This document shows, piece after piece, positions 1 through 64,000 of a stretch of 64,000 nucleotides of DNA. Source of the DNA: Candidatus Latescibacterota bacterium (GTDB lineage Bacteria; Latescibacterota; UBA2968). The position numbers and the translations under genes were made by a program. Each line of letters starts with the position of its first letter. The stretch's first letter is position 1. Below the pieces are notes generated by a model that was given only the letters and a program-made list of their open reading frames with translations, did not search any database and was not told the DNA's origin. The DNA is taken from NCBI GenBank assembly GCA_965204375.1, contig OZ241986.1:3968001-4032000 (forward strand), written 5' to 3'.

Positions 1-1161
1 ATTATAGGATTGACTGAAGCATTCAAAAATGATCCAAACCCCAACAAAATAAACCTCGGCGTTGGCGTGTACAAAGACGGCGACGGCAACACGCCAATAT
101 TTGCCTCTGTAAAAACGGCAGAAGAACGCCTACTCGCACATGAAGACACCAAAAATTATCTGGGCATAGAAGGCGACGAAGCGTATAACAAAGCCGTCCA
201 GGAACTCCTCTGGGGAACAGAACACGAAATACTCACCAGTGGACGCGCGGGAACAGCCCAGGCACCGGGCGGCACGGGCGCATTGCGCATTGCCGGTGAC
301 TTTATTCATCAACACTATCCCAATGCCCGCGTATGGCTGAGCGACCCCACCTGGGCAAACCACCCCAAAATATTTGAATCTGCCAGTGTACCCACAGAAA
401 CCTATCGCTATTACAACCCCACATCTTTTGACCTGGACTTCGACGCACTCATCCAGGACCTCGGGCAAATCCCCGCTGGCGATGTCGTCTTGCTACACGG
501 ATGTTGTCACAACCCGACCGGCGTCGATCCCTCCGCCGAACAATGGGCGCAAATATCCGATGTCGTCGCAGACCGCGGCATCATTCCACTCGTGGACTTT
601 GCCTATCAGGGCCTGGGCAATGGCCTTGCTGAAGACGCCGTCGGACTCCAATCACTCAGCCGGCCCGGCTGCGAACTCCTCGTCGCCAGTTCCTTCTCCA
701 AAAACTTTGGCCTCTACCGCGAGCGCACGGGCGCACTGACCATCGTGGGCAAAAACGCCAATACCGTTGAAAAAGCGATGAGCCACATCAAAATCTGCAT
801 CCGCACAAATTACTCCAACCCACCCTCGCACGGCGCACAGGCAGTCGCAACAGTCCTCAACGACCCCGCCTTGCGGGCACAATGGGACGGCGAAGTAAAA
901 GCCATGCGCGACCGCATCAACAACATGCGCACCCTATTTGTGGATACCCTCGAAACAAAAGGCGTGCGGCGCGACTTTTCATTTATCGCACACCAGAGAG
1001 GCATGTTCTCTTTCTCCGGGTTGACCCCCGAACAAGTAGAAGCATTGCGCGAGAAATTTTCAATATACATAGTCAGTTCGGGACGCATCAATGTAGCGGG
1101 CATGACAAAGGACAATATCGGGCCGTTGTGTGAAGCGATAGCGGAAGTATTGGGAGATTAA
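1..1161 (+). CDS. aspC: Aspartate/aromatic amino acid aminotransferase (class I, PLP); 5'-truncated by window edge
   Basis: KINLGVGVY, HGCCHNPTG, SFSKNFGLYRER (PLP lysine) and SGRINVAG motifs; frame is open back to base 1 (IIGLTEAF). Confidence 0.92.
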   Translation: MIGLTEAFKNDPNPNKINLGVGVYKDGDGNTPIFASVKTAEERLLAHEDTKNYLGIEGDEAYNKAVQELLWGTEHEILTSGRAGTAQAPGGTGALRIAGDFIHQHYPNARVWLSDPTWANHPKIFESASVPTETYRYYNPTSFDLDFDALIQDLGQIPAGDVVLLHGCCHNPTGVDPSAEQWAQISDVVADRGIIPLVDFAYQGLGNGLAEDAVGLQSLSRPGCELLVASSFSKNFGLYRERTGALTIVGKNANTVEKAMSHIKICIRTNYSNPPSHGAQAVATVLNDPALRAQWDGEVKAMRDRINNMRTLFVDTLETKGVRRDFSFIAHQRGMFSFSGLTPEQVEALREKFSIYIVSSGRINVAGMTKDNIGPLCEAIAEVLGD

Positions 1162-1163
1162 TC

Positions 1164-1193
1164 CGCAGATGAACGCAGATGAACGCAGATGAA
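1164..1193 (+). repeat. 10-bp tandem repeat (CGCAGATGAA)x3
   Basis: Read directly; same unit at 6291-6330, 13719-13742 (reverse) and 30701-30730. Confidence 0.9.
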
Positions 1194-1211
1194 AAGCAAA
1201 AGGCAAAACCT

Positions 1212-1270
1212 CTGGATCGCGGCTAAGCATGCCCCTGCATGCTTTAAGCAGGGGACCATGCCGCGATGAC
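1212..1270 (+). repeat. REP-like palindromic element CTGGATCGCGGC...GCCGCGATGAC with a nested inner palindrome
   Basis: Outer arms shared with copies at 6352-6384, 22749-22808 and 55679-55710. Confidence 0.8.
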
Positions 1271-1307
1271 GGCTCTATAGCGAATGAAGCCCTTCCAAGG
1301 AGAAATC

Positions 1308-2081
1308 ATGACACTCAAAGACCGCGTAGCAATCGTCACTGGCGCAAGCTCTGGCATAGGGCGAGGCATAGCACTAGCACTCGCAGGAGAAGGCGCACAT
1401 GTAGCAGTAGCCGACATACAGGAAACGCCCAAAAAGGGCATCTATCACGACACCGACCTGACCACTTCTACAGTAGAGGAAATAGAAAAACGCGGCGGGA
1501 AAGGGATCTTTGTGCAGACCGACGTATCGAATGACGAAGCGGTACGCAATCTGATCGAACAGACCGTCTCCGAATTTGGCAAACTGGACATCCTAATAAA
1601 CAACGCCGGCATCACAATACCCGGAGGCATTGAAGAAACAACCATCGCCGACTACGACACCGTAATGGGCGTAAACCTTCGGGCACTATATGTAGCCAGC
1701 AAACTCGCCATGCCACACCTGAAAAAACCATCCGGCAGAATCATCCACATCGCATCTGTACAGTCATTTGGCGGTGGCGGCGGACCAGCGTATGCCGCAT
1801 CAAAAGCGGGCGTCGTCAACCTCACGCGAGACACCGCCCTGGAACTGGCCCCCTTTGGCGCAACCGTCAACGCGATCTGCCCGGGCTACATCGAAACGCC
1901 CATACAGGACTATCTCACACCGCAGGAAATTGAAGACTGCAAAGTAAAAACCCCGTTACCCCGCCTGGGATTGCCATCGGACATCGGCAACGCCGCAGTA
2001 TTCTTCGCATCGGACGCCGCCTCCTGGATCACCGGCACAGCCCTACCCGTGGATGGTGGATGGATGGCGTCTATTTTTTAA
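1308..2081 (+). CDS. Short-chain dehydrogenase/reductase (FabG-like SDR)
   Basis: TGASSGIG, NNAG, YAASK and PVDGG motifs; RBS AAGGAG before ATG 1308. Confidence 0.92.
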   Translation: MTLKDRVAIVTGASSGIGRGIALALAGEGAHVAVADIQETPKKGIYHDTDLTTSTVEEIEKRGGKGIFVQTDVSNDEAVRNLIEQTVSEFGKLDILINNAGITIPGGIEETTIADYDTVMGVNLRALYVASKLAMPHLKKPSGRIIHIASVQSFGGGGGPAYAASKAGVVNLTRDTALELAPFGATVNAICPGYIETPIQDYLTPQEIEDCKVKTPLPRLGLPSDIGNAAVFFASDAASWITGTALPVDGGWMASIF

Positions 2082-2087
2082 TCCGCA

Positions 2088-4562
2088 TCAATGCGGTATC
2101 CCCAACTGATGCATCCGCCGGTGAATCGCTTGACGGGCTTCGATGAAGGGACGTTCCAGATACGCGAGATGGTCCAACTCGCCGTGATGGTGTGTCGCCG
2201 TGCCGGAGGCGTGTCGGGCAGCGGTTTGACGGATGTACGCCAGATCGCCATCGATAAGCGTCAGCATATACTGGGCGGCTTCCAGATCGAACATCCACCA
2301 CTCGCCACCGCAGGCGATGTAAATCGGCGACGTATGGGCGAAAATTCCCCGTCCCCAGCCATCGTGATGGGGAACACTGGTATAATTGGGACCGGCACAT
2401 CGGGCGGCAATCCACGTATGCCCATCCACCTTCACCTTCGCCTTCAGTTCCAATCGCCGCGCACCCTTGTTGTCCTCCGTCGAAGCAACAACGCGCCCTG
2501 CCTGAACGATCTCCAGCGTATGAATCGGAAAAATACTCTCCGCCCACGCTTCGACCTCCACCGTACCTGCCCCCGACAACTGCATTGTATCGCCAACCTG
2601 GTGTCCATCTGCGGTAAGGTGAATAATGGGACCACCGCTGTGAAATGTTCGCCCCTGCGACACACTCTTGCACCAATTATCGTACGTAAATTCCCCATCG
2701 GGCAAATAGGCATACGTGCGGTAAATACCAACGGGCACATCGCTACTCATCTTATCCGTTCCACCAACCAGCGGCAAGCGATAACCGCAGTTGAGATAGC
2801 GGTAGTATTCCAGATGATTGAACGGCGCATGACGCAGCATCTCCACGCCATCTACGCGACCCGTGGCAATCAGTGCCGCAGGCTCCCCATTCGGATTCGG
2901 GAGATGCGGGACAATAACCGAACCGCCCTGCGCATGACACTGATCCGCCCAATCGCTCATCGTGATCTCCAGCGTACCACCCAACTCGGACTCACCCGGA
3001 CCGTCACTACACCACGGCATCACCGGTTCCTTGAGACCCCACAGGATGAGATGCCCCAGAAAATGCTGCCTATTCTCCTGACCAACATAGACGATATTAT
3101 TCCCATCTTGCGAAATACTCGGTCGTCCCGTAAAATCCTCCGTATTGGTAAAAAGATTGCCCCACTGCGACGGAAGCAAATTAACGATATTGAGATCCTC
3201 TCCCTGGGACTCCGTATGACTGCCCTGTGTCGAGAGAAAGTGAACGTGCGAATCCCCGCTATACCATCCCTCTCCATTCATATGAATCCACCGCTTGAGA
3301 CGCAAAGTCAGTTCGCGTTGTCCCGGTTCGATCTTCACCCGCGTCCGCATCGGCTCATACTCAAATCCCCTGGCGACATCCACAATGACCTCGCCGCGCG
3401 GCAACCACCCCTGGCAACGACCGTCAATGTACGCATAGGTGATTTGTCCAAGCCGAAGATCTCCACCGATATCAATATGCCAGCTATCGAGATTGGAATT
3501 GACCTGATTGTGATGACCGTAAGGCTGATAGGGAATCCCCTCCGGCGAGCGGAAATGGACGCGGCAGGGGATGGGCTTGCCCGTATCGTCATCAAGCACA
3601 GTAACGTGAACCCAATTCCGCCCCCGGTCCAGGAGTTCCACGCGCATTCGCGAGGTCTCCACCACCTTCTTCTCCTCAACATCACCCCACTTGACCTCGC
3701 CCACCTTTTCCTCGCCCTGCTTCACCGTCATCGTAGCCGAAGGCGTGGCAGCGACCTCGACATAAGCCGGGCTTGACCTGGGATTCTGCGCCTCTCCCCA
3801 ACCGGCGAAATCATCATTGACGAAATCATCGGCAGACGCTTCGGGCAGTGGATGAACATAAGTTGCCGTCCCTCGATCTACCTCCACGCTGAGATCAAAC
3901 GGTTTTTCCGCATCTTCGGGATGGGTCAAAATCAGGCGCGCTTCGCGCTTCCCGTGTCGCACAAAGGGATATTCTTCAAGATGCGAAAGCGTGACACCAG
4001 CAATAATAAAACGCGGACCATTCGGGATAATCTCCAGCGACTCGACCACGCGATCCGGCAGAGGATTCTCCCACGCCCACAGAAAGTATCCGCGGGACGT
4101 GCCGCGCGACACCTCGGTCTGACGTCGCCCCATATCCTGCCATTTCCCTTCGTAACGCGGCAACAACCGGTCGTTCTGGTCCGGAAGTGCGACAAAGGGC
4201 GCGCCGCCGCTGGATAAATGTGCAATTTCAAAACGCTCGCGGATGGGAATGCGGAATTCTTCACCCTCCGCCATCCGGAACAAATAATCCGCCACGTTCT
4301 CCCCCAATGGACCACCCTCCATCAGATCGGAATCCAGCAAGCGATGGGCAATAATCACGCGGCGTGCCGACTCGTTGATTGGAATTGTCACACCACCAGA
4401 AGCCTCATCCAGCGCGATAAAACAATTCGAACCATCGTCATGTACCAAAAACGGCAAACCGCGGAATAATTGTTTGCCTATAGGAGCATTCGCGTTTGCG
4501 CCCAAAACTTCAAGCCCCGCATTGCACAACGCCGACAAATCGAGAGGTTGATAGTCTGCCAT
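2088..4562 (-). CDS. CehA/McbA-family PHP-like metallohydrolase
   Basis: WYSGDSHVH, GQENR..GHL, VPH, GGTDKM and AHTSPIY motifs; start MADYQ with RBS AAGGA. Confidence 0.7.
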   Translation of the reverse strand: MADYQPLDLSALCNAGLEVLGANANAPIGKQLFRGLPFLVHDDGSNCFIALDEASGGVTIPINESARRVIIAHRLLDSDLMEGGPLGENVADYLFRMAEGEEFRIPIRERFEIAHLSSGGAPFVALPDQNDRLLPRYEGKWQDMGRRQTEVSRGTSRGYFLWAWENPLPDRVVESLEIIPNGPRFIIAGVTLSHLEEYPFVRHGKREARLILTHPEDAEKPFDLSVEVDRGTATYVHPLPEASADDFVNDDFAGWGEAQNPRSSPAYVEVAATPSATMTVKQGEEKVGEVKWGDVEEKKVVETSRMRVELLDRGRNWVHVTVLDDDTGKPIPCRVHFRSPEGIPYQPYGHHNQVNSNLDSWHIDIGGDLRLGQITYAYIDGRCQGWLPRGEVIVDVARGFEYEPMRTRVKIEPGQRELTLRLKRWIHMNGEGWYSGDSHVHFLSTQGSHTESQGEDLNIVNLLPSQWGNLFTNTEDFTGRPSISQDGNNIVYVGQENRQHFLGHLILWGLKEPVMPWCSDGPGESELGGTLEITMSDWADQCHAQGGSVIVPHLPNPNGEPAALIATGRVDGVEMLRHAPFNHLEYYRYLNCGYRLPLVGGTDKMSSDVPVGIYRTYAYLPDGEFTYDNWCKSVSQGRTFHSGGPIIHLTADGHQVGDTMQLSGAGTVEVEAWAESIFPIHTLEIVQAGRVVASTEDNKGARRLELKAKVKVDGHTWIAARCAGPNYTSVPHHDGWGRGIFAHTSPIYIACGGEWWMFDLEAAQYMLTLIDGDLAYIRQTAARHASGTATHHHGELDHLAYLERPFIEARQAIHRRMHQLGIPH

Positions 4563-4594
4563 GACAGGTATCCTTTCTTTATAGGGTGTATATC

Positions 4595-6283
4595 TCACAA
4601 AAAATCCAAATCTGCGCCGAGATGAGCGGGCAAAACGCATTTGGCATACAGGTGTCGCCATCCGCGCTCGGGAATTGGCAAAGGAACAAAAGCCTCGCGG
4701 CGACGCGCAAGCTCCGACTCATTGACCAGCAAATCAATGCGGCGTTCTCTTGCATTCAACTCAACCATATCGCCATCGCGAACAAAGGCAAGCGGTCCCC
4801 CTGTCGCCGCCTCGGGAGAACAGTGCAACACCACCGTGCCATAAGACGTCCCACTCATACGCGCATCGGAAATCCGCACCATATCTTTAACTCCTTTTTG
4901 CGCCAAATACTTGGGAATAGGCAGAGACCCCGCCTCCGGAAACCCATCTCCCACGGGACCGGCATTTCGCAAAATCATCACATGATCCGGCGTAATATTG
5001 AGCGCGGGATCATCAATCCGCGCGGATGCATCCTCAGCAGAATCAAAAACAACCGCAGGACCCCGGTGCGCGAGCAATTCCGGAGACGCCGCTGCAACCT
5101 TCAGCACAGCCCCATCCGGCGCCAGATTCCCGCGAACCACAATCAGCGCGCCCGTAGCACCAAGGGGATTATCCAGCGAGCGAATAGTACTTTGCCAGGA
5201 CTGAGGAGGTTGAACCGTCTTCAAATAATCGCCCAACGCCTGCCCTGTAATCGTCGGCACAGAACAATCCAACAGAGACGCCAGCGCCTTGAGCAACGCG
5301 GGAACACCACCCGCATTGTGAAAATCCTCCATATAGCCCACACCTGCGGGCTTGCAATCCACCAGCAACGGCACCCGTTGCGACACCTCGTGCATATCTT
5401 CCAGAGTCAGCCGAGTCCCCGCCCGCCGCGCAATCGCCAGAAGATGCACAATCGCATTCGTAGAACCACCCAGCGCGTGTAGCACCGCAAGCGCATTGAG
5501 AAAAGACGCCCGCGTGAGCAATTGTACGGGCCGGCGTTCCGCACGAGCAAGAGCAACGGCCATGCGCCCAGACCGCACCCCCACGCGCAATCGATCCCCC
5601 GTACCCGAAAGCGGTGTTGCACCACCAGAAACCATCAAACCCAGCGTCTCCACCACACTCGCCATCGTCGAAGCAGTCCCCATAACCATACACGTCCCCG
5701 GCGTACTGCAAAGCGACTGAGTCACACCTTCGATCTGCTCATCGCTCAGTTCCCCAGCGCGAAATTGCGCCCAATAGCGGCGGCAATCTGTACACGCACC
5801 CAATCTCTCACCCTGCCACGAACCCGTTCGCATCGCGCCAGACACCACCTGAACAGCGGGAATATTAGCCGACGCAGCAGCCATCAACTGCGCCGGCACA
5901 GTCTTATCGCAGCCCCCCATCAGCACCACCGCATCCATAGGTTGAGCCGTAATCAGTTCCTCGGTCTCCATAGACAGCAGATTCCGAAAAAGCATCGTCG
6001 TAGGCGAAAAGAAAATCTCATTCAGCGAAATCGTGGGAAACACAAAAGGCAGGCCACCGCCTTCGAAAACCCCGCGCTTGACCGCCTCGATCAAATCCGG
6101 CATATGCCCGTGACAGGGATTGTAATCAGAAGCCGTCGAAGCAATCCCAATAACGGGACGATCCACATCCTCGCCATCATATCCCGCAGCCGCGAGAAAC
6201 GCCCTGCGAATATACTTGCTAAATTCCGGATCGCCGTAGCTCGTCAAATTCCGATTGATACCTGTATCTGTCGATTGGGTCAT
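4595..6283 (-). CDS. Dihydroxy-acid / sugar-acid dehydratase (IlvD/Edd family)
   Basis: NPCH, GGCDKT, GTCMVMGTASTM, GGSTNA and SDARMSGT motifs. Confidence 0.92.
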   Translation of the reverse strand: MTQSTDTGINRNLTSYGDPEFSKYIRRAFLAAAGYDGEDVDRPVIGIASTASDYNPCHGHMPDLIEAVKRGVFEGGGLPFVFPTISLNEIFFSPTTMLFRNLLSMETEELITAQPMDAVVLMGGCDKTVPAQLMAAASANIPAVQVVSGAMRTGSWQGERLGACTDCRRYWAQFRAGELSDEQIEGVTQSLCSTPGTCMVMGTASTMASVVETLGLMVSGGATPLSGTGDRLRVGVRSGRMAVALARAERRPVQLLTRASFLNALAVLHALGGSTNAIVHLLAIARRAGTRLTLEDMHEVSQRVPLLVDCKPAGVGYMEDFHNAGGVPALLKALASLLDCSVPTITGQALGDYLKTVQPPQSWQSTIRSLDNPLGATGALIVVRGNLAPDGAVLKVAAASPELLAHRGPAVVFDSAEDASARIDDPALNITPDHVMILRNAGPVGDGFPEAGSLPIPKYLAQKGVKDMVRISDARMSGTSYGTVVLHCSPEAATGGPLAFVRDGDMVELNARERRIDLLVNESELARRREAFVPLPIPERGWRHLYAKCVLPAHLGADLDFL

Positions 6284-6290
6284 AGTAATC

Positions 6291-6330
6291 CGCAGATGAA
6301 CGCAGATGAACGCAGATGAACGCAGATAAA
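6291..6330 (+). repeat. 10-bp tandem repeat (CGCAGATGAA)x4
   Basis: Read directly. Confidence 0.9.
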
Positions 6331-6351
6331 TTCAGCCATCAACTTATTGTC

Positions 6352-6384
6352 GTCATCGCGGCATGATGTTGAGCCGCGATCCAG
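6352..6384 (-). repeat. REP-like palindromic element (short form)
   Basis: GTCATCGCGGC-N-GCCGCGATCCAG, the reverse orientation of the 1212 element. Confidence 0.8.
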
Positions 6385-6400
6385 GAGGTTTTGCTGACCG

Positions 6401-8245
6401 CTAATCGCTGATCGCTCTGGAAAGCGCGTGCTCTGCTGAAACAAGCATGCCACTGATAATCTCATAGGCGAGTTGATCAATATTCTCGCGTGTCTGAGCC
6501 AGATCCTCCCCAGCCAGATCCGCGCAATCAGCCGAAGATGCCGAAACATAATACTTGATCTTGGGTTCTGTACCAGAAGGCCGGGCTGTTACCCGCGTGT
6601 GCCCTTCTTCCGTAAAAGTAAAAGCGAGAACATTGCCCGTAGCACCCTGAATCGCACGCGTAGTACCCGTCTGAACATTGCGCACAATATTCGTCTGGTG
6701 ATCAACGACCTCAATCACCCTGTACCCGCCAATTTCAGCAGGCGGATCCTCGCGCAGACCAGTCATAATCTGGGCAATCTCCTCATTGCCCCGTGCGCCT
6801 TCTCGATACGTCGATTTCTGCACCTCACAAAAATATCCAAACGCGCGATAAATATCATCCAGATAATCCCGCAGCGTGCGACCTTGCCTCTTGAGTTTAG
6901 CCGCGCACTCCGCGAGCAAAACCGCAGCAACAGCCGCATCCTTATCGCGCACAAAATCCGTAAACAAATAACCGTGGCTCTCTTCCGTACCAAACACAAA
7001 GGTCTCATCATCTGACAAATTATTGATCACATCGCCAATATATTTGAACCCGACAAGGAGGTTATCAACAGGTATCAGACCAAAATCCCTCGCAACAAGA
7101 CTAATGAGATCCGTCGTAACAATCGTCTTACACACAACACCCCTATCGGACAATTTGCCCTGATCTCTAAGTGAAGTCAAAATATAATAACACAAAACAG
7201 CGCCAATCTGATTGCCATTAATCGCAAGCTCTTCGGGAGCGGCATCCCAGCCCTTCTGCGGATGGGGCAGCGCGCAACCCAGACGATCGGCATCTGGATC
7301 GCTCGCCAGAACAATATCAGCCCGAACCTGTCTTGCCTCTTCAATAGATATAGAAAGCGCGCCCGGATCTTCGGGATTTGCCACACCCCCTGCCACCGTC
7401 GGGAAATTGCCATCCGGAACATCTTGCGCCTCCACCAGATGGAGAGAATAGCCGAGCTTCTGAAGCGCGGGCACAACACTCGTTGAACCAACGCCGTGTA
7501 GCGGCGTATAAACGACACGTATATCGCGGGCATCGCAAAGAGAAAGATCCACCAGCTTTTCAACATATTGTGCGTCGAGCTCTGCATCGAGCACCTCAAT
7601 CAACCCTCGATCCACCCCGTCCGCATAGTCAATTCTATCGAGACGTTCAACAGCACCAACCTCGGCAATAATATTCTTATCGTGCGGCGGAACAACCTGT
7701 CCGCCATCAATCCAGTACGCCTTAAAACCATTATCCGACGGAGGATTGTGACTCGCGCTAATAACCACACCAGCAACAGCACCTGTCTGGCGGAGCGCAA
7801 AAGAAAGATGAGGCGTTGCCCGAGGACCGTCAAACAACCGTGCGACAATACCATTACCCGCAATAATCGCAGCCGTCTCCCGTGCAAAAACATCCGAATT
7901 ATTGCGCGTATCATACGCGATCACCACACCCATATCTCTGGCATCTTCAATACCCGATTTGAGAATATACTGCGCCAACCCCTGCGCCGCCTCTCCAATC
8001 GTCCTCAAATTAATACGGTTGGGACCCGGGCCCATCTTGCCCCGAATACCACCCGTACCAAACTCGATATGCGTGCGAAAAGCATCCTCGAGCTCGTCTA
8101 TATCTTCATCTTCAACGAGCAATTGAATTTCCGGTACAAAATCGGCAAATACTGAATCAGTAAGCCATTGGGAAACTGCTCGAAAAGCCGCGACAGAAAG
8201 CCTGTTCTCCGCGGCCCAGTCTTTGATCTGCTGGTGTGTCTTCAT
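6401..8245 (-). CDS. pgm: Phosphoglucomutase/phosphomannomutase (phospho-sugar mutase)
   Basis: FGTGGIRG, SASHNP (catalytic Ser), DPDADR, EESHG and RPSGTEPKIKYY motifs. Confidence 0.92.
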   Translation of the reverse strand: MKTHQQIKDWAAENRLSVAAFRAVSQWLTDSVFADFVPEIQLLVEDEDIDELEDAFRTHIEFGTGGIRGKMGPGPNRINLRTIGEAAQGLAQYILKSGIEDARDMGVVIAYDTRNNSDVFARETAAIIAGNGIVARLFDGPRATPHLSFALRQTGAVAGVVISASHNPPSDNGFKAYWIDGGQVVPPHDKNIIAEVGAVERLDRIDYADGVDRGLIEVLDAELDAQYVEKLVDLSLCDARDIRVVYTPLHGVGSTSVVPALQKLGYSLHLVEAQDVPDGNFPTVAGGVANPEDPGALSISIEEARQVRADIVLASDPDADRLGCALPHPQKGWDAAPEELAINGNQIGAVLCYYILTSLRDQGKLSDRGVVCKTIVTTDLISLVARDFGLIPVDNLLVGFKYIGDVINNLSDDETFVFGTEESHGYLFTDFVRDKDAAVAAVLLAECAAKLKRQGRTLRDYLDDIYRAFGYFCEVQKSTYREGARGNEEIAQIMTGLREDPPAEIGGYRVIEVVDHQTNIVRNVQTGTTRAIQGATGNVLAFTFTEEGHTRVTARPSGTEPKIKYYVSASSADCADLAGEDLAQTRENIDQLAYEIISGMLVSAEHALSRAISD

Positions 8246-8490
8246 AAATACTCCAATTCAAGAACGAATAGACGAATAGACGAATAGACGAACCCCGCTC
8301 CGCCCCCAAAGTAGATACAAACTCCGCCGTTGATTCGTTGATGAACTGGCCTGAGAGACGGCCAGTTGTACCCCGCTCCGTTGATTCGCGCTTTTCTTTT
8401 ATCGCCATATATTGCCATCTACAGACCACCGTGTCAAGCCCAGAACCAAAACTACTTGACTTTAGCACTCATTTTTGCCCTATTTTGAAA

Positions 8491-9225
8491 ATGCTCACAA
8501 CAATCCTCATCGCCATTGGCCTTGTACTGGGTATCCCCCTCGCAATACTGGCACTTTTCTTATGCCTGCCAATCCGCGCAGGCGCAACGGGGTACTACCG
8601 CGAAAATGACTACAGCATATCCGGTTTCGCGCGCGGTTGTGCCGGGCTATGTGGTATTGTTTGCGACATTGACAAAAAGGGGATACAATTGCGCGTAGTT
8701 ATCGGACGCTGGACCGCGTGGCGACCCGGGGCAAAACCGCCATCATCAGAGCCAACAACAGAATCCGAAAGAGATATCTCCACCGAACCACAACGGGACA
8801 GACCGAAAAAAAAACCATATCCAACAGAGACCTTACGCGCAAAAGCAAAACAATACCTGAACTATGCTACAGAAGTGCGTCCCATTCTGACGCGATTTAT
8901 AAAACGATTGCTGAAAACAATATCACTTCAACACGCGGAATTGAATCTGGAGTTAGGAACAGACGATCCCGCCTTCACCGGACGTCTATTTGGATATATT
9001 GAAGCGACCAAACGCATCTTTGGCAAACGCATCCGCATCTCGCTCACCCCTGATTTTTTGCAACCGCGCTTTGCCGGATCGGGATCCTTAAAACTCTCCA
9101 TTTATCTTCACCGTTTGATATTCGCCGCACTCGCCCTTGCTGTGCGCGGCGGACTCATGCGCGCAAAAATCTGGTGGACAAAACGCAAAAACAGGCGCAA
9201 AGTCCCCTTAACTGCTAACTACTGA
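8491..9225 (+). CDS. DUF2953/YtfI-like membrane-anchored protein
   Basis: N-terminal TM helix, GTDDPAFTGRLFG motif, paired with the ytfJ-like gene. Confidence 0.7.
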   Translation: MLTTILIAIGLVLGIPLAILALFLCLPIRAGATGYYRENDYSISGFARGCAGLCGIVCDIDKKGIQLRVVIGRWTAWRPGAKPPSSEPTTESERDISTEPQRDRPKKKPYPTETLRAKAKQYLNYATEVRPILTRFIKRLLKTISLQHAELNLELGTDDPAFTGRLFGYIEATKRIFGKRIRISLTPDFLQPRFAGSGSLKLSIYLHRLIFAALALAVRGGLMRAKIWWTKRKNRRKVPLTANY

Positions 9226-9256
9226 TTATTATGACTATACTTTATCGGGAGGCAAC

Positions 9257-9643
9257 ATGGCAATAGAAGACATGGTGCGAACAATGTTACACGAACTGCG
9301 TGAAATCGTGAAAACCGAAACCGTAGTAGGCGAACCCCTTGTCCTGGGCGACGTCACCATCATACCCGTATCCAAAATATCCTTTGGATTTGGCGCAGGT
9401 GGTGGACAGGGCGAAAAAGACGACGGAAGCAGTGGCACGGGCGGAGGCGGCTCTGTGCAACCCGTGGCATTCATCGTCATACAAAAAGGCAAAGCACAGC
9501 TTCTACCCATAGAAGACAAAAGCATGTCTATCGCCGACCTGCTCAAATACGCGCCCGATGTACTTGAAAAAATTAAAGCATTTAAGGACAAACGAAAAAA
9601 AAAGGAAGAAGAGAACGACGGCAGCGAAGAAGAAAAAGAATAA
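9257..9643 (+). CDS. YtfJ/GerW-family protein
   Basis: TETVVGEP..IIPVSKISFGFGAGGG..GGGGSVQPVAF signature. Confidence 0.88.
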   Translation: MAIEDMVRTMLHELREIVKTETVVGEPLVLGDVTIIPVSKISFGFGAGGGQGEKDDGSSGTGGGGSVQPVAFIVIQKGKAQLLPIEDKSMSIADLLKYAPDVLEKIKAFKDKRKKKEEENDGSEEEKE

Positions 9644-9707
9644 CAACCGCGCATCGGCCAATAAATTCACCGACGATGAATAATTAAAAAAATCGCTGGA
9701 AATACCA

Positions 9708-10157
9708 TTGATAGGAGATTATCATTCAGTGAAACGCACCTCTCCGCCACCTTTGGAACTCGATTATGAAAGCAATCCTGTACATCGCAACCCTTCACGC
9801 CGACATCACCATACACAATGGTCAAAACACATATCAGAAGATGAGGAATTTCTCATCTTTTGTGACTCCGTATCCAGGGGATGGGGAAATCGCAGTACCT
9901 GTTTTTGGGGTATAAAAATAGACGAAAAAAGAGAACTGATGACATTGAATGATCCATCCTACCATAACGGTCAGATTGCAAAATGGTGTAGATTTGTGAG
10001 CAATACAAAGCCTGAAATTTGGCACGGTTATCCACTATGGCCGGATCCACGTAGGCCAAACCCGTCTCAAGACGTTCTGTTACAATGGGCGCGGTACCGT
10101 CCTCTTTCTAAAGCCAAAGTCGCAAAATTATTAAGGGGGAGACGATGCAGTTTCTAA
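9708..10157 (+). CDS. Hypothetical protein with YxxNPxH...WHGYP motif (toxin/nuclease-like by inference); may start at GTG 9729
   Basis: AT-richer ORF overlapping the next gene by 13 bp; AGGAG at 9713. Confidence 0.55.
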   Translation: MIGDYHSVKRTSPPPLELDYESNPVHRNPSRRHHHTQWSKHISEDEEFLIFCDSVSRGWGNRSTCFWGIKIDEKRELMTLNDPSYHNGQIAKWCRFVSNTKPEIWHGYPLWPDPRRPNPSQDVLLQWARYRPLSKAKVAKLLRGRRCSF

Positions 10158-11440
10158 AACTTAAATTGCCAGGGGCTTATCTCGATGCCTTTCTTTACAG
10201 AGGGCATCTCTATTTGCTTACAGAAGAGAACACATTGCAAGTACTCGACTGGAATAGATTGATAGAACGCGTTTTCCCTGCACCAGATAGAAGTGGAATT
10301 GATCCATTAGCTGCTATGATATGGACCAATAATTCGTTAGTCCATAAACATAGGAATCTCATAGATAAACATAGAAATCTCATAGATTGGACTCAATATG
10401 ACGAGTTCAAAAACATGCCACTCAAAAATCTTCAGAGGATGAATGATACTGTTCTTTACCCTGAAGAGAATGAATGCAATGAATTTAATCTGGGGCCTGA
10501 GAGGTTTCACACGCTTGAACTTTACCATTCTCATGTATGGCTGCTCGGCGAAAAAGGTGTCAGTTATGTGAAGACAGGGCCGGGACATGTTAAGGGAAAA
10601 TGCTCCAATATCTATCGAGTACTCGATGATTGTGCCTATTCTCTCGGCGCAAGATCGGACATGCTATGGGTCACGTCACCCGATTTGGTACATGTTATAT
10701 CTATCCGCGATATTTCGCCAAGACGTGTGAAAGTGGAATTTGGAGAAGAGAATTCCTTATCCATTTCGGCAAACCACATCGGATGGCACTGGGAAGATGC
10801 CGTGATGACCTCAGATTTTGACTTTCATACGAGTATCTGGATGCGTGTCTCTCGCCAAAATGTCAGTGCCCAAAAAGTCATGGATGCTGATCCAGTCTAT
10901 ACAAATCGCGAGCAAATTTTAGAGGAGTACTCTACAGGGAAGGAAGTACCTACTGAAACAAAGAACGCTTCCTTTTACGAGATCGCACCTGATATCGGAA
11001 AATCTCAGCGACTCTACTGTAGCAGAGAACGAGCTGTGGGCGTATCACCTGATCACTCTGTGCAGGCTTTCAATTGGGGATTCGATCTTAAAACCGAACA
11101 AAACGGGCTTTCAGCTTATACGATTTCAAATCCCAATGTAGAACGTGTGCTCATTGGTACTTTTGGATGGATCATTGAAGAAACATCAGGTGTTCTTTTG
11201 ATAGATAAAATTAAGAAGAGAAGATTATATAACAAGGAACCGACGCAAGTCCGTACATTCCCATCTGCTCATTGGTATGAAAACCTGGTTCTCATCGTAG
11301 GTGATGAGGATATCGAAGTTATCGCAATTCTCGATTATGACTTTCTAATACCCAAGAAATTGCAAGACGTCAATATTGGTAGAAAATCGGAATATTTCTT
11401 AGATAGTTACAGACAATATTCTGCAGGCGGTGGTTTTTAG
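10145..11440 (+). CDS. Hypothetical beta-rich protein, 431 aa
   Basis: Long AT-richer ORF with RBS GGGGGAG; internal 21-bp tandem duplication at 10344-10385. Confidence 0.7.
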   Translation: MQFLKLKLPGAYLDAFLYRGHLYLLTEENTLQVLDWNRLIERVFPAPDRSGIDPLAAMIWTNNSLVHKHRNLIDKHRNLIDWTQYDEFKNMPLKNLQRMNDTVLYPEENECNEFNLGPERFHTLELYHSHVWLLGEKGVSYVKTGPGHVKGKCSNIYRVLDDCAYSLGARSDMLWVTSPDLVHVISIRDISPRRVKVEFGEENSLSISANHIGWHWEDAVMTSDFDFHTSIWMRVSRQNVSAQKVMDADPVYTNREQILEEYSTGKEVPTETKNASFYEIAPDIGKSQRLYCSRERAVGVSPDHSVQAFNWGFDLKTEQNGLSAYTISNPNVERVLIGTFGWIIEETSGVLLIDKIKKRRLYNKEPTQVRTFPSAHWYENLVLIVGDEDIEVIAILDYDFLIPKKLQDVNIGRKSEYFLDSYRQYSAGGGF

Positions 11441-11471
11441 TGCTACTTATAACTCCTTTGCGACCCTACTG

Positions 11472-13565
11472 ATGCTCTCAAACTTAAACCAGCCCTTGCG
11501 AACCCTGCCGGGCATTGGACTAAAGCGCGAAAAAGTATTGGAAAACGCAGGCATCGCCACCGTGGGCGACCTCCTATTGTATGTGCCCTATCGGTACATA
11601 GATCGATCCACCGAAGTCGGAATCGCACACCTGCCACTGGATGGGGAAGTCACCGCAGTAGGCGAAATCGTAAGCATGCAGATAATCCCCGGCAAGCGTC
11701 GGCGATTCGTCATGACAGTCGAAGACCAGACCGGATCGGTCGCCTGTACGTGGTTCGGAGGCATACAATACCTCAAAAACGCATACCGCGCGGGCGACAT
11801 CGTAGCACTGGGAGGAAAATTGACGCGATTCGGGCGCACCTTGCAAATGGTACACCCCGAAATAGAAGTTCTCGCAAACGAAGACGACGACAATCAGCGG
11901 CTGCATACCGGACGCATCATCCCGCTGTATTCCACCACATCAAAAATGAAAGCAGACCGCCTCACAGCCCGCGCACTTCGCCGTCTCTTATTCGCCGCGC
12001 TACAAACCGTTGGAGATCAGATTGAAGACCCATTGGATGAAAACATACGCAAACGCTGTGGCATAATGCCCCTGCGAGACGCAATTGAAAAAATCCATTT
12101 CCCGGACACAACAGCGGACATAGACACTGCGCGGCAGCGCCTATCTTTTGATGAAATTTTCTATATCCAGCTTTACCTTGGACACGCAAAAAAACTGCGC
12201 CAGCGCACACCCGGGCGCGTTCTGACATGCAACGGCTCGCTAACGCGGCAACTCGTGGCAAATCTACCCTTCAAACTAACGCATGCACAAACGCACGCCA
12301 TTGCAGAAATCGGTCACGACTTACAGCATCCCGTAGCCATGCACCGCCTGTTACAGGGCGACGTGGGATCCGGCAAAACCCTCGTCGCCCTCCACGCCAT
12401 GTTATGTGCAGCAGACAGCGGCGCGCAAGCCGCCTTAATGGCACCCACAGAGATCTTAGCCGAACAACACGCCCACACCATACGAGAACTCGTCGCACCA
12501 TTGGGCTTAGACATAGCACTGGTGACAGGACGCATGCGAAAAGCGCAACGCGCCAAAATACTGGACGGATTGAGTTCTGGAAAAATAAAACTGACAGTCG
12601 GCACACATGCCCTGTTGCAAAACGACATCGCATTTGCCGACCTCGCACTCATCGTGGTCGATGAACAACACCGCTTTGGCGTGGTACAGCGCGCCATGCT
12701 GCGCGAAAAAGGCAATACACCCCATCTGCTGGTCATGACCGCCACCCCCATACCCAGATCCCTATCTCTGACCCTGTATGGCGATCTGGATGTCACCATC
12801 ATCGACGCCCTACCGCCTGGTCGCATCCCTGTACGCACGGGATGGCGTTATGCACAGGACCGCGCCCGAGCACTGCAATTTCTGCGCAGCGAACTGCAAC
12901 AAGGGCGTCAGGCATATATCGTCTATCCACTCGTATCCGAATCCGAAAAAAGCGACCTGCAAGCCGCCACCGCCGCCTTTGAAGACCTGCAAAAAGATGC
13001 ACTCTCCAACTTCCGATTGGGCTTGCTTCACGGACGGCTAAAACGCGACGAAAAAGAAACCACAATGTCTGCCTTCAGGCGCGGCGACCTGGATGCGCTG
13101 GTCACGACAACAGTTATCGAAGTCGGCGTCGATATACCCAACGCCACAGTCATGATGGTCGAACACGCCGAACGCTTTGGACTATCGCAATTGCACCAAT
13201 TGCGCGGACGCGTGGGCCGCGGTCAACATCAATCCTACTGCATCTTAATTGCAGACCCCCAGGACGCGCTATCGGATGACGCACGTGAACGCCTCGACGC
13301 CATGGCGCGAACAACGGACGGATTCGAAATCTCAGAAGCCGACTTGTGCATCCGGGGACCCGGACATATTTTTGGCACACAACAAGCCGGCTTCCCCAAA
13401 TTTCACTTTGCCGACCTCGCACGCGACGGCACCTTAATCACCGCCGCACGCCGAGAAGCACAGACACTCCTATCCCACGACCCAAATTTGACCGCGCATA
13501 CTGTTTTAAGACGAGAATTAGACGCAACCGCACTTCACGACATGCAAATTGTGGAAGCGGGATAA
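11472..13565 (+). CDS. recG: ATP-dependent DNA helicase RecG
   Basis: QGDVGSGKT, DEQHRFG, MTATPIPR and QLRGRVGRG motifs; wedge domain. Confidence 0.97.
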   Translation: MLSNLNQPLRTLPGIGLKREKVLENAGIATVGDLLLYVPYRYIDRSTEVGIAHLPLDGEVTAVGEIVSMQIIPGKRRRFVMTVEDQTGSVACTWFGGIQYLKNAYRAGDIVALGGKLTRFGRTLQMVHPEIEVLANEDDDNQRLHTGRIIPLYSTTSKMKADRLTARALRRLLFAALQTVGDQIEDPLDENIRKRCGIMPLRDAIEKIHFPDTTADIDTARQRLSFDEIFYIQLYLGHAKKLRQRTPGRVLTCNGSLTRQLVANLPFKLTHAQTHAIAEIGHDLQHPVAMHRLLQGDVGSGKTLVALHAMLCAADSGAQAALMAPTEILAEQHAHTIRELVAPLGLDIALVTGRMRKAQRAKILDGLSSGKIKLTVGTHALLQNDIAFADLALIVVDEQHRFGVVQRAMLREKGNTPHLLVMTATPIPRSLSLTLYGDLDVTIIDALPPGRIPVRTGWRYAQDRARALQFLRSELQQGRQAYIVYPLVSESEKSDLQAATAAFEDLQKDALSNFRLGLLHGRLKRDEKETTMSAFRRGDLDALVTTTVIEVGVDIPNATVMMVEHAERFGLSQLHQLRGRVGRGQHQSYCILIADPQDALSDDARERLDAMARTTDGFEISEADLCIRGPGHIFGTQQAGFPKFHFADLARDGTLITAARREAQTLLSHDPNLTAHTVLRRELDATALHDMQIVEAG

Positions 13566-13570
13566 CTGCT

Positions 13571-13660
13571 GAGAAGTGTGAAGGAAGAAGTGTGAAGTGT
13601 GAAGGAATACGAAGAAGGCGTGGGGCGGCGGGCTAACCGCTGACGGCTAACCGCTAATAG
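13571..13660 (+). repeat. Heptamer tandem repeats (GAAGTGT-type, then GCTAACC/GCTGACG-type)
   Basis: Read directly; similar tracts at 6394-6415, 22852-22887, 37737-37830 and 38564-38670. Confidence 0.7.
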
Positions 13661-13801
13661 TTGACACCCCTATTGTATTATGGTAGATTGATTCGGCATT
13701 CTTAGGCATACATCCATGTTCATCTGCGATCATCTGCGTTCAGGCTCGGATTACTCGCCTTCATTCTGCGGATGTTTCTTTATTGCCCCGGAAACTGACT
13801 G

Positions 13802-14776
13802 ATGAATCATGAGCTGCGCATTGCGTTGCTTGGCACGATTAACCGCGACACGATTCACACCGCCGATGGCGTGACAACCGAAAGCTACGGCGGTTTGTTG
13901 TACAGCATCCTGGCATTGGCTGAGATCGCGTCTTCTGATGTGGTGATTTATCCGATCTGCAACGCAGGAGCAGACATAGAAGCCGTGGTGCGAGAAAAAC
14001 TCGCGCCATATCCACACGTCAAATACGACGGCATTCAATTTGTATCGGGCAAAAATCCCCATTGCTTTTTGGATTACGACGCAAACGGGCGCAAACGCGA
14101 AACCCTGCACAACGATGTCCCGCAAATCTCTTTTTCACAAATTGAACCATTTTTAGACTGCGACGCGATATGCTTTAATTTCATCACCGGGATGGAACTC
14201 GCCCTCGAAACCGCACAACGCGTGCGTCGTTTCGCCACCGGTTTGCTATTGATGGATGTCCACAGTTTAACCCTGGGCATGGACGAAAAACGCCGCCGAT
14301 TCTGGCGCGTGCCCCCGAAGTGGAAAAAATGGATGGGATGCGTAGATGTCGTACAAATGAATGAACAAGAGGGCGCTTTACTCGCCAACGAAACACTGGA
14401 TAGCAAAGACGCAACACGCCGTTTTGCAAAACAAGTATTATGCGCGGGACCTTCAGTATTGATGATCACGCGCAGCGACCGCGGTTCTGAAACAATTTCT
14501 CAAAATGACCGCTCAGACATTGTGATCGACAAATTCGATCCCGCGCCCATCACTGAACCCTGTGACGAAACCGGATGTGGCGACACCTTTTTAATGGGAT
14601 ATACCTGGGCCTTCTTGCAAACGGGCAACCGCGCCTTTGCCAGTCGTTTTGCCAATCGAGTGGCGGGTATCAACGTGTGTTTGCGCGGCATTGAAGGCAT
14701 TGCAAAAATAAGCCAATTCCTAAACCCCGAAGACCTGCCTGTGGGGACACGCAGACAGGTCAATCTGCCGTATTAA
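13802..14776 (+). CDS. PfkB-family carbohydrate kinase
   Basis: DETGCGDTF PfkB signature; NEQE motif. Confidence 0.8.
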   Translation: MNHELRIALLGTINRDTIHTADGVTTESYGGLLYSILALAEIASSDVVIYPICNAGADIEAVVREKLAPYPHVKYDGIQFVSGKNPHCFLDYDANGRKRETLHNDVPQISFSQIEPFLDCDAICFNFITGMELALETAQRVRRFATGLLLMDVHSLTLGMDEKRRRFWRVPPKWKKWMGCVDVVQMNEQEGALLANETLDSKDATRRFAKQVLCAGPSVLMITRSDRGSETISQNDRSDIVIDKFDPAPITEPCDETGCGDTFLMGYTWAFLQTGNRAFASRFANRVAGINVCLRGIEGIAKISQFLNPEDLPVGTRRQVNLPY

Positions 14777-14810
14777 ACGGCATTCTCCCCGGTCCTGAAA
14801 GGAGGGCCTG

Positions 14811-15785
14811 ATGCAAGAATATCAATTTCCAAATCGTCCAAATTTCGACTTGCAATTCAACCCCAAGTTCATCTATTACGGGTTAATTGTACTGGCATTG
14901 CTCTGGTTGGCCAGTGGCATCTATACAGTGCGGCAAGATGAGCAAGCAGTCGTATTTCAATTCGGACGAGCGGTAAGCCTGGAAGATCCTGGCATCCACT
15001 ACCACTGGCCCACACCCATTCAGCGCGTTGAAAAAGAGCGCGTATCAGAGGTAAAACGCCTCGAAGTCGGTTTTCGCACCATCAGCGTGAGCCCCACGCC
15101 GAGATACCAGAAGGTCTCAGCCGAATCCGCAATGTTGACCGGCGACGAGAATATCGTCGATGTAGAACTAATCGTTCAGTATCGCATCCGCGATTTGGAG
15201 AACTATTTGTTCCAGGTCAACGACCAGCGAAAAGCCATCAAAGACGTGACCGAGGCCGCATTGCGCCAGGTCGTTGGGCAGCGCACCATCGACGAGGCTC
15301 TCACAGAGGGCAAGCTGGAAATTCAAGAAGAGATTCTGAAACAGGTTCAAGAAGTCCTGGATATCTACGAAATTGGCGTGCGCGTCGATCAAGCCAAATT
15401 GCAGACCGTATCTGTACCCCAGGAAGTCGATCACGCATTTAAGGACGTCGCCAATGCGCGAGAAGACAAAGAACGTCTCCGCAACGAAGCCGAAGCCTAT
15501 CGCAATGACATCATCCCGAAAACGCGCGGTGAAGCCGAAAAAATGATCCGAGAAGCCGAAGCCTATAAAGTCGAGCGAGTCAAGCGCTCTCAAGGCGATG
15601 CAGACCGCTTCGTCGAGGTACTCAAAGAATATCGCACCGCAAAAGACGTGACCGAAACGCGAATGTACCTCGAAACAATGGAAAAAATCCTGCCCGGCAT
15701 ACAAAAATTCGTCGTCGAATCCGACGGCAAGGGCGGCATTCTCAACGTTCTCAACCTGCAAAAGCCATTAGGAGGAGGAAATTGA
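14811..15785 (+). CDS. hflK: FtsH modulator HflK
   Basis: TM plus SPFH domain; MLTGDENIV and TRMYLETME motifs. Confidence 0.95.
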   Translation: MQEYQFPNRPNFDLQFNPKFIYYGLIVLALLWLASGIYTVRQDEQAVVFQFGRAVSLEDPGIHYHWPTPIQRVEKERVSEVKRLEVGFRTISVSPTPRYQKVSAESAMLTGDENIVDVELIVQYRIRDLENYLFQVNDQRKAIKDVTEAALRQVVGQRTIDEALTEGKLEIQEEILKQVQEVLDIYEIGVRVDQAKLQTVSVPQEVDHAFKDVANAREDKERLRNEAEAYRNDIIPKTRGEAEKMIREAEAYKVERVKRSQGDADRFVEVLKEYRTAKDVTETRMYLETMEKILPGIQKFVVESDGKGGILNVLNLQKPLGGGN

Positions 15786-15786
15786 T

Positions 15787-16647
15787 ATGCGCAACCTCGT
15801 AACTCTGGTGGTCATTTTGATAGCAGCGGTTATCTTAATTCAATCATCGTGTTATATCGTGGATGAACGCAAACAGGTCGTCGTCACAGAATTTGGGCAA
15901 CCCGTACGCACCGTACAGTCCCCGGGCCTGCATTTTAAAATTCCGTTTATCCAGCAATTGCACACCTTCGAAGATCGCCTGCTGTACAGCGATGCCGATC
16001 CCAGACAAATTTACACACAGGACAAGAAAAACCTCATCGTCGATAATTTTGCCCGCTGGCGCATCACAGATCCACTCAAGTTTCTGGTATCTGTGCAAAA
16101 TGTCTCCTATGCACAATCGCGCCTGGACGACATCATTTTTTCAGCGGTACGCGAAGAACTCGGGCAACGCACGCTGGTCGAGATCGTAGTTACGCACCGC
16201 GAGGATATCATGAAGACAGTGACAGAGCGCTCCCACGAGGCAGCACTCGGACTGGGCATTGATATCCTCGATGTGCGGATTAAGCGCGCAGACCTGCCGC
16301 GCGAAAACAAAAACAACGTGTTTGAACGCATGCGCGCCGAACGCGAACGGCAGGCCAAAGAATACCGCGCCGAAGGTGAAGAAGAGGCTCTGAAAATTCG
16401 CGCGGAAGCCGACCTCGAAGTCGCGCGCCTCAAATCCGAAGCCCTGCAAAAATCGCAGTTAATTCGCGGCGAAGGCGATGCCGAAGCATTGCGTATCTAT
16501 GCCGATGCCTTTGAACAAGACCCCCGTTTTTTTCAATTCTGGCGCACCCTCGAAGCCTATGAAAAAACCCTGGGCGAAGGAACGACCGTCGTGATGCCTC
16601 CCACCAGCGATTTCTTCAAGTACCTGACCCAAAAGCGTCCGCGGTAG
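15787..16647 (+). CDS. hflC: FtsH modulator HflC
   Basis: SPFH domain; RMRAERER and FFQFWRTLEAY motifs; follows hflK. Confidence 0.95.
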   Translation: MRNLVTLVVILIAAVILIQSSCYIVDERKQVVVTEFGQPVRTVQSPGLHFKIPFIQQLHTFEDRLLYSDADPRQIYTQDKKNLIVDNFARWRITDPLKFLVSVQNVSYAQSRLDDIIFSAVREELGQRTLVEIVVTHREDIMKTVTERSHEAALGLGIDILDVRIKRADLPRENKNNVFERMRAERERQAKEYRAEGEEEALKIRAEADLEVARLKSEALQKSQLIRGEGDAEALRIYADAFEQDPRFFQFWRTLEAYEKTLGEGTTVVMPPTSDFFKYLTQKRPR

Positions 16648-16653
16648 GGATGG

Positions 16654-16686
16654 CCCGCAGTGGGCGGGTACAGGTCCGCCCACTGC
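16654..16686 (+). terminator. GC-rich hairpin after hflC
   Basis: CGCAGTGGGCGG...CCGCCCACTGCG inverted repeat; no clear U-tract, so it may be a REP or an mRNA stabiliser. Confidence 0.4.
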
Positions 16687-16705
16687 GCCTCAACGAGGCA
16701 ATCCC

Positions 16706-17638
16706 ATGTCTGCCCGTTTAACGAAAATCTCGTATCTCTGCTTTCTCCTCCTCTTCTCTTTTTCCGCAGCAAACGCGACAGAATGGCACAGATTTGAACG
16801 CGATGGCCTCGCCTTACACCTCGCGCATAACAATGCGGTTCGGGCAGGGGAATTGTTGAACGCACTCCTTATTGGACGCAATGAAATCCGGCGCAAACTG
16901 GGCGGTGCCCCCGAAATACCCATAGAGGTTTATCTCGCACCGGACGAAGCTGTTTTTCGAGAATTGACACACGGGCGGTTGCCTCATTGGAGCGCGGGAG
17001 TTGCATTTCTCGAATCGCGCACCATTGTTCTGCAAGCCAGCGCCGACAATTTGCTACAGGTTGCGCGGCACGAATTTGCCCATATATTTTTGCACGCCAT
17101 CGCGCCATCGCGCGTGCCCGTCTGGTTTCACGAAGGCGTGGCGATGTGGGCGTCGCACGAGTGGCGTTTGCGACAAAGCGCGGCTGTGTTTTACGCGGTC
17201 TTTTCCGAAAACTTAATCCCGCTCTCCGAAATTGACGAAGTCCTATCTTTCCCCTCGGCAAAAGCCGACCTGGCCTACACGGAAAGTTTGCTGGCAGTCT
17301 CTTTTTTGATCCGTTTGGGCGGTCCCAATGCCGTAGTCGTCATGCTTTCCGAACTGGAAGCAGATGCGCCCTTTGAAGTCGCACTATTTCGCGTAACTGG
17401 CGAAACGCCCCGCGAATTTGAACGGCGATGGCGCGATGATGTACAGGCGCGATTCAGTCTGATGACACTACTCTTTTCGCCCGATTTGATCTGGCTGTAT
17501 CTCACCTTGCTCTTGCTGCTCGCCTATATATGCGTGAGACTGCGGAATCGCGCGACCTTGCGGCGGTGGGAAGCCGAAGATGCAGCCGAGGAATTGACCT
17601 TACAATTGCGCGTATATCGCCGAGAGGACGAGCAGTGA
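16706..17638 (+). CDS. Peptidase MA-like zinc metallohydrolase, exported with C-terminal TM
   Basis: Signal peptide, HEFAH, PVWFHEGVA. Confidence 0.8.
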   Translation: MSARLTKISYLCFLLLFSFSAANATEWHRFERDGLALHLAHNNAVRAGELLNALLIGRNEIRRKLGGAPEIPIEVYLAPDEAVFRELTHGRLPHWSAGVAFLESRTIVLQASADNLLQVARHEFAHIFLHAIAPSRVPVWFHEGVAMWASHEWRLRQSAAVFYAVFSENLIPLSEIDEVLSFPSAKADLAYTESLLAVSFLIRLGGPNAVVVMLSELEADAPFEVALFRVTGETPREFERRWRDDVQARFSLMTLLFSPDLIWLYLTLLLLLAYICVRLRNRATLRRWEAEDAAEELTLQLRVYRREDEQ

Positions 17639-18237
17639 TCATAGGCGTAACAGGAGGCATTGGCGCGGGAAAAAGCACCGTATGCGCCGTATTTGAAAAA
17701 GCTGGCGCGCACATAATCGACGCCGATGCAACAGGTCACGAAGTACTCCGCGACCCAATTGTAATTCGCAACCTATCCGATGTGTTTGGACGAGAGATTC
17801 TGGATTCCGACGGACAAATCGCACGCCGGAAATTGGGCAAACGGGCCTTCGCCTCTGACAAAAACCGCGAAAAACTCAACACCATCGTGTGGCAACCGCT
17901 ACGGCAATTGTTGCTGGACAAAATTCACGCCGCTCTGGATAGAGAACCCACACGCCCCGTAGTTGTGGATGCAGCCCTGCTGGTCGAGCGCGGCGATCCG
18001 AAAAAAATCGTCGATGTACTCGTCGTTGTAACAGCCCCCGAATCCTTGCGAATTCAGCGGACAATGGCGCGATTGGGCATCTCCAAAGCCGAAGTTGTGG
18101 CGCGACTATCCGCACAATTGCCCGAAGAAAACAAAGTCGCGGTCGCGGATTTTGTCGTAGTCAATGACAAAACACCCGCCGTGTGTCGCCAGCGCGCGCG
18201 GGCTATTTGGAACAAATTGCAATGTGAGGAGAGATGA
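17635..18237 (+). CDS. coaE: Dephospho-CoA kinase
   Basis: IGVTGGIGAGKST, IIDAD; GTG start overlapping the upstream stop. Confidence 0.93.
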   Translation: MIIGVTGGIGAGKSTVCAVFEKAGAHIIDADATGHEVLRDPIVIRNLSDVFGREILDSDGQIARRKLGKRAFASDKNREKLNTIVWQPLRQLLLDKIHAALDREPTRPVVVDAALLVERGDPKKIVDVLVVVTAPESLRIQRTMARLGISKAEVVARLSAQLPEENKVAVADFVVVNDKTPAVCRQRARAIWNKLQCEER

Positions 18238-19565
18238 ATTACACGCCACATACAGAACGCGATATTCAGCACATGCTCAACGTGATCGGAGTAGCATCCA
18301 CTGATGATCTATTTGCCCCCGTTCCCGAATCACTACGTCTGAACACACTCAATTTGCCCCCTGGAATCAGTGAAATGGAAGCGATGGCCTTTGTGCAATC
18401 GCTAACCGATTGTGGGAGCGAGACACCCCTATCGTTTTTGGGCGGAGGTGCTTACGATCACTTTTCGCCGAGCGTGGTCGATGCTATCATTTCGCGAGGC
18501 GAATTTTTTACAGCCTACACGCCCTATCAGCCCGAGGTGAGCCAGGGAACCCTTCGGGCTATTTTTGAATTTCAATCCATGATTTGTGAACTCACCAACA
18601 TGGAAGTCGCCAATGCGTCCATGTACGACGGCGCTTCTGCACTGGCCGAAGCCGTACTTATGTCAGTCCGTCTGAACAACCGTACACGCGTCTTATTGCC
18701 GCGCAGCCTGCATCCATTTTACCGCCAGGTGGTAGCGACCTATGTGCGGGGTATAGACCTCGAACTCGTGGATATTCCCTGGTCTGACTCCGGCGCACTG
18801 GACATGTCCGCTTTGAAGTGCGAATTAAACGACAATACCGCTGCCGTAGTCGTACAAAATCCGAATTTTTTGGGCGTGCTCGAACGCCTGTACGAAATTG
18901 GCGACCTCGTCAACAATACCAGAACAGCTTTTATAGCCTGCGTCAACCCCATATCCCTGAGCGCAATTCGCCCACCGGGCGACTTCGGCGCCGATATTGT
19001 CGTAGGCGATGGACAGCCATTGGGCCTGCCCCTGTCTTACGGGGGTCCTTACGTCGGCTTTTTTGCATCTCGGGAGAGCCATGTGCGAAAAATGCCCGGT
19101 CGCATCTGCGGCCAGACCACCGACGTAGATGGCAAACGCGGCTTTGTACTGACATTGCAAACCCGCGAACAACACATCCGACGCGAACGCGCCACATCGA
19201 ACATCTGCACCAACCAGACCCTTTGTGCAACCGCAGCAACCGTGTACCTATCCTCAATCGGACCGCAGGGCTTCCGCGAAGTTGGCGAACTGAACTGGCA
19301 TCAAAGCCATCGCGCATTGCAGGCGTTGACCGCTTTAGACGGGGTGCGCCAGAAATTCTCCGGTCCAATATTTAACGAATTCGTTCTGGAAACAGACCGC
19401 AAAGCATCCGATATCCTGACCGCTTTGCAACATCGGGGCATTGAAGCCGGCATCGACCTGGGCCGATTTTATCCCGAACTCGAAAATTGTATTCTCACAT
19501 GTGTCACGGAAAAACGCACAGACGCCGACATTGATCGCCTCATCGATGCGTGGAGGACATTGTAA
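18234..19565 (+). CDS. gcvPA: Glycine dehydrogenase (decarboxylating) subunit 1
   Basis: TAYTPYQPEVSQG, NASMYDG and TREQHIRRERATSNICTNQ motifs. Confidence 0.96.
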   Translation: MNYTPHTERDIQHMLNVIGVASTDDLFAPVPESLRLNTLNLPPGISEMEAMAFVQSLTDCGSETPLSFLGGGAYDHFSPSVVDAIISRGEFFTAYTPYQPEVSQGTLRAIFEFQSMICELTNMEVANASMYDGASALAEAVLMSVRLNNRTRVLLPRSLHPFYRQVVATYVRGIDLELVDIPWSDSGALDMSALKCELNDNTAAVVVQNPNFLGVLERLYEIGDLVNNTRTAFIACVNPISLSAIRPPGDFGADIVVGDGQPLGLPLSYGGPYVGFFASRESHVRKMPGRICGQTTDVDGKRGFVLTLQTREQHIRRERATSNICTNQTLCATAATVYLSSIGPQGFREVGELNWHQSHRALQALTALDGVRQKFSGPIFNEFVLETDRKASDILTALQHRGIEAGIDLGRFYPELENCILTCVTEKRTDADIDRLIDAWRTL

Positions 19566-21013
19566 TGGATCGCGATATATTGATCTTTGAACGCGGCGCG
19601 CCGGACCGACGCTGTGTCGCATTTCCCGCTGCCGTGGATTCCGGAACAGCAATACCCGAAACCATGCGCCGCGATGTGCCCCCCGGCCTCCCCGAAGTGA
19701 GCGAACTGGAACTCGTGCGCCACTACACCGCGCTTTCACAGATGAACTTCAGCATCGACACGCATTTTTATCCCCTGGGATCCTGCACCATGAAATACAA
19801 TCCCAGAGTACACGAAAAAGCGGCGCGTATCCCGCAGATCGCGGGATTGCATCCCCTATCGGAAAACGCCCAACCCGCCCTGCAAATCTTATGGGAAATG
19901 GAACAAGTACTCAAAGCCGTCAGCGGAATGGATGGATTCACCTTTCAACCCACAGCCGGGGCGCAGGGCGAATTTGTGGGCATATCACTGATCGCCGCCT
20001 ATCACAGGGCACAGGGCAACGCCAAAAAAGTAGTACTCATCCCCGACTCTGCCCACGGCACAAACCCGGCAACCGCAGCAATCTGCGGATATGCAGTACA
20101 GGCAATTAAATCAACAGAACGCGGCACAGTCGATGTAGAAGACCTCAAGACGCACTTGACCGAAGACGTAGCCGGATTGATGTTGACCAACCCCAACACA
20201 TTTGGCGTATTTGAAGACGAAATTGAAGACATCGCCGCGTTAGTACACGACGCGGGCGGCCTATTGTATTACGACGGCGCAAACCTGAATGCCTTTCTGG
20301 GGCAATGTCGCCCCGGCGACATGGGCTTTGACGTTGTACACATCAACCTGCACAAAACATTTACCACGCCCCACGGTGGCGGAGGACCCGGCTCTGGTCC
20401 CGTAGGCGTAACAAAGGCACTCCTGCCATTCTTACCCCTGCCCGTAGTCGCAAAAGAAGGCGATACATTCAAGCTCGACTTTGACCGCCCGGAATCCATC
20501 GGCAAAGTGAGTTCATTCTACGGCAATTTTGGCATGGTCATACGCGCATTGGTCTATGCCAAAATGCTCGGCGCAGAAGGCATGCGCCGCACCAGTGAAA
20601 TGGCCGTCTTGAATGCCAATTACATCGCGGCAAAACTCGACCCCCACTACGACCGCCCCAAAAATGCACAACCCATGCACGAAATGGTATTCTCGGCATC
20701 GCGACAAAAAAAGGCGAACGGGATTACCGCAACCGACATCGCCAAACGGCTGATCGACTACGGCGTCCATCCGCCCACCATTTACTTTCCCCTGCCCAAC
20801 GTAGCACCCGAAACCATGCTCATCGAACCAACCGAAACCGAAAGCCTCGAACAGGTCAACGACTTTATCAAAGCCATGATTCAAATAGCAAAAGAAGCCG
20901 AAGAAAACCCCGACCTGCTCAAAGAAGCCCCCCACGCAACGCCCGTGCGAAGACTGGACGAAGCAACCGCCGCGCGAAAACCCATCCTTCGGTTCAAAAC
21001 CAATAACCCTTGA
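19565..21013 (+). CDS. gcvPB: Glycine dehydrogenase (decarboxylating) subunit 2
   Basis: PLGSCTMKYNP, NLHKTFTTPHGGGGPG and IEPTETES motifs. Confidence 0.96.
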   Translation: MDRDILIFERGAPDRRCVAFPAAVDSGTAIPETMRRDVPPGLPEVSELELVRHYTALSQMNFSIDTHFYPLGSCTMKYNPRVHEKAARIPQIAGLHPLSENAQPALQILWEMEQVLKAVSGMDGFTFQPTAGAQGEFVGISLIAAYHRAQGNAKKVVLIPDSAHGTNPATAAICGYAVQAIKSTERGTVDVEDLKTHLTEDVAGLMLTNPNTFGVFEDEIEDIAALVHDAGGLLYYDGANLNAFLGQCRPGDMGFDVVHINLHKTFTTPHGGGGPGSGPVGVTKALLPFLPLPVVAKEGDTFKLDFDRPESIGKVSSFYGNFGMVIRALVYAKMLGAEGMRRTSEMAVLNANYIAAKLDPHYDRPKNAQPMHEMVFSASRQKKANGITATDIAKRLIDYGVHPPTIYFPLPNVAPETMLIEPTETESLEQVNDFIKAMIQIAKEAEENPDLLKEAPHATPVRRLDEATAARKPILRFKTNNP

Positions 21014-21052
21014 CATATTCAAATACCCAACTATATTCCCTGGGGAATATAG
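21010..21052 (+). promoter_or_regulatory. Sigma-70-type promoter with overlapping palindromic operator
   Basis: TTGACA (21010) and TATATT (21032); perfect inverted repeat CTATATTCCC-TG-GGGAATATAG at 21031-21052. Confidence 0.65.
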
Positions 21053-21078
21053 CTTGTTGATCTCTCCAGGAGCTATCC

Positions 21079-21279
21079 ATGAGCAAGAAAGGCATCTCGC
21101 AAGAACTAATTACAACTCGAGAGGCGGCTGAAAATCTTGGATATACAATTCAGCACACACGCCTGTTGATACGTCGTGGACAAATTGAAGCAACAAAATT
21201 TGGCAGAGATTGGCTGGTCGTGCGCGAATCTGTTGTCGAATATAAGACGGGTGGTGCATCAGACAATCCCGACAAATGA
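21079..21279 (+). CDS. Excisionase-like helix-turn-helix DNA-binding protein
   Basis: LITTREAAENLG...LIRRGQIEATKFGRDWLV pattern; RBS AGGAG. Confidence 0.85.
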   Translation: MSKKGISQELITTREAAENLGYTIQHTRLLIRRGQIEATKFGRDWLVVRESVVEYKTGGASDNPDK

Positions 21280-21316
21280 GCGGGATAGGTCTGATGAAAT
21301 AGAAAGGAAGGGCATC

Positions 21317-21700
21317 ATGGCAACACTTGAAGAAGTCAAAGAGGAAATAGGGCAACTGCGGCTTGAGCACGGCAACAAGTTGACGCATCTTGAGACAGAA
21401 ATTGGGCAACTGCGACTTGAGCAAGACAACAAGTTGACTCGGCTTGAGACAGAAGTCAAAGAAGAAATAGGACAACTTCGGCTTGAACACGGCACCCAAT
21501 TGACGCGGCTTGAGACATTGGTTGAACCCATGCCAGAACAATTAAAAAAAATTGAAGAAAGCCTGAGAGCACTTGAAAGAAGCCATGCCGAGCACAAAGG
21601 CATGGTAGTCGGCGCGAGATGGATTATCGGAGTTGGGCTTGCAGTGCTGGCGGCCTGTGGTGGCGTTGCCGGTGCTGTTGTCAGCCACGTTTTGAAGTAA
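21317..21700 (+). CDS. Coiled-coil repeat protein with C-terminal TM anchor
   Basis: Three EIGQLRLExxxxLTxLET repeats; hydrophobic C-terminus. Confidence 0.75.
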   Translation: MATLEEVKEEIGQLRLEHGNKLTHLETEIGQLRLEQDNKLTRLETEVKEEIGQLRLEHGTQLTRLETLVEPMPEQLKKIEESLRALERSHAEHKGMVVGARWIIGVGLAVLAACGGVAGAVVSHVLK

Positions 21701-21733
21701 CCCATATAAGAGAGAAGCGTACCGAGGTAACAG

Positions 21734-22588
21734 ATGCATACGAGCAACGTAAAAGCACCACCCCTCAAAATTCAAGGCATCAAAACAAAACTCGTTTCAT
21801 TTATTATGCACAATGTGAAATGGGATGGACAAGGAAGGTGGGTTGAACCATTCTTGGGGTCAGGAGTTGTGGCACTAAACGTCAACCCAGAGAAAGCCCT
21901 GCTCGCAGATACGAATGAACACATCATTCACTTCTATCGCGCCATACAAACTGGCGAAATGAATCCTTATGATTTGCGCTGCTTTTTAGAACGAGAAGGT
22001 AGTGAGCTAAAAGAAAAAGGCCAGGACCACTACTATGAACTGCGTGAACGTTTTAATACACATCACTCACCCTTTGACTTTCTCTTTTTGAATCGCGCGT
22101 GTTTTAACGGCATGATGAGATTCAACTCAAAGGGCAAATTTAACGTGCCTTTTTGCAGAAAACCCGAAAGATTTGCTCAGGCTTATATCACCAAAATATG
22201 CAATCAAGTCGCCTGGGCACTTAAAAAAATAAAGGGAAAAAATTGGCACTTCACGGTTCAGGATTGGCGCGACACCCTCAGCCAAATTGAAGATTCAGAT
22301 TTTGTGTACCTCGATCCGCCTTATAATGACAGACATACAGATTATTACAACCAATGGCGCGACAGCGATGCAGATGGGTTGGCACAAGCAGTCAAAAAGT
22401 TAAAGGCTCCTTTTGCCTACTCGACCTGGAAGCAAAATAAATACCGTACAAATGACCACCTGACAAAGCACTTCTCTGATTTTCCCACAGCAACAAAGGC
22501 GCATTTCTACCATGTCGGATCAAAAGAATCGCTCCGCAACGCGATGGAAGAAGCTCTCGTCATGTCACCAGCAGCTTTTGTTTTTTAA
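21734..22588 (+). CDS. Dam-family N6-adenine DNA methyltransferase, M.EcoRV-like
   Basis: PPLKIQGIKTKL, EPFLGSG, FLNRACFNGMMRFNSKG, FAQAYITKI, DPPY and HFYHVG; closely resembles the M.EcoRV sequence as recalled. Confidence 0.88.
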   Translation: MHTSNVKAPPLKIQGIKTKLVSFIMHNVKWDGQGRWVEPFLGSGVVALNVNPEKALLADTNEHIIHFYRAIQTGEMNPYDLRCFLEREGSELKEKGQDHYYELRERFNTHHSPFDFLFLNRACFNGMMRFNSKGKFNVPFCRKPERFAQAYITKICNQVAWALKKIKGKNWHFTVQDWRDTLSQIEDSDFVYLDPPYNDRHTDYYNQWRDSDADGLAQAVKKLKAPFAYSTWKQNKYRTNDHLTKHFSDFPTATKAHFYHVGSKESLRNAMEEALVMSPAAFVF

Positions 22589-22748
22589 TCGGCGCAAAAA
22601 CTCCAGGCCTCAACCGTACCCTCCTTAATTTTATCCTCAGGTAAGACCCATCTCACTTTGCATCTCGCATATTCCCATTCTCCGGGCAGTTCAAGATTTT
22701 CTGGCATGTTCTTTTTGAACTTATTATGGTAAAATACAGTAAACCCTT

Positions 22749-22808
22749 CTGGATCGCGGCTCAGCCCTGCCCCGTAGTGATTTTATACGGGGACCACGCC
22801 GCGATGAC
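22749..22808 (+). repeat. REP-like palindromic element with nested CCCCGTA...TACGGGG palindrome
   Basis: Same outer arms as the 1212 copy, different insert. Confidence 0.8.
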
Positions 22809-22902
22809 AGCTTTGCTGATAGGGTTGATTAATGGTATAAGGTTGATGCATTTTCACACTTCTCACTTCCTACTTCACACTTCCCACAAAACAGGTGCTA
22901 TC

Positions 22903-23721
22903 ATGCCCTTCCAATTCACGGAAAAACACATCGCCGATTACCACACCCTCGGCTACACCATATTCCAAGACATCATACCCACAACCCTACTCACAGACCT
23001 TCGCCGCGTCGCTGACAAAGCCAGAGAAATAGCGCGCAAAGTCACCGGTCCCCAGGCGCAGCGCCTCCAGCCCATAGCCAAATACGACCTCGACCAGCGC
23101 CCCTTCAAAAACTACGGCGAACTGCCAGAACTCAACGACGCCATCCACCGAGTCCTCACCCCGCATCACTACCACGCCGACCTCAACCGCACCGGCATCC
23201 TCCTCGAACCCGCCGAATACCCCTGGTGTACGGACTGGCACCGCGACTGGCGCGATCACATGCCCAGAGAAGTCTTTGAATCCGAATTTCGCGAAGAATG
23301 GCAATGGCAATCCTTCCACATCGACTACCAGAACCAGATCAACTGCGCTCTATACGAAGACCCCGCCACCTGGATCGTACCCGGCAGCCACTATCGCCAG
23401 CGCAACCTCCCCGGTGAAATCGCCGCCAAAAACGCCTATGACCGCGACAAATTCCGCAATCAGAGCCCCGTCTCCAACGAACAACAAGAACGCGACTGCC
23501 TCGCCTACACGCGCAACATGCCCGGCGCTGTACAACTGCGCCTCAACGCGGGCGACTTCGCCCTCTACCGCTCCAGTGCCTGGCATCTTGGCAATTATGT
23601 TCCCTACCGCAAACGCGCCACCATCCACGACTTCTGCGGCACACCTGAATATTCCCAACACATCAACGAACGCGTTGAAAGAAAAGAAACAGCCATCAAA
23701 CGCCTCGCCTCTGCGACATAA
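22903..23721 (+). CDS. Phytanoyl-CoA dioxygenase (PhyH) family protein
   Basis: WHRD, IVPGSH and distal His (AWHLG). Confidence 0.8.
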   Translation: MPFQFTEKHIADYHTLGYTIFQDIIPTTLLTDLRRVADKAREIARKVTGPQAQRLQPIAKYDLDQRPFKNYGELPELNDAIHRVLTPHHYHADLNRTGILLEPAEYPWCTDWHRDWRDHMPREVFESEFREEWQWQSFHIDYQNQINCALYEDPATWIVPGSHYRQRNLPGEIAAKNAYDRDKFRNQSPVSNEQQERDCLAYTRNMPGAVQLRLNAGDFALYRSSAWHLGNYVPYRKRATIHDFCGTPEYSQHINERVERKETAIKRLASAT

Positions 23722-23821
23722 ACATATTATGGACGCGGCATATAACAGTTGTCTTTGAATTTTACTCTTCTTAAATTTAGCAATAATTATACAACATACG
23801 TTCACCTACAGGAGCCACGCT

Positions 23822-24592
23822 ATGCAACTCACACCCGAACAAATACGCGAATTTTACGACCGCGGTTACGTCAAAATACCCGGCGCCATATCAAAAGCCA
23901 TGGTCGATACCGCGCGCCAGGCCGTCAACCACTCAATCGGCACCCTGGGCCCAAACGGCGAAGACATGTCCAAACACCGCGCAGCGCAATTTTGTCGCGA
24001 CTTAAACGGCGCCCCGGTTATCATGGACCTCTTCAACGCCAGCCCGGTCACCTCCCTCGCCGAATCGCTCATGGGAGAAGGCAACTTACAAAAACCCATC
24101 AGAGGCGCGCAAGTCGCCCCGCGATTTCCCAACGTAATCGGCAATATCCCACCCGAACCGCGCGGGCATCTCGACGGCATGGGCACTGGCATGAATGGCA
24201 TGCCAAAAGGCGTGTACCGCCGCGGATTCACGGCCTTCGCCGTCATCTACCTCGCCGACGTACCCGAACCCTACAGCGGCAACTTCACCGTCTGGCCCCA
24301 ATCCCATCGCTTCTTTGAAAACTACCTCAAACGCGAGGGCCTCGAAACACTCTCCAGCGGCACCCCGCGCGTTGACCTGCCCGAAGGCCCGGACATGGTC
24401 ACAGGAAACGCCGGTGACCTCGTCATCGCACACCATCAAATGATACACGGCGCATGCCACAATGCCTCACCCAACATACGCTACGCCGCCATCGCGCGCC
24501 TCCGCCACATTGACTGCGACAAAAATGGCAACGACTGCTTCCAGGACATCTGGCGCGAATTTCCCTGCGTGCGCGAAGCCATCGCAGCGTAA
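23822..24592 (+). CDS. PhyH-family dioxygenase
   Basis: LTPEQIREFYDRGY, HLDG, VWPQSH and IHG motifs. Confidence 0.85.
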   Translation: MQLTPEQIREFYDRGYVKIPGAISKAMVDTARQAVNHSIGTLGPNGEDMSKHRAAQFCRDLNGAPVIMDLFNASPVTSLAESLMGEGNLQKPIRGAQVAPRFPNVIGNIPPEPRGHLDGMGTGMNGMPKGVYRRGFTAFAVIYLADVPEPYSGNFTVWPQSHRFFENYLKREGLETLSSGTPRVDLPEGPDMVTGNAGDLVIAHHQMIHGACHNASPNIRYAAIARLRHIDCDKNGNDCFQDIWREFPCVREAIAA

Positions 24593-24617
24593 ACCATCTC
24601 ACCGGGGGAATAACACC

Positions 24618-25379
24618 ATGTTAAATCAGGCACAAAAACGCCAATTCGCCGAAGAAGGCTACCTCAAAATCCCGGGAGCTGTCCCCAAAAACATGATCGA
24701 AACGTCTCTTCGCGCCGTCAATCATTCCATCGGCAACGTGGGCATTGGCGGCGAAGACCTCTCCAGACACCGCTCCGGATTCTTTTGCGCCGAGCTTCTG
24801 GACGCGCCCTTCATCCTCGACATGTACAACAAAACCCTGGTCATGCAAATAGCCGAATCCCTCATGGGCAAAGGCAACGTCCTCCCCGTTGAACGCGCCA
24901 AAACCTATCCGCGCTTCCCTCTCCCCCTCGGTCAGGAACCATCGCCACCGCGCGGACACATCGACGGCATTGGCAGCGGCACCAACGGCACAGCCAAAGG
25001 CGATTACAAACGCTCATTCACCGCCTTCGCCGTTGTCTATCTCGTCGATGTACCCGAACCCTACAGCGGCAACTTCACCGTCTGGCCCCAATCCCATCGC
25101 TTCTTTGCCGACTACTTTACAAAACACGGCCACGAAGTACTCGCCAACGGCATGCCCCGGCCCGACCTGCCCAAAGATCCCATCATGATCACCGGCAACG
25201 CGGGCGACCTCATCCTCGCACACCACCAGGTCGTTCACGGAGCCTGTCTCAACGCATCGCCCAACGTGCGCCTCGCCACCATCACCCGCCTCAAGCATAA
25301 ACATGCCGACGAAATCGGCAAAGACGCGTACACGGATATCTGGCGAGAATGGTCTGGTGTTCGCGAGGTCCTATCGTAA
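24618..25379 (+). CDS. PhyH-family dioxygenase (paralog of the preceding gene)
   Basis: HIDG, VWPQSH and VHG motifs. Confidence 0.85.
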   Translation: MLNQAQKRQFAEEGYLKIPGAVPKNMIETSLRAVNHSIGNVGIGGEDLSRHRSGFFCAELLDAPFILDMYNKTLVMQIAESLMGKGNVLPVERAKTYPRFPLPLGQEPSPPRGHIDGIGSGTNGTAKGDYKRSFTAFAVVYLVDVPEPYSGNFTVWPQSHRFFADYFTKHGHEVLANGMPRPDLPKDPIMITGNAGDLILAHHQVVHGACLNASPNVRLATITRLKHKHADEIGKDAYTDIWREWSGVREVLS

Positions 25380-25387
25380 AATTCACC

Positions 25388-26170
25388 ATGTCCATCACCA
25401 TCACCGAAGCGCAAAAACAACAATACAAAGACGAAGGCTATTTCATCCTCGAAGCCGTCATACCCGAACACCACCTCGAACTCCTACGAGACGAATGCCA
25501 GACCTTCATCGACACCATGCACGCGCGCATGGATGAACAGGGTACGGACACCATCGGCATCAACCACCGCAACAAACGCTACTTCGTCTCCAACTGCTTT
25601 CGCCAGCAACCCAAACTTCGCACCTTCCTCTTCAGCGATCTCATGGCCAAAATATGCCGTGCCACCCTCGGCGACAACGCGTACCTCTTCTGGGAACAAT
25701 ACGTCGTCAAAGGCGCGGAAACCGGCATGAAATTCTCATGGCATCAGGACTCGGGCTATGTCGGTTATCCCGACCACAAACCGTATCTCACCTGCTGGTG
25801 TGCGCTTGACGACATGAACGAAGAAAACGGCACCATCCACCTCCTGCCCTATTCGCGCAGCGGCATTCGCTCGTGGGTACACCACATCGTCGAAGAAGGC
25901 AGCAATGACAAAGTCGGCTACTTTGGCAAAGACCCCGGCCTCATTGCAGAAGTACCCGCAGGCAGCATTGTCGCCTTCTCCAGCATCGTCTTCCACAGCA
26001 GCAGCACCAACACCACCCCAAAACTGCGCCGCGCTTACCTGGGCCAATACTCCTGCGAACCCATCCTATCATCCGACGGCAGCAAACTCTGGGGCAACGC
26101 CGAACCCTTCCTCCGCAATGGCAAATCCACAGTCGGTGAACCCCCACCCGACTTGCCGCTCGACGACTAA
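25388..26170 (+). CDS. PhyH-family dioxygenase
   Basis: WHQD, WCALDD..EENG and FHSS motifs. Confidence 0.9.
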   Translation: MSITITEAQKQQYKDEGYFILEAVIPEHHLELLRDECQTFIDTMHARMDEQGTDTIGINHRNKRYFVSNCFRQQPKLRTFLFSDLMAKICRATLGDNAYLFWEQYVVKGAETGMKFSWHQDSGYVGYPDHKPYLTCWCALDDMNEENGTIHLLPYSRSGIRSWVHHIVEEGSNDKVGYFGKDPGLIAEVPAGSIVAFSSIVFHSSSTNTTPKLRRAYLGQYSCEPILSSDGSKLWGNAEPFLRNGKSTVGEPPPDLPLDD

Positions 26171-27498
26171 AACTCGCGCCACCAGTACGGATTGGACATC
26201 TCCCCCGGATGAGTGGAATGAACCAATTCGTAAAATCCCGTACCCCGCCGATCTCTAAACACAAATTCGTAGCGCCGCGCGGTCTCGTAAAACCACACCT
26301 CCGAAGGCTTCTGACCCGCAGCAGAAGTCCGATAATCAATATCATCGGGCGGCCCGTATTGAATATAAACCCGTCCCCGGTCCGTATCCGATCCCCGCTG
26401 CCATCTGCCAATCCCAAAATGCGTCTCCACATAATGCACACGCATCAAATGCTGAAGCAGGCGCTCATTAGTCGGCGTATCGGGCGCGTCGTCCAACTGC
26501 TTCCAGAAAACCTTCAAAAACGCCAGCCTGGCGGGCCAGCTCTCCAGCGCGTCATAAGACCGCCGCGTCTTCTCATCGGCGACATACCGGATATCTGCAT
26601 AATACCGGATCAAATCCCTCTGCACCTGCGTAAGCCCTTCGGGCAAATCTTTTGAAACCAGAAAAATGGGACGCCTCGTCTGAAAATACTGCCGACTACT
26701 CCCATCAAACGCCTCCACCTGAAGATCATAAGTACCCTCCCGCAAACCCTCTGTATCCAGAACCTCCGCCCTCACACAACTCTCCCCTGGCTTTAAAAAC
26801 CGCTTCGCGGGATAAGTACGCACAACCATCCCCTCCGCATCGATCAGACGGTACCCCATAATAAAACTCTCTCCCGACAACGACAGATTATACACCTCAA
26901 AATAAATCTGCAGCGGCTCTCCGATAACATAATTTCGGGTAATATTCGGCACGACCTTCCAGCCCTGCTTGACAAACCGATGCACCTCCCCGCTTCGCGC
27001 CACATGAGAAGATAGTTGCAAATCGCTAAACACCAATCCCACGCGACGCTCGTAATCCGGTATCTGAAGCGACGCAGTACAACGCCCGCTCTCCTCCGCA
27101 TGGATATCCTTAATCTGCACAATCAGCCGATAATCTCCCGGCTTCAAATCAAAATAAACCGCATCCTTAAACGGCGCCCCGATCCCCACATCCAGCTCTG
27201 GAACAGCAACCTGCTGAACCCATGTCCGATGAGCCACCCGATTATCCAGCGTATCCAGCACCACAGCAACCAGAGAAATCTTCCCAACAGACTCCCCCGC
27301 CTGTTCTCGAAGCTCGAGCTGGCTCGCATCCAGCAACAAAGCCACCTCCTGGCGAGTATAACCTTCAGGACCCCGAAAAGCTGACAAATCGACAAAAAAA
27401 CGCAGGTTGCCCGTACTCGACAAAGGCAAATCCTGCGCTATTATGCCACCCGCCTGCGACCAGATGAGCAGCACCGCGACACAACGTATCCATCTCAT
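26167..27498 (-). CDS. GWxTD-domain-containing exported protein
   Basis: Signal peptide; FWKQLD..TPTNE and GSDTDRGRVYIQYGPPD motifs. Confidence 0.85.
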   Translation of the reverse strand: MRWIRCVAVLLIWSQAGGIIAQDLPLSSTGNLRFFVDLSAFRGPEGYTRQEVALLLDASQLELREQAGESVGKISLVAVVLDTLDNRVAHRTWVQQVAVPELDVGIGAPFKDAVYFDLKPGDYRLIVQIKDIHAEESGRCTASLQIPDYERRVGLVFSDLQLSSHVARSGEVHRFVKQGWKVVPNITRNYVIGEPLQIYFEVYNLSLSGESFIMGYRLIDAEGMVVRTYPAKRFLKPGESCVRAEVLDTEGLREGTYDLQVEAFDGSSRQYFQTRRPIFLVSKDLPEGLTQVQRDLIRYYADIRYVADEKTRRSYDALESWPARLAFLKVFWKQLDDAPDTPTNERLLQHLMRVHYVETHFGIGRWQRGSDTDRGRVYIQYGPPDDIDYRTSAAGQKPSEVWFYETARRYEFVFRDRRGTGFYELVHSTHPGEMSNPYWWREF

Positions 27499-27534
27499 GG
27501 CGTATTTTCCTGTCAGAATCAGGATTTTCAGGAT

Positions 27535-28323
27535 TTAAGGATTTTCAGAATTCCACACCTCACAGCCCCTAAACAGCATAGTCTTACCCGGAACATATCG
27601 CGGGCGCGCCGCATACACATTCGCAACATCCGGAGAGGCTTTGCCGCGCACGAGAATATTCTCGTGATCTTCTCTATTCACCCATGTCGTCGTGGGAATA
27701 TACCGCAACGTGAGACCAACGCGCCACTGGTCTGAAGTATTGGCATTGGAACCGTGGATAATATTCGGATTGTGGATCGAAACATCGCCCGCATCAAGCT
27801 CCAGATCAACCGCATCAGAATCGTCAATCTGATCCGGATGAATCCCCACGCCGAGCACGTATTTTTTCTGGTCCAGATCAATGAGATCGCGGCGCTTGAG
27901 CAAATGCTTATTATGCGTTCCCGGCAACACCCGCATACAGCCATTTTCAACCGTCGAAGGCGTCCCCGCAACCCACAAAGTCGTCACCTCCATCGGCTCG
28001 AGGGGCCAATAAGACCCGTCTTGATGCCACTGCACAGCCTGACCATCGCCCGGGGGTTTGGCGATATAATGTGCGGCAAACATCGCGACATCGGACCCGA
28101 GAAACTGTTCCGCAATATCCACAAGACGTTCATCCCCCACGAGCCGGTGCATAAAAGGATCGCGGGCGAGCAAATGGTGATGCAAACGCTCGGGACGCAC
28201 GCCGGGATTCCTCTCGATAAGCCAGTGGACGTGTTGCACCGTCTCCTCTGCGAGCGCCGCATCAATAGCCTTACGCGCAATAACATAGCCATTTTGATCG
28301 TATTCACTACGCAAATTATTCAT
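27535..28323 (-). CDS. PhyH-family dioxygenase
   Basis: WHQDGSYW, ENGCMRVLPGTH and HGSNAN motifs. Confidence 0.9.
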   Translation of the reverse strand: MNNLRSEYDQNGYVIARKAIDAALAEETVQHVHWLIERNPGVRPERLHHHLLARDPFMHRLVGDERLVDIAEQFLGSDVAMFAAHYIAKPPGDGQAVQWHQDGSYWPLEPMEVTTLWVAGTPSTVENGCMRVLPGTHNKHLLKRRDLIDLDQKKYVLGVGIHPDQIDDSDAVDLELDAGDVSIHNPNIIHGSNANTSDQWRVGLTLRYIPTTTWVNREDHENILVRGKASPDVANVYAARPRYVPGKTMLFRGCEVWNSENP

Positions 28324-28324
28324 A

Positions 28325-29782
28325 TCACCCCGACCTGATCTCTCGCAACCGATCCGCCATCCGCTCGGCAACATTGGGATGGATTGACGCCACATTCTCA
28401 ATCTGCCCAATATCGCCCGAAAGATTATAGAGTTGCGGAACAGGGGAATTGCCAGTCTCAATATTCACATTCGTATTCACAGGCGGACCCTGGTGCGGCG
28501 GAATAAACACCCAATCTCCCTGCCGCAAAACGGTCTTTGCCTGAACACCCTCCAGAACGATCTCCGCACGACCCTCATCGCTTTGCCCCAGCAGAGCATC
28601 GAGAACATCCACGCTATCGGGACCTGCATCCGCATCCAGCGAAACACCTGCAAGAGCGGCAAAAGACGCAAAAAAATCGACCTGACTGACCAGCGCCTCA
28701 GATTCCCCGATCTCCACATTACCGGGCCAGGAAACGATAAAAGGCACGCGAGTACCCCCATCGTACATACTGTATTTTCCCCCGCGCAACGGACCTGCTG
28801 GCCGGTGATCGCCGCACAACTCAACCGCCTCATCGTAATAACCATCATTCAGCACCGGACCATTATCGCTGGAAAAAACCACAATCGTATCTTCTTTTAA
28901 ACCACATCGTTCAAGCGCATTGAGCATCTCGCCAACACACCAGTCCATCTCGGCAATCGCATCGCCGCGCGGACCCAATCCAGTGCTCCCCACAAATCTG
29001 GGATGGGGCAAACGCGGAACATGGGGCTGGTGGAACGCGTAATACAGGAAAAAAGGACCATCCTTGTTCTCTTCCACAAATGAAACGGCCTTATCCAAAA
29101 ACACATCGGCCATATCTTCATCCACCCAAAGAGCAGCCTCGCCCCCTCTCATATACCCGATCCGACTCACCCCATTGACAATACTCATATCGTGCCCGTG
29201 GTGGAACATCATCTTCAGCAACTCGGGATTGTCCTTCCCGGTCGGCAAACCCGGAAACGGCTTATTCTTATCGTACTCCACCTCAATCGGATCGGACGGA
29301 TCGAGACCCACCACATCTCTGCCATCCAGATACACACAGGGCACGCGATCATTGGTCGCAGCCATAATAAAGGACTCGTCAAAACCAATATCCAGAGGTG
29401 TCAGCGGAAGCGGCTCATTCCAATTTTGATACCCCTCGCCAATACCCAGATGCCATTTGCCAACAACACCCGTTGTATAACCCGCCTCCTTGAGCACAGA
29501 AGGCAACGTAGCAGTATCGGGATCTATAATAAGTGGCGCATCGCCGGGCAAAATATGCGCGCGTTCATTGCGCCAGGAATAAGACCCCGTAAGCAAGCTA
29601 TAGCGCGAAGGCGTACACGTCGCCGCCGTGGCATACCCCTGATAAAACATCAAACCTTCAGAAGCCAAACGATCAATATTGGGCGTATCGAGCACCGTAG
29701 CACCGTAACAACTCACATCTCCAAAACCGAGATCATCCGCGTACATAACAACAATATTGGGGTGCCTTGCCGAATCCGTCAT
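28325..29782 (-). CDS. Arylsulfatase (formylglycine-dependent)
   Basis: DDLG, CTPSR, GKWHLG and SDNGP motifs. Confidence 0.93.
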   Translation of the reverse strand: MTDSARHPNIVVMYADDLGFGDVSCYGATVLDTPNIDRLASEGLMFYQGYATAATCTPSRYSLLTGSYSWRNERAHILPGDAPLIIDPDTATLPSVLKEAGYTTGVVGKWHLGIGEGYQNWNEPLPLTPLDIGFDESFIMAATNDRVPCVYLDGRDVVGLDPSDPIEVEYDKNKPFPGLPTGKDNPELLKMMFHHGHDMSIVNGVSRIGYMRGGEAALWVDEDMADVFLDKAVSFVEENKDGPFFLYYAFHQPHVPRLPHPRFVGSTGLGPRGDAIAEMDWCVGEMLNALERCGLKEDTIVVFSSDNGPVLNDGYYDEAVELCGDHRPAGPLRGGKYSMYDGGTRVPFIVSWPGNVEIGESEALVSQVDFFASFAALAGVSLDADAGPDSVDVLDALLGQSDEGRAEIVLEGVQAKTVLRQGDWVFIPPHQGPPVNTNVNIETGNSPVPQLYNLSGDIGQIENVASIHPNVAERMADRLREIRSG

Positions 29783-29919
29783 ATTTTTTTTATCCTTTCT
29801 AATAGAACTACTGGCGCAATTGTATCCCGTTGCGTACATTACGGGTTCGCAATATAGGACGTTATCCAAACCGCAAGCAAGCGGAAATACTTGCCACACT
29901 CATTGAACAAGGAGAATAT

Positions 29920-30696
29920 ATGATTACTCGACTAACGATTCTCGCGGTATTGCTGAGCACAATGGCCCAGGCGGAAACCAATCCCCCAGCCGAAGGATTC
30001 AACCAGTCAGAATCAGATACAAAAGCAATTGAAATTGCCGATGCAGTCATGGAAAAAATGGGCGGATGGGAAAATTGGAATCAGACCCGATACATCACAT
30101 GGCGTTTCTTTGGACGGCGTCTGCACGTATGGGACAAATGGACGGGCAACCTGCGGCATGAAGACGGGGACATGCTCATCTTGACGAACATAAACACCAA
30201 AAAAGGCCGCGTCTGGTTCGGCGGAACAGAGCAAACAAACCCCGACTCTGTAAAAAAATATATGAATCAGGGTTACAGGCGATGGATCAACGACTCCTAC
30301 TGGCTCGTCATGCCCTATAAATTGAAAGACACGGGCGTCACCTTAAAATACAGCGGCGAAGACAAAACCCTGGAGGACCGCCCCGCACACAAATTAACTC
30401 TCACCTTTCAAAACACCGGCGTCACGCCGCGAAACAAATACGATGTATGGGTAGATAAAGAGCACAACCTGGTCACAGAATGGGCATTTTATCGCAACGC
30501 ATCGGACGCAGAACCGCGATTCCGCAGCCCGTGGACAAACTGGACAAAACACGGCAACATCCTGCTCTCCGACGGACGCGGGTCAACGCGCAGAGGCGAA
30601 CGCAAGCATACGGATATAGCCGTCTTTGATATATTGCCAGCCTCGGTATTTGAAAGCCCCGACCCCGTAGATATGATGGCATTGAAGAATCGGTAG
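29920..30696 (+). CDS. Exported hypothetical protein (DUF6503-like by recollection)
   Basis: Signal peptide; MGGWENW, WINDSYWLVMPYKLKD and GVTPRNKY motifs. Confidence 0.7.
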   Translation: MITRLTILAVLLSTMAQAETNPPAEGFNQSESDTKAIEIADAVMEKMGGWENWNQTRYITWRFFGRRLHVWDKWTGNLRHEDGDMLILTNINTKKGRVWFGGTEQTNPDSVKKYMNQGYRRWINDSYWLVMPYKLKDTGVTLKYSGEDKTLEDRPAHKLTLTFQNTGVTPRNKYDVWVDKEHNLVTEWAFYRNASDAEPRFRSPWTNWTKHGNILLSDGRGSTRRGERKHTDIAVFDILPASVFESPDPVDMMALKNR

Positions 30697-30789
30697 TATC
30701 CGCAGATGGACGCAGATAGACACAGATGAAATATGAGCTACTGTCAAGGTGTAAAGCGCAGTACTGAGTTATGAAGCATCAATGTAAAT

Positions 30790-31233
30790 CTATCCCGCAA
30801 GAATATTCTTCAGCGAATCAAAACCGCCTTGAAAGACCCCATTACCGACAAAATCGACAAGCTCATCTTCTTCATCTGCTGGACAGCCAAATTCCGCGGT
30901 CCACTGAATATACGTCCGATTGCCATCCGTAACAGGTGTCAAACTCAGCGTTGCCACATAGTCTTCAACCGACATAGGCGACTCGAGAATAGAATACGTA
31001 CACGTAAAAGTGACATCGCTCAACGTCAGCAACTGTTCGCGAATATTGCCGCCATCATTCAAATTAAAATTGCGAATACAGCCCACGCTATCGCTGGATT
31101 CACCACCTTCAATATGGCTATCTGCAACCGCGGGATGCCATTCGGGCAGCGCATTAAAATCGCGAATTTTTTCCCACACAGCATCCACTGATGCGTCGAG
31201 AACCGAACTGACAAATACATTGGCCTTAGCCAT
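30790..31233 (-). CDS. SRPBCC/polyketide cyclase-like (MxaD-like) protein
   Basis: VWEKIRDFNALPEWHP and IREQLL patterns. Confidence 0.85.
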   Translation of the reverse strand: MAKANVFVSSVLDASVDAVWEKIRDFNALPEWHPAVADSHIEGGESSDSVGCIRNFNLNDGGNIREQLLTLSDVTFTCTYSILESPMSVEDYVATLSLTPVTDGNRTYIQWTAEFGCPADEEDELVDFVGNGVFQGGFDSLKNILAG

Positions 31234-31290
31234 TTCATCTTCCTCCCTGTGTTATTGTTTAAATAGCGCAGCAAGTTGGTAGAATACAGT

Positions 31291-32388
31291 TTAAGATGCC
31301 ATCTCTCTCCATTCCAGACGGACTTTAAGTTCGTTCAATTGCCTCCAGGGAAGATGGCCTTCATATTGAAGCCTTCCGACGACGATACCCGGAGCAATAC
31401 CCTGTTCGTCAGCGAATGCACAAATCACCTCCTCTTCGCACGGACAACTTGCAACAAACCGCTCCCACGCGTGCTTCGGCACCAGCCTGTTTGTCGCCCA
31501 TTCATTCGCTTCGGCTTCAAGGTCTGCGATCTCATCCTGCTTCATGCCATCAATAAATACGCTCTTCTTGCTGTGGAGAAGAACATGTGCGGCCTCGTGG
31601 AACAGGCTGAACCACAAATGGTCGTCTGTCTTGTAGCGTGCGCTCAACTGGATTATAGCCTTCCGAGGGGAAAGCCACCGCGCTGCCCCGCTAAGGGCTG
31701 TTCTCGGCAGAGGCTTAATCAGAGCCAGGGCAACGCCAGCTTGATTGCAGAGTTGTTGCGCGTCGGATAGCCCTTTTTCTATCGGTACTCGCGTCAGTTT
31801 GCGAATCTCTTGCAACGCCTGTTTAAAACGCATCTCATTGTAGTCGGCGCAATCCTGTTGTCCAGCATCAAGCTCTCCGAGCCGGAGCCATGTTGCCAGC
31901 GCAATCTCGTCACTTTCAAAACTCGGCGAATGTCGATACGCCACATTCGCCAAACTATATTTCATGTGCCAGGCCTTAATCGAACCAACGCCGAAAAATG
32001 AGAGCAACCCAGACACAGACTCCACATCTGACTTTGACTTGCGAAGAACACCCCGTTTCACGAGTTCATTAACCGGAAATTGTTTCAACCACTCAGCAGA
32101 TTTTGCGGCTTCCTCCGCCTCGGATTCTCGGGCGCATTGAAGGCGATAGGCGGCCTCAATGCCAAGCCATAAGCTCGCATCAACGCCCAGTACTCTTTCA
32201 AACTGTAATGCCGTCGCTGGCTCAAGGGGAGCTTTCCCAGAGATGATCTCACTGATCAACTTCGGAGAGCGACCGCACCGCCGCGCAAACTCGGCCTGGG
32301 ATATACTATGCGCTTCCAAACGCTCCTCCAAAACCCAGCCCGGCGGAACCGCATAGTCTGGACGATACTCATTGGTCTCCACTGCCAT
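31291..32388 (-). CDS. higA: HigA-type XRE-HTH antitoxin fused to an ImmA/IrrE zinc peptidase domain
   Basis: AVPPGWVLEE HTH; FSLFHEAAH...EAEANEWA peptidase motif. Confidence 0.85.
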   Translation of the reverse strand: MAVETNEYRPDYAVPPGWVLEERLEAHSISQAEFARRCGRSPKLISEIISGKAPLEPATALQFERVLGVDASLWLGIEAAYRLQCARESEAEEAAKSAEWLKQFPVNELVKRGVLRKSKSDVESVSGLLSFFGVGSIKAWHMKYSLANVAYRHSPSFESDEIALATWLRLGELDAGQQDCADYNEMRFKQALQEIRKLTRVPIEKGLSDAQQLCNQAGVALALIKPLPRTALSGAARWLSPRKAIIQLSARYKTDDHLWFSLFHEAAHVLLHSKKSVFIDGMKQDEIADLEAEANEWATNRLVPKHAWERFVASCPCEEEVICAFADEQGIAPGIVVGRLQYEGHLPWRQLNELKVRLEWREMAS

Positions 32389-32402
32389 TTCTCGCTCCTT
32401 AT

Positions 32403-32738
32403 TCAGTGGTAGTCGATCACTTCAATGATCGTGATTGCACTCACTTTCTTTGCATCTATTCCTCCATCCTCCTTACGTGGTATGGGATTGTGATCAGGCT
32501 CAAAAATTAGCCGATAGGGATAAACAAGATTAACAGCATATTGCTCGTCGCGATCTCCTCGAAGCTGGTGACGCCGATCTGGTGGAGTCGTGGGCACTTG
32601 CTCTAATGTCTCGGCGGCCTTTAGCGTAGCGAGGCGGATCATAATCACCTTTGCCATACGAGGGCCATACACCCTTTGGAGTAAGCGAGCGGAGTTAAAC
32701 GTTCTCGCGATCTTACTTGTTCGAAAGGTGATGTCCAA
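32403..32738 (-). CDS. higB: HigB/RelE-family toxin
   Basis: RRHQLRGDRDEQYAVNL..PYRLIF..IEVIDYH pattern; lies upstream of the antitoxin. Confidence 0.85.
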   Translation of the reverse strand: MDITFRTSKIARTFNSARLLQRVYGPRMAKVIMIRLATLKAAETLEQVPTTPPDRRHQLRGDRDEQYAVNLVYPYRLIFEPDHNPIPRKEDGGIDAKKVSAITIIEVIDYH

Positions 32739-32950
32739 TACCCCGGCTCCTATTAATAATTTTTTTCGTTACCTTATAGGTAATATATTATCAGATTTTA
32801 TTCAGGGAGGCAAGAATAATCTGGTAGCAATAGTATCGCTGTCTGGCGGTCAGCGTGAAAAGCCTCTTTGCCAGACCATATTAACCTGCTATATTCCTGA
32901 ACCTACTATTCATCACCAGATCAATGACGTCTCATTTTTCGGAGGTTAGT

Positions 32951-34000
32951 ATGGAGCTATTAAAAGAATTGTGTGAATGTTCGGGAGTGCCTGGGCGCGA
33001 AGAGCGATTGCGCGAAATCGTGCGGAGAGAACTGGAGCCTATCGCAGATGAACTTCGCGTAGATGGGATGGGCAACTTGATAATCAAAAAGAACGCAAGC
33101 GCGGGCGAGAACCCAAAAAAACTGATGCTGGCCGCGCACATGGACGAAATAGGCTTTGTCGTATCCCACATCGACAAACAGGGCCTCTTGCGCCTCGTAC
33201 CTCTGGGCGGGCATGATCCCCGCAACATGGTCGCACAGCGCGTCACCGTCGCCGGCACCGAAAAAGATCACACCGGCCTGTTGTATCCCGGCGTAAAACC
33301 CCCGCATATCCAGACAGAAGCCGACCGAAACAAAAAACTGGACATCAGCGACTTTGTCGTAGATCTCTACATGTCAGCCGACGACGTCAAAGAAGAAATC
33401 GAAATCGGCGCAATGGTAACACTACAACGCGACTTTGTCGAAATAGGCAACGGCGTAAGTTGTAAAGCCATGGACAATCGGATCGCCGTATATGTCATGA
33501 TCGAAGCCGTAAAACGGGCCGAATCCTTCGCCTTTGAAACATATCCCGTAGCCACAGTACAGGAAGAAATTGGCCTGCGAGGCGCAACCGCGAGTGCCTT
33601 TGGCGTGAACCCAGACGTGGGCGTAGCACTGGACATCACACTGGCAGCCGACATACCGGGCATTCCAGAGCATGAACAGGTCACGCGCCTGGGAGAAGGT
33701 GCTGCAATTAAAATTCAGGATTCCAGCTCAATTTCACACCCGGGATTAGTCGCACACATGAAAACCCTCGCAAAAGAGCGCGACATCAAATACCAGATGG
33801 AAATACTGCCCCGGGGCGGCACAGACGCAGGTGGAATACAGCGGATTCGAGCTGGAGTACCCGTAATCACCCTGTCCATCCCCACGCGGTATGTACACAC
33901 ATCAATTGAATTGGCCGACAAAGACGACATCGAAGCCACGATTCAACTATTGGCCGCCTTCCTCGAAGAAGGCCACCGCACGGACTGGGACATGGTGTGA
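32951..34000 (+). CDS. M42-family aminopeptidase
   Basis: AHMDEIG, KAMDNR, QEEIGLRGA, GGTDA and RYVH motifs. Confidence 0.92.
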   Translation: MELLKELCECSGVPGREERLREIVRRELEPIADELRVDGMGNLIIKKNASAGENPKKLMLAAHMDEIGFVVSHIDKQGLLRLVPLGGHDPRNMVAQRVTVAGTEKDHTGLLYPGVKPPHIQTEADRNKKLDISDFVVDLYMSADDVKEEIEIGAMVTLQRDFVEIGNGVSCKAMDNRIAVYVMIEAVKRAESFAFETYPVATVQEEIGLRGATASAFGVNPDVGVALDITLAADIPGIPEHEQVTRLGEGAAIKIQDSSSISHPGLVAHMKTLAKERDIKYQMEILPRGGTDAGGIQRIRAGVPVITLSIPTRYVHTSIELADKDDIEATIQLLAAFLEEGHRTDWDMV

Positions 34001-34004
34001 TTCG

Positions 34005-34952
34005 TCACCTCTGTTCCTCATGAAAGAGAAACGAAAGCAACGTGAAACGCCGCCCCCTGGTCACTGGCTGGACCTCGTGGAGAAAAGAACTGGAAAACGC
34101 GATAGCATCGCCTGCAGGCGGGCGATAGCGGTGGGGACCAAACTCGGGAAAAACGAGATGCCCGCCCGTATAATCGTCATTGAGATTAAGCGTAAGCGCA
34201 AAGCGGCGGTGGGCGGTTGAGGGACTGAGATTATCGCGGTGAGCGCGAAAAAAACCCCCACTATCCGCGTCATAACACGCAATTTTAAAGCCCTCAAACC
34301 GCGTCGCCCGGTAGTGGAAAGCGCGTTGCACCTCGGGCATAACCCGGCGCCCCACCGTAGAAGTAAGCAAACGCAAAAGGCGGGCATCGGTAACCTCGTG
34401 ATCTCGCCGCTTTTTGTTCTCGTAGTCAATAACATCGCGCCGAACGCCAGATTGGGAACTTTCAACCCCGGTTTCCGTATTCCCCTGTGTCGCCCATACA
34501 TTGATGAGTGCCTGGCAGACATCCGAAGTCAGAACATTGGGAATAAGAAGAACCGGCGCCTGGACATCGACATCAAGAGCCAGATGAGAAGGCAGGCTCT
34601 CAAACGCGCGATAAATCTGATCAAAAGCCTGCGGATCCTGAATACCCGACAGAACGCGCAGATTGGCATCCAGCGCAAACGCGGCAAAATCTCCCTCGAG
34701 ACCATAAGCTTTGCCAACCGCGTTTTCACCATCAATAAATACAGTGACATTGGCCTTCGCGAACTTCAATGGACCAATAACAAAAACATCTACCTCTTCC
34801 GAAACCTCCAAACCTTCTAAAACCTGTCCTCCCCCGGTAAAAACCAAAAGCGTCGGACGACCACCTGCGCGGGAATAAAAGCGCGTTTGAGGACCGTCCA
34901 TTATCGGAAGAACAAAGTCGGGAGCGCGTTCGCCCCGGTTGAGGATACTCAT
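34005..34952 (-). CDS. Redoxin-like domain fused to a 2OG-Fe(II) oxygenase
   Basis: GERAPDF N-terminus; HRDN, LNLNDDYTGG and LHEVQPVTRGRR motifs. Confidence 0.85.
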   Translation of the reverse strand: MSILNRGERAPDFVLPIMDGPQTRFYSRAGGRPTLLVFTGGGQVLEGLEVSEEVDVFVIGPLKFAKANVTVFIDGENAVGKAYGLEGDFAAFALDANLRVLSGIQDPQAFDQIYRAFESLPSHLALDVDVQAPVLLIPNVLTSDVCQALINVWATQGNTETGVESSQSGVRRDVIDYENKKRRDHEVTDARLLRLLTSTVGRRVMPEVQRAFHYRATRFEGFKIACYDADSGGFFRAHRDNLSPSTAHRRFALTLNLNDDYTGGHLVFPEFGPHRYRPPAGDAIAFSSSFLHEVQPVTRGRRFTLLSFLFHEEQR

Positions 34953-34974
34953 GGTGAGCCTCTTAGCATTAGAC

Positions 34975-36900
34975 ATGAACCATCATTCACGTTGCTTTTA
35001 CCTATTCTTCTTCTTACTCGGATGCCTCGCTCCCGACCCCGGCCAGAACATACCCACCCAAGCCACATCCAGCGCTCAAAAACAAGCGCCCCAAACCCGT
35101 GCCCCCCTCAAAATTGATCCCGCCATACTCCAGAACCGCACCTTTAACGAAGCCCCCATGTTCACCGAACAGGTCAAACAGGGCAAACTTCCACCCGTCT
35201 CTGAGCGCCTGCCCGAAAATCCCCTCGTCATCGTGCCCATTGAAGAAATCGGAATATACGGCGGCACGCTGAGACGCGCCCTCACCGGCGACATCGTACA
35301 AACCCCGGGACCCAACAAAACCCTCAACGAAAACCTGATGGGCTATGAACGCCCCTTTCCAAACAGCATCCAATACAACCTGGCGGAGCACTTCACCTAT
35401 GAGGACAGCGGCAAAGTCGCAATTTTCAAAATCCGCAAAGGCGTCAAATGGTCCGACGGCCACCCATTCACCGTTGACGACATCCTCTTCTGGTATTACG
35501 ACATGACCTTTGACGACAACGCCCGTCAAAACCCCTTTCCACCAGCGGGATGGATGGTAGATGGCAAACCCATGAAGTTCAAAAAAATCGATCTCCACAC
35601 CCTTGAAATCTCCTCGCCCAAACCCCTGGGTCGCGTACTCCACGAACTCAGCCGCGCCCTGATCGCCGCGCCAAAACACATCCTATCGCCCCTGCACCCC
35701 AAATACAACCCCAAAACCGATTACAACGCCTTTCGCGAAGCCACGACCAGAGCGCAACTACTCCTGCAGCCCAGCATCCCCCGCATCTCCGCCTGGATCC
35801 CCGTCGAATGGATCCGGGGTCAGCGCATCGTCTATGAACGCAACCCCTACTACTGGAAAGTAGATACAGCAGGCAATCAACTCCCTTATGCCGACCGCAT
35901 CATCTTCAACGTCATCCAGGATCCCCAGGTCATTCTGCTAAAATTCATCAACAGCGAACTCGACCTGATCGGGCGTTATACCCGCATCGACATGTTCCCC
36001 ACCCTCAAAGTAAAAGAGAAAACCGGGAAATTCAATCTCCGACTCACCGGACCCAACAGAGGTCCGGCCTACCACCTCAACTGGGACGCGCCCAACCCCG
36101 CCTTGCGAAAAGCTTTTCGCAACAAAAACGTCCGCATCGCGCTCTCCCACGCTATAAACCGCGAAGAAATTGACGAAATAGTCTTCCACGGCCTCCTCGA
36201 CCCCTCGGGCTATTCCTTTGGACCTATAAGCCCTTATTTTTCTCCAAAAGCCTATAAAAGATACGCCGAATACGACCCCGATAAAGCCAGACGCCTCCTC
36301 GACAGCGAAGGCTATATCGACACTGATGGCGACGGCATCCGCGAATTCCGAAACGGCTCCCGCTTTGAACTCACCATCGACTTCGTACACCCCGGCGGCA
36401 TGTTCAACGGCCAACCCGTCTCCGAACTGGTAGCCGACCACTGGCGAGCCGTGGGGATCAAAGTCAATCTCAACGGCGGCCTGCGCGACATCATCGTCCC
36501 TCGCCGATACAACTGCGAATACGACGTCCACTACTGGGGCCTCGAAGGACCCAACGCCCCCTTAACCTATCCCATTGGCTGGGCTATCCTGGCTAAAAAC
36601 GTACCCTACTGGCATCAGAAAGCTTGGGACGAAGGTCCCCCCTGGCTGCGCGAAGCCACCCAATACGTCCGATTGGCGATGACCACCGTCGATACGGCAA
36701 AACTCCGCACATACATGACCCGCGTGCGCGACCTCCACACGGAAAACGTCCCCATCATCACCATCGGCTCTGCGTACCACGTTTGGGGAGCCAGCAGTCG
36801 CCTGGGCAATGTCCCATATCAAAACGTGGCCGACAACGCCTTTCTGGGCTGGAGCCGGCCAGTGTTTCACGAGCAGATATTTGTGAAAAGTGGTCAATGA
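34975..36900 (+). CDS. ABC transporter family-5 substrate-binding lipoprotein
   Basis: LLGC lipobox; LPPVSERLPENP, KWSDGHPFT and NPYYWKVD..GNQLPY motifs. Confidence 0.88.
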   Translation: MNHHSRCFYLFFFLLGCLAPDPGQNIPTQATSSAQKQAPQTRAPLKIDPAILQNRTFNEAPMFTEQVKQGKLPPVSERLPENPLVIVPIEEIGIYGGTLRRALTGDIVQTPGPNKTLNENLMGYERPFPNSIQYNLAEHFTYEDSGKVAIFKIRKGVKWSDGHPFTVDDILFWYYDMTFDDNARQNPFPPAGWMVDGKPMKFKKIDLHTLEISSPKPLGRVLHELSRALIAAPKHILSPLHPKYNPKTDYNAFREATTRAQLLLQPSIPRISAWIPVEWIRGQRIVYERNPYYWKVDTAGNQLPYADRIIFNVIQDPQVILLKFINSELDLIGRYTRIDMFPTLKVKEKTGKFNLRLTGPNRGPAYHLNWDAPNPALRKAFRNKNVRIALSHAINREEIDEIVFHGLLDPSGYSFGPISPYFSPKAYKRYAEYDPDKARRLLDSEGYIDTDGDGIREFRNGSRFELTIDFVHPGGMFNGQPVSELVADHWRAVGIKVNLNGGLRDIIVPRRYNCEYDVHYWGLEGPNAPLTYPIGWAILAKNVPYWHQKAWDEGPPWLREATQYVRLAMTTVDTAKLRTYMTRVRDLHTENVPIITIGSAYHVWGASSRLGNVPYQNVADNAFLGWSRPVFHEQIFVKSGQ

Positions 36901-37725
36901 TTACAAAAAAGACCTCAGAAAATTCGCCGACCGAATTGCGGCTTCATCGGGAGGCAGATCTCCGCCAAAGGCGTGATGCAGCGTCACGTAGCCGCGGTAA
37001 TTGATACCGTGCAGCCCATCAAAAACCTCTTGAAAATCTATCCCACCAGATTCATCCAGCGGTCGCAAAGTGGAATAAACTGTACCGCGCACATAGGTGG
37101 TCATCGGCATATCGCCATCGGGATCCGGAACGTGATTTTGCAAATAAACGTTAAAGAGATAGGGAGCAAAGCGTTTGAGGGTCTCGGGCCCATAGTCTTC
37201 ACCGCACAGAGCCAAATTTGCAGGCTCGTAAATAATCCCAAAATTTGGTCGGTCAATACTCTGAAGTGCCTCAATCGATCCCTTCACCGTCTCAAAAAGA
37301 CTCTGGGTATGCGATTGATGTGCCAGGCGTATATCTCGCTCGGCTGCTTCATCTGCTGCGCGCCGGGCATGCGCGATATCTGCATCGGTCTTGATACAGA
37401 TGCGCAGTAAATCGCAGCCAAGCGCGTCTGCCAGATCGAGATGCGGGGTAATATTCCGCAAACTCTCCGGTCCGTCCGCACCATTTTCAGGTATGGCAAA
37501 ATCGCCGGTTGCCATTGAAACCGCGAGATTGTGTCTCTTCAAAATACGTTGCACTTCAACAATGCGTTCGGGCGGACTGTGCGTACCCACGCCCGAAGCA
37601 CGCATACAAAGTGCTTTATAACCCGCGCTTTCGGCAATCTCCGCGAGATCGGGCAGAGCGATAGTCAAATTGCGCTTATTGCGAAAACTTTCGGCCACGC
37701 GAACAGAGAGAGAAAGTTGCATTGC
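36901..37725 (-). CDS. Sugar phosphate isomerase/epimerase (xylose-isomerase-like TIM barrel)
   Basis: IDRPNFGIIYEPANL and YRGYVT patterns. Confidence 0.75.
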   Translation of the reverse strand, partial: AMQLSLSVRVAESFRNKRNLTIALPDLAEIAESAGYKALCMRASGVGTHSPPERIVEVQRILKRHNLAVSMATGDFAIPENGADGPESLRNITPHLDLADALGCDLLRICIKTDADIAHARRAADEAAERDIRLAHQSHTQSLFETVKGSIEALQSIDRPNFGIIYEPANLALCGEDYGPETLKRFAPYLFNVYLQNHVPDPDGDMPMTTYVRGTVYSTLRPLDESGGIDFQEVFDGLHGINYRGYVTLHHAFGGDLPPDEAAIRSANFLRSFL

Positions 37726-37919
37726 AATCTCCATTGGAAGTGTGAAGGAGGAAGTGTGAAGGAGAAAATAAGATGAGGCACCGGCTTTAGGGTGGTGTTG
37801 GGTGGCCTTCTAACTTCTAACTTCTTACTTTTCTTGGTAGAAAATCAACTTGCATCAGATAAATTTTTAACTATTCTTACAGCTACACATATTTTTCACT
37901 GCGATGGAAGGCGGATGTC

Positions 37920-38576
37920 ATGATTGAAATGCGGGTTGTGGATATACGTCAAGATCAGTCAGAACAGAACGTAGTGTGGCTGCAAAGTGTTGAGGGCAGT
38001 GTGATGGTGCCCATTGAAATTGGTCATATCGAATATCGGTCTATCCGTTCAGAACTCGCAGGTAAATCTATGCCGCGACCTCTTGCGTATGATTTGATGT
38101 ATGCAATGCTGGCACATTTTGATGCCGAAGTTGAAAAGGTGCAGATTGTCGATTTAAAAGATCAGATTTTTTACGCCGAACTCATCCTCTTTGCTCGAGG
38201 AGAGCAAGTGCGTTTAGACGCCCGCCCCAGTGATAGCATCGTACTCGCACTCAAATTTGGTGCGCCTATCTATATGGATGCCAAAATCATTCAACAAGTG
38301 GGATTCAAAGTCCGCCGCACCGAATACGGTTATGAGCTTGAGCAGCTAAATCCACCCCAGGAACAGGACATACCTGAAGAACCCGTCTTAGACATCGCGC
38401 AGACAGCCGAACAGCCAATACAAGGTGTTGATTCGCAGGGACGAGATATGGATCCTGATGAATTGCTGGAAGTTTTGAAAGAGCAAATGAATAAAGCTGT
38501 TAAAGAAGAGCGCTACGAAGACGCGGGAATAATTCGAGATGAGATTGAGCGGATAGAAGAAAAAAGTGAGAAGTGA
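37920..38576 (+). CDS. Bifunctional nuclease (DUF151) with C-terminal UVR domain
   Basis: PRPLAYDL, DARPSDS and AVKEERYEDAGIIRDEI motifs. Confidence 0.88.
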   Translation: MIEMRVVDIRQDQSEQNVVWLQSVEGSVMVPIEIGHIEYRSIRSELAGKSMPRPLAYDLMYAMLAHFDAEVEKVQIVDLKDQIFYAELILFARGEQVRLDARPSDSIVLALKFGAPIYMDAKIIQQVGFKVRRTEYGYELEQLNPPQEQDIPEEPVLDIAQTAEQPIQGVDSQGRDMDPDELLEVLKEQMNKAVKEERYEDAGIIRDEIERIEEKSEK

Positions 38577-38648
38577 GAAGGGTGAAGTGAGAAGTCCACC
38601 CAACCCCTTTCGTCTCACGTTTTACGTTTCACCTGCCTTTCACACTTC

Positions 38649-39422
38649 CTACTTCACACTTCCTACTTCAAACACAGTGCTATGCGCTTCGACATGGCCG
38701 ATATTCTCGTCGATTTCGCTGCGGCTCATCATCCCAACAGTAATCGCGTCAATCGCTGGAATATCGAGAACATAGTGAATCGCATCGCGTGCGGGCAGGT
38801 CGCCGCGACCCACGACTTTCATCCCATAAACGCCGATATCATTGTCATCCATCTCTTCCAGAATGGGAACAACGCGTTCGGGTGGCCCATCCATATTCTT
38901 CCCTGCATAGTTAATCCGCGCCAAAACAACATCCACCCATGGGGTGATAGCCGCTTGCTGGAAGGCATCAATATCGTGACAGGAAACACCGTGTGCGCGA
39001 ATGATGCCTTTTTGCTTTCTATCGGCGAGAACATCCATAACCCCGCGATAGGAACTGGGCCAGTCTTCATCTGTCAGACAATGCATAAGAACAATATCGA
39101 TATAATCCGTATCTAACTCGCTCAAAATGCGATCCATATCGCGCTCTGCCTCATTGGCTGTAGTAGCGCGGATCTTGGATGTAATAACAACCCGCTCGCG
39201 ATCAATATGCTCCAATGCCCCTGCGAGATGGGCATGACTGCCATATTGATCGGCACTATCCCAAAATGTAATACCCCGTTCAAAGCCATAGATGAGCAAA
39301 TCAGTGAGCGCCTGCGTCCCCAGATCCGTCTGATTGGAACGCCCGCCCCAGCCATTGGTACCCGTACCAAAACTGAGTTGAGAGACCAATATACCGGTGG
39401 TGCCGAGTTCGACGGTTTTCAC
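38649..39422 (-). CDS. Aldo/keto reductase
   Basis: LSFGT, FWDSADQYG, DYIDIVLMH and GVSCH motifs. Confidence 0.88.
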   Translation of the reverse strand: MKTVELGTTGILVSQLSFGTGTNGWGGRSNQTDLGTQALTDLLIYGFERGITFWDSADQYGSHAHLAGALEHIDRERVVITSKIRATTANEAERDMDRILSELDTDYIDIVLMHCLTDEDWPSSYRGVMDVLADRKQKGIIRAHGVSCHDIDAFQQAAITPWVDVVLARINYAGKNMDGPPERVVPILEEMDDNDIGVYGMKVVGRGDLPARDAIHYVLDIPAIDAITVGMMSRSEIDENIGHVEAHSTVFEVGSVK

Positions 39423-39546
39423 GGTAAACTCCTTTCCCTTCTTTTGTATTTTTTATTTCAACATTTTTTTATATTAACGCACCATTCTGCATCCGTCAAT
39501 GGAATTTGGTCCCCTCTCCTCTGAGGGAGTAAGGAATATTACCGTC

Positions 39547-40587
39547 ATGAGACTCGGGCTTATTGGATTGCCGCAGGTCGGCAAAAAAACGCTATTCCGC
39601 TTACTAACCGGGCATACAGGTGAAATGGGACAGGCAAAAGTGCGGGATGAGCGGTTTGAGCGGCTGGTAGAAATGTACAAACCCAAACGCGAAGTACCTG
39701 CGGAAATGGCATTTGTGCTATTACCCGACTTGGACACACAGACCGAACGCAACATACCTGTTTTGCAAGATCTCGAGCGGGTAGATGTAATCTGCTTCCT
39801 CACCCGGGTATTCGAAAACGACACCGTCTTTCACATCGCGGGCGACGTAGATGCCAAACGCGACATACGGGCTTTTTGGGAAGAACTATTGCTCGCCGAC
39901 CTGATCTTTGTAGAAAAGCGACTGGAGCGAATAGCACAAGACCGGCACACAAAAGACAGACTGCGAATAGAGCAAGAAAAAGACTTAATGACGCGCATGC
40001 AGACGCACCTGGAAGCAGGGAAACCCCTGCGCCAGTTTCCCCTGACCTCGGACGAAGTAAAACTGACATCCAGCTATCCCTTCTTAACCACCAAAGCCGT
40101 AATCGTAGTCCTGAACACAGACGAAGATCAAATCGGCGACGATGCGATCATACATGAAATAGCCACTGATTTTACCGACTGTGGTTTTGAATGGATTGCA
40201 ATATCCGCACAAATCGAAGAAGAAATCTCCCTGCTCGACGACGAAACACGCGAGGAATTTCTCGCTGATTTAGGAATTGAACAACCCGCACTGGATCGGC
40301 TCACCTTATTGTGCTACAAAACCCTGGGCTTGATCTCATTCTTCACAGTCGTCAACGACGAAGTACACGCCTGGGCGATTCCAAAAGGCACCCTATCACC
40401 GCAAGCGGGCGGCGCGGTTCACGGAGACATCGAACGGGGATTCATCCGGGCCGAAGTCATGCGCTACGAAGACTTAATCGCATTTGGAGACGAGCAAAAA
40501 ATAAAAGCAGCCGGTAAGCTCATGGTCAAAGGAAAAGACGCAGAGATTTTTGATGGCGATGTGATACACTTCTTGTTCAAAGTTTAA
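39547..40587 (+). CDS. ychF: YchF-like ATPase (atypical P-loop)
   Basis: GLPQVGKKT, LISFFT, GFIRAEV and DGDVIHF (TGS) motifs. Confidence 0.8.
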   Translation: MRLGLIGLPQVGKKTLFRLLTGHTGEMGQAKVRDERFERLVEMYKPKREVPAEMAFVLLPDLDTQTERNIPVLQDLERVDVICFLTRVFENDTVFHIAGDVDAKRDIRAFWEELLLADLIFVEKRLERIAQDRHTKDRLRIEQEKDLMTRMQTHLEAGKPLRQFPLTSDEVKLTSSYPFLTTKAVIVVLNTDEDQIGDDAIIHEIATDFTDCGFEWIAISAQIEEEISLLDDETREEFLADLGIEQPALDRLTLLCYKTLGLISFFTVVNDEVHAWAIPKGTLSPQAGGAVHGDIERGFIRAEVMRYEDLIAFGDEQKIKAAGKLMVKGKDAEIFDGDVIHFLFKV

Positions 40588-40658
40588 TTTGTGTTTGTAC
40601 CAAATTTATGGGATATTATTGGTGTGTAAATACTACTTGATCCTCAGCAGGAAAAATA

Positions 40659-41174
40659 ATGACCGGAAAATGGAGCAATTTGATTGACTTGCGCTTTCTT
40701 CTAACTTGTTTGTTTTCTATAGGGTTACCTTTAATCTTATGGATTCTTTCTCCCAATGACAGCATATCCCTAAAATGGGCCTTGGCCGTGTTGGCTCTTT
40801 TGTTGATACTTTTAGTATTTTCAGGTCGGATAGCTTACCAATATTACCAAAGGGCGCAAAATATATTGCCAAAATTGATCCGAATAGTACCTGACAATAT
40901 GGGAGTAATTTGTCTTTTTGAGCCATCAGAACTCTATTCTCATAATGCCCTCGTTTCCTTGTTTTTTAATGATGAAGATTACGAAAGACTAATTGGCTTG
41001 GGATATGTCTTCAATGTGCAAGACGACAAAAACATCCAAATTTTGATAACCCAGTGGATACCTGGGCAAGAAGAAATCAAGGATAAATTAGAAGCTAACA
41101 ATGCACAAGTTTTGGAAAAGATAATAGCCAAACCCAATGTCAATCGGTTATACTTTGAGATTTTGGGAGAATAG
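40659..41174 (+). CDS. Hypothetical protein with two N-terminal TM helices
   Basis: AT-rich ORF with RBS AGGA. Confidence 0.7.
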   Translation: MTGKWSNLIDLRFLLTCLFSIGLPLILWILSPNDSISLKWALAVLALLLILLVFSGRIAYQYYQRAQNILPKLIRIVPDNMGVICLFEPSELYSHNALVSLFFNDEDYERLIGLGYVFNVQDDKNIQILITQWIPGQEEIKDKLEANNAQVLEKIIAKPNVNRLYFEILGE

Positions 41175-41183
41175 GAGGCACTC

Positions 41184-41603
41184 ATGGAGACTAAAGAAAC
41201 CGTAAAGGGGGGAAGAGCAGAAAAGTCTTTTCCCGCGTCCGTAGCTGAGGTTTTTGATAATGGCTATAAAATTGTGATCAACAGGGGGAGCGAACATGGT
41301 ATTAGAAAAAGCCAGAGATTCCAGATTTATGTTTTAAGTGAAGAAGAAATCATAGATCCTGTGAGTAGAGAGCCTTTAGGTCATTTGGAGATTGTAAAGG
41401 GTATTGGAAAGGTTGTTAATATTCAACCAAAAATGGCTACTTTGGAATCCATTCGGGAAAGTGTTACAATGGAACGAAGAATTGTGAAAAAAATAAATCC
41501 AATTTATTCAATTAAAGGTGATGAAGAAGAAACCATAATTCCCAAAACAAGACTGCTCCCCTTTGATGAACCTGAAGTCGGGGATAAAGTCAGACCGATC
41601 TAA
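41184..41603 (+). CDS. Hypothetical protein with FlgT-C-terminal-like beta-barrel
   Basis: VINRGSEHGI...EIIDPVSREPLG pattern; RBS GGAGG. Confidence 0.65.
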   Translation: METKETVKGGRAEKSFPASVAEVFDNGYKIVINRGSEHGIRKSQRFQIYVLSEEEIIDPVSREPLGHLEIVKGIGKVVNIQPKMATLESIRESVTMERRIVKKINPIYSIKGDEEETIIPKTRLLPFDEPEVGDKVRPI

Positions 41604-41615
41604 AAGTGAATCTAA

Positions 41616-43326
41616 CCTGAAAAATTCATAAAAAAGGTAGTTTCCTTATTCAAGTTATTGTATTATTATAGGTTATGGCAATAACCATTGAACAATAAAC
41701 TTGGAGGAAACTACCGTGGGTTCCCAAGATAATCATCACAAGGTTCCTTTGGCAAGCATTTTCGGCAAACGTGTCAATATCGCCTTTGATGGGGGCATCC
41801 TCACCAGTGATAGCGGCGCCTTATTGCTTCGAGAGGTGGAGGCCAGATCAGGTCTATTAGCACGCATCGGTGATGCCATCACGGATCGCCGGCATAAAAG
41901 TTATGTGGCTCATCGTGTGGCAGAGTTGATTAAACAGCGCGTGTTCCAGATTGCCTGCGGGTATGAAGATGCCAATGATTGCAATGCCTTACGCAGTGAT
42001 CCCGGCATCAAGGCTGCCTGTGGTGTCTTGCCCCTTTCAGGTGCCGACTTAGCCAGTCAACCGACGATGAGTCGTTTTGAGAACCAGATCAGGCGAAGCG
42101 AGTTGTATCGCATTGCCTGTGCCTTCCTCGATTGTTTTATCGCCTCTTATGCCCAGCCCCCTGCTGCGATTATCTTAGATATCGATGATACACAGGATAC
42201 AGTTTATGGGACACAGCAGTTGTCCCTATTCAATGGGTATTTGGGTGCCTATTGCTATCAGCCCTTGCACATTTATGAAGGACAAACCGGCAAGTTGATC
42301 ACCACAGTTTTGCGTCCCGGTGTGCGACCAACAGGCCAACAGATTGTCGCCATACTCAAGCGTTTGGTGGCCTATCTGCGTCAGGCTTGGCCTGATGTGG
42401 CGATCATCTTGCGGGGTGATGCCCACTTTTCTTGTCCACAAGTCCATCAGTTGTGTGCCGATAGTGACCTGTATTTTATCCTTGGACAGACCAGCAATGC
42501 GAAGTTGAGACAGTTGGCAAAGCCCCTGATTGAGCAGGCGAAAAGGCTTTATGCACATACAAAGAAGCCTGTGCGTCTTTTTACCTCGTTTTGCTATCAA
42601 GCAAAGAGTTGGAACAAGGCACAACGCATCGTATGCAAGGTAGAAATCAGTGACCGAGGCCAAAACACCCGCTTTGTCGTGACCAACCTTGAAAGTTCAC
42701 AAGCCTCCTTTATCTACCAAAGCGTGTATTGTGCGCGCGGACAGATGGAAAACTTCATTAAAAATCACAAAACCTTTCTCCACTCTGACCGCACATCCTG
42801 TCACAGCTTTACTGCCAATCAGTTCCGTCTCTTCCTCCATTCGGCTGCCTATGTCCTGATACAGACATTGGCGCAAATCGGATTGAAAGGCACAACGTGG
42901 ACAAACGCGCAGGTCAATACCATACAAAATCGCTTTCTCAAAGTCGCCGGACGCATCTGTGAATTGAAAACGAAGATTACGTTCCATTTGCCTGCGTCCT
43001 TTCCAGTGCAACATCTGTATCATAAAATCCTACACAATCTGGCAAAGGCTTTCCCCTAACGCAAAATACGGGGGAGGGGAGGCAGACACCATCACTTGCT
43101 GACTGGACACGACACATACACCGCCTTGTGCAAAGACGCGGCAGGCAAGGGGCGTGTCTGTCCTTTTTGCCAACCACAGGCACGCACACCCGATGAAATG
43201 GACCAAACAGACCCCTGTAAAGACCCAATCGAGTCCGACAAGAACAGAAAAACAATGAACGAGAGCTTGGAACACCGAAATGATTACATAATTATCCTAT
43301 TCTTCAACTTTCATGAATTAGTCGGG
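41616..43326 (+). mobile_element. IS1380-family insertion sequence, apparently complete (1711 bp)
   Basis: Imperfect terminal IRs CCTGAAAAATTCAT / CCCGACTAATTCAT (reverse complement); 4-bp target duplication CTAA at 41612-41615 and 43327-43330. Confidence 0.88.
41701..43059 (+). CDS. IS1380-family DDE transposase
   Basis: FDGGILTSDSG, GYEDANDC, LASQPTMSR, LDID, LRGD and YCARGQMEN motifs. Confidence 0.93.
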   Translation: MEETTVGSQDNHHKVPLASIFGKRVNIAFDGGILTSDSGALLLREVEARSGLLARIGDAITDRRHKSYVAHRVAELIKQRVFQIACGYEDANDCNALRSDPGIKAACGVLPLSGADLASQPTMSRFENQIRRSELYRIACAFLDCFIASYAQPPAAIILDIDDTQDTVYGTQQLSLFNGYLGAYCYQPLHIYEGQTGKLITTVLRPGVRPTGQQIVAILKRLVAYLRQAWPDVAIILRGDAHFSCPQVHQLCADSDLYFILGQTSNAKLRQLAKPLIEQAKRLYAHTKKPVRLFTSFCYQAKSWNKAQRIVCKVEISDRGQNTRFVVTNLESSQASFIYQSVYCARGQMENFIKNHKTFLHSDRTSCHSFTANQFRLFLHSAAYVLIQTLAQIGLKGTTWTNAQVNTIQNRFLKVAGRICELKTKITFHLPASFPVQHLYHKILHNLAKAFP

Positions 43327-43441
43327 CTAAGTAGTCACTCATGAGTTTTCTATTCTAAAAAAGATGAAATAGTATGGTCAAGTCCGCTAAAATCTCGGAG
43401 ATATTTACTGGATCATTGGAGAAAAAAAGGATCACTCATCA

Positions 43442-44509
43442 ATGAAATTTCAAAAATTACTTGCCGAATTTGAGAAGTTGCCTCCAACGCTCCAACGCGA
43501 CCCTACCACCCTGGAACTATCAGGCTATCCCCACCTTGAAAATGTTTACAGCAATATACTGGCTTTTTTCCTGGATCCCGAACGCGAACACGGTTTCGGG
43601 CCACTTTTTCTCGAATCGCTGCTGTCTGTCGCTAAATGCGAAGCGATACAAGATGGAGAAAAGGTAGAGGTCAACAGGGAAGAAATCACTGAAACCCGTA
43701 AGCAAATCGATCTGGTGATTTCTACGGACACACTCATTGTCGGCATAGAAAACAAAATCTATAATCCACTCCACAATGACTTCGAAGATTACGGGCGGCA
43801 TATCGCCAAAAGCGCTAACGGGCGGCGTGTATGCAAGATCCTTCTCGGATTGAAATGGAAGTTGCCGGAGGATGGCCGAGGGTTATCTGGCTTCAAGCCC
43901 ATTACCTATCAAGATTACTTTGACGAGGTACTTCAGCAAATTGGTCCTACTCTTATAGGGTCAAGTGATCGCTATCTGCAATTCGCACTGGAAGTGATTG
44001 AGACCGTAAAACACCTGACAGAGGGCAGTGCCATGAAGCCAGAAATGCTAGCTTTTTTTCAGAAAAACGAGGAAGGCGTCAACTCCCTGTTGCAGAAAGT
44101 AAAGAATCTCAAGGATGAGATGCGTAATCGCGTCAAGGACCTCAGGACAGCTTTTACACCTGACTGTCCGAACATCGCTGTTTACCTATGGCGGCAAAAT
44201 CACAAGCTTCGCGATTCTGTGTGGTATCAAATAAAAATTGAGGATGGTTTTACTCTTGAGATATATACTTTCATTTCTCCAAAAGGATGGAGAATTAAAG
44301 TCCTCACTACAGAAGGGAATTTCCAACGAGTAAAGTCTTGGTTAGAGGAGAGGCAAGGGGGCAATTGGAGAAAAGAGGAAGAAGAAGGCTATCGGTATCA
44401 ATCCGATCCATCCCCTGACCTTCCGTACAACACAGATATAAATAAAGTCGTTGAACGAGTAAAACCACTGATCAAAAGTGCGATGAATTACTTCTCTCCA
44501 TCCCTATAA
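43442..44509 (+). CDS. PD-(D/E)XK nuclease superfamily protein
   Basis: ENVYSNILAFFLDP..HG, QIDL and IENKI motifs. Confidence 0.8.
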   Translation: MKFQKLLAEFEKLPPTLQRDPTTLELSGYPHLENVYSNILAFFLDPEREHGFGPLFLESLLSVAKCEAIQDGEKVEVNREEITETRKQIDLVISTDTLIVGIENKIYNPLHNDFEDYGRHIAKSANGRRVCKILLGLKWKLPEDGRGLSGFKPITYQDYFDEVLQQIGPTLIGSSDRYLQFALEVIETVKHLTEGSAMKPEMLAFFQKNEEGVNSLLQKVKNLKDEMRNRVKDLRTAFTPDCPNIAVYLWRQNHKLRDSVWYQIKIEDGFTLEIYTFISPKGWRIKVLTTEGNFQRVKSWLEERQGGNWRKEEEEGYRYQSDPSPDLPYNTDINKVVERVKPLIKSAMNYFSPSL

Positions 44510-44608
44510 CTCCCTAAACAAGACTGCTTGGAGGCATATGGTTCAAGACGCTATGGGCGGTACATCAATAAGACTGATTAGATAGTTCCACCGCAGCCTA
44601 TATTTTCC

Positions 44609-45899
44609 TTGACTTAACAAACCATTTTGTGGAAAGTCAAAAGGGCGTGTAATGGCATATCTTACGTATAAGTACAAGCTGTATAGCCGTTGTGACCGCA
44701 ACAGGTATATCCATCAAGACATAGACGCTTTTGCAGGCGTGTATAACCACTTCATTGGGTTGCACAAGCGGTATTATCGGCGATTTAAGAAGTATCCAAG
44801 CAAATTCACTCTGATTAAGCACCTGACAAAGCTGAAAAAGACAGCGCGTTTTTCCCGCTGGCGTTTGTTGCCATCCCAAGCATTGCAGAATGTGATAGAA
44901 CGCATAGATTTTGGGTATCAGAAGTTCTTTGACAGAGAGAACAAGCGACCGCCTAAGTTTCGGTCTCGGTTCAGGTATCAGTCCTATACGCTGAAACAAG
45001 CAGGCTATGCGTTCTTGGATGGTAACAAAATTCAAATCGGCTTTGGTTTGTGTGGCACAATCAAGCGTATATTCAGGTATCACAAGAGTAGAGACTTCGA
45101 TAGAGAAAGTGTAAAGACAGTCACAATCAAACGTGACCGTGTAGGCGATTTGTGGTTATGTGTTGTTGCGAAGGCAGAAAGTTTCAAGTTGAGCATTGCC
45201 AAGACAGGTAAAACCGCAGGCTTTGACTTCGGCTTGAAAACATACTTGACTGCCTCTGACAATACACGGATGCAATCGCCTCAGTTTTTCAAACGCAACG
45301 CAAGGATGATCAAAAAGGCCAACCAGCAACTGTCCCGCAAGCAGAACGGCAGCAACAATCGTCACAGAGCAAGAAGCAACCTTGCCAGCGTGCATAGACG
45401 TGTTGCCAATCAACGCAGGAACTACCATTGGCAACTTGCCCATCACCTTTGCAAGCAATACGATGCCATGTATTTTGAGACGCTAAATATCAAGGCTATG
45501 CAAAGACTGTGGGGTAGAAAAATCAGTGACCTCGGCTTTTTTGACTTCTTGGCCATCCTCAAGTATGTCGCAGAAAAGACAGGCAAAGAATTTGAGCAAA
45601 TTGACAAATGGTTGCCAACGTCAAAGACGTGCTCTGCCTGTGGCAAGGTTAAAGAAAAACTTGCGTTGCGAGAAAGAATCTTTCGTTGTGGCTGTGGGCA
45701 TGTCATGGATAGAGACCTCAACGCAGCGATAAACATTCACAGGTGGGGACGTCCACCTTTGGAGGAGGCGACGTAAGACATAGCTCGTACAGTATGCTAT
45801 CGCTTTTGATACCACAATCCCTAACTGAAGCTACGGACTTAAGCACGCGCAAGCATGCCGTAGGCACATCCAAATGCTTTAGCTTTGGGAGTACGTCAA
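44609..45899 (+). mobile_element. Non-autonomous IS200/IS605-type element (tnpB only)
   Basis: Left hairpin TTGACTT...AAGTCAA at 44609-44640; right end ...TTTAGCTTTGGGAGTACGTCAA at 45899; the exact left boundary is uncertain. Confidence 0.7.
44652..45776 (+). CDS. tnpB: RNA-guided endonuclease TnpB
   Basis: RuvC D (GFDFG), E (FETLN) and D (DRDLNAA); zinc ribbon CSAC..CGC. Confidence 0.93.
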   Translation: MAYLTYKYKLYSRCDRNRYIHQDIDAFAGVYNHFIGLHKRYYRRFKKYPSKFTLIKHLTKLKKTARFSRWRLLPSQALQNVIERIDFGYQKFFDRENKRPPKFRSRFRYQSYTLKQAGYAFLDGNKIQIGFGLCGTIKRIFRYHKSRDFDRESVKTVTIKRDRVGDLWLCVVAKAESFKLSIAKTGKTAGFDFGLKTYLTASDNTRMQSPQFFKRNARMIKKANQQLSRKQNGSNNRHRARSNLASVHRRVANQRRNYHWQLAHHLCKQYDAMYFETLNIKAMQRLWGRKISDLGFFDFLAILKYVAEKTGKEFEQIDKWLPTSKTCSACGKVKEKLALRERIFRCGCGHVMDRDLNAAINIHRWGRPPLEEAT

Positions 45900-45919
45900 T
45901 TTTCTTTACATACAGCCCT
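45740..45919 (+). ncRNA. Putative TnpB omegaRNA (scaffold plus flank-derived guide)
   Basis: Position at the tnpB 3' end through the TCAA right end; boundaries inferred from family knowledge. Confidence 0.55.
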
Positions 45920-45933
45920 TTTTTGCATATTAT
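45905..45933 (+). promoter_or_regulatory. Sigma-70-type promoter
   Basis: TTTACA-N17-TATTAT upstream of ORF 45977. Confidence 0.5.
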
Positions 45934-45976
45934 TCCACGCTCTACAAAGATCTGTATCACCCCAACAGGAGATCGC

Positions 45977-46264
45977 ATGATGGCCGCCAAAATCTCGGAA
46001 ATATTCACCGAATACGAAGAAGCGAACAAAGACCTGGAACCCACCACCAGCAGGCTGGATACCGAACAAGAAATCCCGGTGGAAAAATATTGCTGCATCA
46101 CGGGTGAAGTGGTAAAATCGAGCTTTTGCCGTTATCCCGACGAAAAAGAAGACACCATGATGGTCATGTCAAAAGAGCAGATGCTATTGCACTCCCGCAA
46201 TGGTGGCAATATTTCACAGATATTTAAACAAGTATTGGCACTTCGCAGAAAACGGGAACAGTAA
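45977..46264 (+). CDS. Small hypothetical protein
   Basis: RBS AGGAG; 95 aa; CCITG motif. Confidence 0.6.
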   Translation: MMAAKISEIFTEYEEANKDLEPTTSRLDTEQEIPVEKYCCITGEVVKSSFCRYPDEKEDTMMVMSKEQMLLHSRNGGNISQIFKQVLALRRKREQ

Positions 46265-46308
46265 GAAACGCCCCATCGCGGTTTCTATCCCCTCACCCCT
46301 TTCGAGAA

Positions 46309-47193
46309 ATGCGCGTGAAAGACGGCGTTTTGAAATACGGCTTTGTGGGTCCAGCACTGATCTTTCTGATCGCGTTTAACATCTTTCCCCTCTTTTACAA
46401 CATCTACCTCAGCTTTACCGATGCCGAACTCAGTGGCGGCATTACACGGCTCATAGGTGGGCGCAACTACGGCGTCATCTTTGACGACACGCGCTATGGC
46501 ACTGCCCTTCGCACCACCGGACTATTCGTGGTCCTGGCAGTCGCGACCGAACTCCTTCTCGGCTTTGCCCTCGCCCTCGCCCTTCAAAAACCCTTCTGGG
46601 GCAAACCCACCATCACCACCATACTCCTGGTACCCATGATGCTATCCCCCGCAGTCATGGGCCTGTACTGGAACTTTATCCTCAATGGTCACTACGGCGT
46701 CGTCAACCAGGCACTATCCGTCTTTGGCCTCTACCAACCGCAATGGCTGACCGACCCCGACTTGAAACTCTTCTCCATCCTGATGATCGACATCTGGATG
46801 TGGACGCCCTTTATGATGCTCATCGCCCTTGCCGGCCTCAATGCCATTCCCTACCACCTCTACGAAGCCGCGGCCATTGATCGGGCATCCAGATGGACCG
46901 TCTTTCGGCGCATCACCCTACCCCTGTGCTCCCCCCTGCTCTTTCTCGCGGTCTTGTTGCGCACCACAGATGCCCTCAAACAATTTGACCTCGTCATGGC
47001 CGTCACGGGACCCAATGATCGCGCGACCCAAACCTTGAGTGCCCTCCTCTATCAAGTCATGTTTCGCGGATATAAAATCGGACTGGGCAGCTCTTACAGC
47101 ATCGTCATCCTCCTCATCGTCATCGCACTCGCAACTATTTTCATCCGATACATCGCCAGCATCCAGGCAAAACAGGGGAGGGAAAACGCGTGA
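46309..47193 (+). CDS. Carbohydrate ABC transporter permease (MalF-like)
   Basis: Multiple TM helices; EAAAIDRAS EAA loop. Confidence 0.92.
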   Translation: MRVKDGVLKYGFVGPALIFLIAFNIFPLFYNIYLSFTDAELSGGITRLIGGRNYGVIFDDTRYGTALRTTGLFVVLAVATELLLGFALALALQKPFWGKPTITTILLVPMMLSPAVMGLYWNFILNGHYGVVNQALSVFGLYQPQWLTDPDLKLFSILMIDIWMWTPFMMLIALAGLNAIPYHLYEAAAIDRASRWTVFRRITLPLCSPLLFLAVLLRTTDALKQFDLVMAVTGPNDRATQTLSALLYQVMFRGYKIGLGSSYSIVILLIVIALATIFIRYIASIQAKQGRENA

Positions 47194-48053
47194 AGAACTT
47201 GAGATGGCTCGTCATCATCCCGTATTTTGGTCTCGCCACACTGCCCCTGTGCTGGCTCTTCCTCACCTCCTTGAAAACGCAGGAAGCAGCGATCAGCCCC
47301 ACAGCCTCCCTCATGCCAACCACCACTGAAAACATCGCGCCCGGAGGCCTGAGTTTCTCAGCCACATTAGACGCCTATCGCAAACTGGCAACACCACACA
47401 CGGGCAAAGCACACGCATTTTTTCACTACCTCTTCAACAGCGTCATCATCGGCCTGCTCAGCACCCTTGCATCGGTCGTCCTCGGAACCGGCTGCGCGTA
47501 TGGATTTAGCCGATTTCGCATCGCAGGTGCCCGGGACTGGCTGTTCTTCATCCTCTCGACCCGCTTCCTGCCCCCACTCGCCGTCGTAGTCCCCGTACTG
47601 ATGATGTACCGCGTCTTCAATCTGCCCAACACACACCTGGGCCTCATCCTGCTCTACACGGCATTTAACCTCTCGCTCGCAGTCTGGTTGATGAAGGGAT
47701 TCATAGACGAAATCCCCCGGGCGTATGAAGAAGCCGCGCTCGTCGATGGATACAGCCCACTTCAAGCATTTTACAAAATCATCTTACCCCACTCTGCAAC
47801 CGGCATGGCTGTTACCGCCGTCTTCTGTCTCATATCCGCCTGGAATGAATACGGCTTTGCGCTCGCGCTCAACAACGCCGAAGCCGTCACCGTACCCGTC
47901 TATTTTGCCGGACTTCAGGGCAACATCCAGGGCATTCCCTGGCCGCAGATTGCCGCGGGCGTCCTCATCTTTGTCGTGCCAATAGTAATCTTCACAGTAC
48001 TCGTCCGCAATCATCTGCTGCGGGGCGTGACATTTGGAACAATTAAACAGTGA
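47190..48053 (+). CDS. Carbohydrate ABC transporter permease (MalG-like)
   Basis: EEAALVDG and AWNEY motifs. Confidence 0.92.
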   Translation: MKNLRWLVIIPYFGLATLPLCWLFLTSLKTQEAAISPTASLMPTTTENIAPGGLSFSATLDAYRKLATPHTGKAHAFFHYLFNSVIIGLLSTLASVVLGTGCAYGFSRFRIAGARDWLFFILSTRFLPPLAVVVPVLMMYRVFNLPNTHLGLILLYTAFNLSLAVWLMKGFIDEIPRAYEEAALVDGYSPLQAFYKIILPHSATGMAVTAVFCLISAWNEYGFALALNNAEAVTVPVYFAGLQGNIQGIPWPQIAAGVLIFVVPIVIFTVLVRNHLLRGVTFGTIKQ

Positions 48054-49114
48054 TCATGCCATTTCTCGAACTTCAAAACCTCCAAAAAACCTACCCCGAC
48101 GGCACGCGGGCAGTCAGGGGTATTGACCTGCAAGTTGACAAAGGGGAATTTATCGTCCTCCTGGGTCCCTCGGGATGTGGAAAAACAACCACATTGCGGA
48201 TGATCGCGGGACTGGAAGATCCAACCGGCGGACAGATCACCCTCGACAACCAGAACGTCACACATCTGCCGCCATCTCAGCGCGACGTGGGATTTGTCTT
48301 CCAATTTTACGCGCTCTACCCGCACATGACCGTCCGAAAAAACATCGCCTTTCCACTCGAAAACATCGGCACAGCCCCCGCAGATATCAAAGCGGCAATA
48401 GACCGCGTTACACGCGCCCTGGGGATCGAAACATTACTCACCCAATACCCCAGACAACTTTCAGGCGGTGATCAACAGCGCGTCTCTCTCGCCCGCGCCA
48501 TGGTACGCACACCGGATATCTATCTCATGGACGAACCCCTGGGCACACTCGACGCAGAACACCGGTTGGAACTCAGAGCATTTATACGCCGTCAACAACT
48601 ATCACTCTCCATAACTGCCATCTACGTCACACACGACCAGGAAGAAGCCATGAGCCTATCAGATCGCATTGTCGTCATGGACGGCGGCAAAATCAGACAA
48701 ATCGGGACCCCATCAGAAATCTACAACCATCCAGCAGATCTCTTTGTCGCAAACTTTGTCGGCAGCCCGGGAATGAATCTATTAACCGGACAAATTGTGC
48801 AACGCGAGGACAGCCTAACGTTTACCCGTCCGGATACAGACATTCACATCCCCATCCACGCGAACATCGCGCCCGCGCAAGTCATCTTTGGCATGCGTCC
48901 TGAATTTATCCGCCCTACCAACCGCGGCATACCTGGCAAAGTCATCCTCAGCGAATACCTCGGCAGCCACGGTTACGTGCACGTAGATACCCCAATAGGC
49001 GAACTAATCACGCGCTCAACCGACCGCTTTGCCATCGGAGAAACAATCCACCTGCACCTGAATGAAGAACACATTCGCCTATTCGATCCAGACACGGAAA
49101 CAGCCCTCGTATGA
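48050..49114 (+). CDS. Carbohydrate ABC transporter ATP-binding protein
   Basis: GPSGCGKT, LSGGD, DEP and VTHDQ motifs. Confidence 0.93.
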   Translation: MIMPFLELQNLQKTYPDGTRAVRGIDLQVDKGEFIVLLGPSGCGKTTTLRMIAGLEDPTGGQITLDNQNVTHLPPSQRDVGFVFQFYALYPHMTVRKNIAFPLENIGTAPADIKAAIDRVTRALGIETLLTQYPRQLSGGDQQRVSLARAMVRTPDIYLMDEPLGTLDAEHRLELRAFIRRQQLSLSITAIYVTHDQEEAMSLSDRIVVMDGGKIRQIGTPSEIYNHPADLFVANFVGSPGMNLLTGQIVQREDSLTFTRPDTDIHIPIHANIAPAQVIFGMRPEFIRPTNRGIPGKVILSEYLGSHGYVHVDTPIGELITRSTDRFAIGETIHLHLNEEHIRLFDPDTETALV

Positions 49115-50163
49115 ATGCCTCATTTCTCAAAATAGATAACCTGTCCAAAAATTATGGCGAAATCCGGGCACTCTCGGAAATCTCGCTCTCTCTTCACGCC
49201 GAAGAACTCCTCGTCGTCCTGGGCCCAACGGGTGCGGGCAAAACAACGCTCTTGCGCATCATCGCGGGCCTCGAAACAGCGGATACCGGGCGTATAACCG
49301 TCAACGGCACAGACATAATCCATCAGCTACCCGCAGAACGCGACATCGCCCTCGTCTTTCAGAACTTCTCACTCTACCCCAACAAAACCGTGCGCCAGAA
49401 CCTCGCATTTCCACTCCAGGCACCCGGACGCAAACTCTCCAAAGAAGAAATAGCAAACAGAATTTCCCACACCGCCGACCTGCTTCGCATAACCCCGCTT
49501 TTGGACCGACCTGCCACGCACCTGTCCGGCGGCGAAATGCAGCGCGTCGCAATCGGGCGCGCCATCGTGCGCCAACCCCAACTCTTTCTCCTGGACGAAC
49601 CCCTCACCAACCTGGATGCAAAATTGCGCGAAGTATTGCGCGTCGAACTCATCCGCCTCCAGCGCGACCTGGGCACACCCATGATTTACGTCACCCACGA
49701 CCGGGTAGAAGCCCTCTCAATGGGCGACCGAATCGCCGTATTGTCCGAAGGGAAAATCCTGCAAATCGGTTCCCCCGAAGAAATCTACCAGCAACCCAAT
49801 TCTCCGACCGTCGCCCGTCAACTCGGCTACCCCCCCATCAACACCATAGACGTCCACAAACAGCAAAACCAATGGTTCACAGCCTCGAATCAGCCCATCA
49901 CAACCGCAGACCGAAACGCCCCTTCAAACGCCACCCTCGGCATCCGTGCGGAAAATATTTCACCCAATGGAGGCAAAATCCCCGCGACCATCGAAGTCGT
50001 CGAAGACCTCGGCGCATCGACCATCTTGCTCGCAGACTGGGCGGGACTACCCATCCAGATCTTGACATCCGGCGAGCAACAATGGCGCGTTGGAGATGAA
50101 ATATACCCGTCTATTGATCCGGATCGCGTATTGGTGTGGGGAACCACCGATGAACAGGGATGA
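49111..50163 (+). CDS. Second carbohydrate ABC transporter ATP-binding protein
   Basis: GPTGAGKT, LSGGE, DEP and VTHD motifs. Confidence 0.93.
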   Translation: MNASFLKIDNLSKNYGEIRALSEISLSLHAEELLVVLGPTGAGKTTLLRIIAGLETADTGRITVNGTDIIHQLPAERDIALVFQNFSLYPNKTVRQNLAFPLQAPGRKLSKEEIANRISHTADLLRITPLLDRPATHLSGGEMQRVAIGRAIVRQPQLFLLDEPLTNLDAKLREVLRVELIRLQRDLGTPMIYVTHDRVEALSMGDRIAVLSEGKILQIGSPEEIYQQPNSPTVARQLGYPPINTIDVHKQQNQWFTASNQPITTADRNAPSNATLGIRAENISPNGGKIPATIEVVEDLGASTILLADWAGLPIQILTSGEQQWRVGDEIYPSIDPDRVLVWGTTDEQG

Positions 50164-50315
50164 AAACCCGTAGAGCAGGCGAGGACCTGCATCGCAATTA
50201 TACAATCGTTTGTCGTATAAAGTGAAAAAAGTGAAAAAATCTGATATACGAGCAATAATTCTAATATATGAGCAATCTTTTATAGTTGGAATTACAGACG
50301 CGATGGTATTATCAT

Positions 50316-50393
50316 AAAAAAGCCGCTAACAAGACTCGGCAAAGTCATCTGTCAGCGGCGGTGAATATCTCAAGCTGATAACTTGAGAAGACC
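50316..50393 (-). ncRNA. Candidate ~80-nt structured small RNA or leader
   Basis: Downstream of a consensus promoter; two hairpins, the second followed by U6. Confidence 0.45.
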
Positions 50394-50398
50394 AAACC

Positions 50399-50427
50399 AA
50401 AGTAACGACCCGAAGCGCGATTGTCAA
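50399..50427 (-). promoter_or_regulatory. Sigma-70-type promoter TTGACA-N17-TACTTT
   Basis: Plus-strand TGTCAA at 50422-50427 and AAAGTA at 50399-50404. Confidence 0.6.
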
Positions 50428-50439
50428 TACAAAGTAAAA

Positions 50440-50487
50440 GAACAAAATGTTCAATCGAAAAGTGAAAAGTGAACAATGTGTTCACTT
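50440..50487. promoter_or_regulatory. Paired palindromes GAACA-N3-TGTTC (putative enhancer/UAS)
   Basis: Copies at 50440-50452 and 50471-50483, 31 bp apart; the second extends to AAGTGAACA-ATG-TGTTCACTT. Confidence 0.55.
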
Positions 50488-50583
50488 CTCAATTCGATAT
50501 TCAGCCTAACTTTTACTCGACAATAATATCTATGCGAAGTAAAAATAATGACTTACAAATATTATAATTCTAAAAGTTCACAT

Positions 50584-50599
50584 TGGCACACATGTTGCA
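50584..50599 (+). promoter_or_regulatory. Sigma-54 (-24/-12) promoter
   Basis: TGGCAC-ACATG-TTGCA matches the TGGCAC-N5-TTGCW consensus. Confidence 0.75.
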
Positions 50600-50699
50600 T
50601 ATATCTGTTTAAGCAGTAAAAAATCTGTATCGAATCGTGTGGAAAGCCATGCTCTGAACCTCAAATATTTAGACCGCGTTTATCGCACTGGAGAAAAAT

Positions 50700-51050
50700 A
50701 TGAACAAACAGAAAATACTGATTATAGATCACGATCCCGGCATTCTATCGATCCTTGTGGGATTTCTGAGCGATGAACCTTATGACATAAGCACAACGAG
50801 AGATGGGATAGAAGGGCTTGAAATATTGAGACGAGAGAAGATCGATCTCGCCATCGCTGAAATGTATATGGCAGGTCTCAATGGGGTAACTCTTTTGAAG
50901 TGTCTAAAGGAAGAGAAGATTCAGACAAACGTCCTGATCATGGAAAGTTTTGTGCCCCTGGAAGTAGCCGAAAAAATACTCAAAGCCGGTACTGCAGGCG
51001 TACAAGAGAATACATGGCATTTCTCCTACCCAGTATCGCACAAAAGTTAG
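50700..51050 (+). CDS. Stand-alone degenerate receiver (REC) domain protein
   Basis: KILIIDHD, DGIEGLE and MAGLNG pattern; phospho-Asp position is Glu and the KP motif is absent. Confidence 0.7.
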   Translation: MNKQKILIIDHDPGILSILVGFLSDEPYDISTTRDGIEGLEILRREKIDLAIAEMYMAGLNGVTLLKCLKEEKIQTNVLIMESFVPLEVAEKILKAGTAGVQENTWHFSYPVSHKS

Positions 51051-51241
51051 GCGTGGAGAAATTTAGACGCTTTCGGAAGGTGTTTGAGTTGAATGTTCAG
51101 AGGATTGTTTTTTGACGATTTTGGAATGCATCTCCCGCCCATAATTCTGAACGCCCGAAAGGAGGTACGAATAGAGAACTGATTGAATCACCGCATATCG
51201 TTGTTACTCAAGCAGTATAACCCTTAACAGGAGATTGTATC

Positions 51242-51784
51242 ATGTCAGAAAGTATTTTTGAACACACCACATCCATCGCAGGACTCACCTGCAAACCACT
51301 CGCCATTCTCTCTGAGACCATTTCACAAAAAGAAATGAACAAGGCGCGGGGTGGGGGTGGGAATGGACGAATTAAGATGCCGGGTGATGGCAAGATAGAT
51401 GACGGGATCACAGGTATGGATGAGCAAGACTGTCCCACATATGATTGTTACCCTGAGGGCGGCCACTTTGATACTGAGGGAAAAACCTTTACTCAGGTAG
51501 TTGGTCCTGATGTTGTCGAGGATCCGTTTGGTCCAATTTTAGGAGGCAGTGGCGGCGGTGGCGGCGGTGGTAGCTCAGAGTCAGATAATACCAACGATGA
51601 TGAGGGCCATTTGGGGGATTTTTGGAATTTTGACTTTTCAGATGACGGCACGGAAGATGACGGCACGGAAGATGAATGCACCGTCCCTTATGATTGTGGA
51701 GATGAAGAGAACGATGAAGGTAATAATGATGAAGGTAGCGGTCTGCCCGATGAGGAGAACAGTACGGAAGGTAATAATGGATAG
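51242..51784 (+). CDS. Putative exported precursor: double-glycine leader plus acidic Gly/Cys-motif core
   Basis: RBS AGGAG; ISQKEMNKARGG fits the LSxxELxxIxGG leader pattern; a C39 exporter lies downstream. Confidence 0.7.
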   Translation: MSESIFEHTTSIAGLTCKPLAILSETISQKEMNKARGGGGNGRIKMPGDGKIDDGITGMDEQDCPTYDCYPEGGHFDTEGKTFTQVVGPDVVEDPFGPILGGSGGGGGGGSSESDNTNDDEGHLGDFWNFDFSDDGTEDDGTEDECTVPYDCGDEENDEGNNDEGSGLPDEENSTEGNNG

Positions 51785-51837
51785 TTGAGGGTTCCTCGCT
51801 TTGAGTAAGCTGGCTCGCAAGAATATAAAAACAAAAG

Positions 51838-51868
51838 GAGGTTCTTTCAGGCTTGCTGGAAGAACCTC
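51838..51868 (+). terminator. 13-bp-stem hairpin downstream of the precursor gene
   Basis: GAGGTTCTTTCAG-GCTTG-CTGGAAGAACCTC followed by an AT-rich tract. Confidence 0.5.
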
Positions 51869-51972
51869 TAAATTTTATACTGTGTAGTGCAAGAATGTAT
51901 CCAGACATATAATAAGAATGTATCCGAACATATATACGAAGCAATCACTTCCAGCTTTGCCAGGTATCAGAT

Positions 51973-53334
51973 ATGAAAAAAATTTATGCTCTCATCTCAT
52001 TCCTCGTATGTGTCTTGTCGGCAGGCAGTTGCGCGGACTATCAGCTTATTGGGACGGAAGTATTATCTGAAGAACTCGTCGCGCAGCATTATACCATCAA
52101 TCCCAATCTCGACGTTGTTATCGTTGTAGATCGAACAACGCCGACCTTTGAATACCAGACCTTCTACTGCGCTGGCTGGGCAGATGAAGAGGAAGGTAAA
52201 CAAGGACGGCTACATTTCTTAGAGCATATCATGTCGGGTACCGGCAGTCAGGAATATGGGAGACTCAACCAAATCGTTAGCAAGAATGGAGGACAAAAAA
52301 ATGCTACTACCTATTATCATTTTACGCGCTTCACACTGAGATTTCCAAAGGACAAATTTGATCTCGCTGTTGAAATAGACTCAGACAGATTTTACAATAC
52401 AGTAATCAATGAAGAGGTCGTAGAAAAGGAAAAGAAAATCATCCTGACAGAAAGAAACCGCATGTTGGCAAACTTAACGCGAAGATTTACGTATTATTTT
52501 TTCGATTTGGTTTATAAAAAGAAGAATTTTGATGGCTTTGGTACTGAGGCGTTTATTAAACAACTCAATCCCATTGATTTGAGAGCGTATTATGAGAATC
52601 TTCTACGCCAACAAAAGAGATTGATCGTTGTCATCGGCGATGTAGATAGAGACTATGTCCTGATGAAATTGGACGAAGCGTATAGCTCTGCCAGTGCGAT
52701 GCAATCGCATGCAGACAGGAATGAGCCAGTACCGAGCCAATTGCCTGCATCTCAATTTCCCAACCCTGAAATCCTGGGCAGAAAGTTCAGGATTACTTCA
52801 AAGAACCTCAGTATTTCCAAGTTCAGAAAGAGTTGGGACACACCAAATTTAGGGCATCGAGACTATGTGGGATTGTCCATTATAGCCAACATTTTGAACA
52901 AAACTGCAAATTCCTTAAGATCTTATGCCGTTGACTCTGGACTTGCGAGAGTTTTCCACATAGAACTGAACTACTATAAAGGATTTGGTCTGATGAGTTG
53001 TACAGCAGACCTTCCCCATACTACGTCTCCAGACGCTATCCACGATATTATTCAGGTAGAGTTAGAGAAGCTGAAATCAATTTCTGAAGATGATCTTAAT
53101 GCAGCCCGCAATGAACTATTACACCGCCTGTATTCCACATTTTATGATCACTCAAGCATGGCTTATTCATTTGGGAAGGCATTTGCCCATGCCAACGATC
53201 CCCTCCTGTATCTCAAATTGATAAACGATATCAAATCCATTCAAAAAGAAAACATTCCGCGCATCATTAATCAATACCTGACGGATGATAATTCGATAAC
53301 TGTTTACCTGACGTTAAAAAAAAACAAAGAATAA
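51973..53334 (+). CDS. M16 (inverzincin) peptidase, catalytic subunit, copy 1, with signal peptide
   Basis: GRLHFLEHIM (HxxEH), NATT and EKKIILTE motifs. Confidence 0.85.
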   Translation: MKKIYALISFLVCVLSAGSCADYQLIGTEVLSEELVAQHYTINPNLDVVIVVDRTTPTFEYQTFYCAGWADEEEGKQGRLHFLEHIMSGTGSQEYGRLNQIVSKNGGQKNATTYYHFTRFTLRFPKDKFDLAVEIDSDRFYNTVINEEVVEKEKKIILTERNRMLANLTRRFTYYFFDLVYKKKNFDGFGTEAFIKQLNPIDLRAYYENLLRQQKRLIVVIGDVDRDYVLMKLDEAYSSASAMQSHADRNEPVPSQLPASQFPNPEILGRKFRITSKNLSISKFRKSWDTPNLGHRDYVGLSIIANILNKTANSLRSYAVDSGLARVFHIELNYYKGFGLMSCTADLPHTTSPDAIHDIIQVELEKLKSISEDDLNAARNELLHRLYSTFYDHSSMAYSFGKAFAHANDPLLYLKLINDIKSIQKENIPRIINQYLTDDNSITVYLTLKKNKE

Positions 53335-53443
53335 TGTGATGTGTAACTTCAAAATACCAAGCATTGAGATATAGGGAATTGTTCTTAATGTTTTTTTGAT
53401 ACAAAAAAATAGATATGAAAGTTCGCCCAAAAGGCAAATAAAT

Positions 53444-54814
53444 ATGTCTCCAAAAGTGATATTTAGCTTTGTCCTGTGTTACATGGTTGGCGTCCTATCC
53501 GCTTCTCCTGTCTGCCTTTTTGCTGCGGAAAACGCCCCACGGACTGGTATAGACAGAGTTGCAATCCCCAATCACCATATTTTTTATCGCAACGACAAAC
53601 GCGCGCCGTTGACTAAAATTGAGATTGTCTTTCTCGGGGCCGGGAGAAATCAGGAACAGCCTTCTAAGATTGGGCTTGCGGAAATGGTTTCCTGGTTAAT
53701 GTGGGAATACGCTAAAAAGCAGGGATATATAGATCAACTATCAGCATTAGGTACCCGTCTGAATGTCATTTCCAGTACACAATACCACAGGATAGTCATT
53801 TCCACCTTATCGAAGAACTGCGGCGAGTCCATAGAAATAGTCCGCGATCTCATACACAGCCTCGAGTTTTCTGAGTCTAATTTAAAATATGTAAAAAAAC
53901 TGATGGTGGCTGATTACCAAAATGGTCTGCGGAGAAGTACCTACCCGCTTATGCGAGATTTTGCACTTGCACAAACAAAAGAACTAAAAAAAACGAACTC
54001 CTTAAAAACACTCGAAAACCTCTCACATGAGGACGTCAGTCAATATTATGATCGGTTTCTGAAAACCGATGTGGTGTTTTTTAAGGTGATCTCAAACCTC
54101 GATTCCACCCGGGTTGCGAAGTTGCTTCGTCCAATTACAGAGACACGGCAAAGGGGTGGTTTTGTGCATTCACTGAAAATCCTAACAACGGATTATAGCT
54201 CTGGTCCTTCGGCTTTTGTCTTTAATTCAAACATAAAAAGTGTGTTCTGCCATTGGTTGATGCCCTGTGGCAGTGTGGGTGAAAAAAATTATATCCCCAC
54301 ACTCATATCCGATACACTTCGAGAAGATACTCATGGCCTGGTTATTCGGCATTTTAGAGAAGAATTGGGATTGGTTTATGGTCCTTCTTCTGAGGTGCGA
54401 TCGTCCGGAGGTATCAGGTATCTTAATATTTACGCCGATCCCCAACTCCAGAACAGCGAAGAATTGATTGTAAAAATGTCCGACTTCATCCGAGGACTTT
54501 CCGATAATCCTCGCTTTTGGGAGTTCCTCAAGGAACGCCGTGAAATTCTAAAGGTGTCAGATGTCTTCAACCAGACACCACAGCGAAGTCTTGACCGTGA
54601 GGTAAATAAAACCATTTACAACAGACCACAGCGAAAAGGCGGTTATGATGCAGTCACTGATGCTGAGGTGCGTGCTTTTCTCGAAAAGTTTTTTGTGCCA
54701 GAAAATATGATCATGATCTTTGTCGGACCTAAGGATCACATCATAGACATTTTGAAGAGACACTTGCCTGAAGTTGATATTCGCGTTCACGATGTCAAAG
54801 AATTGATTGAGTAA
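53444..54814 (+). CDS. M16 peptidase non-catalytic partner subunit, copy 1
   Basis: M16 fold motifs (GAG..E..GLA, FREELGLVY); no HxxEH; signal peptide. Confidence 0.8.
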   Translation: MSPKVIFSFVLCYMVGVLSASPVCLFAAENAPRTGIDRVAIPNHHIFYRNDKRAPLTKIEIVFLGAGRNQEQPSKIGLAEMVSWLMWEYAKKQGYIDQLSALGTRLNVISSTQYHRIVISTLSKNCGESIEIVRDLIHSLEFSESNLKYVKKLMVADYQNGLRRSTYPLMRDFALAQTKELKKTNSLKTLENLSHEDVSQYYDRFLKTDVVFFKVISNLDSTRVAKLLRPITETRQRGGFVHSLKILTTDYSSGPSAFVFNSNIKSVFCHWLMPCGSVGEKNYIPTLISDTLREDTHGLVIRHFREELGLVYGPSSEVRSSGGIRYLNIYADPQLQNSEELIVKMSDFIRGLSDNPRFWEFLKERREILKVSDVFNQTPQRSLDREVNKTIYNRPQRKGGYDAVTDAEVRAFLEKFFVPENMIMIFVGPKDHIIDILKRHLPEVDIRVHDVKELIE

Positions 54815-54860
54815 ACCGTCAGAAGCGGTGTACAACTGGTCGATTTACAGACCAGTTCAT

Positions 54861-55030
54861 CAGGATGGGCAGGATGCAAGGATGATCAGGATGAGAACCC
54901 GCAGATCAGAAGTAGGTAGGCGATAGGCGGATGCAGAGGAAGGCAAGCACGGACCTGCTTGCGTGCGGACAACCGCCCTCGCAGGCAAGTGAACAGGATG
55001 AAAACCCGTAGAGCAGAGGACGTAGCAATA
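54861..55030 (+). repeat. Composite intergenic repeat: 9-mer CAGGATG-type tract, nested palindrome and GATGAAAACCCGTAGAGCAG unit
   Basis: The GATGAAAACCCGTAGAGCAG unit recurs near 50159-50178; a similar 9-mer tract lies at 27518-27550. Confidence 0.6.
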
Positions 55031-55053
55031 ACCACTGACATGAGGAACCGACT

Positions 55054-55653
55054 GTGGAAGCGTTTATTATTTTGACCATTCTCATTATCGTATTTCTGGT
55101 GATCGGTGGCCGATGGGCAAAGAATTTCTTTGGTTGCTGCTGCCACGAGTGTGGAACCAAAATGCAGCCTTATGAGAAATTGTCCGATAGTGATAAGTCT
55201 GATATTCTGACATATTTCAGACGTTTTGAAGACCGCGAGCCAGACGTGGAGGGCATTTTTGCGTGTGGGAATTGCCTGCTGGTGTACGATGACTTTTCGG
55301 GCGAAAAGCGAACAATGGATGGCGACGAAAGGTCATTCTGCAAGGTGTGCAATTCCTATGGTGTATCGTATATAGGCCCCATGTCGTCTGACGATTTGGA
55401 GAAATTTCAGGAGCGGAACAAAAACCTGATTGAACCAATTGAGTGTCTCAGATGCAAAAGAAATCCTATAGGGGAGTATGACTGTGTGCCCTGCGACACA
55501 GAGATCAAGATAACGGCTTGTCGGCGTTGCTATTCGATCTATGCACAGATGCCAGTTAATGGTAGTCGATACAGATTTCAGGTCCTGCTTTCGGACAGGG
55601 AAATCATCAAAGATACACCCGACTCAAAATGGGGTGTATTTGAACCCGAGTAA
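55054..55653 (+). CDS. Membrane-anchored protein with six CxxC motifs
   Basis: N-terminal TM; CHEC, CGNC, CKVC, CLRC, CVPC and CRRC; RBS GAGGA before GTG. Confidence 0.65.
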   Translation: MEAFIILTILIIVFLVIGGRWAKNFFGCCCHECGTKMQPYEKLSDSDKSDILTYFRRFEDREPDVEGIFACGNCLLVYDDFSGEKRTMDGDERSFCKVCNSYGVSYIGPMSSDDLEKFQERNKNLIEPIECLRCKRNPIGEYDCVPCDTEIKITACRRCYSIYAQMPVNGSRYRFQVLLSDREIIKDTPDSKWGVFEPE

Positions 55654-55678
55654 ACGGTTATATGCGGTTTGAAACATT

Positions 55679-55710
55679 CTGGATTGCGGCTAAAACCATG
55701 CCGCAATGAC
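55679..55710 (+). repeat. REP-like palindromic element (variant with compensatory change)
   Basis: CTGGATTGCGGC..GCCGCAATGAC. Confidence 0.75.
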
Positions 55711-55781
55711 ACCCATTATTCGTCACTTTTCACATCTATATCCGTGTTAATCCGTGTTAATCTGTAGCTGCATTTGAAAAC

Positions 55782-58700
55782 ATGATAAAACGAACCGACC
55801 TATATGCCTCTCTGAGACCTCATGCAGAGAAAATGCAGGTCAATCTCGGGGAGGTTTTATTTTCTGAAGGCGACAGGGGCGATTGTTTTTACTATGTCGT
55901 ATCCGGGCAACTCAGGGTTTTAACGAGAGACCCCAATAACGAGATGCAAACCCTGGGTTATCTCTTTCCCGGCGACCATTGCGGAGAAGGCGCGTTGCTC
56001 ACAGGTAAACCGCGCAGGGCAACGGTTCGAGCGGTTGAACCCTCAATCGTGCTAAAAATATCTCAAAGAGGCTTTCACGCCCTCGTATCAGAGCATCGGG
56101 AACTGACTCCTTACCTGCTCGACCAAGTGCAGGACATCGCCTATCGGAACTTCACAAAATTTCTGAAACTGGACACTGTAAACCTCCCTGAAGCCATGCA
56201 GCTTTTCTTTCAATGTCTGGAGCGGAAAGTTATTGCAGCAGAGGAAAAAGCATTATGGCGAGATGAAGAAGCAAAAGGACTCTATCTCATTGGGCGCGGA
56301 ACCTTGCAATTGAGAGAGGCGGACCAGCCCGCCAAAAGGTTAAAACCGGGCGACTTTTTTGGCGGCATAGATGATCAGCTCACTATTGAAACAGAAACAG
56401 AAGTCGTGCTCTACACCCTTTCGCACATCGCCCTCGCCAGAGTGCTTGAAAGTGCCCCCCAACTCATCCGGGTTTTCGAGAAGACCGATCAGAATGAACA
56501 AGAAGAACCGCTCAAGATATTGCCACAAAATGGTCGGATTAAAACGATAGAGATCGAGCCTGAAAATAGCATCTCGGATCACAGCCCTCGAAAACTGCGA
56601 AACTACATCACATTTCCCTACATCAAACAACACGATGAGACCGATTGCGGCGCGGCTTGTCTCGGCATGATCTGTCAGTATTATGGGCAATCCATTGGCT
56701 TAAACCGTCTGCGAGACATGGCCAATGTCTCGCGGGAAGGCACATCCCTATCTGCGCTTGCCGAAGCCGCTGAAAACCTGGGCTTTTTAACGCGAGGTGT
56801 GCGGATTGGATACAGTGAAATCGGAGACAGAGACCTGCCACTTATCGCGCACTGGGAAGGCTATCACTTTGTCGTTCTGTATCGGATCAGTTCAAAATAC
56901 GCATGGATAACAGACCCTGCACTTGGGCGCAGAAAAATTTCTCGCAAAGAATTTGAAGACAAATGGTCCAAACTCGCCTTAATACTCGAATACACCGACA
57001 AGGTCTCGAGATACAGGGGAAGAAAATCATCGTTCAGGCGGTTTTTCCCACTCGCCCGCCCATATCTCGGCATCCTCGTCGAAATCATGATGGCCTCCCT
57101 TTTGCTGAACCTCTTTGGCCTTGCCTCACCTCTTTTTACCCAGATGATCCTCGACCAGGTCCTCGTTCATCAAGATACCAGTCTGCTCAATCTCATGCTT
57201 TTAGGCATGATCATTATCGCCTTATTTCGGATCGCCACATCTTCGCTGCGCAACTACCTGATAGGGTATGTGGGGGCGCGCATCAGTATCTCGATGTTAT
57301 CGCACATCTACCACCATCTTCTCCGTCTGCCCATGCGATTTTTCGCCCTCCGCAGAACCGGTGAAATCATGACGCGCTTTCGAGAAAGCCAGTACTTGAG
57401 AAGCTTATTGACAGAAACGGCTATTTCAGCCGTCCTTGATGCGGTCATGATTTTTGTCTATTTGGGTCTGATGTTCTATTACCACACCACTTTGACACTT
57501 TGGGTTTTGGCATTCATACCGCTTAGCATTATCCTGACATTGATCTACACCCCCATCCTCAAGTCCATCAACCAACGATCTTTTCTCGCCCGTTCGGAAT
57601 GGTCATCCGTACTCATCGATTCCCTGCGTGGCATTGAAGTCATAAAAACCCTCGCAGTCGAAAAATCCACGCGATGGTTATGGGAAGAACGCTTGACCCA
57701 GGAAATCAAAATTGGTTTTACCGCGATCAAAACAAATATGCTATTTGGGTCTTTTGGACAGTTGAACAAGGTTTTGGGTAGCACCATCGTGCTCTGGTAT
57801 GGCGCGAACCTGGTCATTCAAGGCGACTTATCAGTCGGTCAGCTAATCGCTTTCAATATGCTCAGTGGCAGTGTATTGGGACCGATCATGGGATTGATTA
57901 ACCTGTGGCCACAGATTCAACTGGCGAAAATAGGACTGGACCGATTAAACGACATCTACGATATGCGAACCGAGTCATCGCGCAACCGCAACTATTCGGT
58001 TCAACTCACAGACGTAGAGGGACACATCGCATTTGACAACGTGTTCTTCCGGTATGGATCGGGATCGACAGAGCCTTATGTCTTAAGCGATATAAATTTG
58101 GACATAAGACCCGGACAGAAAGTAGCCATAGTAGGTCGTAGCGGTGCGGGCAAGACAACACTGGTAAAACTCATACCCCGACTATTTGATCCCACAGAGG
58201 GATCAGTCACCCTCGATGGTACAGACCTGCGCGAATTGGAACAAGCAGAGATCGCATTTAAAAAAGCTGAATTTGATCTGCAACAAACCCTGCCGCAAAA
58301 AAGAATTCTGGCAAAAGAGACCATCTCCGCGCTTGAACATCGCGTTCGTGTCATGCAAGCCGCGATGCAGACCTACCGGGAAGCACTTGGGAATCATACA
58401 GAAACGTCTCAACCTCCCGATATCGAGATCGAAATACAATTCCGATCCGCAGAAGTAGAACATTTGAAACAGCGATATGAGCAAAACCAAAAATTGTACG
58501 AAAAGAAACTCATCAGCCTTGCGGCACTAAATGAAGCCAAAGTTCGCTATCTGAGCGCGTTGGCAGAACTGCCCGCGCGGATGGCAGAGATCAATCGCTA
58601 TGAGGTATCCCTAAAAGACTTAAAACGCCAAATCCTCGAAGAACGACTCGAACTTGAACGCACGCGAGCCAATTTCCAAAATGCTTATGACATTGCAGCA

Positions 58701-59222
58701 GCCAGACTCAAACAGGCGAGACAAGCGGTTAATCGATCCGTTGACGCAGACATCGATTTAATTCTCGCACCCGAATCGGGAATCGTCACACAAGTACTGG
58801 TCAATACACCCGGTCAAGTAGTCAATAAAGGCGAGACACTGGTAACCATTGCGCCAGCCTCGACACCGATTGTAGCCGAAGCTCTGATCTTGAACAAAGA
58901 CGTGGGTCTGCTGTCATCTGGACAAAAGGTAAAACTCAAATTTGAAGCATTTCCATTTCAGGACTACGGCATCCAACACGGCTATTTGAGACAGATTTCA
59001 CCTGATGCAATGGGCGATGAGGGTTCGGGAACCGTGTTTAGAGGTATTATTGATCTTGAGAACACGACCATTCTTGTACACGGCGAGGAAAAAGCGTTCA
59101 TGTTCGGCATGAAGGGCACAGCAGAAATCATAACAGATCGCCAGTCCATTTTGATGCTCGCGCTCAATCCATTGCGACAATTGCGCGAAATAGCCGCACT
59201 TTCGCCAGAGGCTGAAAAATAA
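55782..59222 (+). CDS. cNMP-binding + C39 peptidase + ABC membrane domain + partial NBD, fused in frame to the C-terminal part of HlyD
   Basis: EGDRGD/GEGALL..RRATV (cNMP); QHDETDCGAAC, HFVV and DPA (C39 catalytic residues); Walker A GRSGAGKT; no LSGGQ or Walker B; ILAPESGIV and KFEAFPFQDYG (HlyD). Confidence 0.85.
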   Translation: MIKRTDLYASLRPHAEKMQVNLGEVLFSEGDRGDCFYYVVSGQLRVLTRDPNNEMQTLGYLFPGDHCGEGALLTGKPRRATVRAVEPSIVLKISQRGFHALVSEHRELTPYLLDQVQDIAYRNFTKFLKLDTVNLPEAMQLFFQCLERKVIAAEEKALWRDEEAKGLYLIGRGTLQLREADQPAKRLKPGDFFGGIDDQLTIETETEVVLYTLSHIALARVLESAPQLIRVFEKTDQNEQEEPLKILPQNGRIKTIEIEPENSISDHSPRKLRNYITFPYIKQHDETDCGAACLGMICQYYGQSIGLNRLRDMANVSREGTSLSALAEAAENLGFLTRGVRIGYSEIGDRDLPLIAHWEGYHFVVLYRISSKYAWITDPALGRRKISRKEFEDKWSKLALILEYTDKVSRYRGRKSSFRRFFPLARPYLGILVEIMMASLLLNLFGLASPLFTQMILDQVLVHQDTSLLNLMLLGMIIIALFRIATSSLRNYLIGYVGARISISMLSHIYHHLLRLPMRFFALRRTGEIMTRFRESQYLRSLLTETAISAVLDAVMIFVYLGLMFYYHTTLTLWVLAFIPLSIILTLIYTPILKSINQRSFLARSEWSSVLIDSLRGIEVIKTLAVEKSTRWLWEERLTQEIKIGFTAIKTNMLFGSFGQLNKVLGSTIVLWYGANLVIQGDLSVGQLIAFNMLSGSVLGPIMGLINLWPQIQLAKIGLDRLNDIYDMRTESSRNRNYSVQLTDVEGHIAFDNVFFRYGSGSTEPYVLSDINLDIRPGQKVAIVGRSGAGKTTLVKLIPRLFDPTEGSVTLDGTDLRELEQAEIAFKKAEFDLQQTLPQKRILAKETISALEHRVRVMQAAMQTYREALGNHTETSQPPDIEIEIQFRSAEVEHLKQRYEQNQKLYEKKLISLAALNEAKVRYLSALAELPARMAEINRYEVSLKDLKRQILEERLELERTRANFQNAYDIAAARLKQARQAVNRSVDADIDLILAPESGIVTQVLVNTPGQVVNKGETLVTIAPASTPIVAEALILNKDVGLLSSGQKVKLKFEAFPFQDYGIQHGYLRQISPDAMGDEGSGTVFRGIIDLENTTILVHGEEKAFMFGMKGTAEIITDRQSILMLALNPLRQLREIAALSPEAEK

Positions 59223-59223
59223 A

Positions 59224-60045
59224 ATGGCTGATTCAATTGATCCCGTCATCATTCAAATAAACGAGACACAAATCCGTTTATCTCATATCGTGAAATCAAT
59301 GCGGGCGGCTAACAAGGACAGCTTGCACGACCTCTTTACGCAACGCGGTCTGATCTTCCAAATTGCCCAACGAGAAAAAATTAAAATTTCTCGTGAGGAA
59401 CTGCAAAAGAGTATAGACCAATGGCGGTATAAAAACAGATTGGAAAGTGTTGAGGATACAGAAAACTATTTATCACAACGCAATATCTCCTTCACTGACA
59501 TGGCACGGGAAATTGAATACCAGATGCTCCAGGAGCGATTGAAAACGCAAATCACCACTGAGCAAATTCAAGCGCATTTTGCAAGCCAGAAATTGGCGTC
59601 TGAACGGCGGGAAATATGCTGGATTCTGGTCCAGGAACGAGACATTGCCGAAGAGATCGCCATGCAGATCAGAGACGGAGGACGAGATTTTCATACCCTC
59701 GCGCGTCAATATTCCCTCGATGAGCGCACGCGCCCTGCCAGCGGGTATCTCGGTCGCCAGAGCCGACGAGACTTGCTCCATGATGTTGCGCCCTTATTAT
59801 TTGCCGCCGAAGTAGGGTCGGTCATTGGCCCCATAAAAGTAGAAACAGGCTATGCGCTGTATTATATTCAACAACACTGCCCCGCTGTACTCGATGAAGC
59901 CACAAAAGCGCGTTGTGTGCAGGAACTCTATCAACTTCGTTTAAAACGCGAAGCAAAGCGCAGTCACATATCGTATCCATTCCTATATTCGATATACACA
60001 GAGGACGCCTTTCCCAAAGAGAATGTGCATATCTCAGAGAAGTGA
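59224..60045 (+). CDS. PpiC/parvulin-type peptidyl-prolyl isomerase (foldase)
   Basis: DFHTLARQYSLD..SGYLG and VIGPIK motifs; SurA/PrsA-like N-terminus; no signal peptide. Confidence 0.82.
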   Translation: MADSIDPVIIQINETQIRLSHIVKSMRAANKDSLHDLFTQRGLIFQIAQREKIKISREELQKSIDQWRYKNRLESVEDTENYLSQRNISFTDMAREIEYQMLQERLKTQITTEQIQAHFASQKLASERREICWILVQERDIAEEIAMQIRDGGRDFHTLARQYSLDERTRPASGYLGRQSRRDLLHDVAPLLFAAEVGSVIGPIKVETGYALYYIQQHCPAVLDEATKARCVQELYQLRLKREAKRSHISYPFLYSIYTEDAFPKENVHISEK

Positions 60046-60068
60046 TAATGTTCCATATCCTGATGTAA

Positions 60069-60133
60069 TTCAGGCTTGCTGGAAGAATTTTCAGATTTTA
60101 TACTGATCAGTGCAAGAATGTATCCAGACATAT
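60069..60133 (+). repeat. Second copy of the non-coding module at 51846-51911
   Basis: TTCAGGCTTGCTGGAAGAA...TTTTATACTG...AGTGCAAGAATGTATCCAGACATATA is shared. Confidence 0.85.
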
Positions 60134-60144
60134 AGAGGTTCGTT

Positions 60145-61131
60145 ATGAAAAAAATACGGTTGTTCAATCTCACCCTCTTGTTGATCTCGGGCCTGTTTAC
60201 AGGTTGTGGCAGTACAGGACTCTATGTTACTGTAACCCAGCCTGCTGAAATTAATCTAAAAGACTTTGACAAAATTGCGGTTGGAGAAATTAAAGGTTCG
60301 GGAAGCGGCGTCTTATCGGCACTCAGCGACCTTGTCCAGGTTGTAGGAGGTGGAGAAACCAAAGACTCAGGAAGCCATAAATTCTCCGCCGAGTTGACAC
60401 AGGTCCTCTTTGAATCTGGACGATTTGAAGTCCTGGATCACGAAAGCCTGAAGATGGGTTTTAGCCAGGACAATCTTACCGGAAATATCGCCCTCATCTC
60501 TGGCACTATTTCAGAATACAACTACAGCGAGGATTTAACCCACAAAGATGTAGAGAAAAAAGATAAAAAGACGGGTGAAGTCGATACCACGCGAACATAC
60601 TATCGTGAAGGAATTACAAAAGTAAGTGTCAGCCTGCGTATTGCGGATTTGCGCACATCAAAAATTTTAGCAACCAGGAAGTTTGACAAATCTGAGAGCG
60701 CAAAAGAATCGAGGAAGAACTCAAAGCCGCCCCATATTGATCGCTCGCGTCTTTTTGAGACGTGCCGAACGCAAATTATTCGCTCTTTTATGCGGATGAT
60801 TGTGCCTTATACCGAGCGTGTATATGTCTCATTTGAAACCGACAAAGAAATGCCAGAATTGGAACGTGGCTTTAAAATGGTCAAGCTGGGCAATTGGGAT
60901 GCTGCGCTTGACATCTTTCAAAGGGTAACCGAGACTTATCCCAATTCCCCTTTAGTCCATAAGGCATATTACAATCTTGGTCTGGGCTATATGTACACGG
61001 ATCAGTTCGACCAGGCGCGAACTGCATTAGAAGAAGCCTATGCCAGGAAGTCCGAAGCAAAATATCTAAATGCTATCAAAAAACTGAATATACGCATTGA
61101 AGATAAGCGTCGGCTGGAAGAGCAGATGTGA
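60145..61131 (+). CDS. Lipoprotein with CsgG/TolB-N-like domain and C-terminal TPR repeats
   Basis: LFTGC lipobox; IAVGEI..ESGRFEVLD; AYYNLGLGY TPR pattern. Confidence 0.65.
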   Translation: MKKIRLFNLTLLLISGLFTGCGSTGLYVTVTQPAEINLKDFDKIAVGEIKGSGSGVLSALSDLVQVVGGGETKDSGSHKFSAELTQVLFESGRFEVLDHESLKMGFSQDNLTGNIALISGTISEYNYSEDLTHKDVEKKDKKTGEVDTTRTYYREGITKVSVSLRIADLRTSKILATRKFDKSESAKESRKNSKPPHIDRSRLFETCRTQIIRSFMRMIVPYTERVYVSFETDKEMPELERGFKMVKLGNWDAALDIFQRVTETYPNSPLVHKAYYNLGLGYMYTDQFDQARTALEEAYARKSEAKYLNAIKKLNIRIEDKRRLEEQM

Positions 61132-61185
61132 TTTGGCTCAGAGGATGTACGAAACGGCTATTTCCAACTTTGCCGAGTATCAAAC

Positions 61186-62673
61186 ATGATAAAAACCTGC
61201 GCGATCATCTCATTCCTCGTATGCATCTTGCCAACGGGCACTTGCCATTCTTATCAGCTTGTTGGAGCGGAAGCATTATCTGAAGAACTCGTCGCGCAAC
61301 ACTACACCATCAACACCAACCTCGACGCCGTCATCGTTGTAGATAGAACAATCCCAACCTTTGAATACCATACCTACTACAGTGCTGGCTCGACAGATGA
61401 AGAGGAAGGGAAACAAGGACGGCTACACTTCTTAGAGCACATCATGGCAGGTACTGGAAGCCATGAGCCGGGAAAACTCAACGAAATTATCGTCAAGAAT
61501 GGAGGTCAAAATTATGCCGCTACAACTATCCATCATATGTACTTAAGAATGCGATTTCCGAAGGACAAATTTGACCTTGCAGTTGAAATAGACCGCGATA
61601 GATATTACGGCACGTTGATCAATGAAGAGGTCGTTGAAAACGAAAAGAAAATTGTACTAACGGAAAAAAGTCGTAATTCAGCAAACTCAAACAGAAAATT
61701 CTCCAATCGTTTTTGGGGCCTGGTCTATAAAAAAAAGGATTTTAGTGGCGTTGGGACTGAGGACTTTATTAAACAACTCGAAGCCGATGATTTGGAAGAT
61801 TACTATGATAATTTCCTGCGCCGCCAGAAGAGATTGGTCGTGGTGGTCGGCGATGTGGATATGGACCATGTCCTGACCAAACTGGACGAAGCCTATGGCA
61901 ATGAGCAAATACCAGACGAATTATCGAGCGAATCACCTTCTCCTCAATTTCCCAATCCTGAAATACTCGAAAAAAAAGTAAAAGACACTTCAAAAAGTCT
62001 CCGTATTGCCAAATTCAGGAAAAGTTGGCAAACCCCTCATTTAGGCCATCGCGACTATGCAACCTTGCTCATTCTTGCTCGCATTATGACCAAAACCTCT
62101 AATTCCTTGCGATCTTCTGTGATTGATGCCAAGCTCGCCCGGATTTTCAGGGTGTCGTTTTACCACTATAAAGGATTTAGTTTGCTGAGTTGCACGGCAG
62201 ACCTGCCGACCGACGCTTCCATAGATGCTATAGAGAATGCTATCCAAACAGAATTGGAGGAAATTAGAGCGAGCGGTGTCTCTGAGGACGAATTTACTGC
62301 GGCCCAAAATCTGCAATTAAAATCAATGTATTCCAGATTTTATGACAGATCGAGAATGGCCCTTGAGTTCGGGCGGGCATTCGCCCATGCCAACGATCCC
62401 TTACTATATCCAAAAATGATAAAAGATCTCAAATCTGCCCGCAGAGACGACATACCGCGCCTTGTAGATCAATATCTGACGAATGACAATTCCATAACCC
62501 TCTCACTAACGATGCCAGAAAAAAAACGGTCTCTAATCACCGTGATATTTGGGAGTATTCTCATTATTTTTCCAGCTATTATGGTTCTATTTCCTGTGAT
62601 ATGGTTTATCAGAAAACTGATTAGTAAATCCTCCCCAAAGGCCAATGAATATGCTCCTGAAAGTGATACTTAG
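61186..62673 (+). CDS. M16 peptidase catalytic subunit, copy 2, with signal peptide and C-terminal TM anchor
   Basis: GRLHFLEHIM; clear paralog of 51973; hydrophobic tail LITVIFGSILIIFPAIMVLFPVIWF. Confidence 0.85.
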   Translation: MIKTCAIISFLVCILPTGTCHSYQLVGAEALSEELVAQHYTINTNLDAVIVVDRTIPTFEYHTYYSAGSTDEEEGKQGRLHFLEHIMAGTGSHEPGKLNEIIVKNGGQNYAATTIHHMYLRMRFPKDKFDLAVEIDRDRYYGTLINEEVVENEKKIVLTEKSRNSANSNRKFSNRFWGLVYKKKDFSGVGTEDFIKQLEADDLEDYYDNFLRRQKRLVVVVGDVDMDHVLTKLDEAYGNEQIPDELSSESPSPQFPNPEILEKKVKDTSKSLRIAKFRKSWQTPHLGHRDYATLLILARIMTKTSNSLRSSVIDAKLARIFRVSFYHYKGFSLLSCTADLPTDASIDAIENAIQTELEEIRASGVSEDEFTAAQNLQLKSMYSRFYDRSRMALEFGRAFAHANDPLLYPKMIKDLKSARRDDIPRLVDQYLTNDNSITLSLTMPEKKRSLITVIFGSILIIFPAIMVLFPVIWFIRKLISKSSPKANEYAPESDT

Positions 62674-64000
62674 TTTTGCCCTGTGCTACGTGGTTGGTAT
62701 CCTGTCCGCTTATGCAGAGATTTCTAACCACCAAATTTTTTATCGCCAAGACAAACGCGCCCCGTTGACCAAAATTGAAATCGTCTTTCTCGGAGCGGGA
62801 AGCAACCAGGAATCGCCTGCTCAAAATGGACTGGTAGAGATAGCCTCAAAGTTGATTTGGAAGGACATAAAAAAGCGAGGGTACATAGATCAACTGGCAG
62901 TATTAGGCACTGAGTTATATGTCTTCGCCAACACAACATCCCTGACCGTATCCATTTCTACCCTGTCTGAGAATTGCGCTGAGTCCATAGAAATAGTCCG
63001 CGATTCCATACACAACTTCGATTTTTCCGAGTCCGACCTGGAAGATGTGAAAGAGCGAGAGGTGACTAATTATCGAAATGATCGGGAAAGAAATACCGCT
63101 AATCTTATGAGAAATTTTGCACTTGCACGAACAAAAGGAATAAAGAAACTCAGATCCTTAAAAACGCTGAAAAACCTTTCTGCAAAGGACATCAGACAGT
63201 ATTATGCGCGGCTTTTGAAAACAGAAGTGGTGTTTTTTAAGATACTCTCAAACCGAGATTCCACCGAGATCACCAAAATGCTTCATCCAATTATAGAAAA
63301 ACGAGAGACCCGACGACAGGCAGGTGGGTTTGTGCATTCATTGGCACCTTCAGAGGCCAATTATTATTTTGGTCCTTCGGCTTTTGTCTTTGAGAATTAT
63401 TCAAACTTAAAAAATGTTTTCTGTTATTGGCTGATCCCCTATGGGAGTATAGGGGAAACAAATTATATTTCTCCAATGATATCCATGATGCTTGGGCGAT
63501 CTGGTGCCCAAGGGTTGCTCTACAAATATTTTAGAGAAGAGTTGGGATTGGTCTATAGTACTGCTTGCAGTTATCGATCATCAAAAAATATCAGGTTTCT
63601 CGAAATTTATGCAGATCCCCAGTTACAGAACAGCGAAGAACTGATTGTAAAAATGTCCGACTTCATCCGAGGGCTTCCCGACAACCCCCGCTTTTGGGAG
63701 GGAATAAAAGCGTTGCGTGAGAATAGCAATATCGCCTATGCCCATGTCCATGAACGATTGACACCACAACAAAGACTGAACAGGGAGGTATATAGCGCCA
63801 TCTATAATCCTCCAAGCCGCAAAGGCGGTTATGATTCGGTTACTGATGAGGAGGTGTATGCCTTTCTCGAAAAATTCTTTGTCCCGCAGAATATGATCAT
63901 GATCTTTGTCGGTCCGAAGGATTACATCATAGACATTCTGAATAGACACTTGCCTGAAGTTGATATTCGCGTTCACAATACCAAAGAATTGATTGAGTAA
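62651..64000 (+). CDS. M16 peptidase non-catalytic partner subunit, copy 2
   Basis: Paralog of 53444 (DKRAPLTKIEIVFLGAG, FREELGLVY, IYADPQLQNSEELIVKMSDFIRGL). Confidence 0.82.
   Translation: MLLKVILSFALCYVVGILSAYAEISNHQIFYRQDKRAPLTKIEIVFLGAGSNQESPAQNGLVEIASKLIWKDIKKRGYIDQLAVLGTELYVFANTTSLTVSISTLSENCAESIEIVRDSIHNFDFSESDLEDVKEREVTNYRNDRERNTANLMRNFALARTKGIKKLRSLKTLKNLSAKDIRQYYARLLKTEVVFFKILSNRDSTEITKMLHPIIEKRETRRQAGGFVHSLAPSEANYYFGPSAFVFENYSNLKNVFCYWLIPYGSIGETNYISPMISMMLGRSGAQGLLYKYFREELGLVYSTACSYRSSKNIRFLEIYADPQLQNSEELIVKMSDFIRGLPDNPRFWEGIKALRENSNIAYAHVHERLTPQQRLNREVYSAIYNPPSRKGGYDSVTDEEVYAFLEKFFVPQNMIMIFVGPKDYIIDILNRHLPEVDIRVHNTKELIE

Follow-up and report, generated by a model that had tools for sequence, protein, structure and literature searches.

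We analysed a 64,000-nt stretch of a Candidatus Latescibacterota genome (contig OZ241986.1), hereafter the window, which holds between 50.7 and 64.0 kb a set of 10 co-oriented open reading frames (ORFs), all on the + strand, with an exact −24/−12 motif upstream. Every gene that a first-pass annotation had listed was present, on this strand and in the order given, and the features of the locus are as follows:

50584–50599, + strand: sigma-54 type −24/−12 motif TGGCAC-N5-TTGCA, about 100 nt 5′ of the regulator gene
50700–51050, + strand: receiver (Pfam Response_reg, E 4.8e-15)
51242–51784, + strand: acidic GG-leader protein (precursor), no Pfam or NCBIfam match
51837–51879, + strand: stem-loop of 14 bp, then a T-run, in the precursor-to-M16 alpha 1 spacer
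51973–53334, + strand: M16 alpha 1 (Pfam Peptidase_M16 and M16_C; HFLEH)
53396–54814, + strand: M16 beta 1 (Pfam M16_C, 58 bits; without HxxEH)
55054–55653, + strand: CxxC membrane protein, no family match
55782–59222, + strand: fused exporter/HlyD, one 1146-aa ORF (Pfam and NCBIfam domains)
59224–60045, + strand: PpiC-like protein (Pfam Rotamase, E 5.5e-12)
60145–61131, + strand: lipoprotein with TPR (Pfam matches)
61186–62673, + strand: M16 alpha 2 (Pfam; HFLEH)
62645–64000, + strand: M16 beta 2 (Pfam; without HxxEH), its stop codon being the last bases of the window
64790–65392 in extended coordinates, just past the window: second CxxC paralogue, 79% identical to the first, the eleventh ORF

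The last of these genes confirms the suspicion that the locus continues beyond 64000; downstream of it, RelA/SpoT and glucan phosphorylase genes lie on the opposite strand. The AT-richness noticed at first reading was also real, with a GC content of 0.41–0.49 at 50–64 kb compared with 0.54–0.55 at 46–50 kb and 0.508 genome-wide. Pfam and NCBIfam searches of the locus returned no rSAM, LanM, YcaO or ATP-grasp domain, in agreement with what had been read from the letters, and the downstream check for a known class of RiPP found no known RiPP enzyme in the 1.4-kb continuation past the window.

The precursor comprises a 38-aa double-glycine leader (51242–51355) and a 142-aa acidic core (D+E 28%, K+R 3%, G+P+S 32%) that is probably disordered; the protein has no relative in Pfam, NCBIfam or the PDB and is the single family copy in its genome. 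The family contains at least 52 distinct proteins of 139–219 aa, with the CKPL...GG motif in 52 of 52 and a median pairwise identity of 84% for the leader versus 26% for the core, and a nearly invariant leader with hypervariable cores was also seen in a set of eight homologues. Family cores span 101–181 residues (median D+E 28%; median K+R 3%, range 0–10%), some with Cys-rich motifs and others without cysteine, and neither a known domain nor a conserved cleavage site was recognised in them. The earlier idea that the acidic protein might be neutralised has no basis, because cores with so little K+R hold no cationic part to mask.

To place this family, we searched 168 genomes of the Latescibacterota phylum with a leader profile that made no reference to M16. 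The 14 strong matches fell in 8 of the 21 genomes of one genus, to which the strong genome matches of the family were restricted. All 14 genes lie upstream of an M16 gene pair on the same strand: for 10, the M16 alpha start is inside the 1.5 kb fetched downstream, one opens an array of three precursors ending at M16 alpha, and in three cases one other ORF stands between precursor and M16. The regulator–precursor–M16 alpha–M16 beta module is repeated as a unit, with two full units in each of two genomes (L010 and L023), and the full synteny is seen in L033, where regulator, precursor, M16 alpha, M16 beta and CxxC genes are followed by genes for a 991-aa exporter, a 439-aa HlyD and a PpiC-like protein. 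An exporter at least 80% identical to the L033 type was present in 7 of the 8 leader-family genomes versus 3 of the 13 without the family, co-occurrence counts that are not independent because the compared genomes are close kin. The M16 pair, the cNMP-C39 exporter and the GG-leader acidic ORF do recur together in related genomes, which is what the first-pass annotation had proposed to check.

The stem-loop at 51837–51879 is the strongest terminator-like site of the region, and a hairpin was found in 9 of 9 spacers examined between a precursor and M16 alpha, compared with 0 of 2 between one precursor and the next. In the hairpin alignment, 96.8% of cells were paired and three pairs had changed on both sides, with a covariation score reached by 0 of 500 shuffles. 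From these patterns we predict that the element is a terminator or attenuator.

Each M16 pair is predicted to be an M16B heterodimer of an active HFLEH subunit and an inactive subunit. HFLEH, at residues 81–85 of M16 alpha 1, occurs in 34 of 34 alpha homologues and HxxEH in 0 of 35 beta homologues; in M16 beta 1, the Peptidase_M16 match falls below the cut-off. The second pair is 64% (alpha) and 65% (beta) identical to the first. Hydrophobic, signal-like segments lie at the N-termini of the M16 subunits, including M16 alpha 1 and M16 beta 1, the true start of the latter being likely the ATG at 53444, and M16 alpha 2 has a 42-residue C-terminal extension relative to alpha 1 that forms a hydrophobic anchor of a type shared by 27 of the 34 alpha homologues. 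Because of these signal-like segments and anchors, the envelope location first ascribed to the pairs is plausible. The nearest solved relative of M16 alpha is the active subunit of a heterodimeric M16B zinc peptidase from Sphingomonas sp. A1 (3AMJ/3AMI, E 7e-21), which has the same pairing of active and inactive subunits, although at low identity to M16 alpha; we know of no link between that peptidase and a secretion locus. The nearest M16 outgroups are metagenome proteins at 31–43% identity.

Three further products accompany the pairs. In 17 of 34 cases, a CxxC gene comes directly after the M16 genes; the first CxxC protein, with no match in Pfam, NCBIfam or the PDB, is membrane-anchored by an N-terminal helix and has several CxxC pairs (17 of 17 sequences share C30/C33, C71/C74 and C156/C159), and a zinc-ribbon domain, placed in the cytoplasm by the flanking charges, is probable. 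The PpiC-like protein is parvulin-like, has no signal peptide and is predicted to be cytoplasmic. The lipoprotein has CsgG and DUF6340 matches below the cut-off, whereas its homologues have CsgG, LpoB and DUF6340 matches, and Foldseek related its AlphaFold model (pLDDT 86.2) to CsgG, HpaA, PelC and LptE (E 5.6e-6 to 5e-4, TM 0.3–0.6). With CsgG, HpaA and PelC as top matches, the model supports at the fold level a CsgG/PelC-like N-domain followed by C-terminal TPR repeats, and with it the earlier CsgG-like label. The same lipoprotein is 93–95% identical in two relatives (L020 and L027), where it also stands 5′ of an M16 alpha gene.

The motif TGGCAC-N5-TTGCA is the sole exact match within the 64 kb, and the same motif occurs 5′ of the regulator gene in L018, L022, L023 (twice), L025 and L033, forming the invariant block of a seven-sequence alignment in which the flanks diverge; the −24/−12 promoter proposed ahead of the locus is upheld by the exact motif and by its conserved position. 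An rpoN gene was found in the genome, and the enhancer-binding-protein ATPase domain gave about 19 strong matches genome-wide, none within about 50 kb of the locus. The gene behind the promoter, first described as a pseudo-receiver, does encode a receiver domain but is the stump of a REC and AraC-HTH regulator cut by a 411-nt deletion. Its 116-aa product consists of the receiver domain only, whereas orthologues have 263–284 aa with HTH_18/HTH_AraC; the DNA follows that of L023 at 90% identity and then skips 411 nt, with the junction at about 50995–51002 and a frameshift, and the last approximately 30 HTH residues survive out of frame at about 50950–51084. A contig from a second sample spans this junction with 0 differences. 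Because the DNA-binding domain is deleted, the regulator as encoded cannot bind DNA.

The exporter gene carries a second deletion. The 1146-aa ORF encodes two cNMP stretches, C39, an ABC membrane domain, a partial ABC_tran and HlyD, the ATPase domain ending just past Walker A and being joined in frame, at 58230–58240, to an HlyD part without its first approximately 117 residues. NCBIfam models match in the same broken fashion (TIGR01846 positions 3–526 of 694, then TIGR01843 positions 95–413 of 422), as does the intact paralogue (ABC 26–847 of 1018, then HlyD 118–451 of 460). Four relatives have intact gene pairs to which the DNA is 91–92% identical, except that 872 nt are absent from between two CGCGAATT repeats, and two samples yielded contigs that cross the junction with 0 differences. 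A metatranscriptome contig of a relative holds the 865 letters missing from the fused gene. Evidence of expression is weak, consisting only of contigs of about 90–95% likeness from a single RNA library, a kind of library in which DNA may be present. The domains named earlier for a cNMP-C39-ABC/HlyD gene are all there, but ABC and HlyD form one ORF because a deletion fused them, with the loss of most of the ATPase domain and of the HlyD membrane anchor. Lacking most of its ATPase domain, the exporter as encoded cannot hydrolyse ATP, and the original proposal that this locus exports the acidic protein does not hold for the gene as written; export here, if any, would depend on the paralogous exporter at 0.25 Mb, which is intact. 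Both deletions arose by microhomology, and with exporter and regulator broken the copy in this genome is decayed.

On balance, we favour the view that these genes form one copy of a type I secretion/maturation locus (with a peptidase-containing ABC transporter) that is restricted to one lineage and occurs in sponge-associated Latescibacterota, and in which the M16 pair cuts exported cargo. Gene content, leader/core pattern, linkage, hairpin, promoter conservation and deletions were observed; leader cleavage, export, the role of the parvulin and the action of M16 on cargo we infer. In intact relatives, the sigma-54 promoter would drive the REC-AraC regulator and precursor genes, and the conserved hairpin 3′ of the precursor would reduce read-through into the downstream genes. 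The cNMP-regulated C39-ABC exporter and HlyD would remove the 38-residue double-glycine leader and export the acidic core, the cytoplasmic parvulin-like protein probably holding the precursor export-competent. Linkage suggests that the Sec-exported, mostly membrane-tethered M16B heterodimer would then cut the exported acidic protein in a second, extracytoplasmic processing step. Counting against such processing, a classical HlyD/TolC route would carry cargo past the periplasm, the place where tethered M16 would sit, the core has no conserved cleavage site, and M16 divergence does not follow core divergence. Most M16 pairs of the clade also lack a precursor: one lies within 2.5 kb upstream of only 9 of the 34, and an exporter within 10 kb of only 10 of the 34. 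The pair is not exclusive to this system, because some pairs, in conserved synteny, have just an oxidoreductase and an RND pump as neighbours.

In an unlikely alternative, the M16 pair has no part in maturation and serves producer protection or waste clearance, degrading cargo or leader fragments after leakage or re-entry into the periplasm. The subunits look extracytoplasmic and mostly membrane-tethered, the HlyD-type route should bypass their compartment, and pairs about 60–70% identical adjoin unrelated cores, as fits a non-specific degrader of disordered peptides. However, the acidic, low-complexity cores have no recognisable toxin domain that would make a need for immunity evident, and maturation genes usually have such a tight, co-transcribed arrangement with an attenuator, although immunity genes may have it too. 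Slightly less likely still is that the pairs belong to a general envelope peptidase family expanded in the lineage and came to adjoin precursors by modular duplication without a common pathway. Of the 34 pairs, 25 have no precursor within 2.5 kb upstream, and orphan pairs keep a conserved synteny of their own. The present genome has four close pairs versus one precursor, and 288 of the candidates scored fall in the family at E 1e-10 or better, which makes it a large one. Against this, the 14 precursors from the search that made no use of M16 all precede it on the same strand, the conserved hairpin joins precursor and M16 gene in one transcription unit, and the four-gene unit is repeated whole. 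A true RiPP pathway, in which the modifying enzyme went unrecognised (the CxxC zinc-ribbon protein, for instance) or has its gene elsewhere and the conserved N-terminal half of the leader is the recognition sequence, is improbable: a leader that stays conserved while the core is hypervariable is a RiPP hallmark, leader conservation over 38 residues exceeds the approximately 15-residue stretch that C39 domains read, some cores have Cys-rich motifs and the CxxC protein belongs to no known family, but no known modifying domain occurs in the locus or its 1.4-kb continuation, the cores far exceed the usual RiPP core length and some contain no cysteine.

For the favoured secretion/maturation reading, parallels exist for single steps. 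Active and inactive M16 subunits are encoded beside the precursor in the PqqF/G and AlbE/F systems, which, like PttP1/PttP2, act in the cytoplasm on short modified peptides; both M16 subunits here, unlike those cytoplasmic ones, have signal-like N-termini. In the accessible part of PMC10885120, PttP1/PttP2 is likewise a heteromeric M16 with an active and an inactive subunit beside the precursor gene. The same portion describes two-step processing after a peptidase-containing exporter (CylB/CylA, LicT/LicP and MrsT/AprE), in which the exporter cuts first, at GG, GS or GA, and a dedicated, signal-bearing protease, its gene inside the cluster or close to it, cuts second, outside the cell; there, subtilisins make the second cut, on modified lanthipeptides of Gram-positive bacteria, whereas here an M16B heterodimer would act on an unmodified cargo of about 140 residues in a diderm. 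HetC of Nostoc PCC 7120, as far as the accessible text of PMC10986499 goes, combines a cNMP-type domain with C39 and an ABC exporter, needs its peptidase and ATPase residues for function and has a regulatory cNMP domain that binds ppGpp in vitro; that text mentions no M16 partner, and the exporter here differs in its two cNMP stretches and deleted ATPase domain.

The closest likeness makes the first-pass label 'undescribed' too strong. According to the available part of Wang, Fewer and Sivonen 2011 (PMC3140520), the putative bacteriocin clusters called group II in cyanobacteria already bring together a long exporter of CAP_ED-C39-ABC type with HlyD, a SurA-like rotamase and an M16 domain; its authors suggested a second cleavage by M16 and found truncations and frameshifts to be frequent. 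Shared, on that account, are the long exporter, whose N-terminus carries the cyclic-nucleotide-binding domain(s) ahead of C39 and ABC, the HlyD, rotamase and M16 domain, and double-glycine precursors nearby. The present locus differs in phylum, in acidic precursors of 139–219 aa that are not HetP, NHLP or Nif11, and in its additional CxxC membrane protein, REC-AraC regulator and sigma-54 promoter. Its M16 proteins form a signal-bearing, often tethered active/inactive pair, a comparison made with the domain description of group II M16 in that source, and no specific sequence kinship between the two sets of M16 genes was shown. We confirmed the exporter/HlyD/isomerase trio on three cyanobacterial plasmids (Tolypothrix, Leptolyngbya and Nostoc), and it is very probably present on two Calothrix plasmids, with flanking genes annotated only as hypothetical. 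The PpiC-like protein shares 22% identity (E 1e-21) with the isomerase encoded next to a cyanobacterial exporter and scores 70.9 bits on TIGR04500 against a cut-off of 180, compared with 48–80 bits for the cyanobacterial exporter-linked isomerases and about 88 for two paralogues in this genome.

The + strand between 50.7 and 64.0 kb of the window carries ten open reading frames (ORFs), and the opposite strand is free of sizeable genes. Domain assignments are from Pfam and NCBIfam:

50700-51050, +, receiver domain
51242-51784, +, acidic protein of 180 aa, no family in Pfam/NCBIfam
51973-53334, +, first M16 alpha subunit, with HFLEH
53396-54814, +, first M16 beta subunit, without HxxEH
55054-55653, +, CxxC membrane protein of 199 aa, no family in Pfam/NCBIfam
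55782-59222, +, single 1146-aa ORF with two cNMP stretches, C39, ABC membrane domain, partial ABC ATPase and HlyD
59224-60045, +, parvulin-like protein
60145-61131, +, TPR lipoprotein
61186-62673, +, second M16 alpha subunit
62645-64000, +, second M16 beta subunit

Because of this gene content, the leader/core pattern of the acidic protein and the linkage described below, we consider it very likely that this is a secretion locus for a cargo with a predicted double-glycine leader. Its GC content (0.41-0.49) lies below that of the DNA immediately upstream (0.54-0.55) and of the whole genome (0.508). The window (positions 3,968,001-4,032,000) sits on one 6.34-Mb contig, on which the locus, as the first-pass annotation had suspected, runs on past 64000 for a further 1.4 kb to a second CxxC gene (79% identity to the first) and is bounded downstream by a convergent RelA/SpoT gene. 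A sugar-type ABC importer lies 5′ of the locus and transposase genes lie farther upstream. An AT-rich stretch approximately 5-9 kb upstream of the locus holds genes for a DDE transposase (DDE_Tnp_1_4) and for an IS605 OrfB/TnpB-like protein (41701-43059 and 44652-45776). In the related loci L004, L006, L013 and L017 extra ORFs are inserted within the cluster. L013, L017 and L023 share a conserved ORF ahead of the exporter, 133-140 aa long and unmatched in Pfam (for example, L017:12891-13313), which the window lacks.

Eight homologues of the acidic protein in related loci revealed a nearly invariant 38-residue leader ending in GG, followed by cores that are not confidently alignable. Queried against 5.8 billion proteins, the leader returned 52 distinct ones of 139-219 aa, none with a Pfam domain or an informative name. 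The CKPL...GG motif is present in all 52, and 48 of them have a leader with ARGG or VRGG at its end; compared over 1326 pairs, the leaders show a median identity of 84% and the cores one of 26%. The cores (101-181 residues) are mosaics with short modules in common, their median content being 28% D+E and 3% K+R, and the last 30 residues reach a median of 42% D+E. With a conserved N-terminal GG leader encoded beside an exporter, the protein has the sequence features of a double-glycine leader substrate, and its cleavage is predicted. The cargo is unusual in that it is made up of long and highly acidic proteins, probably disordered, of uncultured sponge symbionts. When the leader profile was run against 168 genomes of the phylum, strong matches were confined to the genus of the window (14 places in 8 of 21 genomes), and the three matches outside the genus (E 0.003-0.008) covered the profile only partially. 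Among solved structures the precursor had no match better than E 0.3. Class II microcins and bacteriocins have cores below approximately 10 kDa, a dedicated immunity gene and antibacterial activity; the present cores have 101-181 residues and strong acidity, and no small immunity-type gene was recognised. The earlier impression that no standard RiPP enzyme accompanies the precursor held when the continuation past the window was included, as 50.4-65.4 kb contains no domain of a modifying enzyme (rSAM, LanM, YcaO, ATP-grasp or other).

Linkage was counted from both sides. The 30 loci fetched with the M16 alpha alignment, all labelled Latescibacterota except one 2.6-kb contig under another name, contain 34 full-length M16 alpha genes, with a precursor no more than 2.5 kb upstream in 9, a CxxC gene behind the M16 pair in 17 and an exporter within 10 kb in 10. 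The count from the precursor side starts from the leader profile and is independent of M16: an M16 alpha start is visible in the fetched 1.5 kb downstream of the precursor at 10 of the 14 places, at one further place the precursor opens an array of three that terminates at an M16 alpha gene, and at three places one other ORF lies between the precursor and the M16 genes. All nine precursor-to-M16 alpha spacers examined contain a 14-bp hairpin with a T-run, which is absent from both precursor-to-precursor spacers (2/2). In the hairpin alignment 96.8% of cells are paired and both sides change in three pairs; none of 500 shuffles matched the covariation score. Exporters with at least 80% identity to the type of L033, a relative in which it is intact, occur at 11 places in 10 of the 21 genomes of the genus (4 of the 11 copies damaged), and in 7 of the 8 genomes with the leader family versus 3 of the 13 without it; these counts are descriptive rather than a test, the genomes being close kin. 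The proposed co-occurrence of C39 exporter, GG-leader acidic ORF and M16 genes is seen in related genomes, and the lineage offers an unusually clear substrate family: 52 proteins sharing one leader, with every genomic copy examined tied to an M16 pair.

Between the two M16 pairs of the window, the alpha subunits share 64% and the beta subunits 65% identity. Both alpha subunits have HFLEH and neither beta subunit does, a division that extends to the homologues (HFLEH in 34/34 alpha, HxxEH in 0/35 beta). One subunit with HxxEH and one without, together with the M16 and M16_C domains, is the composition of an M16B heterodimer, and dimerization is predicted accordingly from sequence; the best solved relative of the alpha subunit comes from a heterodimeric bacterial M16B, of which it is the active subunit. 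The N-termini, read by eye, are putative signal peptides, and 27 of the 34 alpha subunits are extended at the C-terminus by a hydrophobic stretch. The clade is isolated: of 1.84 billion representatives, only 20 reached E 1e-30 or better. Charge complementarity between M16 and cargo was considered and set aside, as the isoelectric points (6.3-6.9 for alpha, 8.6-9.2 for beta subunits) are not decisive. The own genome has two more M16 pairs of this clade, at 2419490-2422204 and 4573591-4576411, neither of them close to a precursor, CxxC gene or exporter; the neighbours of the former (an oxidoreductase and a convergent RND pump) are kept in the related loci L009 and L030.

The 1146-aa ORF combines two cNMP_binding stretches (E 1.2e-29), Peptidase_C39 (E 6.7e-40, positions 2-131 of 133) and ABC_membrane (E 6.9e-57), all by Pfam, which is the domain set of a long cNMP-type peptidase-containing exporter. 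Of the motifs of a complete nucleotide-binding domain (Walker A, signature, Walker B, H-loop), the window exporter keeps Walker A alone: its match to TIGR01846 ends at position 526 of 694. The HlyD part covers TIGR01843 positions 95-413 of 422 and is missing the N-terminal membrane anchor, the first approximately 117 residues being deleted. Relative to an intact paralogue in the own genome, the ORF comprises ABC residues 26-847 of 1018 followed by HlyD residues 118-451 of 460. The exporter orthologues of L033, L026, L017 and L006 have the full nucleotide-binding domain, and comparison with four relatives, 91-92% identical in exporter/HlyD DNA, revealed that 872 nt are missing between two copies of CGCGAATT, a deletion that takes the ATPase domain beyond Walker A and the HlyD membrane anchor. 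A second deletion affects the regulator, which in relatives is a protein of 263-284 aa with a receiver and an AraC-type helix-turn-helix; the window DNA tracks the regulator gene of L023 at 90% identity until 411 nt are missing, with a frameshift, leaving a receiver stump of 116 aa. We reject an assembly artefact because the junctions lie at 5-8 nt microhomologies and both are spanned by zero-difference Logan contigs from two samples of one study. The window copy of the locus cannot function on its own.

In a separate study, a sponge metatranscriptome contains a contig of 4295 nt, approximately 93% alike, that has 865 extra letters at the exporter junction and is the intact exporter form in a relative. 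Contigs over the exporter, HlyD, parvulin-like and lipoprotein genes in the same RNA library are a weak sign that these genes are transcribed. Most runs with small word shares (sponge, coral and marine metagenomes, and three of the four RNA runs) do not count among the evidence given here. The intact paralogue in the own genome lies at 0.25 Mb (G000:C1:250099-255924, L001) and comprises a 1018-aa exporter, a 460-aa HlyD and a PpiC-like gene, with no M16. A third exporter locus at 5.83 Mb (5824244-5832713, L002) is broken by two deletions, one a frameshifting deletion of 139 residues and the other an ATPase-HlyD fusion; it also holds a TPR protein, two distant CxxC paralogues and a DUF3267-like membrane protein. 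Each of the two loci has its own, unrelated GG-type precursor (123 aa and 137 aa). In-frame fusions of the ATPase to an anchor-less HlyD have arisen three times independently with different breakpoints, at 58230-58240 of the window, in L002 and in genome G083 (G083:C1:536001-543000, L056; 511 nt lost, ORF of 1241 aa). All three would be in frame without selection with a chance of 1 in 27; the pattern may be chance or may reflect selection against polar effects on downstream genes. The recurrent exporter-disabling deletions show fast turnover of these loci.

The parvulin-like protein is without a signal segment and is related to isomerases encoded beside cNMP-C39-ABC exporters on cyanobacterial plasmids. 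At 70.9 bits against a curated cut-off of 180 it is a relative of TIGR04500 rather than a member, and the isomerases beside the cyanobacterial exporters score 48-80 bits. A predicted complex of the protein with the leader scored 0.06 against a mark of 0.32, which weighs neither for nor against binding. The lipoprotein, in which C21 is invariant across 32 sequences, gave a confident model (pLDDT 86.2) whose N-domain fold matches CsgG, HpaA, PelC and LptE; for CsgG, PelC and HpaA the match has E 5.6e-6, with TM scores of only 0.3-0.6. A CsgG-like outer-membrane lipoprotein would combine a lipobox cysteine and an alpha/beta fold of this type with hairpins that cross the membrane as a pore. In run X4, from another metagenome, contigs skip 60105-61168 of the window and join the PpiC-like region to the second M16 alpha region; these contigs have no TPR lipoprotein gene, which is therefore a variable part of the locus. 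The CxxC protein yielded neither a relative nor a usable model: a profile search of the PDB found nothing better than E 0.23, the protein atlas gave leads at 0.84 only, and the AlphaFold2 model (17-row alignment, mean pLDDT 53.6) was too low for a fold search. Dispersed short hairpin repeats flank the first CxxC gene (54815-54893 and 55672-55711), with approximately 30 and 27 partial copies across the genome, and public contigs break there.

The motif TGGCAC-N5-TTGCA at 50584-50599 is the sole exact match within the window. In five related loci it recurs, at six places in all, 5′ of the regulator gene, and it forms the invariant block in an alignment whose downstream part is divergent. It has the GG at -24, the GC at -12 and the spacing of a sigma-54 promoter. 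Because the motif is unique and positionally conserved and rpoN is present in the genome, putative sigma-54 control is well supported as a motif. The -24/-12 promoter read earlier therefore stands in that respect, but an enhancer-binding protein to go with it is missing from the vicinity: none of the approximately 19 strong genomic matches to the enhancer-binding ATPase domain lies within approximately 50 kb, and the regulator of the locus is of the REC-AraC type.

Excerpts of Wang et al. 2011 (PMC3140520) describe 145 cyanobacterial clusters sorted into groups, of which I, II and VI have the long exporter, HlyD and a SurA-like rotamase in common. Group II (23 clusters in 15 genomes) has an M16 domain in addition, read by the authors as providing further cleavage sites, and truncations and frameshifts are described there as frequent. 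All four group II components as given there (long exporter, HlyD, SurA-like rotamase and M16 domain) are also in the window, and the label "undescribed" in the first-pass annotation goes too far. According to excerpts of PMC10986499, HetC is an exporter of the long cNMP type whose cNMP domain binds ppGpp in vitro, and excerpts of PMC10885120 review extracellular second-step proteases acting after a peptidase-containing exporter as well as heteromeric M16 proteases in lanthipeptide maturation. Given these published precedents, and with no paper on this Latescibacterota system found in a literature search by titles and abstract openings, the locus is a variant of a catalogued but uncharacterised cluster type and not a new kind. 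Clusters of cNMP-C39-ABC exporter, HlyD and rotamase are common in cyanobacteria, and function has been characterised for HetC alone. At five cyanobacterial plasmid exporter loci that we opened no M16 is annotated, and a tblastn search of 72,556 plasmids with the M16 alpha subunit, tried as a way to cyanobacterial M16 partners, returned 32 records, all rhizobial or Methylobacterium pitrilysins (21-27% identity). On Calothrix and Nostoc plasmids (L053, L054, L055) the exporter gene set adjoins genes for giant proteins (an S8/S53 peptidase, a YD-repeat protein and an Ig-domain protein), and the substrates of such exporters may hence include very large ones.

From linkage and precedent, the best single reading, though we hold it a little short of probable, is that the M16 pair would cut the cargo after its export, in a maturation step. 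Several points speak against this: a precursor is lacking next to most M16 pairs of the clade, export by the usual HlyD route does not pass through the periplasm, and the cores have no conserved cleavage motif. A route through a periplasmic intermediate, given the CsgG-like lipoprotein in some modules, is speculation. Such a route would be new for peptidase-containing exporters: an intermediate in the periplasm or at the cell surface would be cut there by a dedicated, tethered M16B heterodimer, with the CsgG-like TPR lipoprotein and the zinc-ribbon membrane protein as further dedicated parts. It seems unlikely that the hypervariable, hyper-acidic and probably disordered proteins are a novel class of products which sponge symbionts secrete in this way, for example proteins that bind cations or minerals, or matrix proteins directed at the host. 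As for M16 maturation, the 2011 idea of a second cleavage, as excerpted from PMC3140520, can now be tested directly with a single precursor, protease pair and exporter.

Paralogues of the REC-AraC regulator (47-55% identity) head further clusters with acidic small proteins on the - strand of the own genome, at approximately 3594001-3602000, 3690001-3703500 and 3782001-3791000. Two of them encode HlyD, a 571-aa ABC protein without C39, an acidic protein of 147 or 169 aa and an S8 subtilisin, and one of these two has the exact sigma-54 motif. This pairing of acidic proteins with S8 proteases in sister clusters of the same genome may hint at a general design of acidic cargo plus private protease. 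The third cluster contains a 585-aa enzyme, an 83-aa Asp/Cys-rich peptide and a TonB-dependent receptor. The regions upstream of the window regulator and of the 3.79-Mb cluster are 77% identical across 349 nt.
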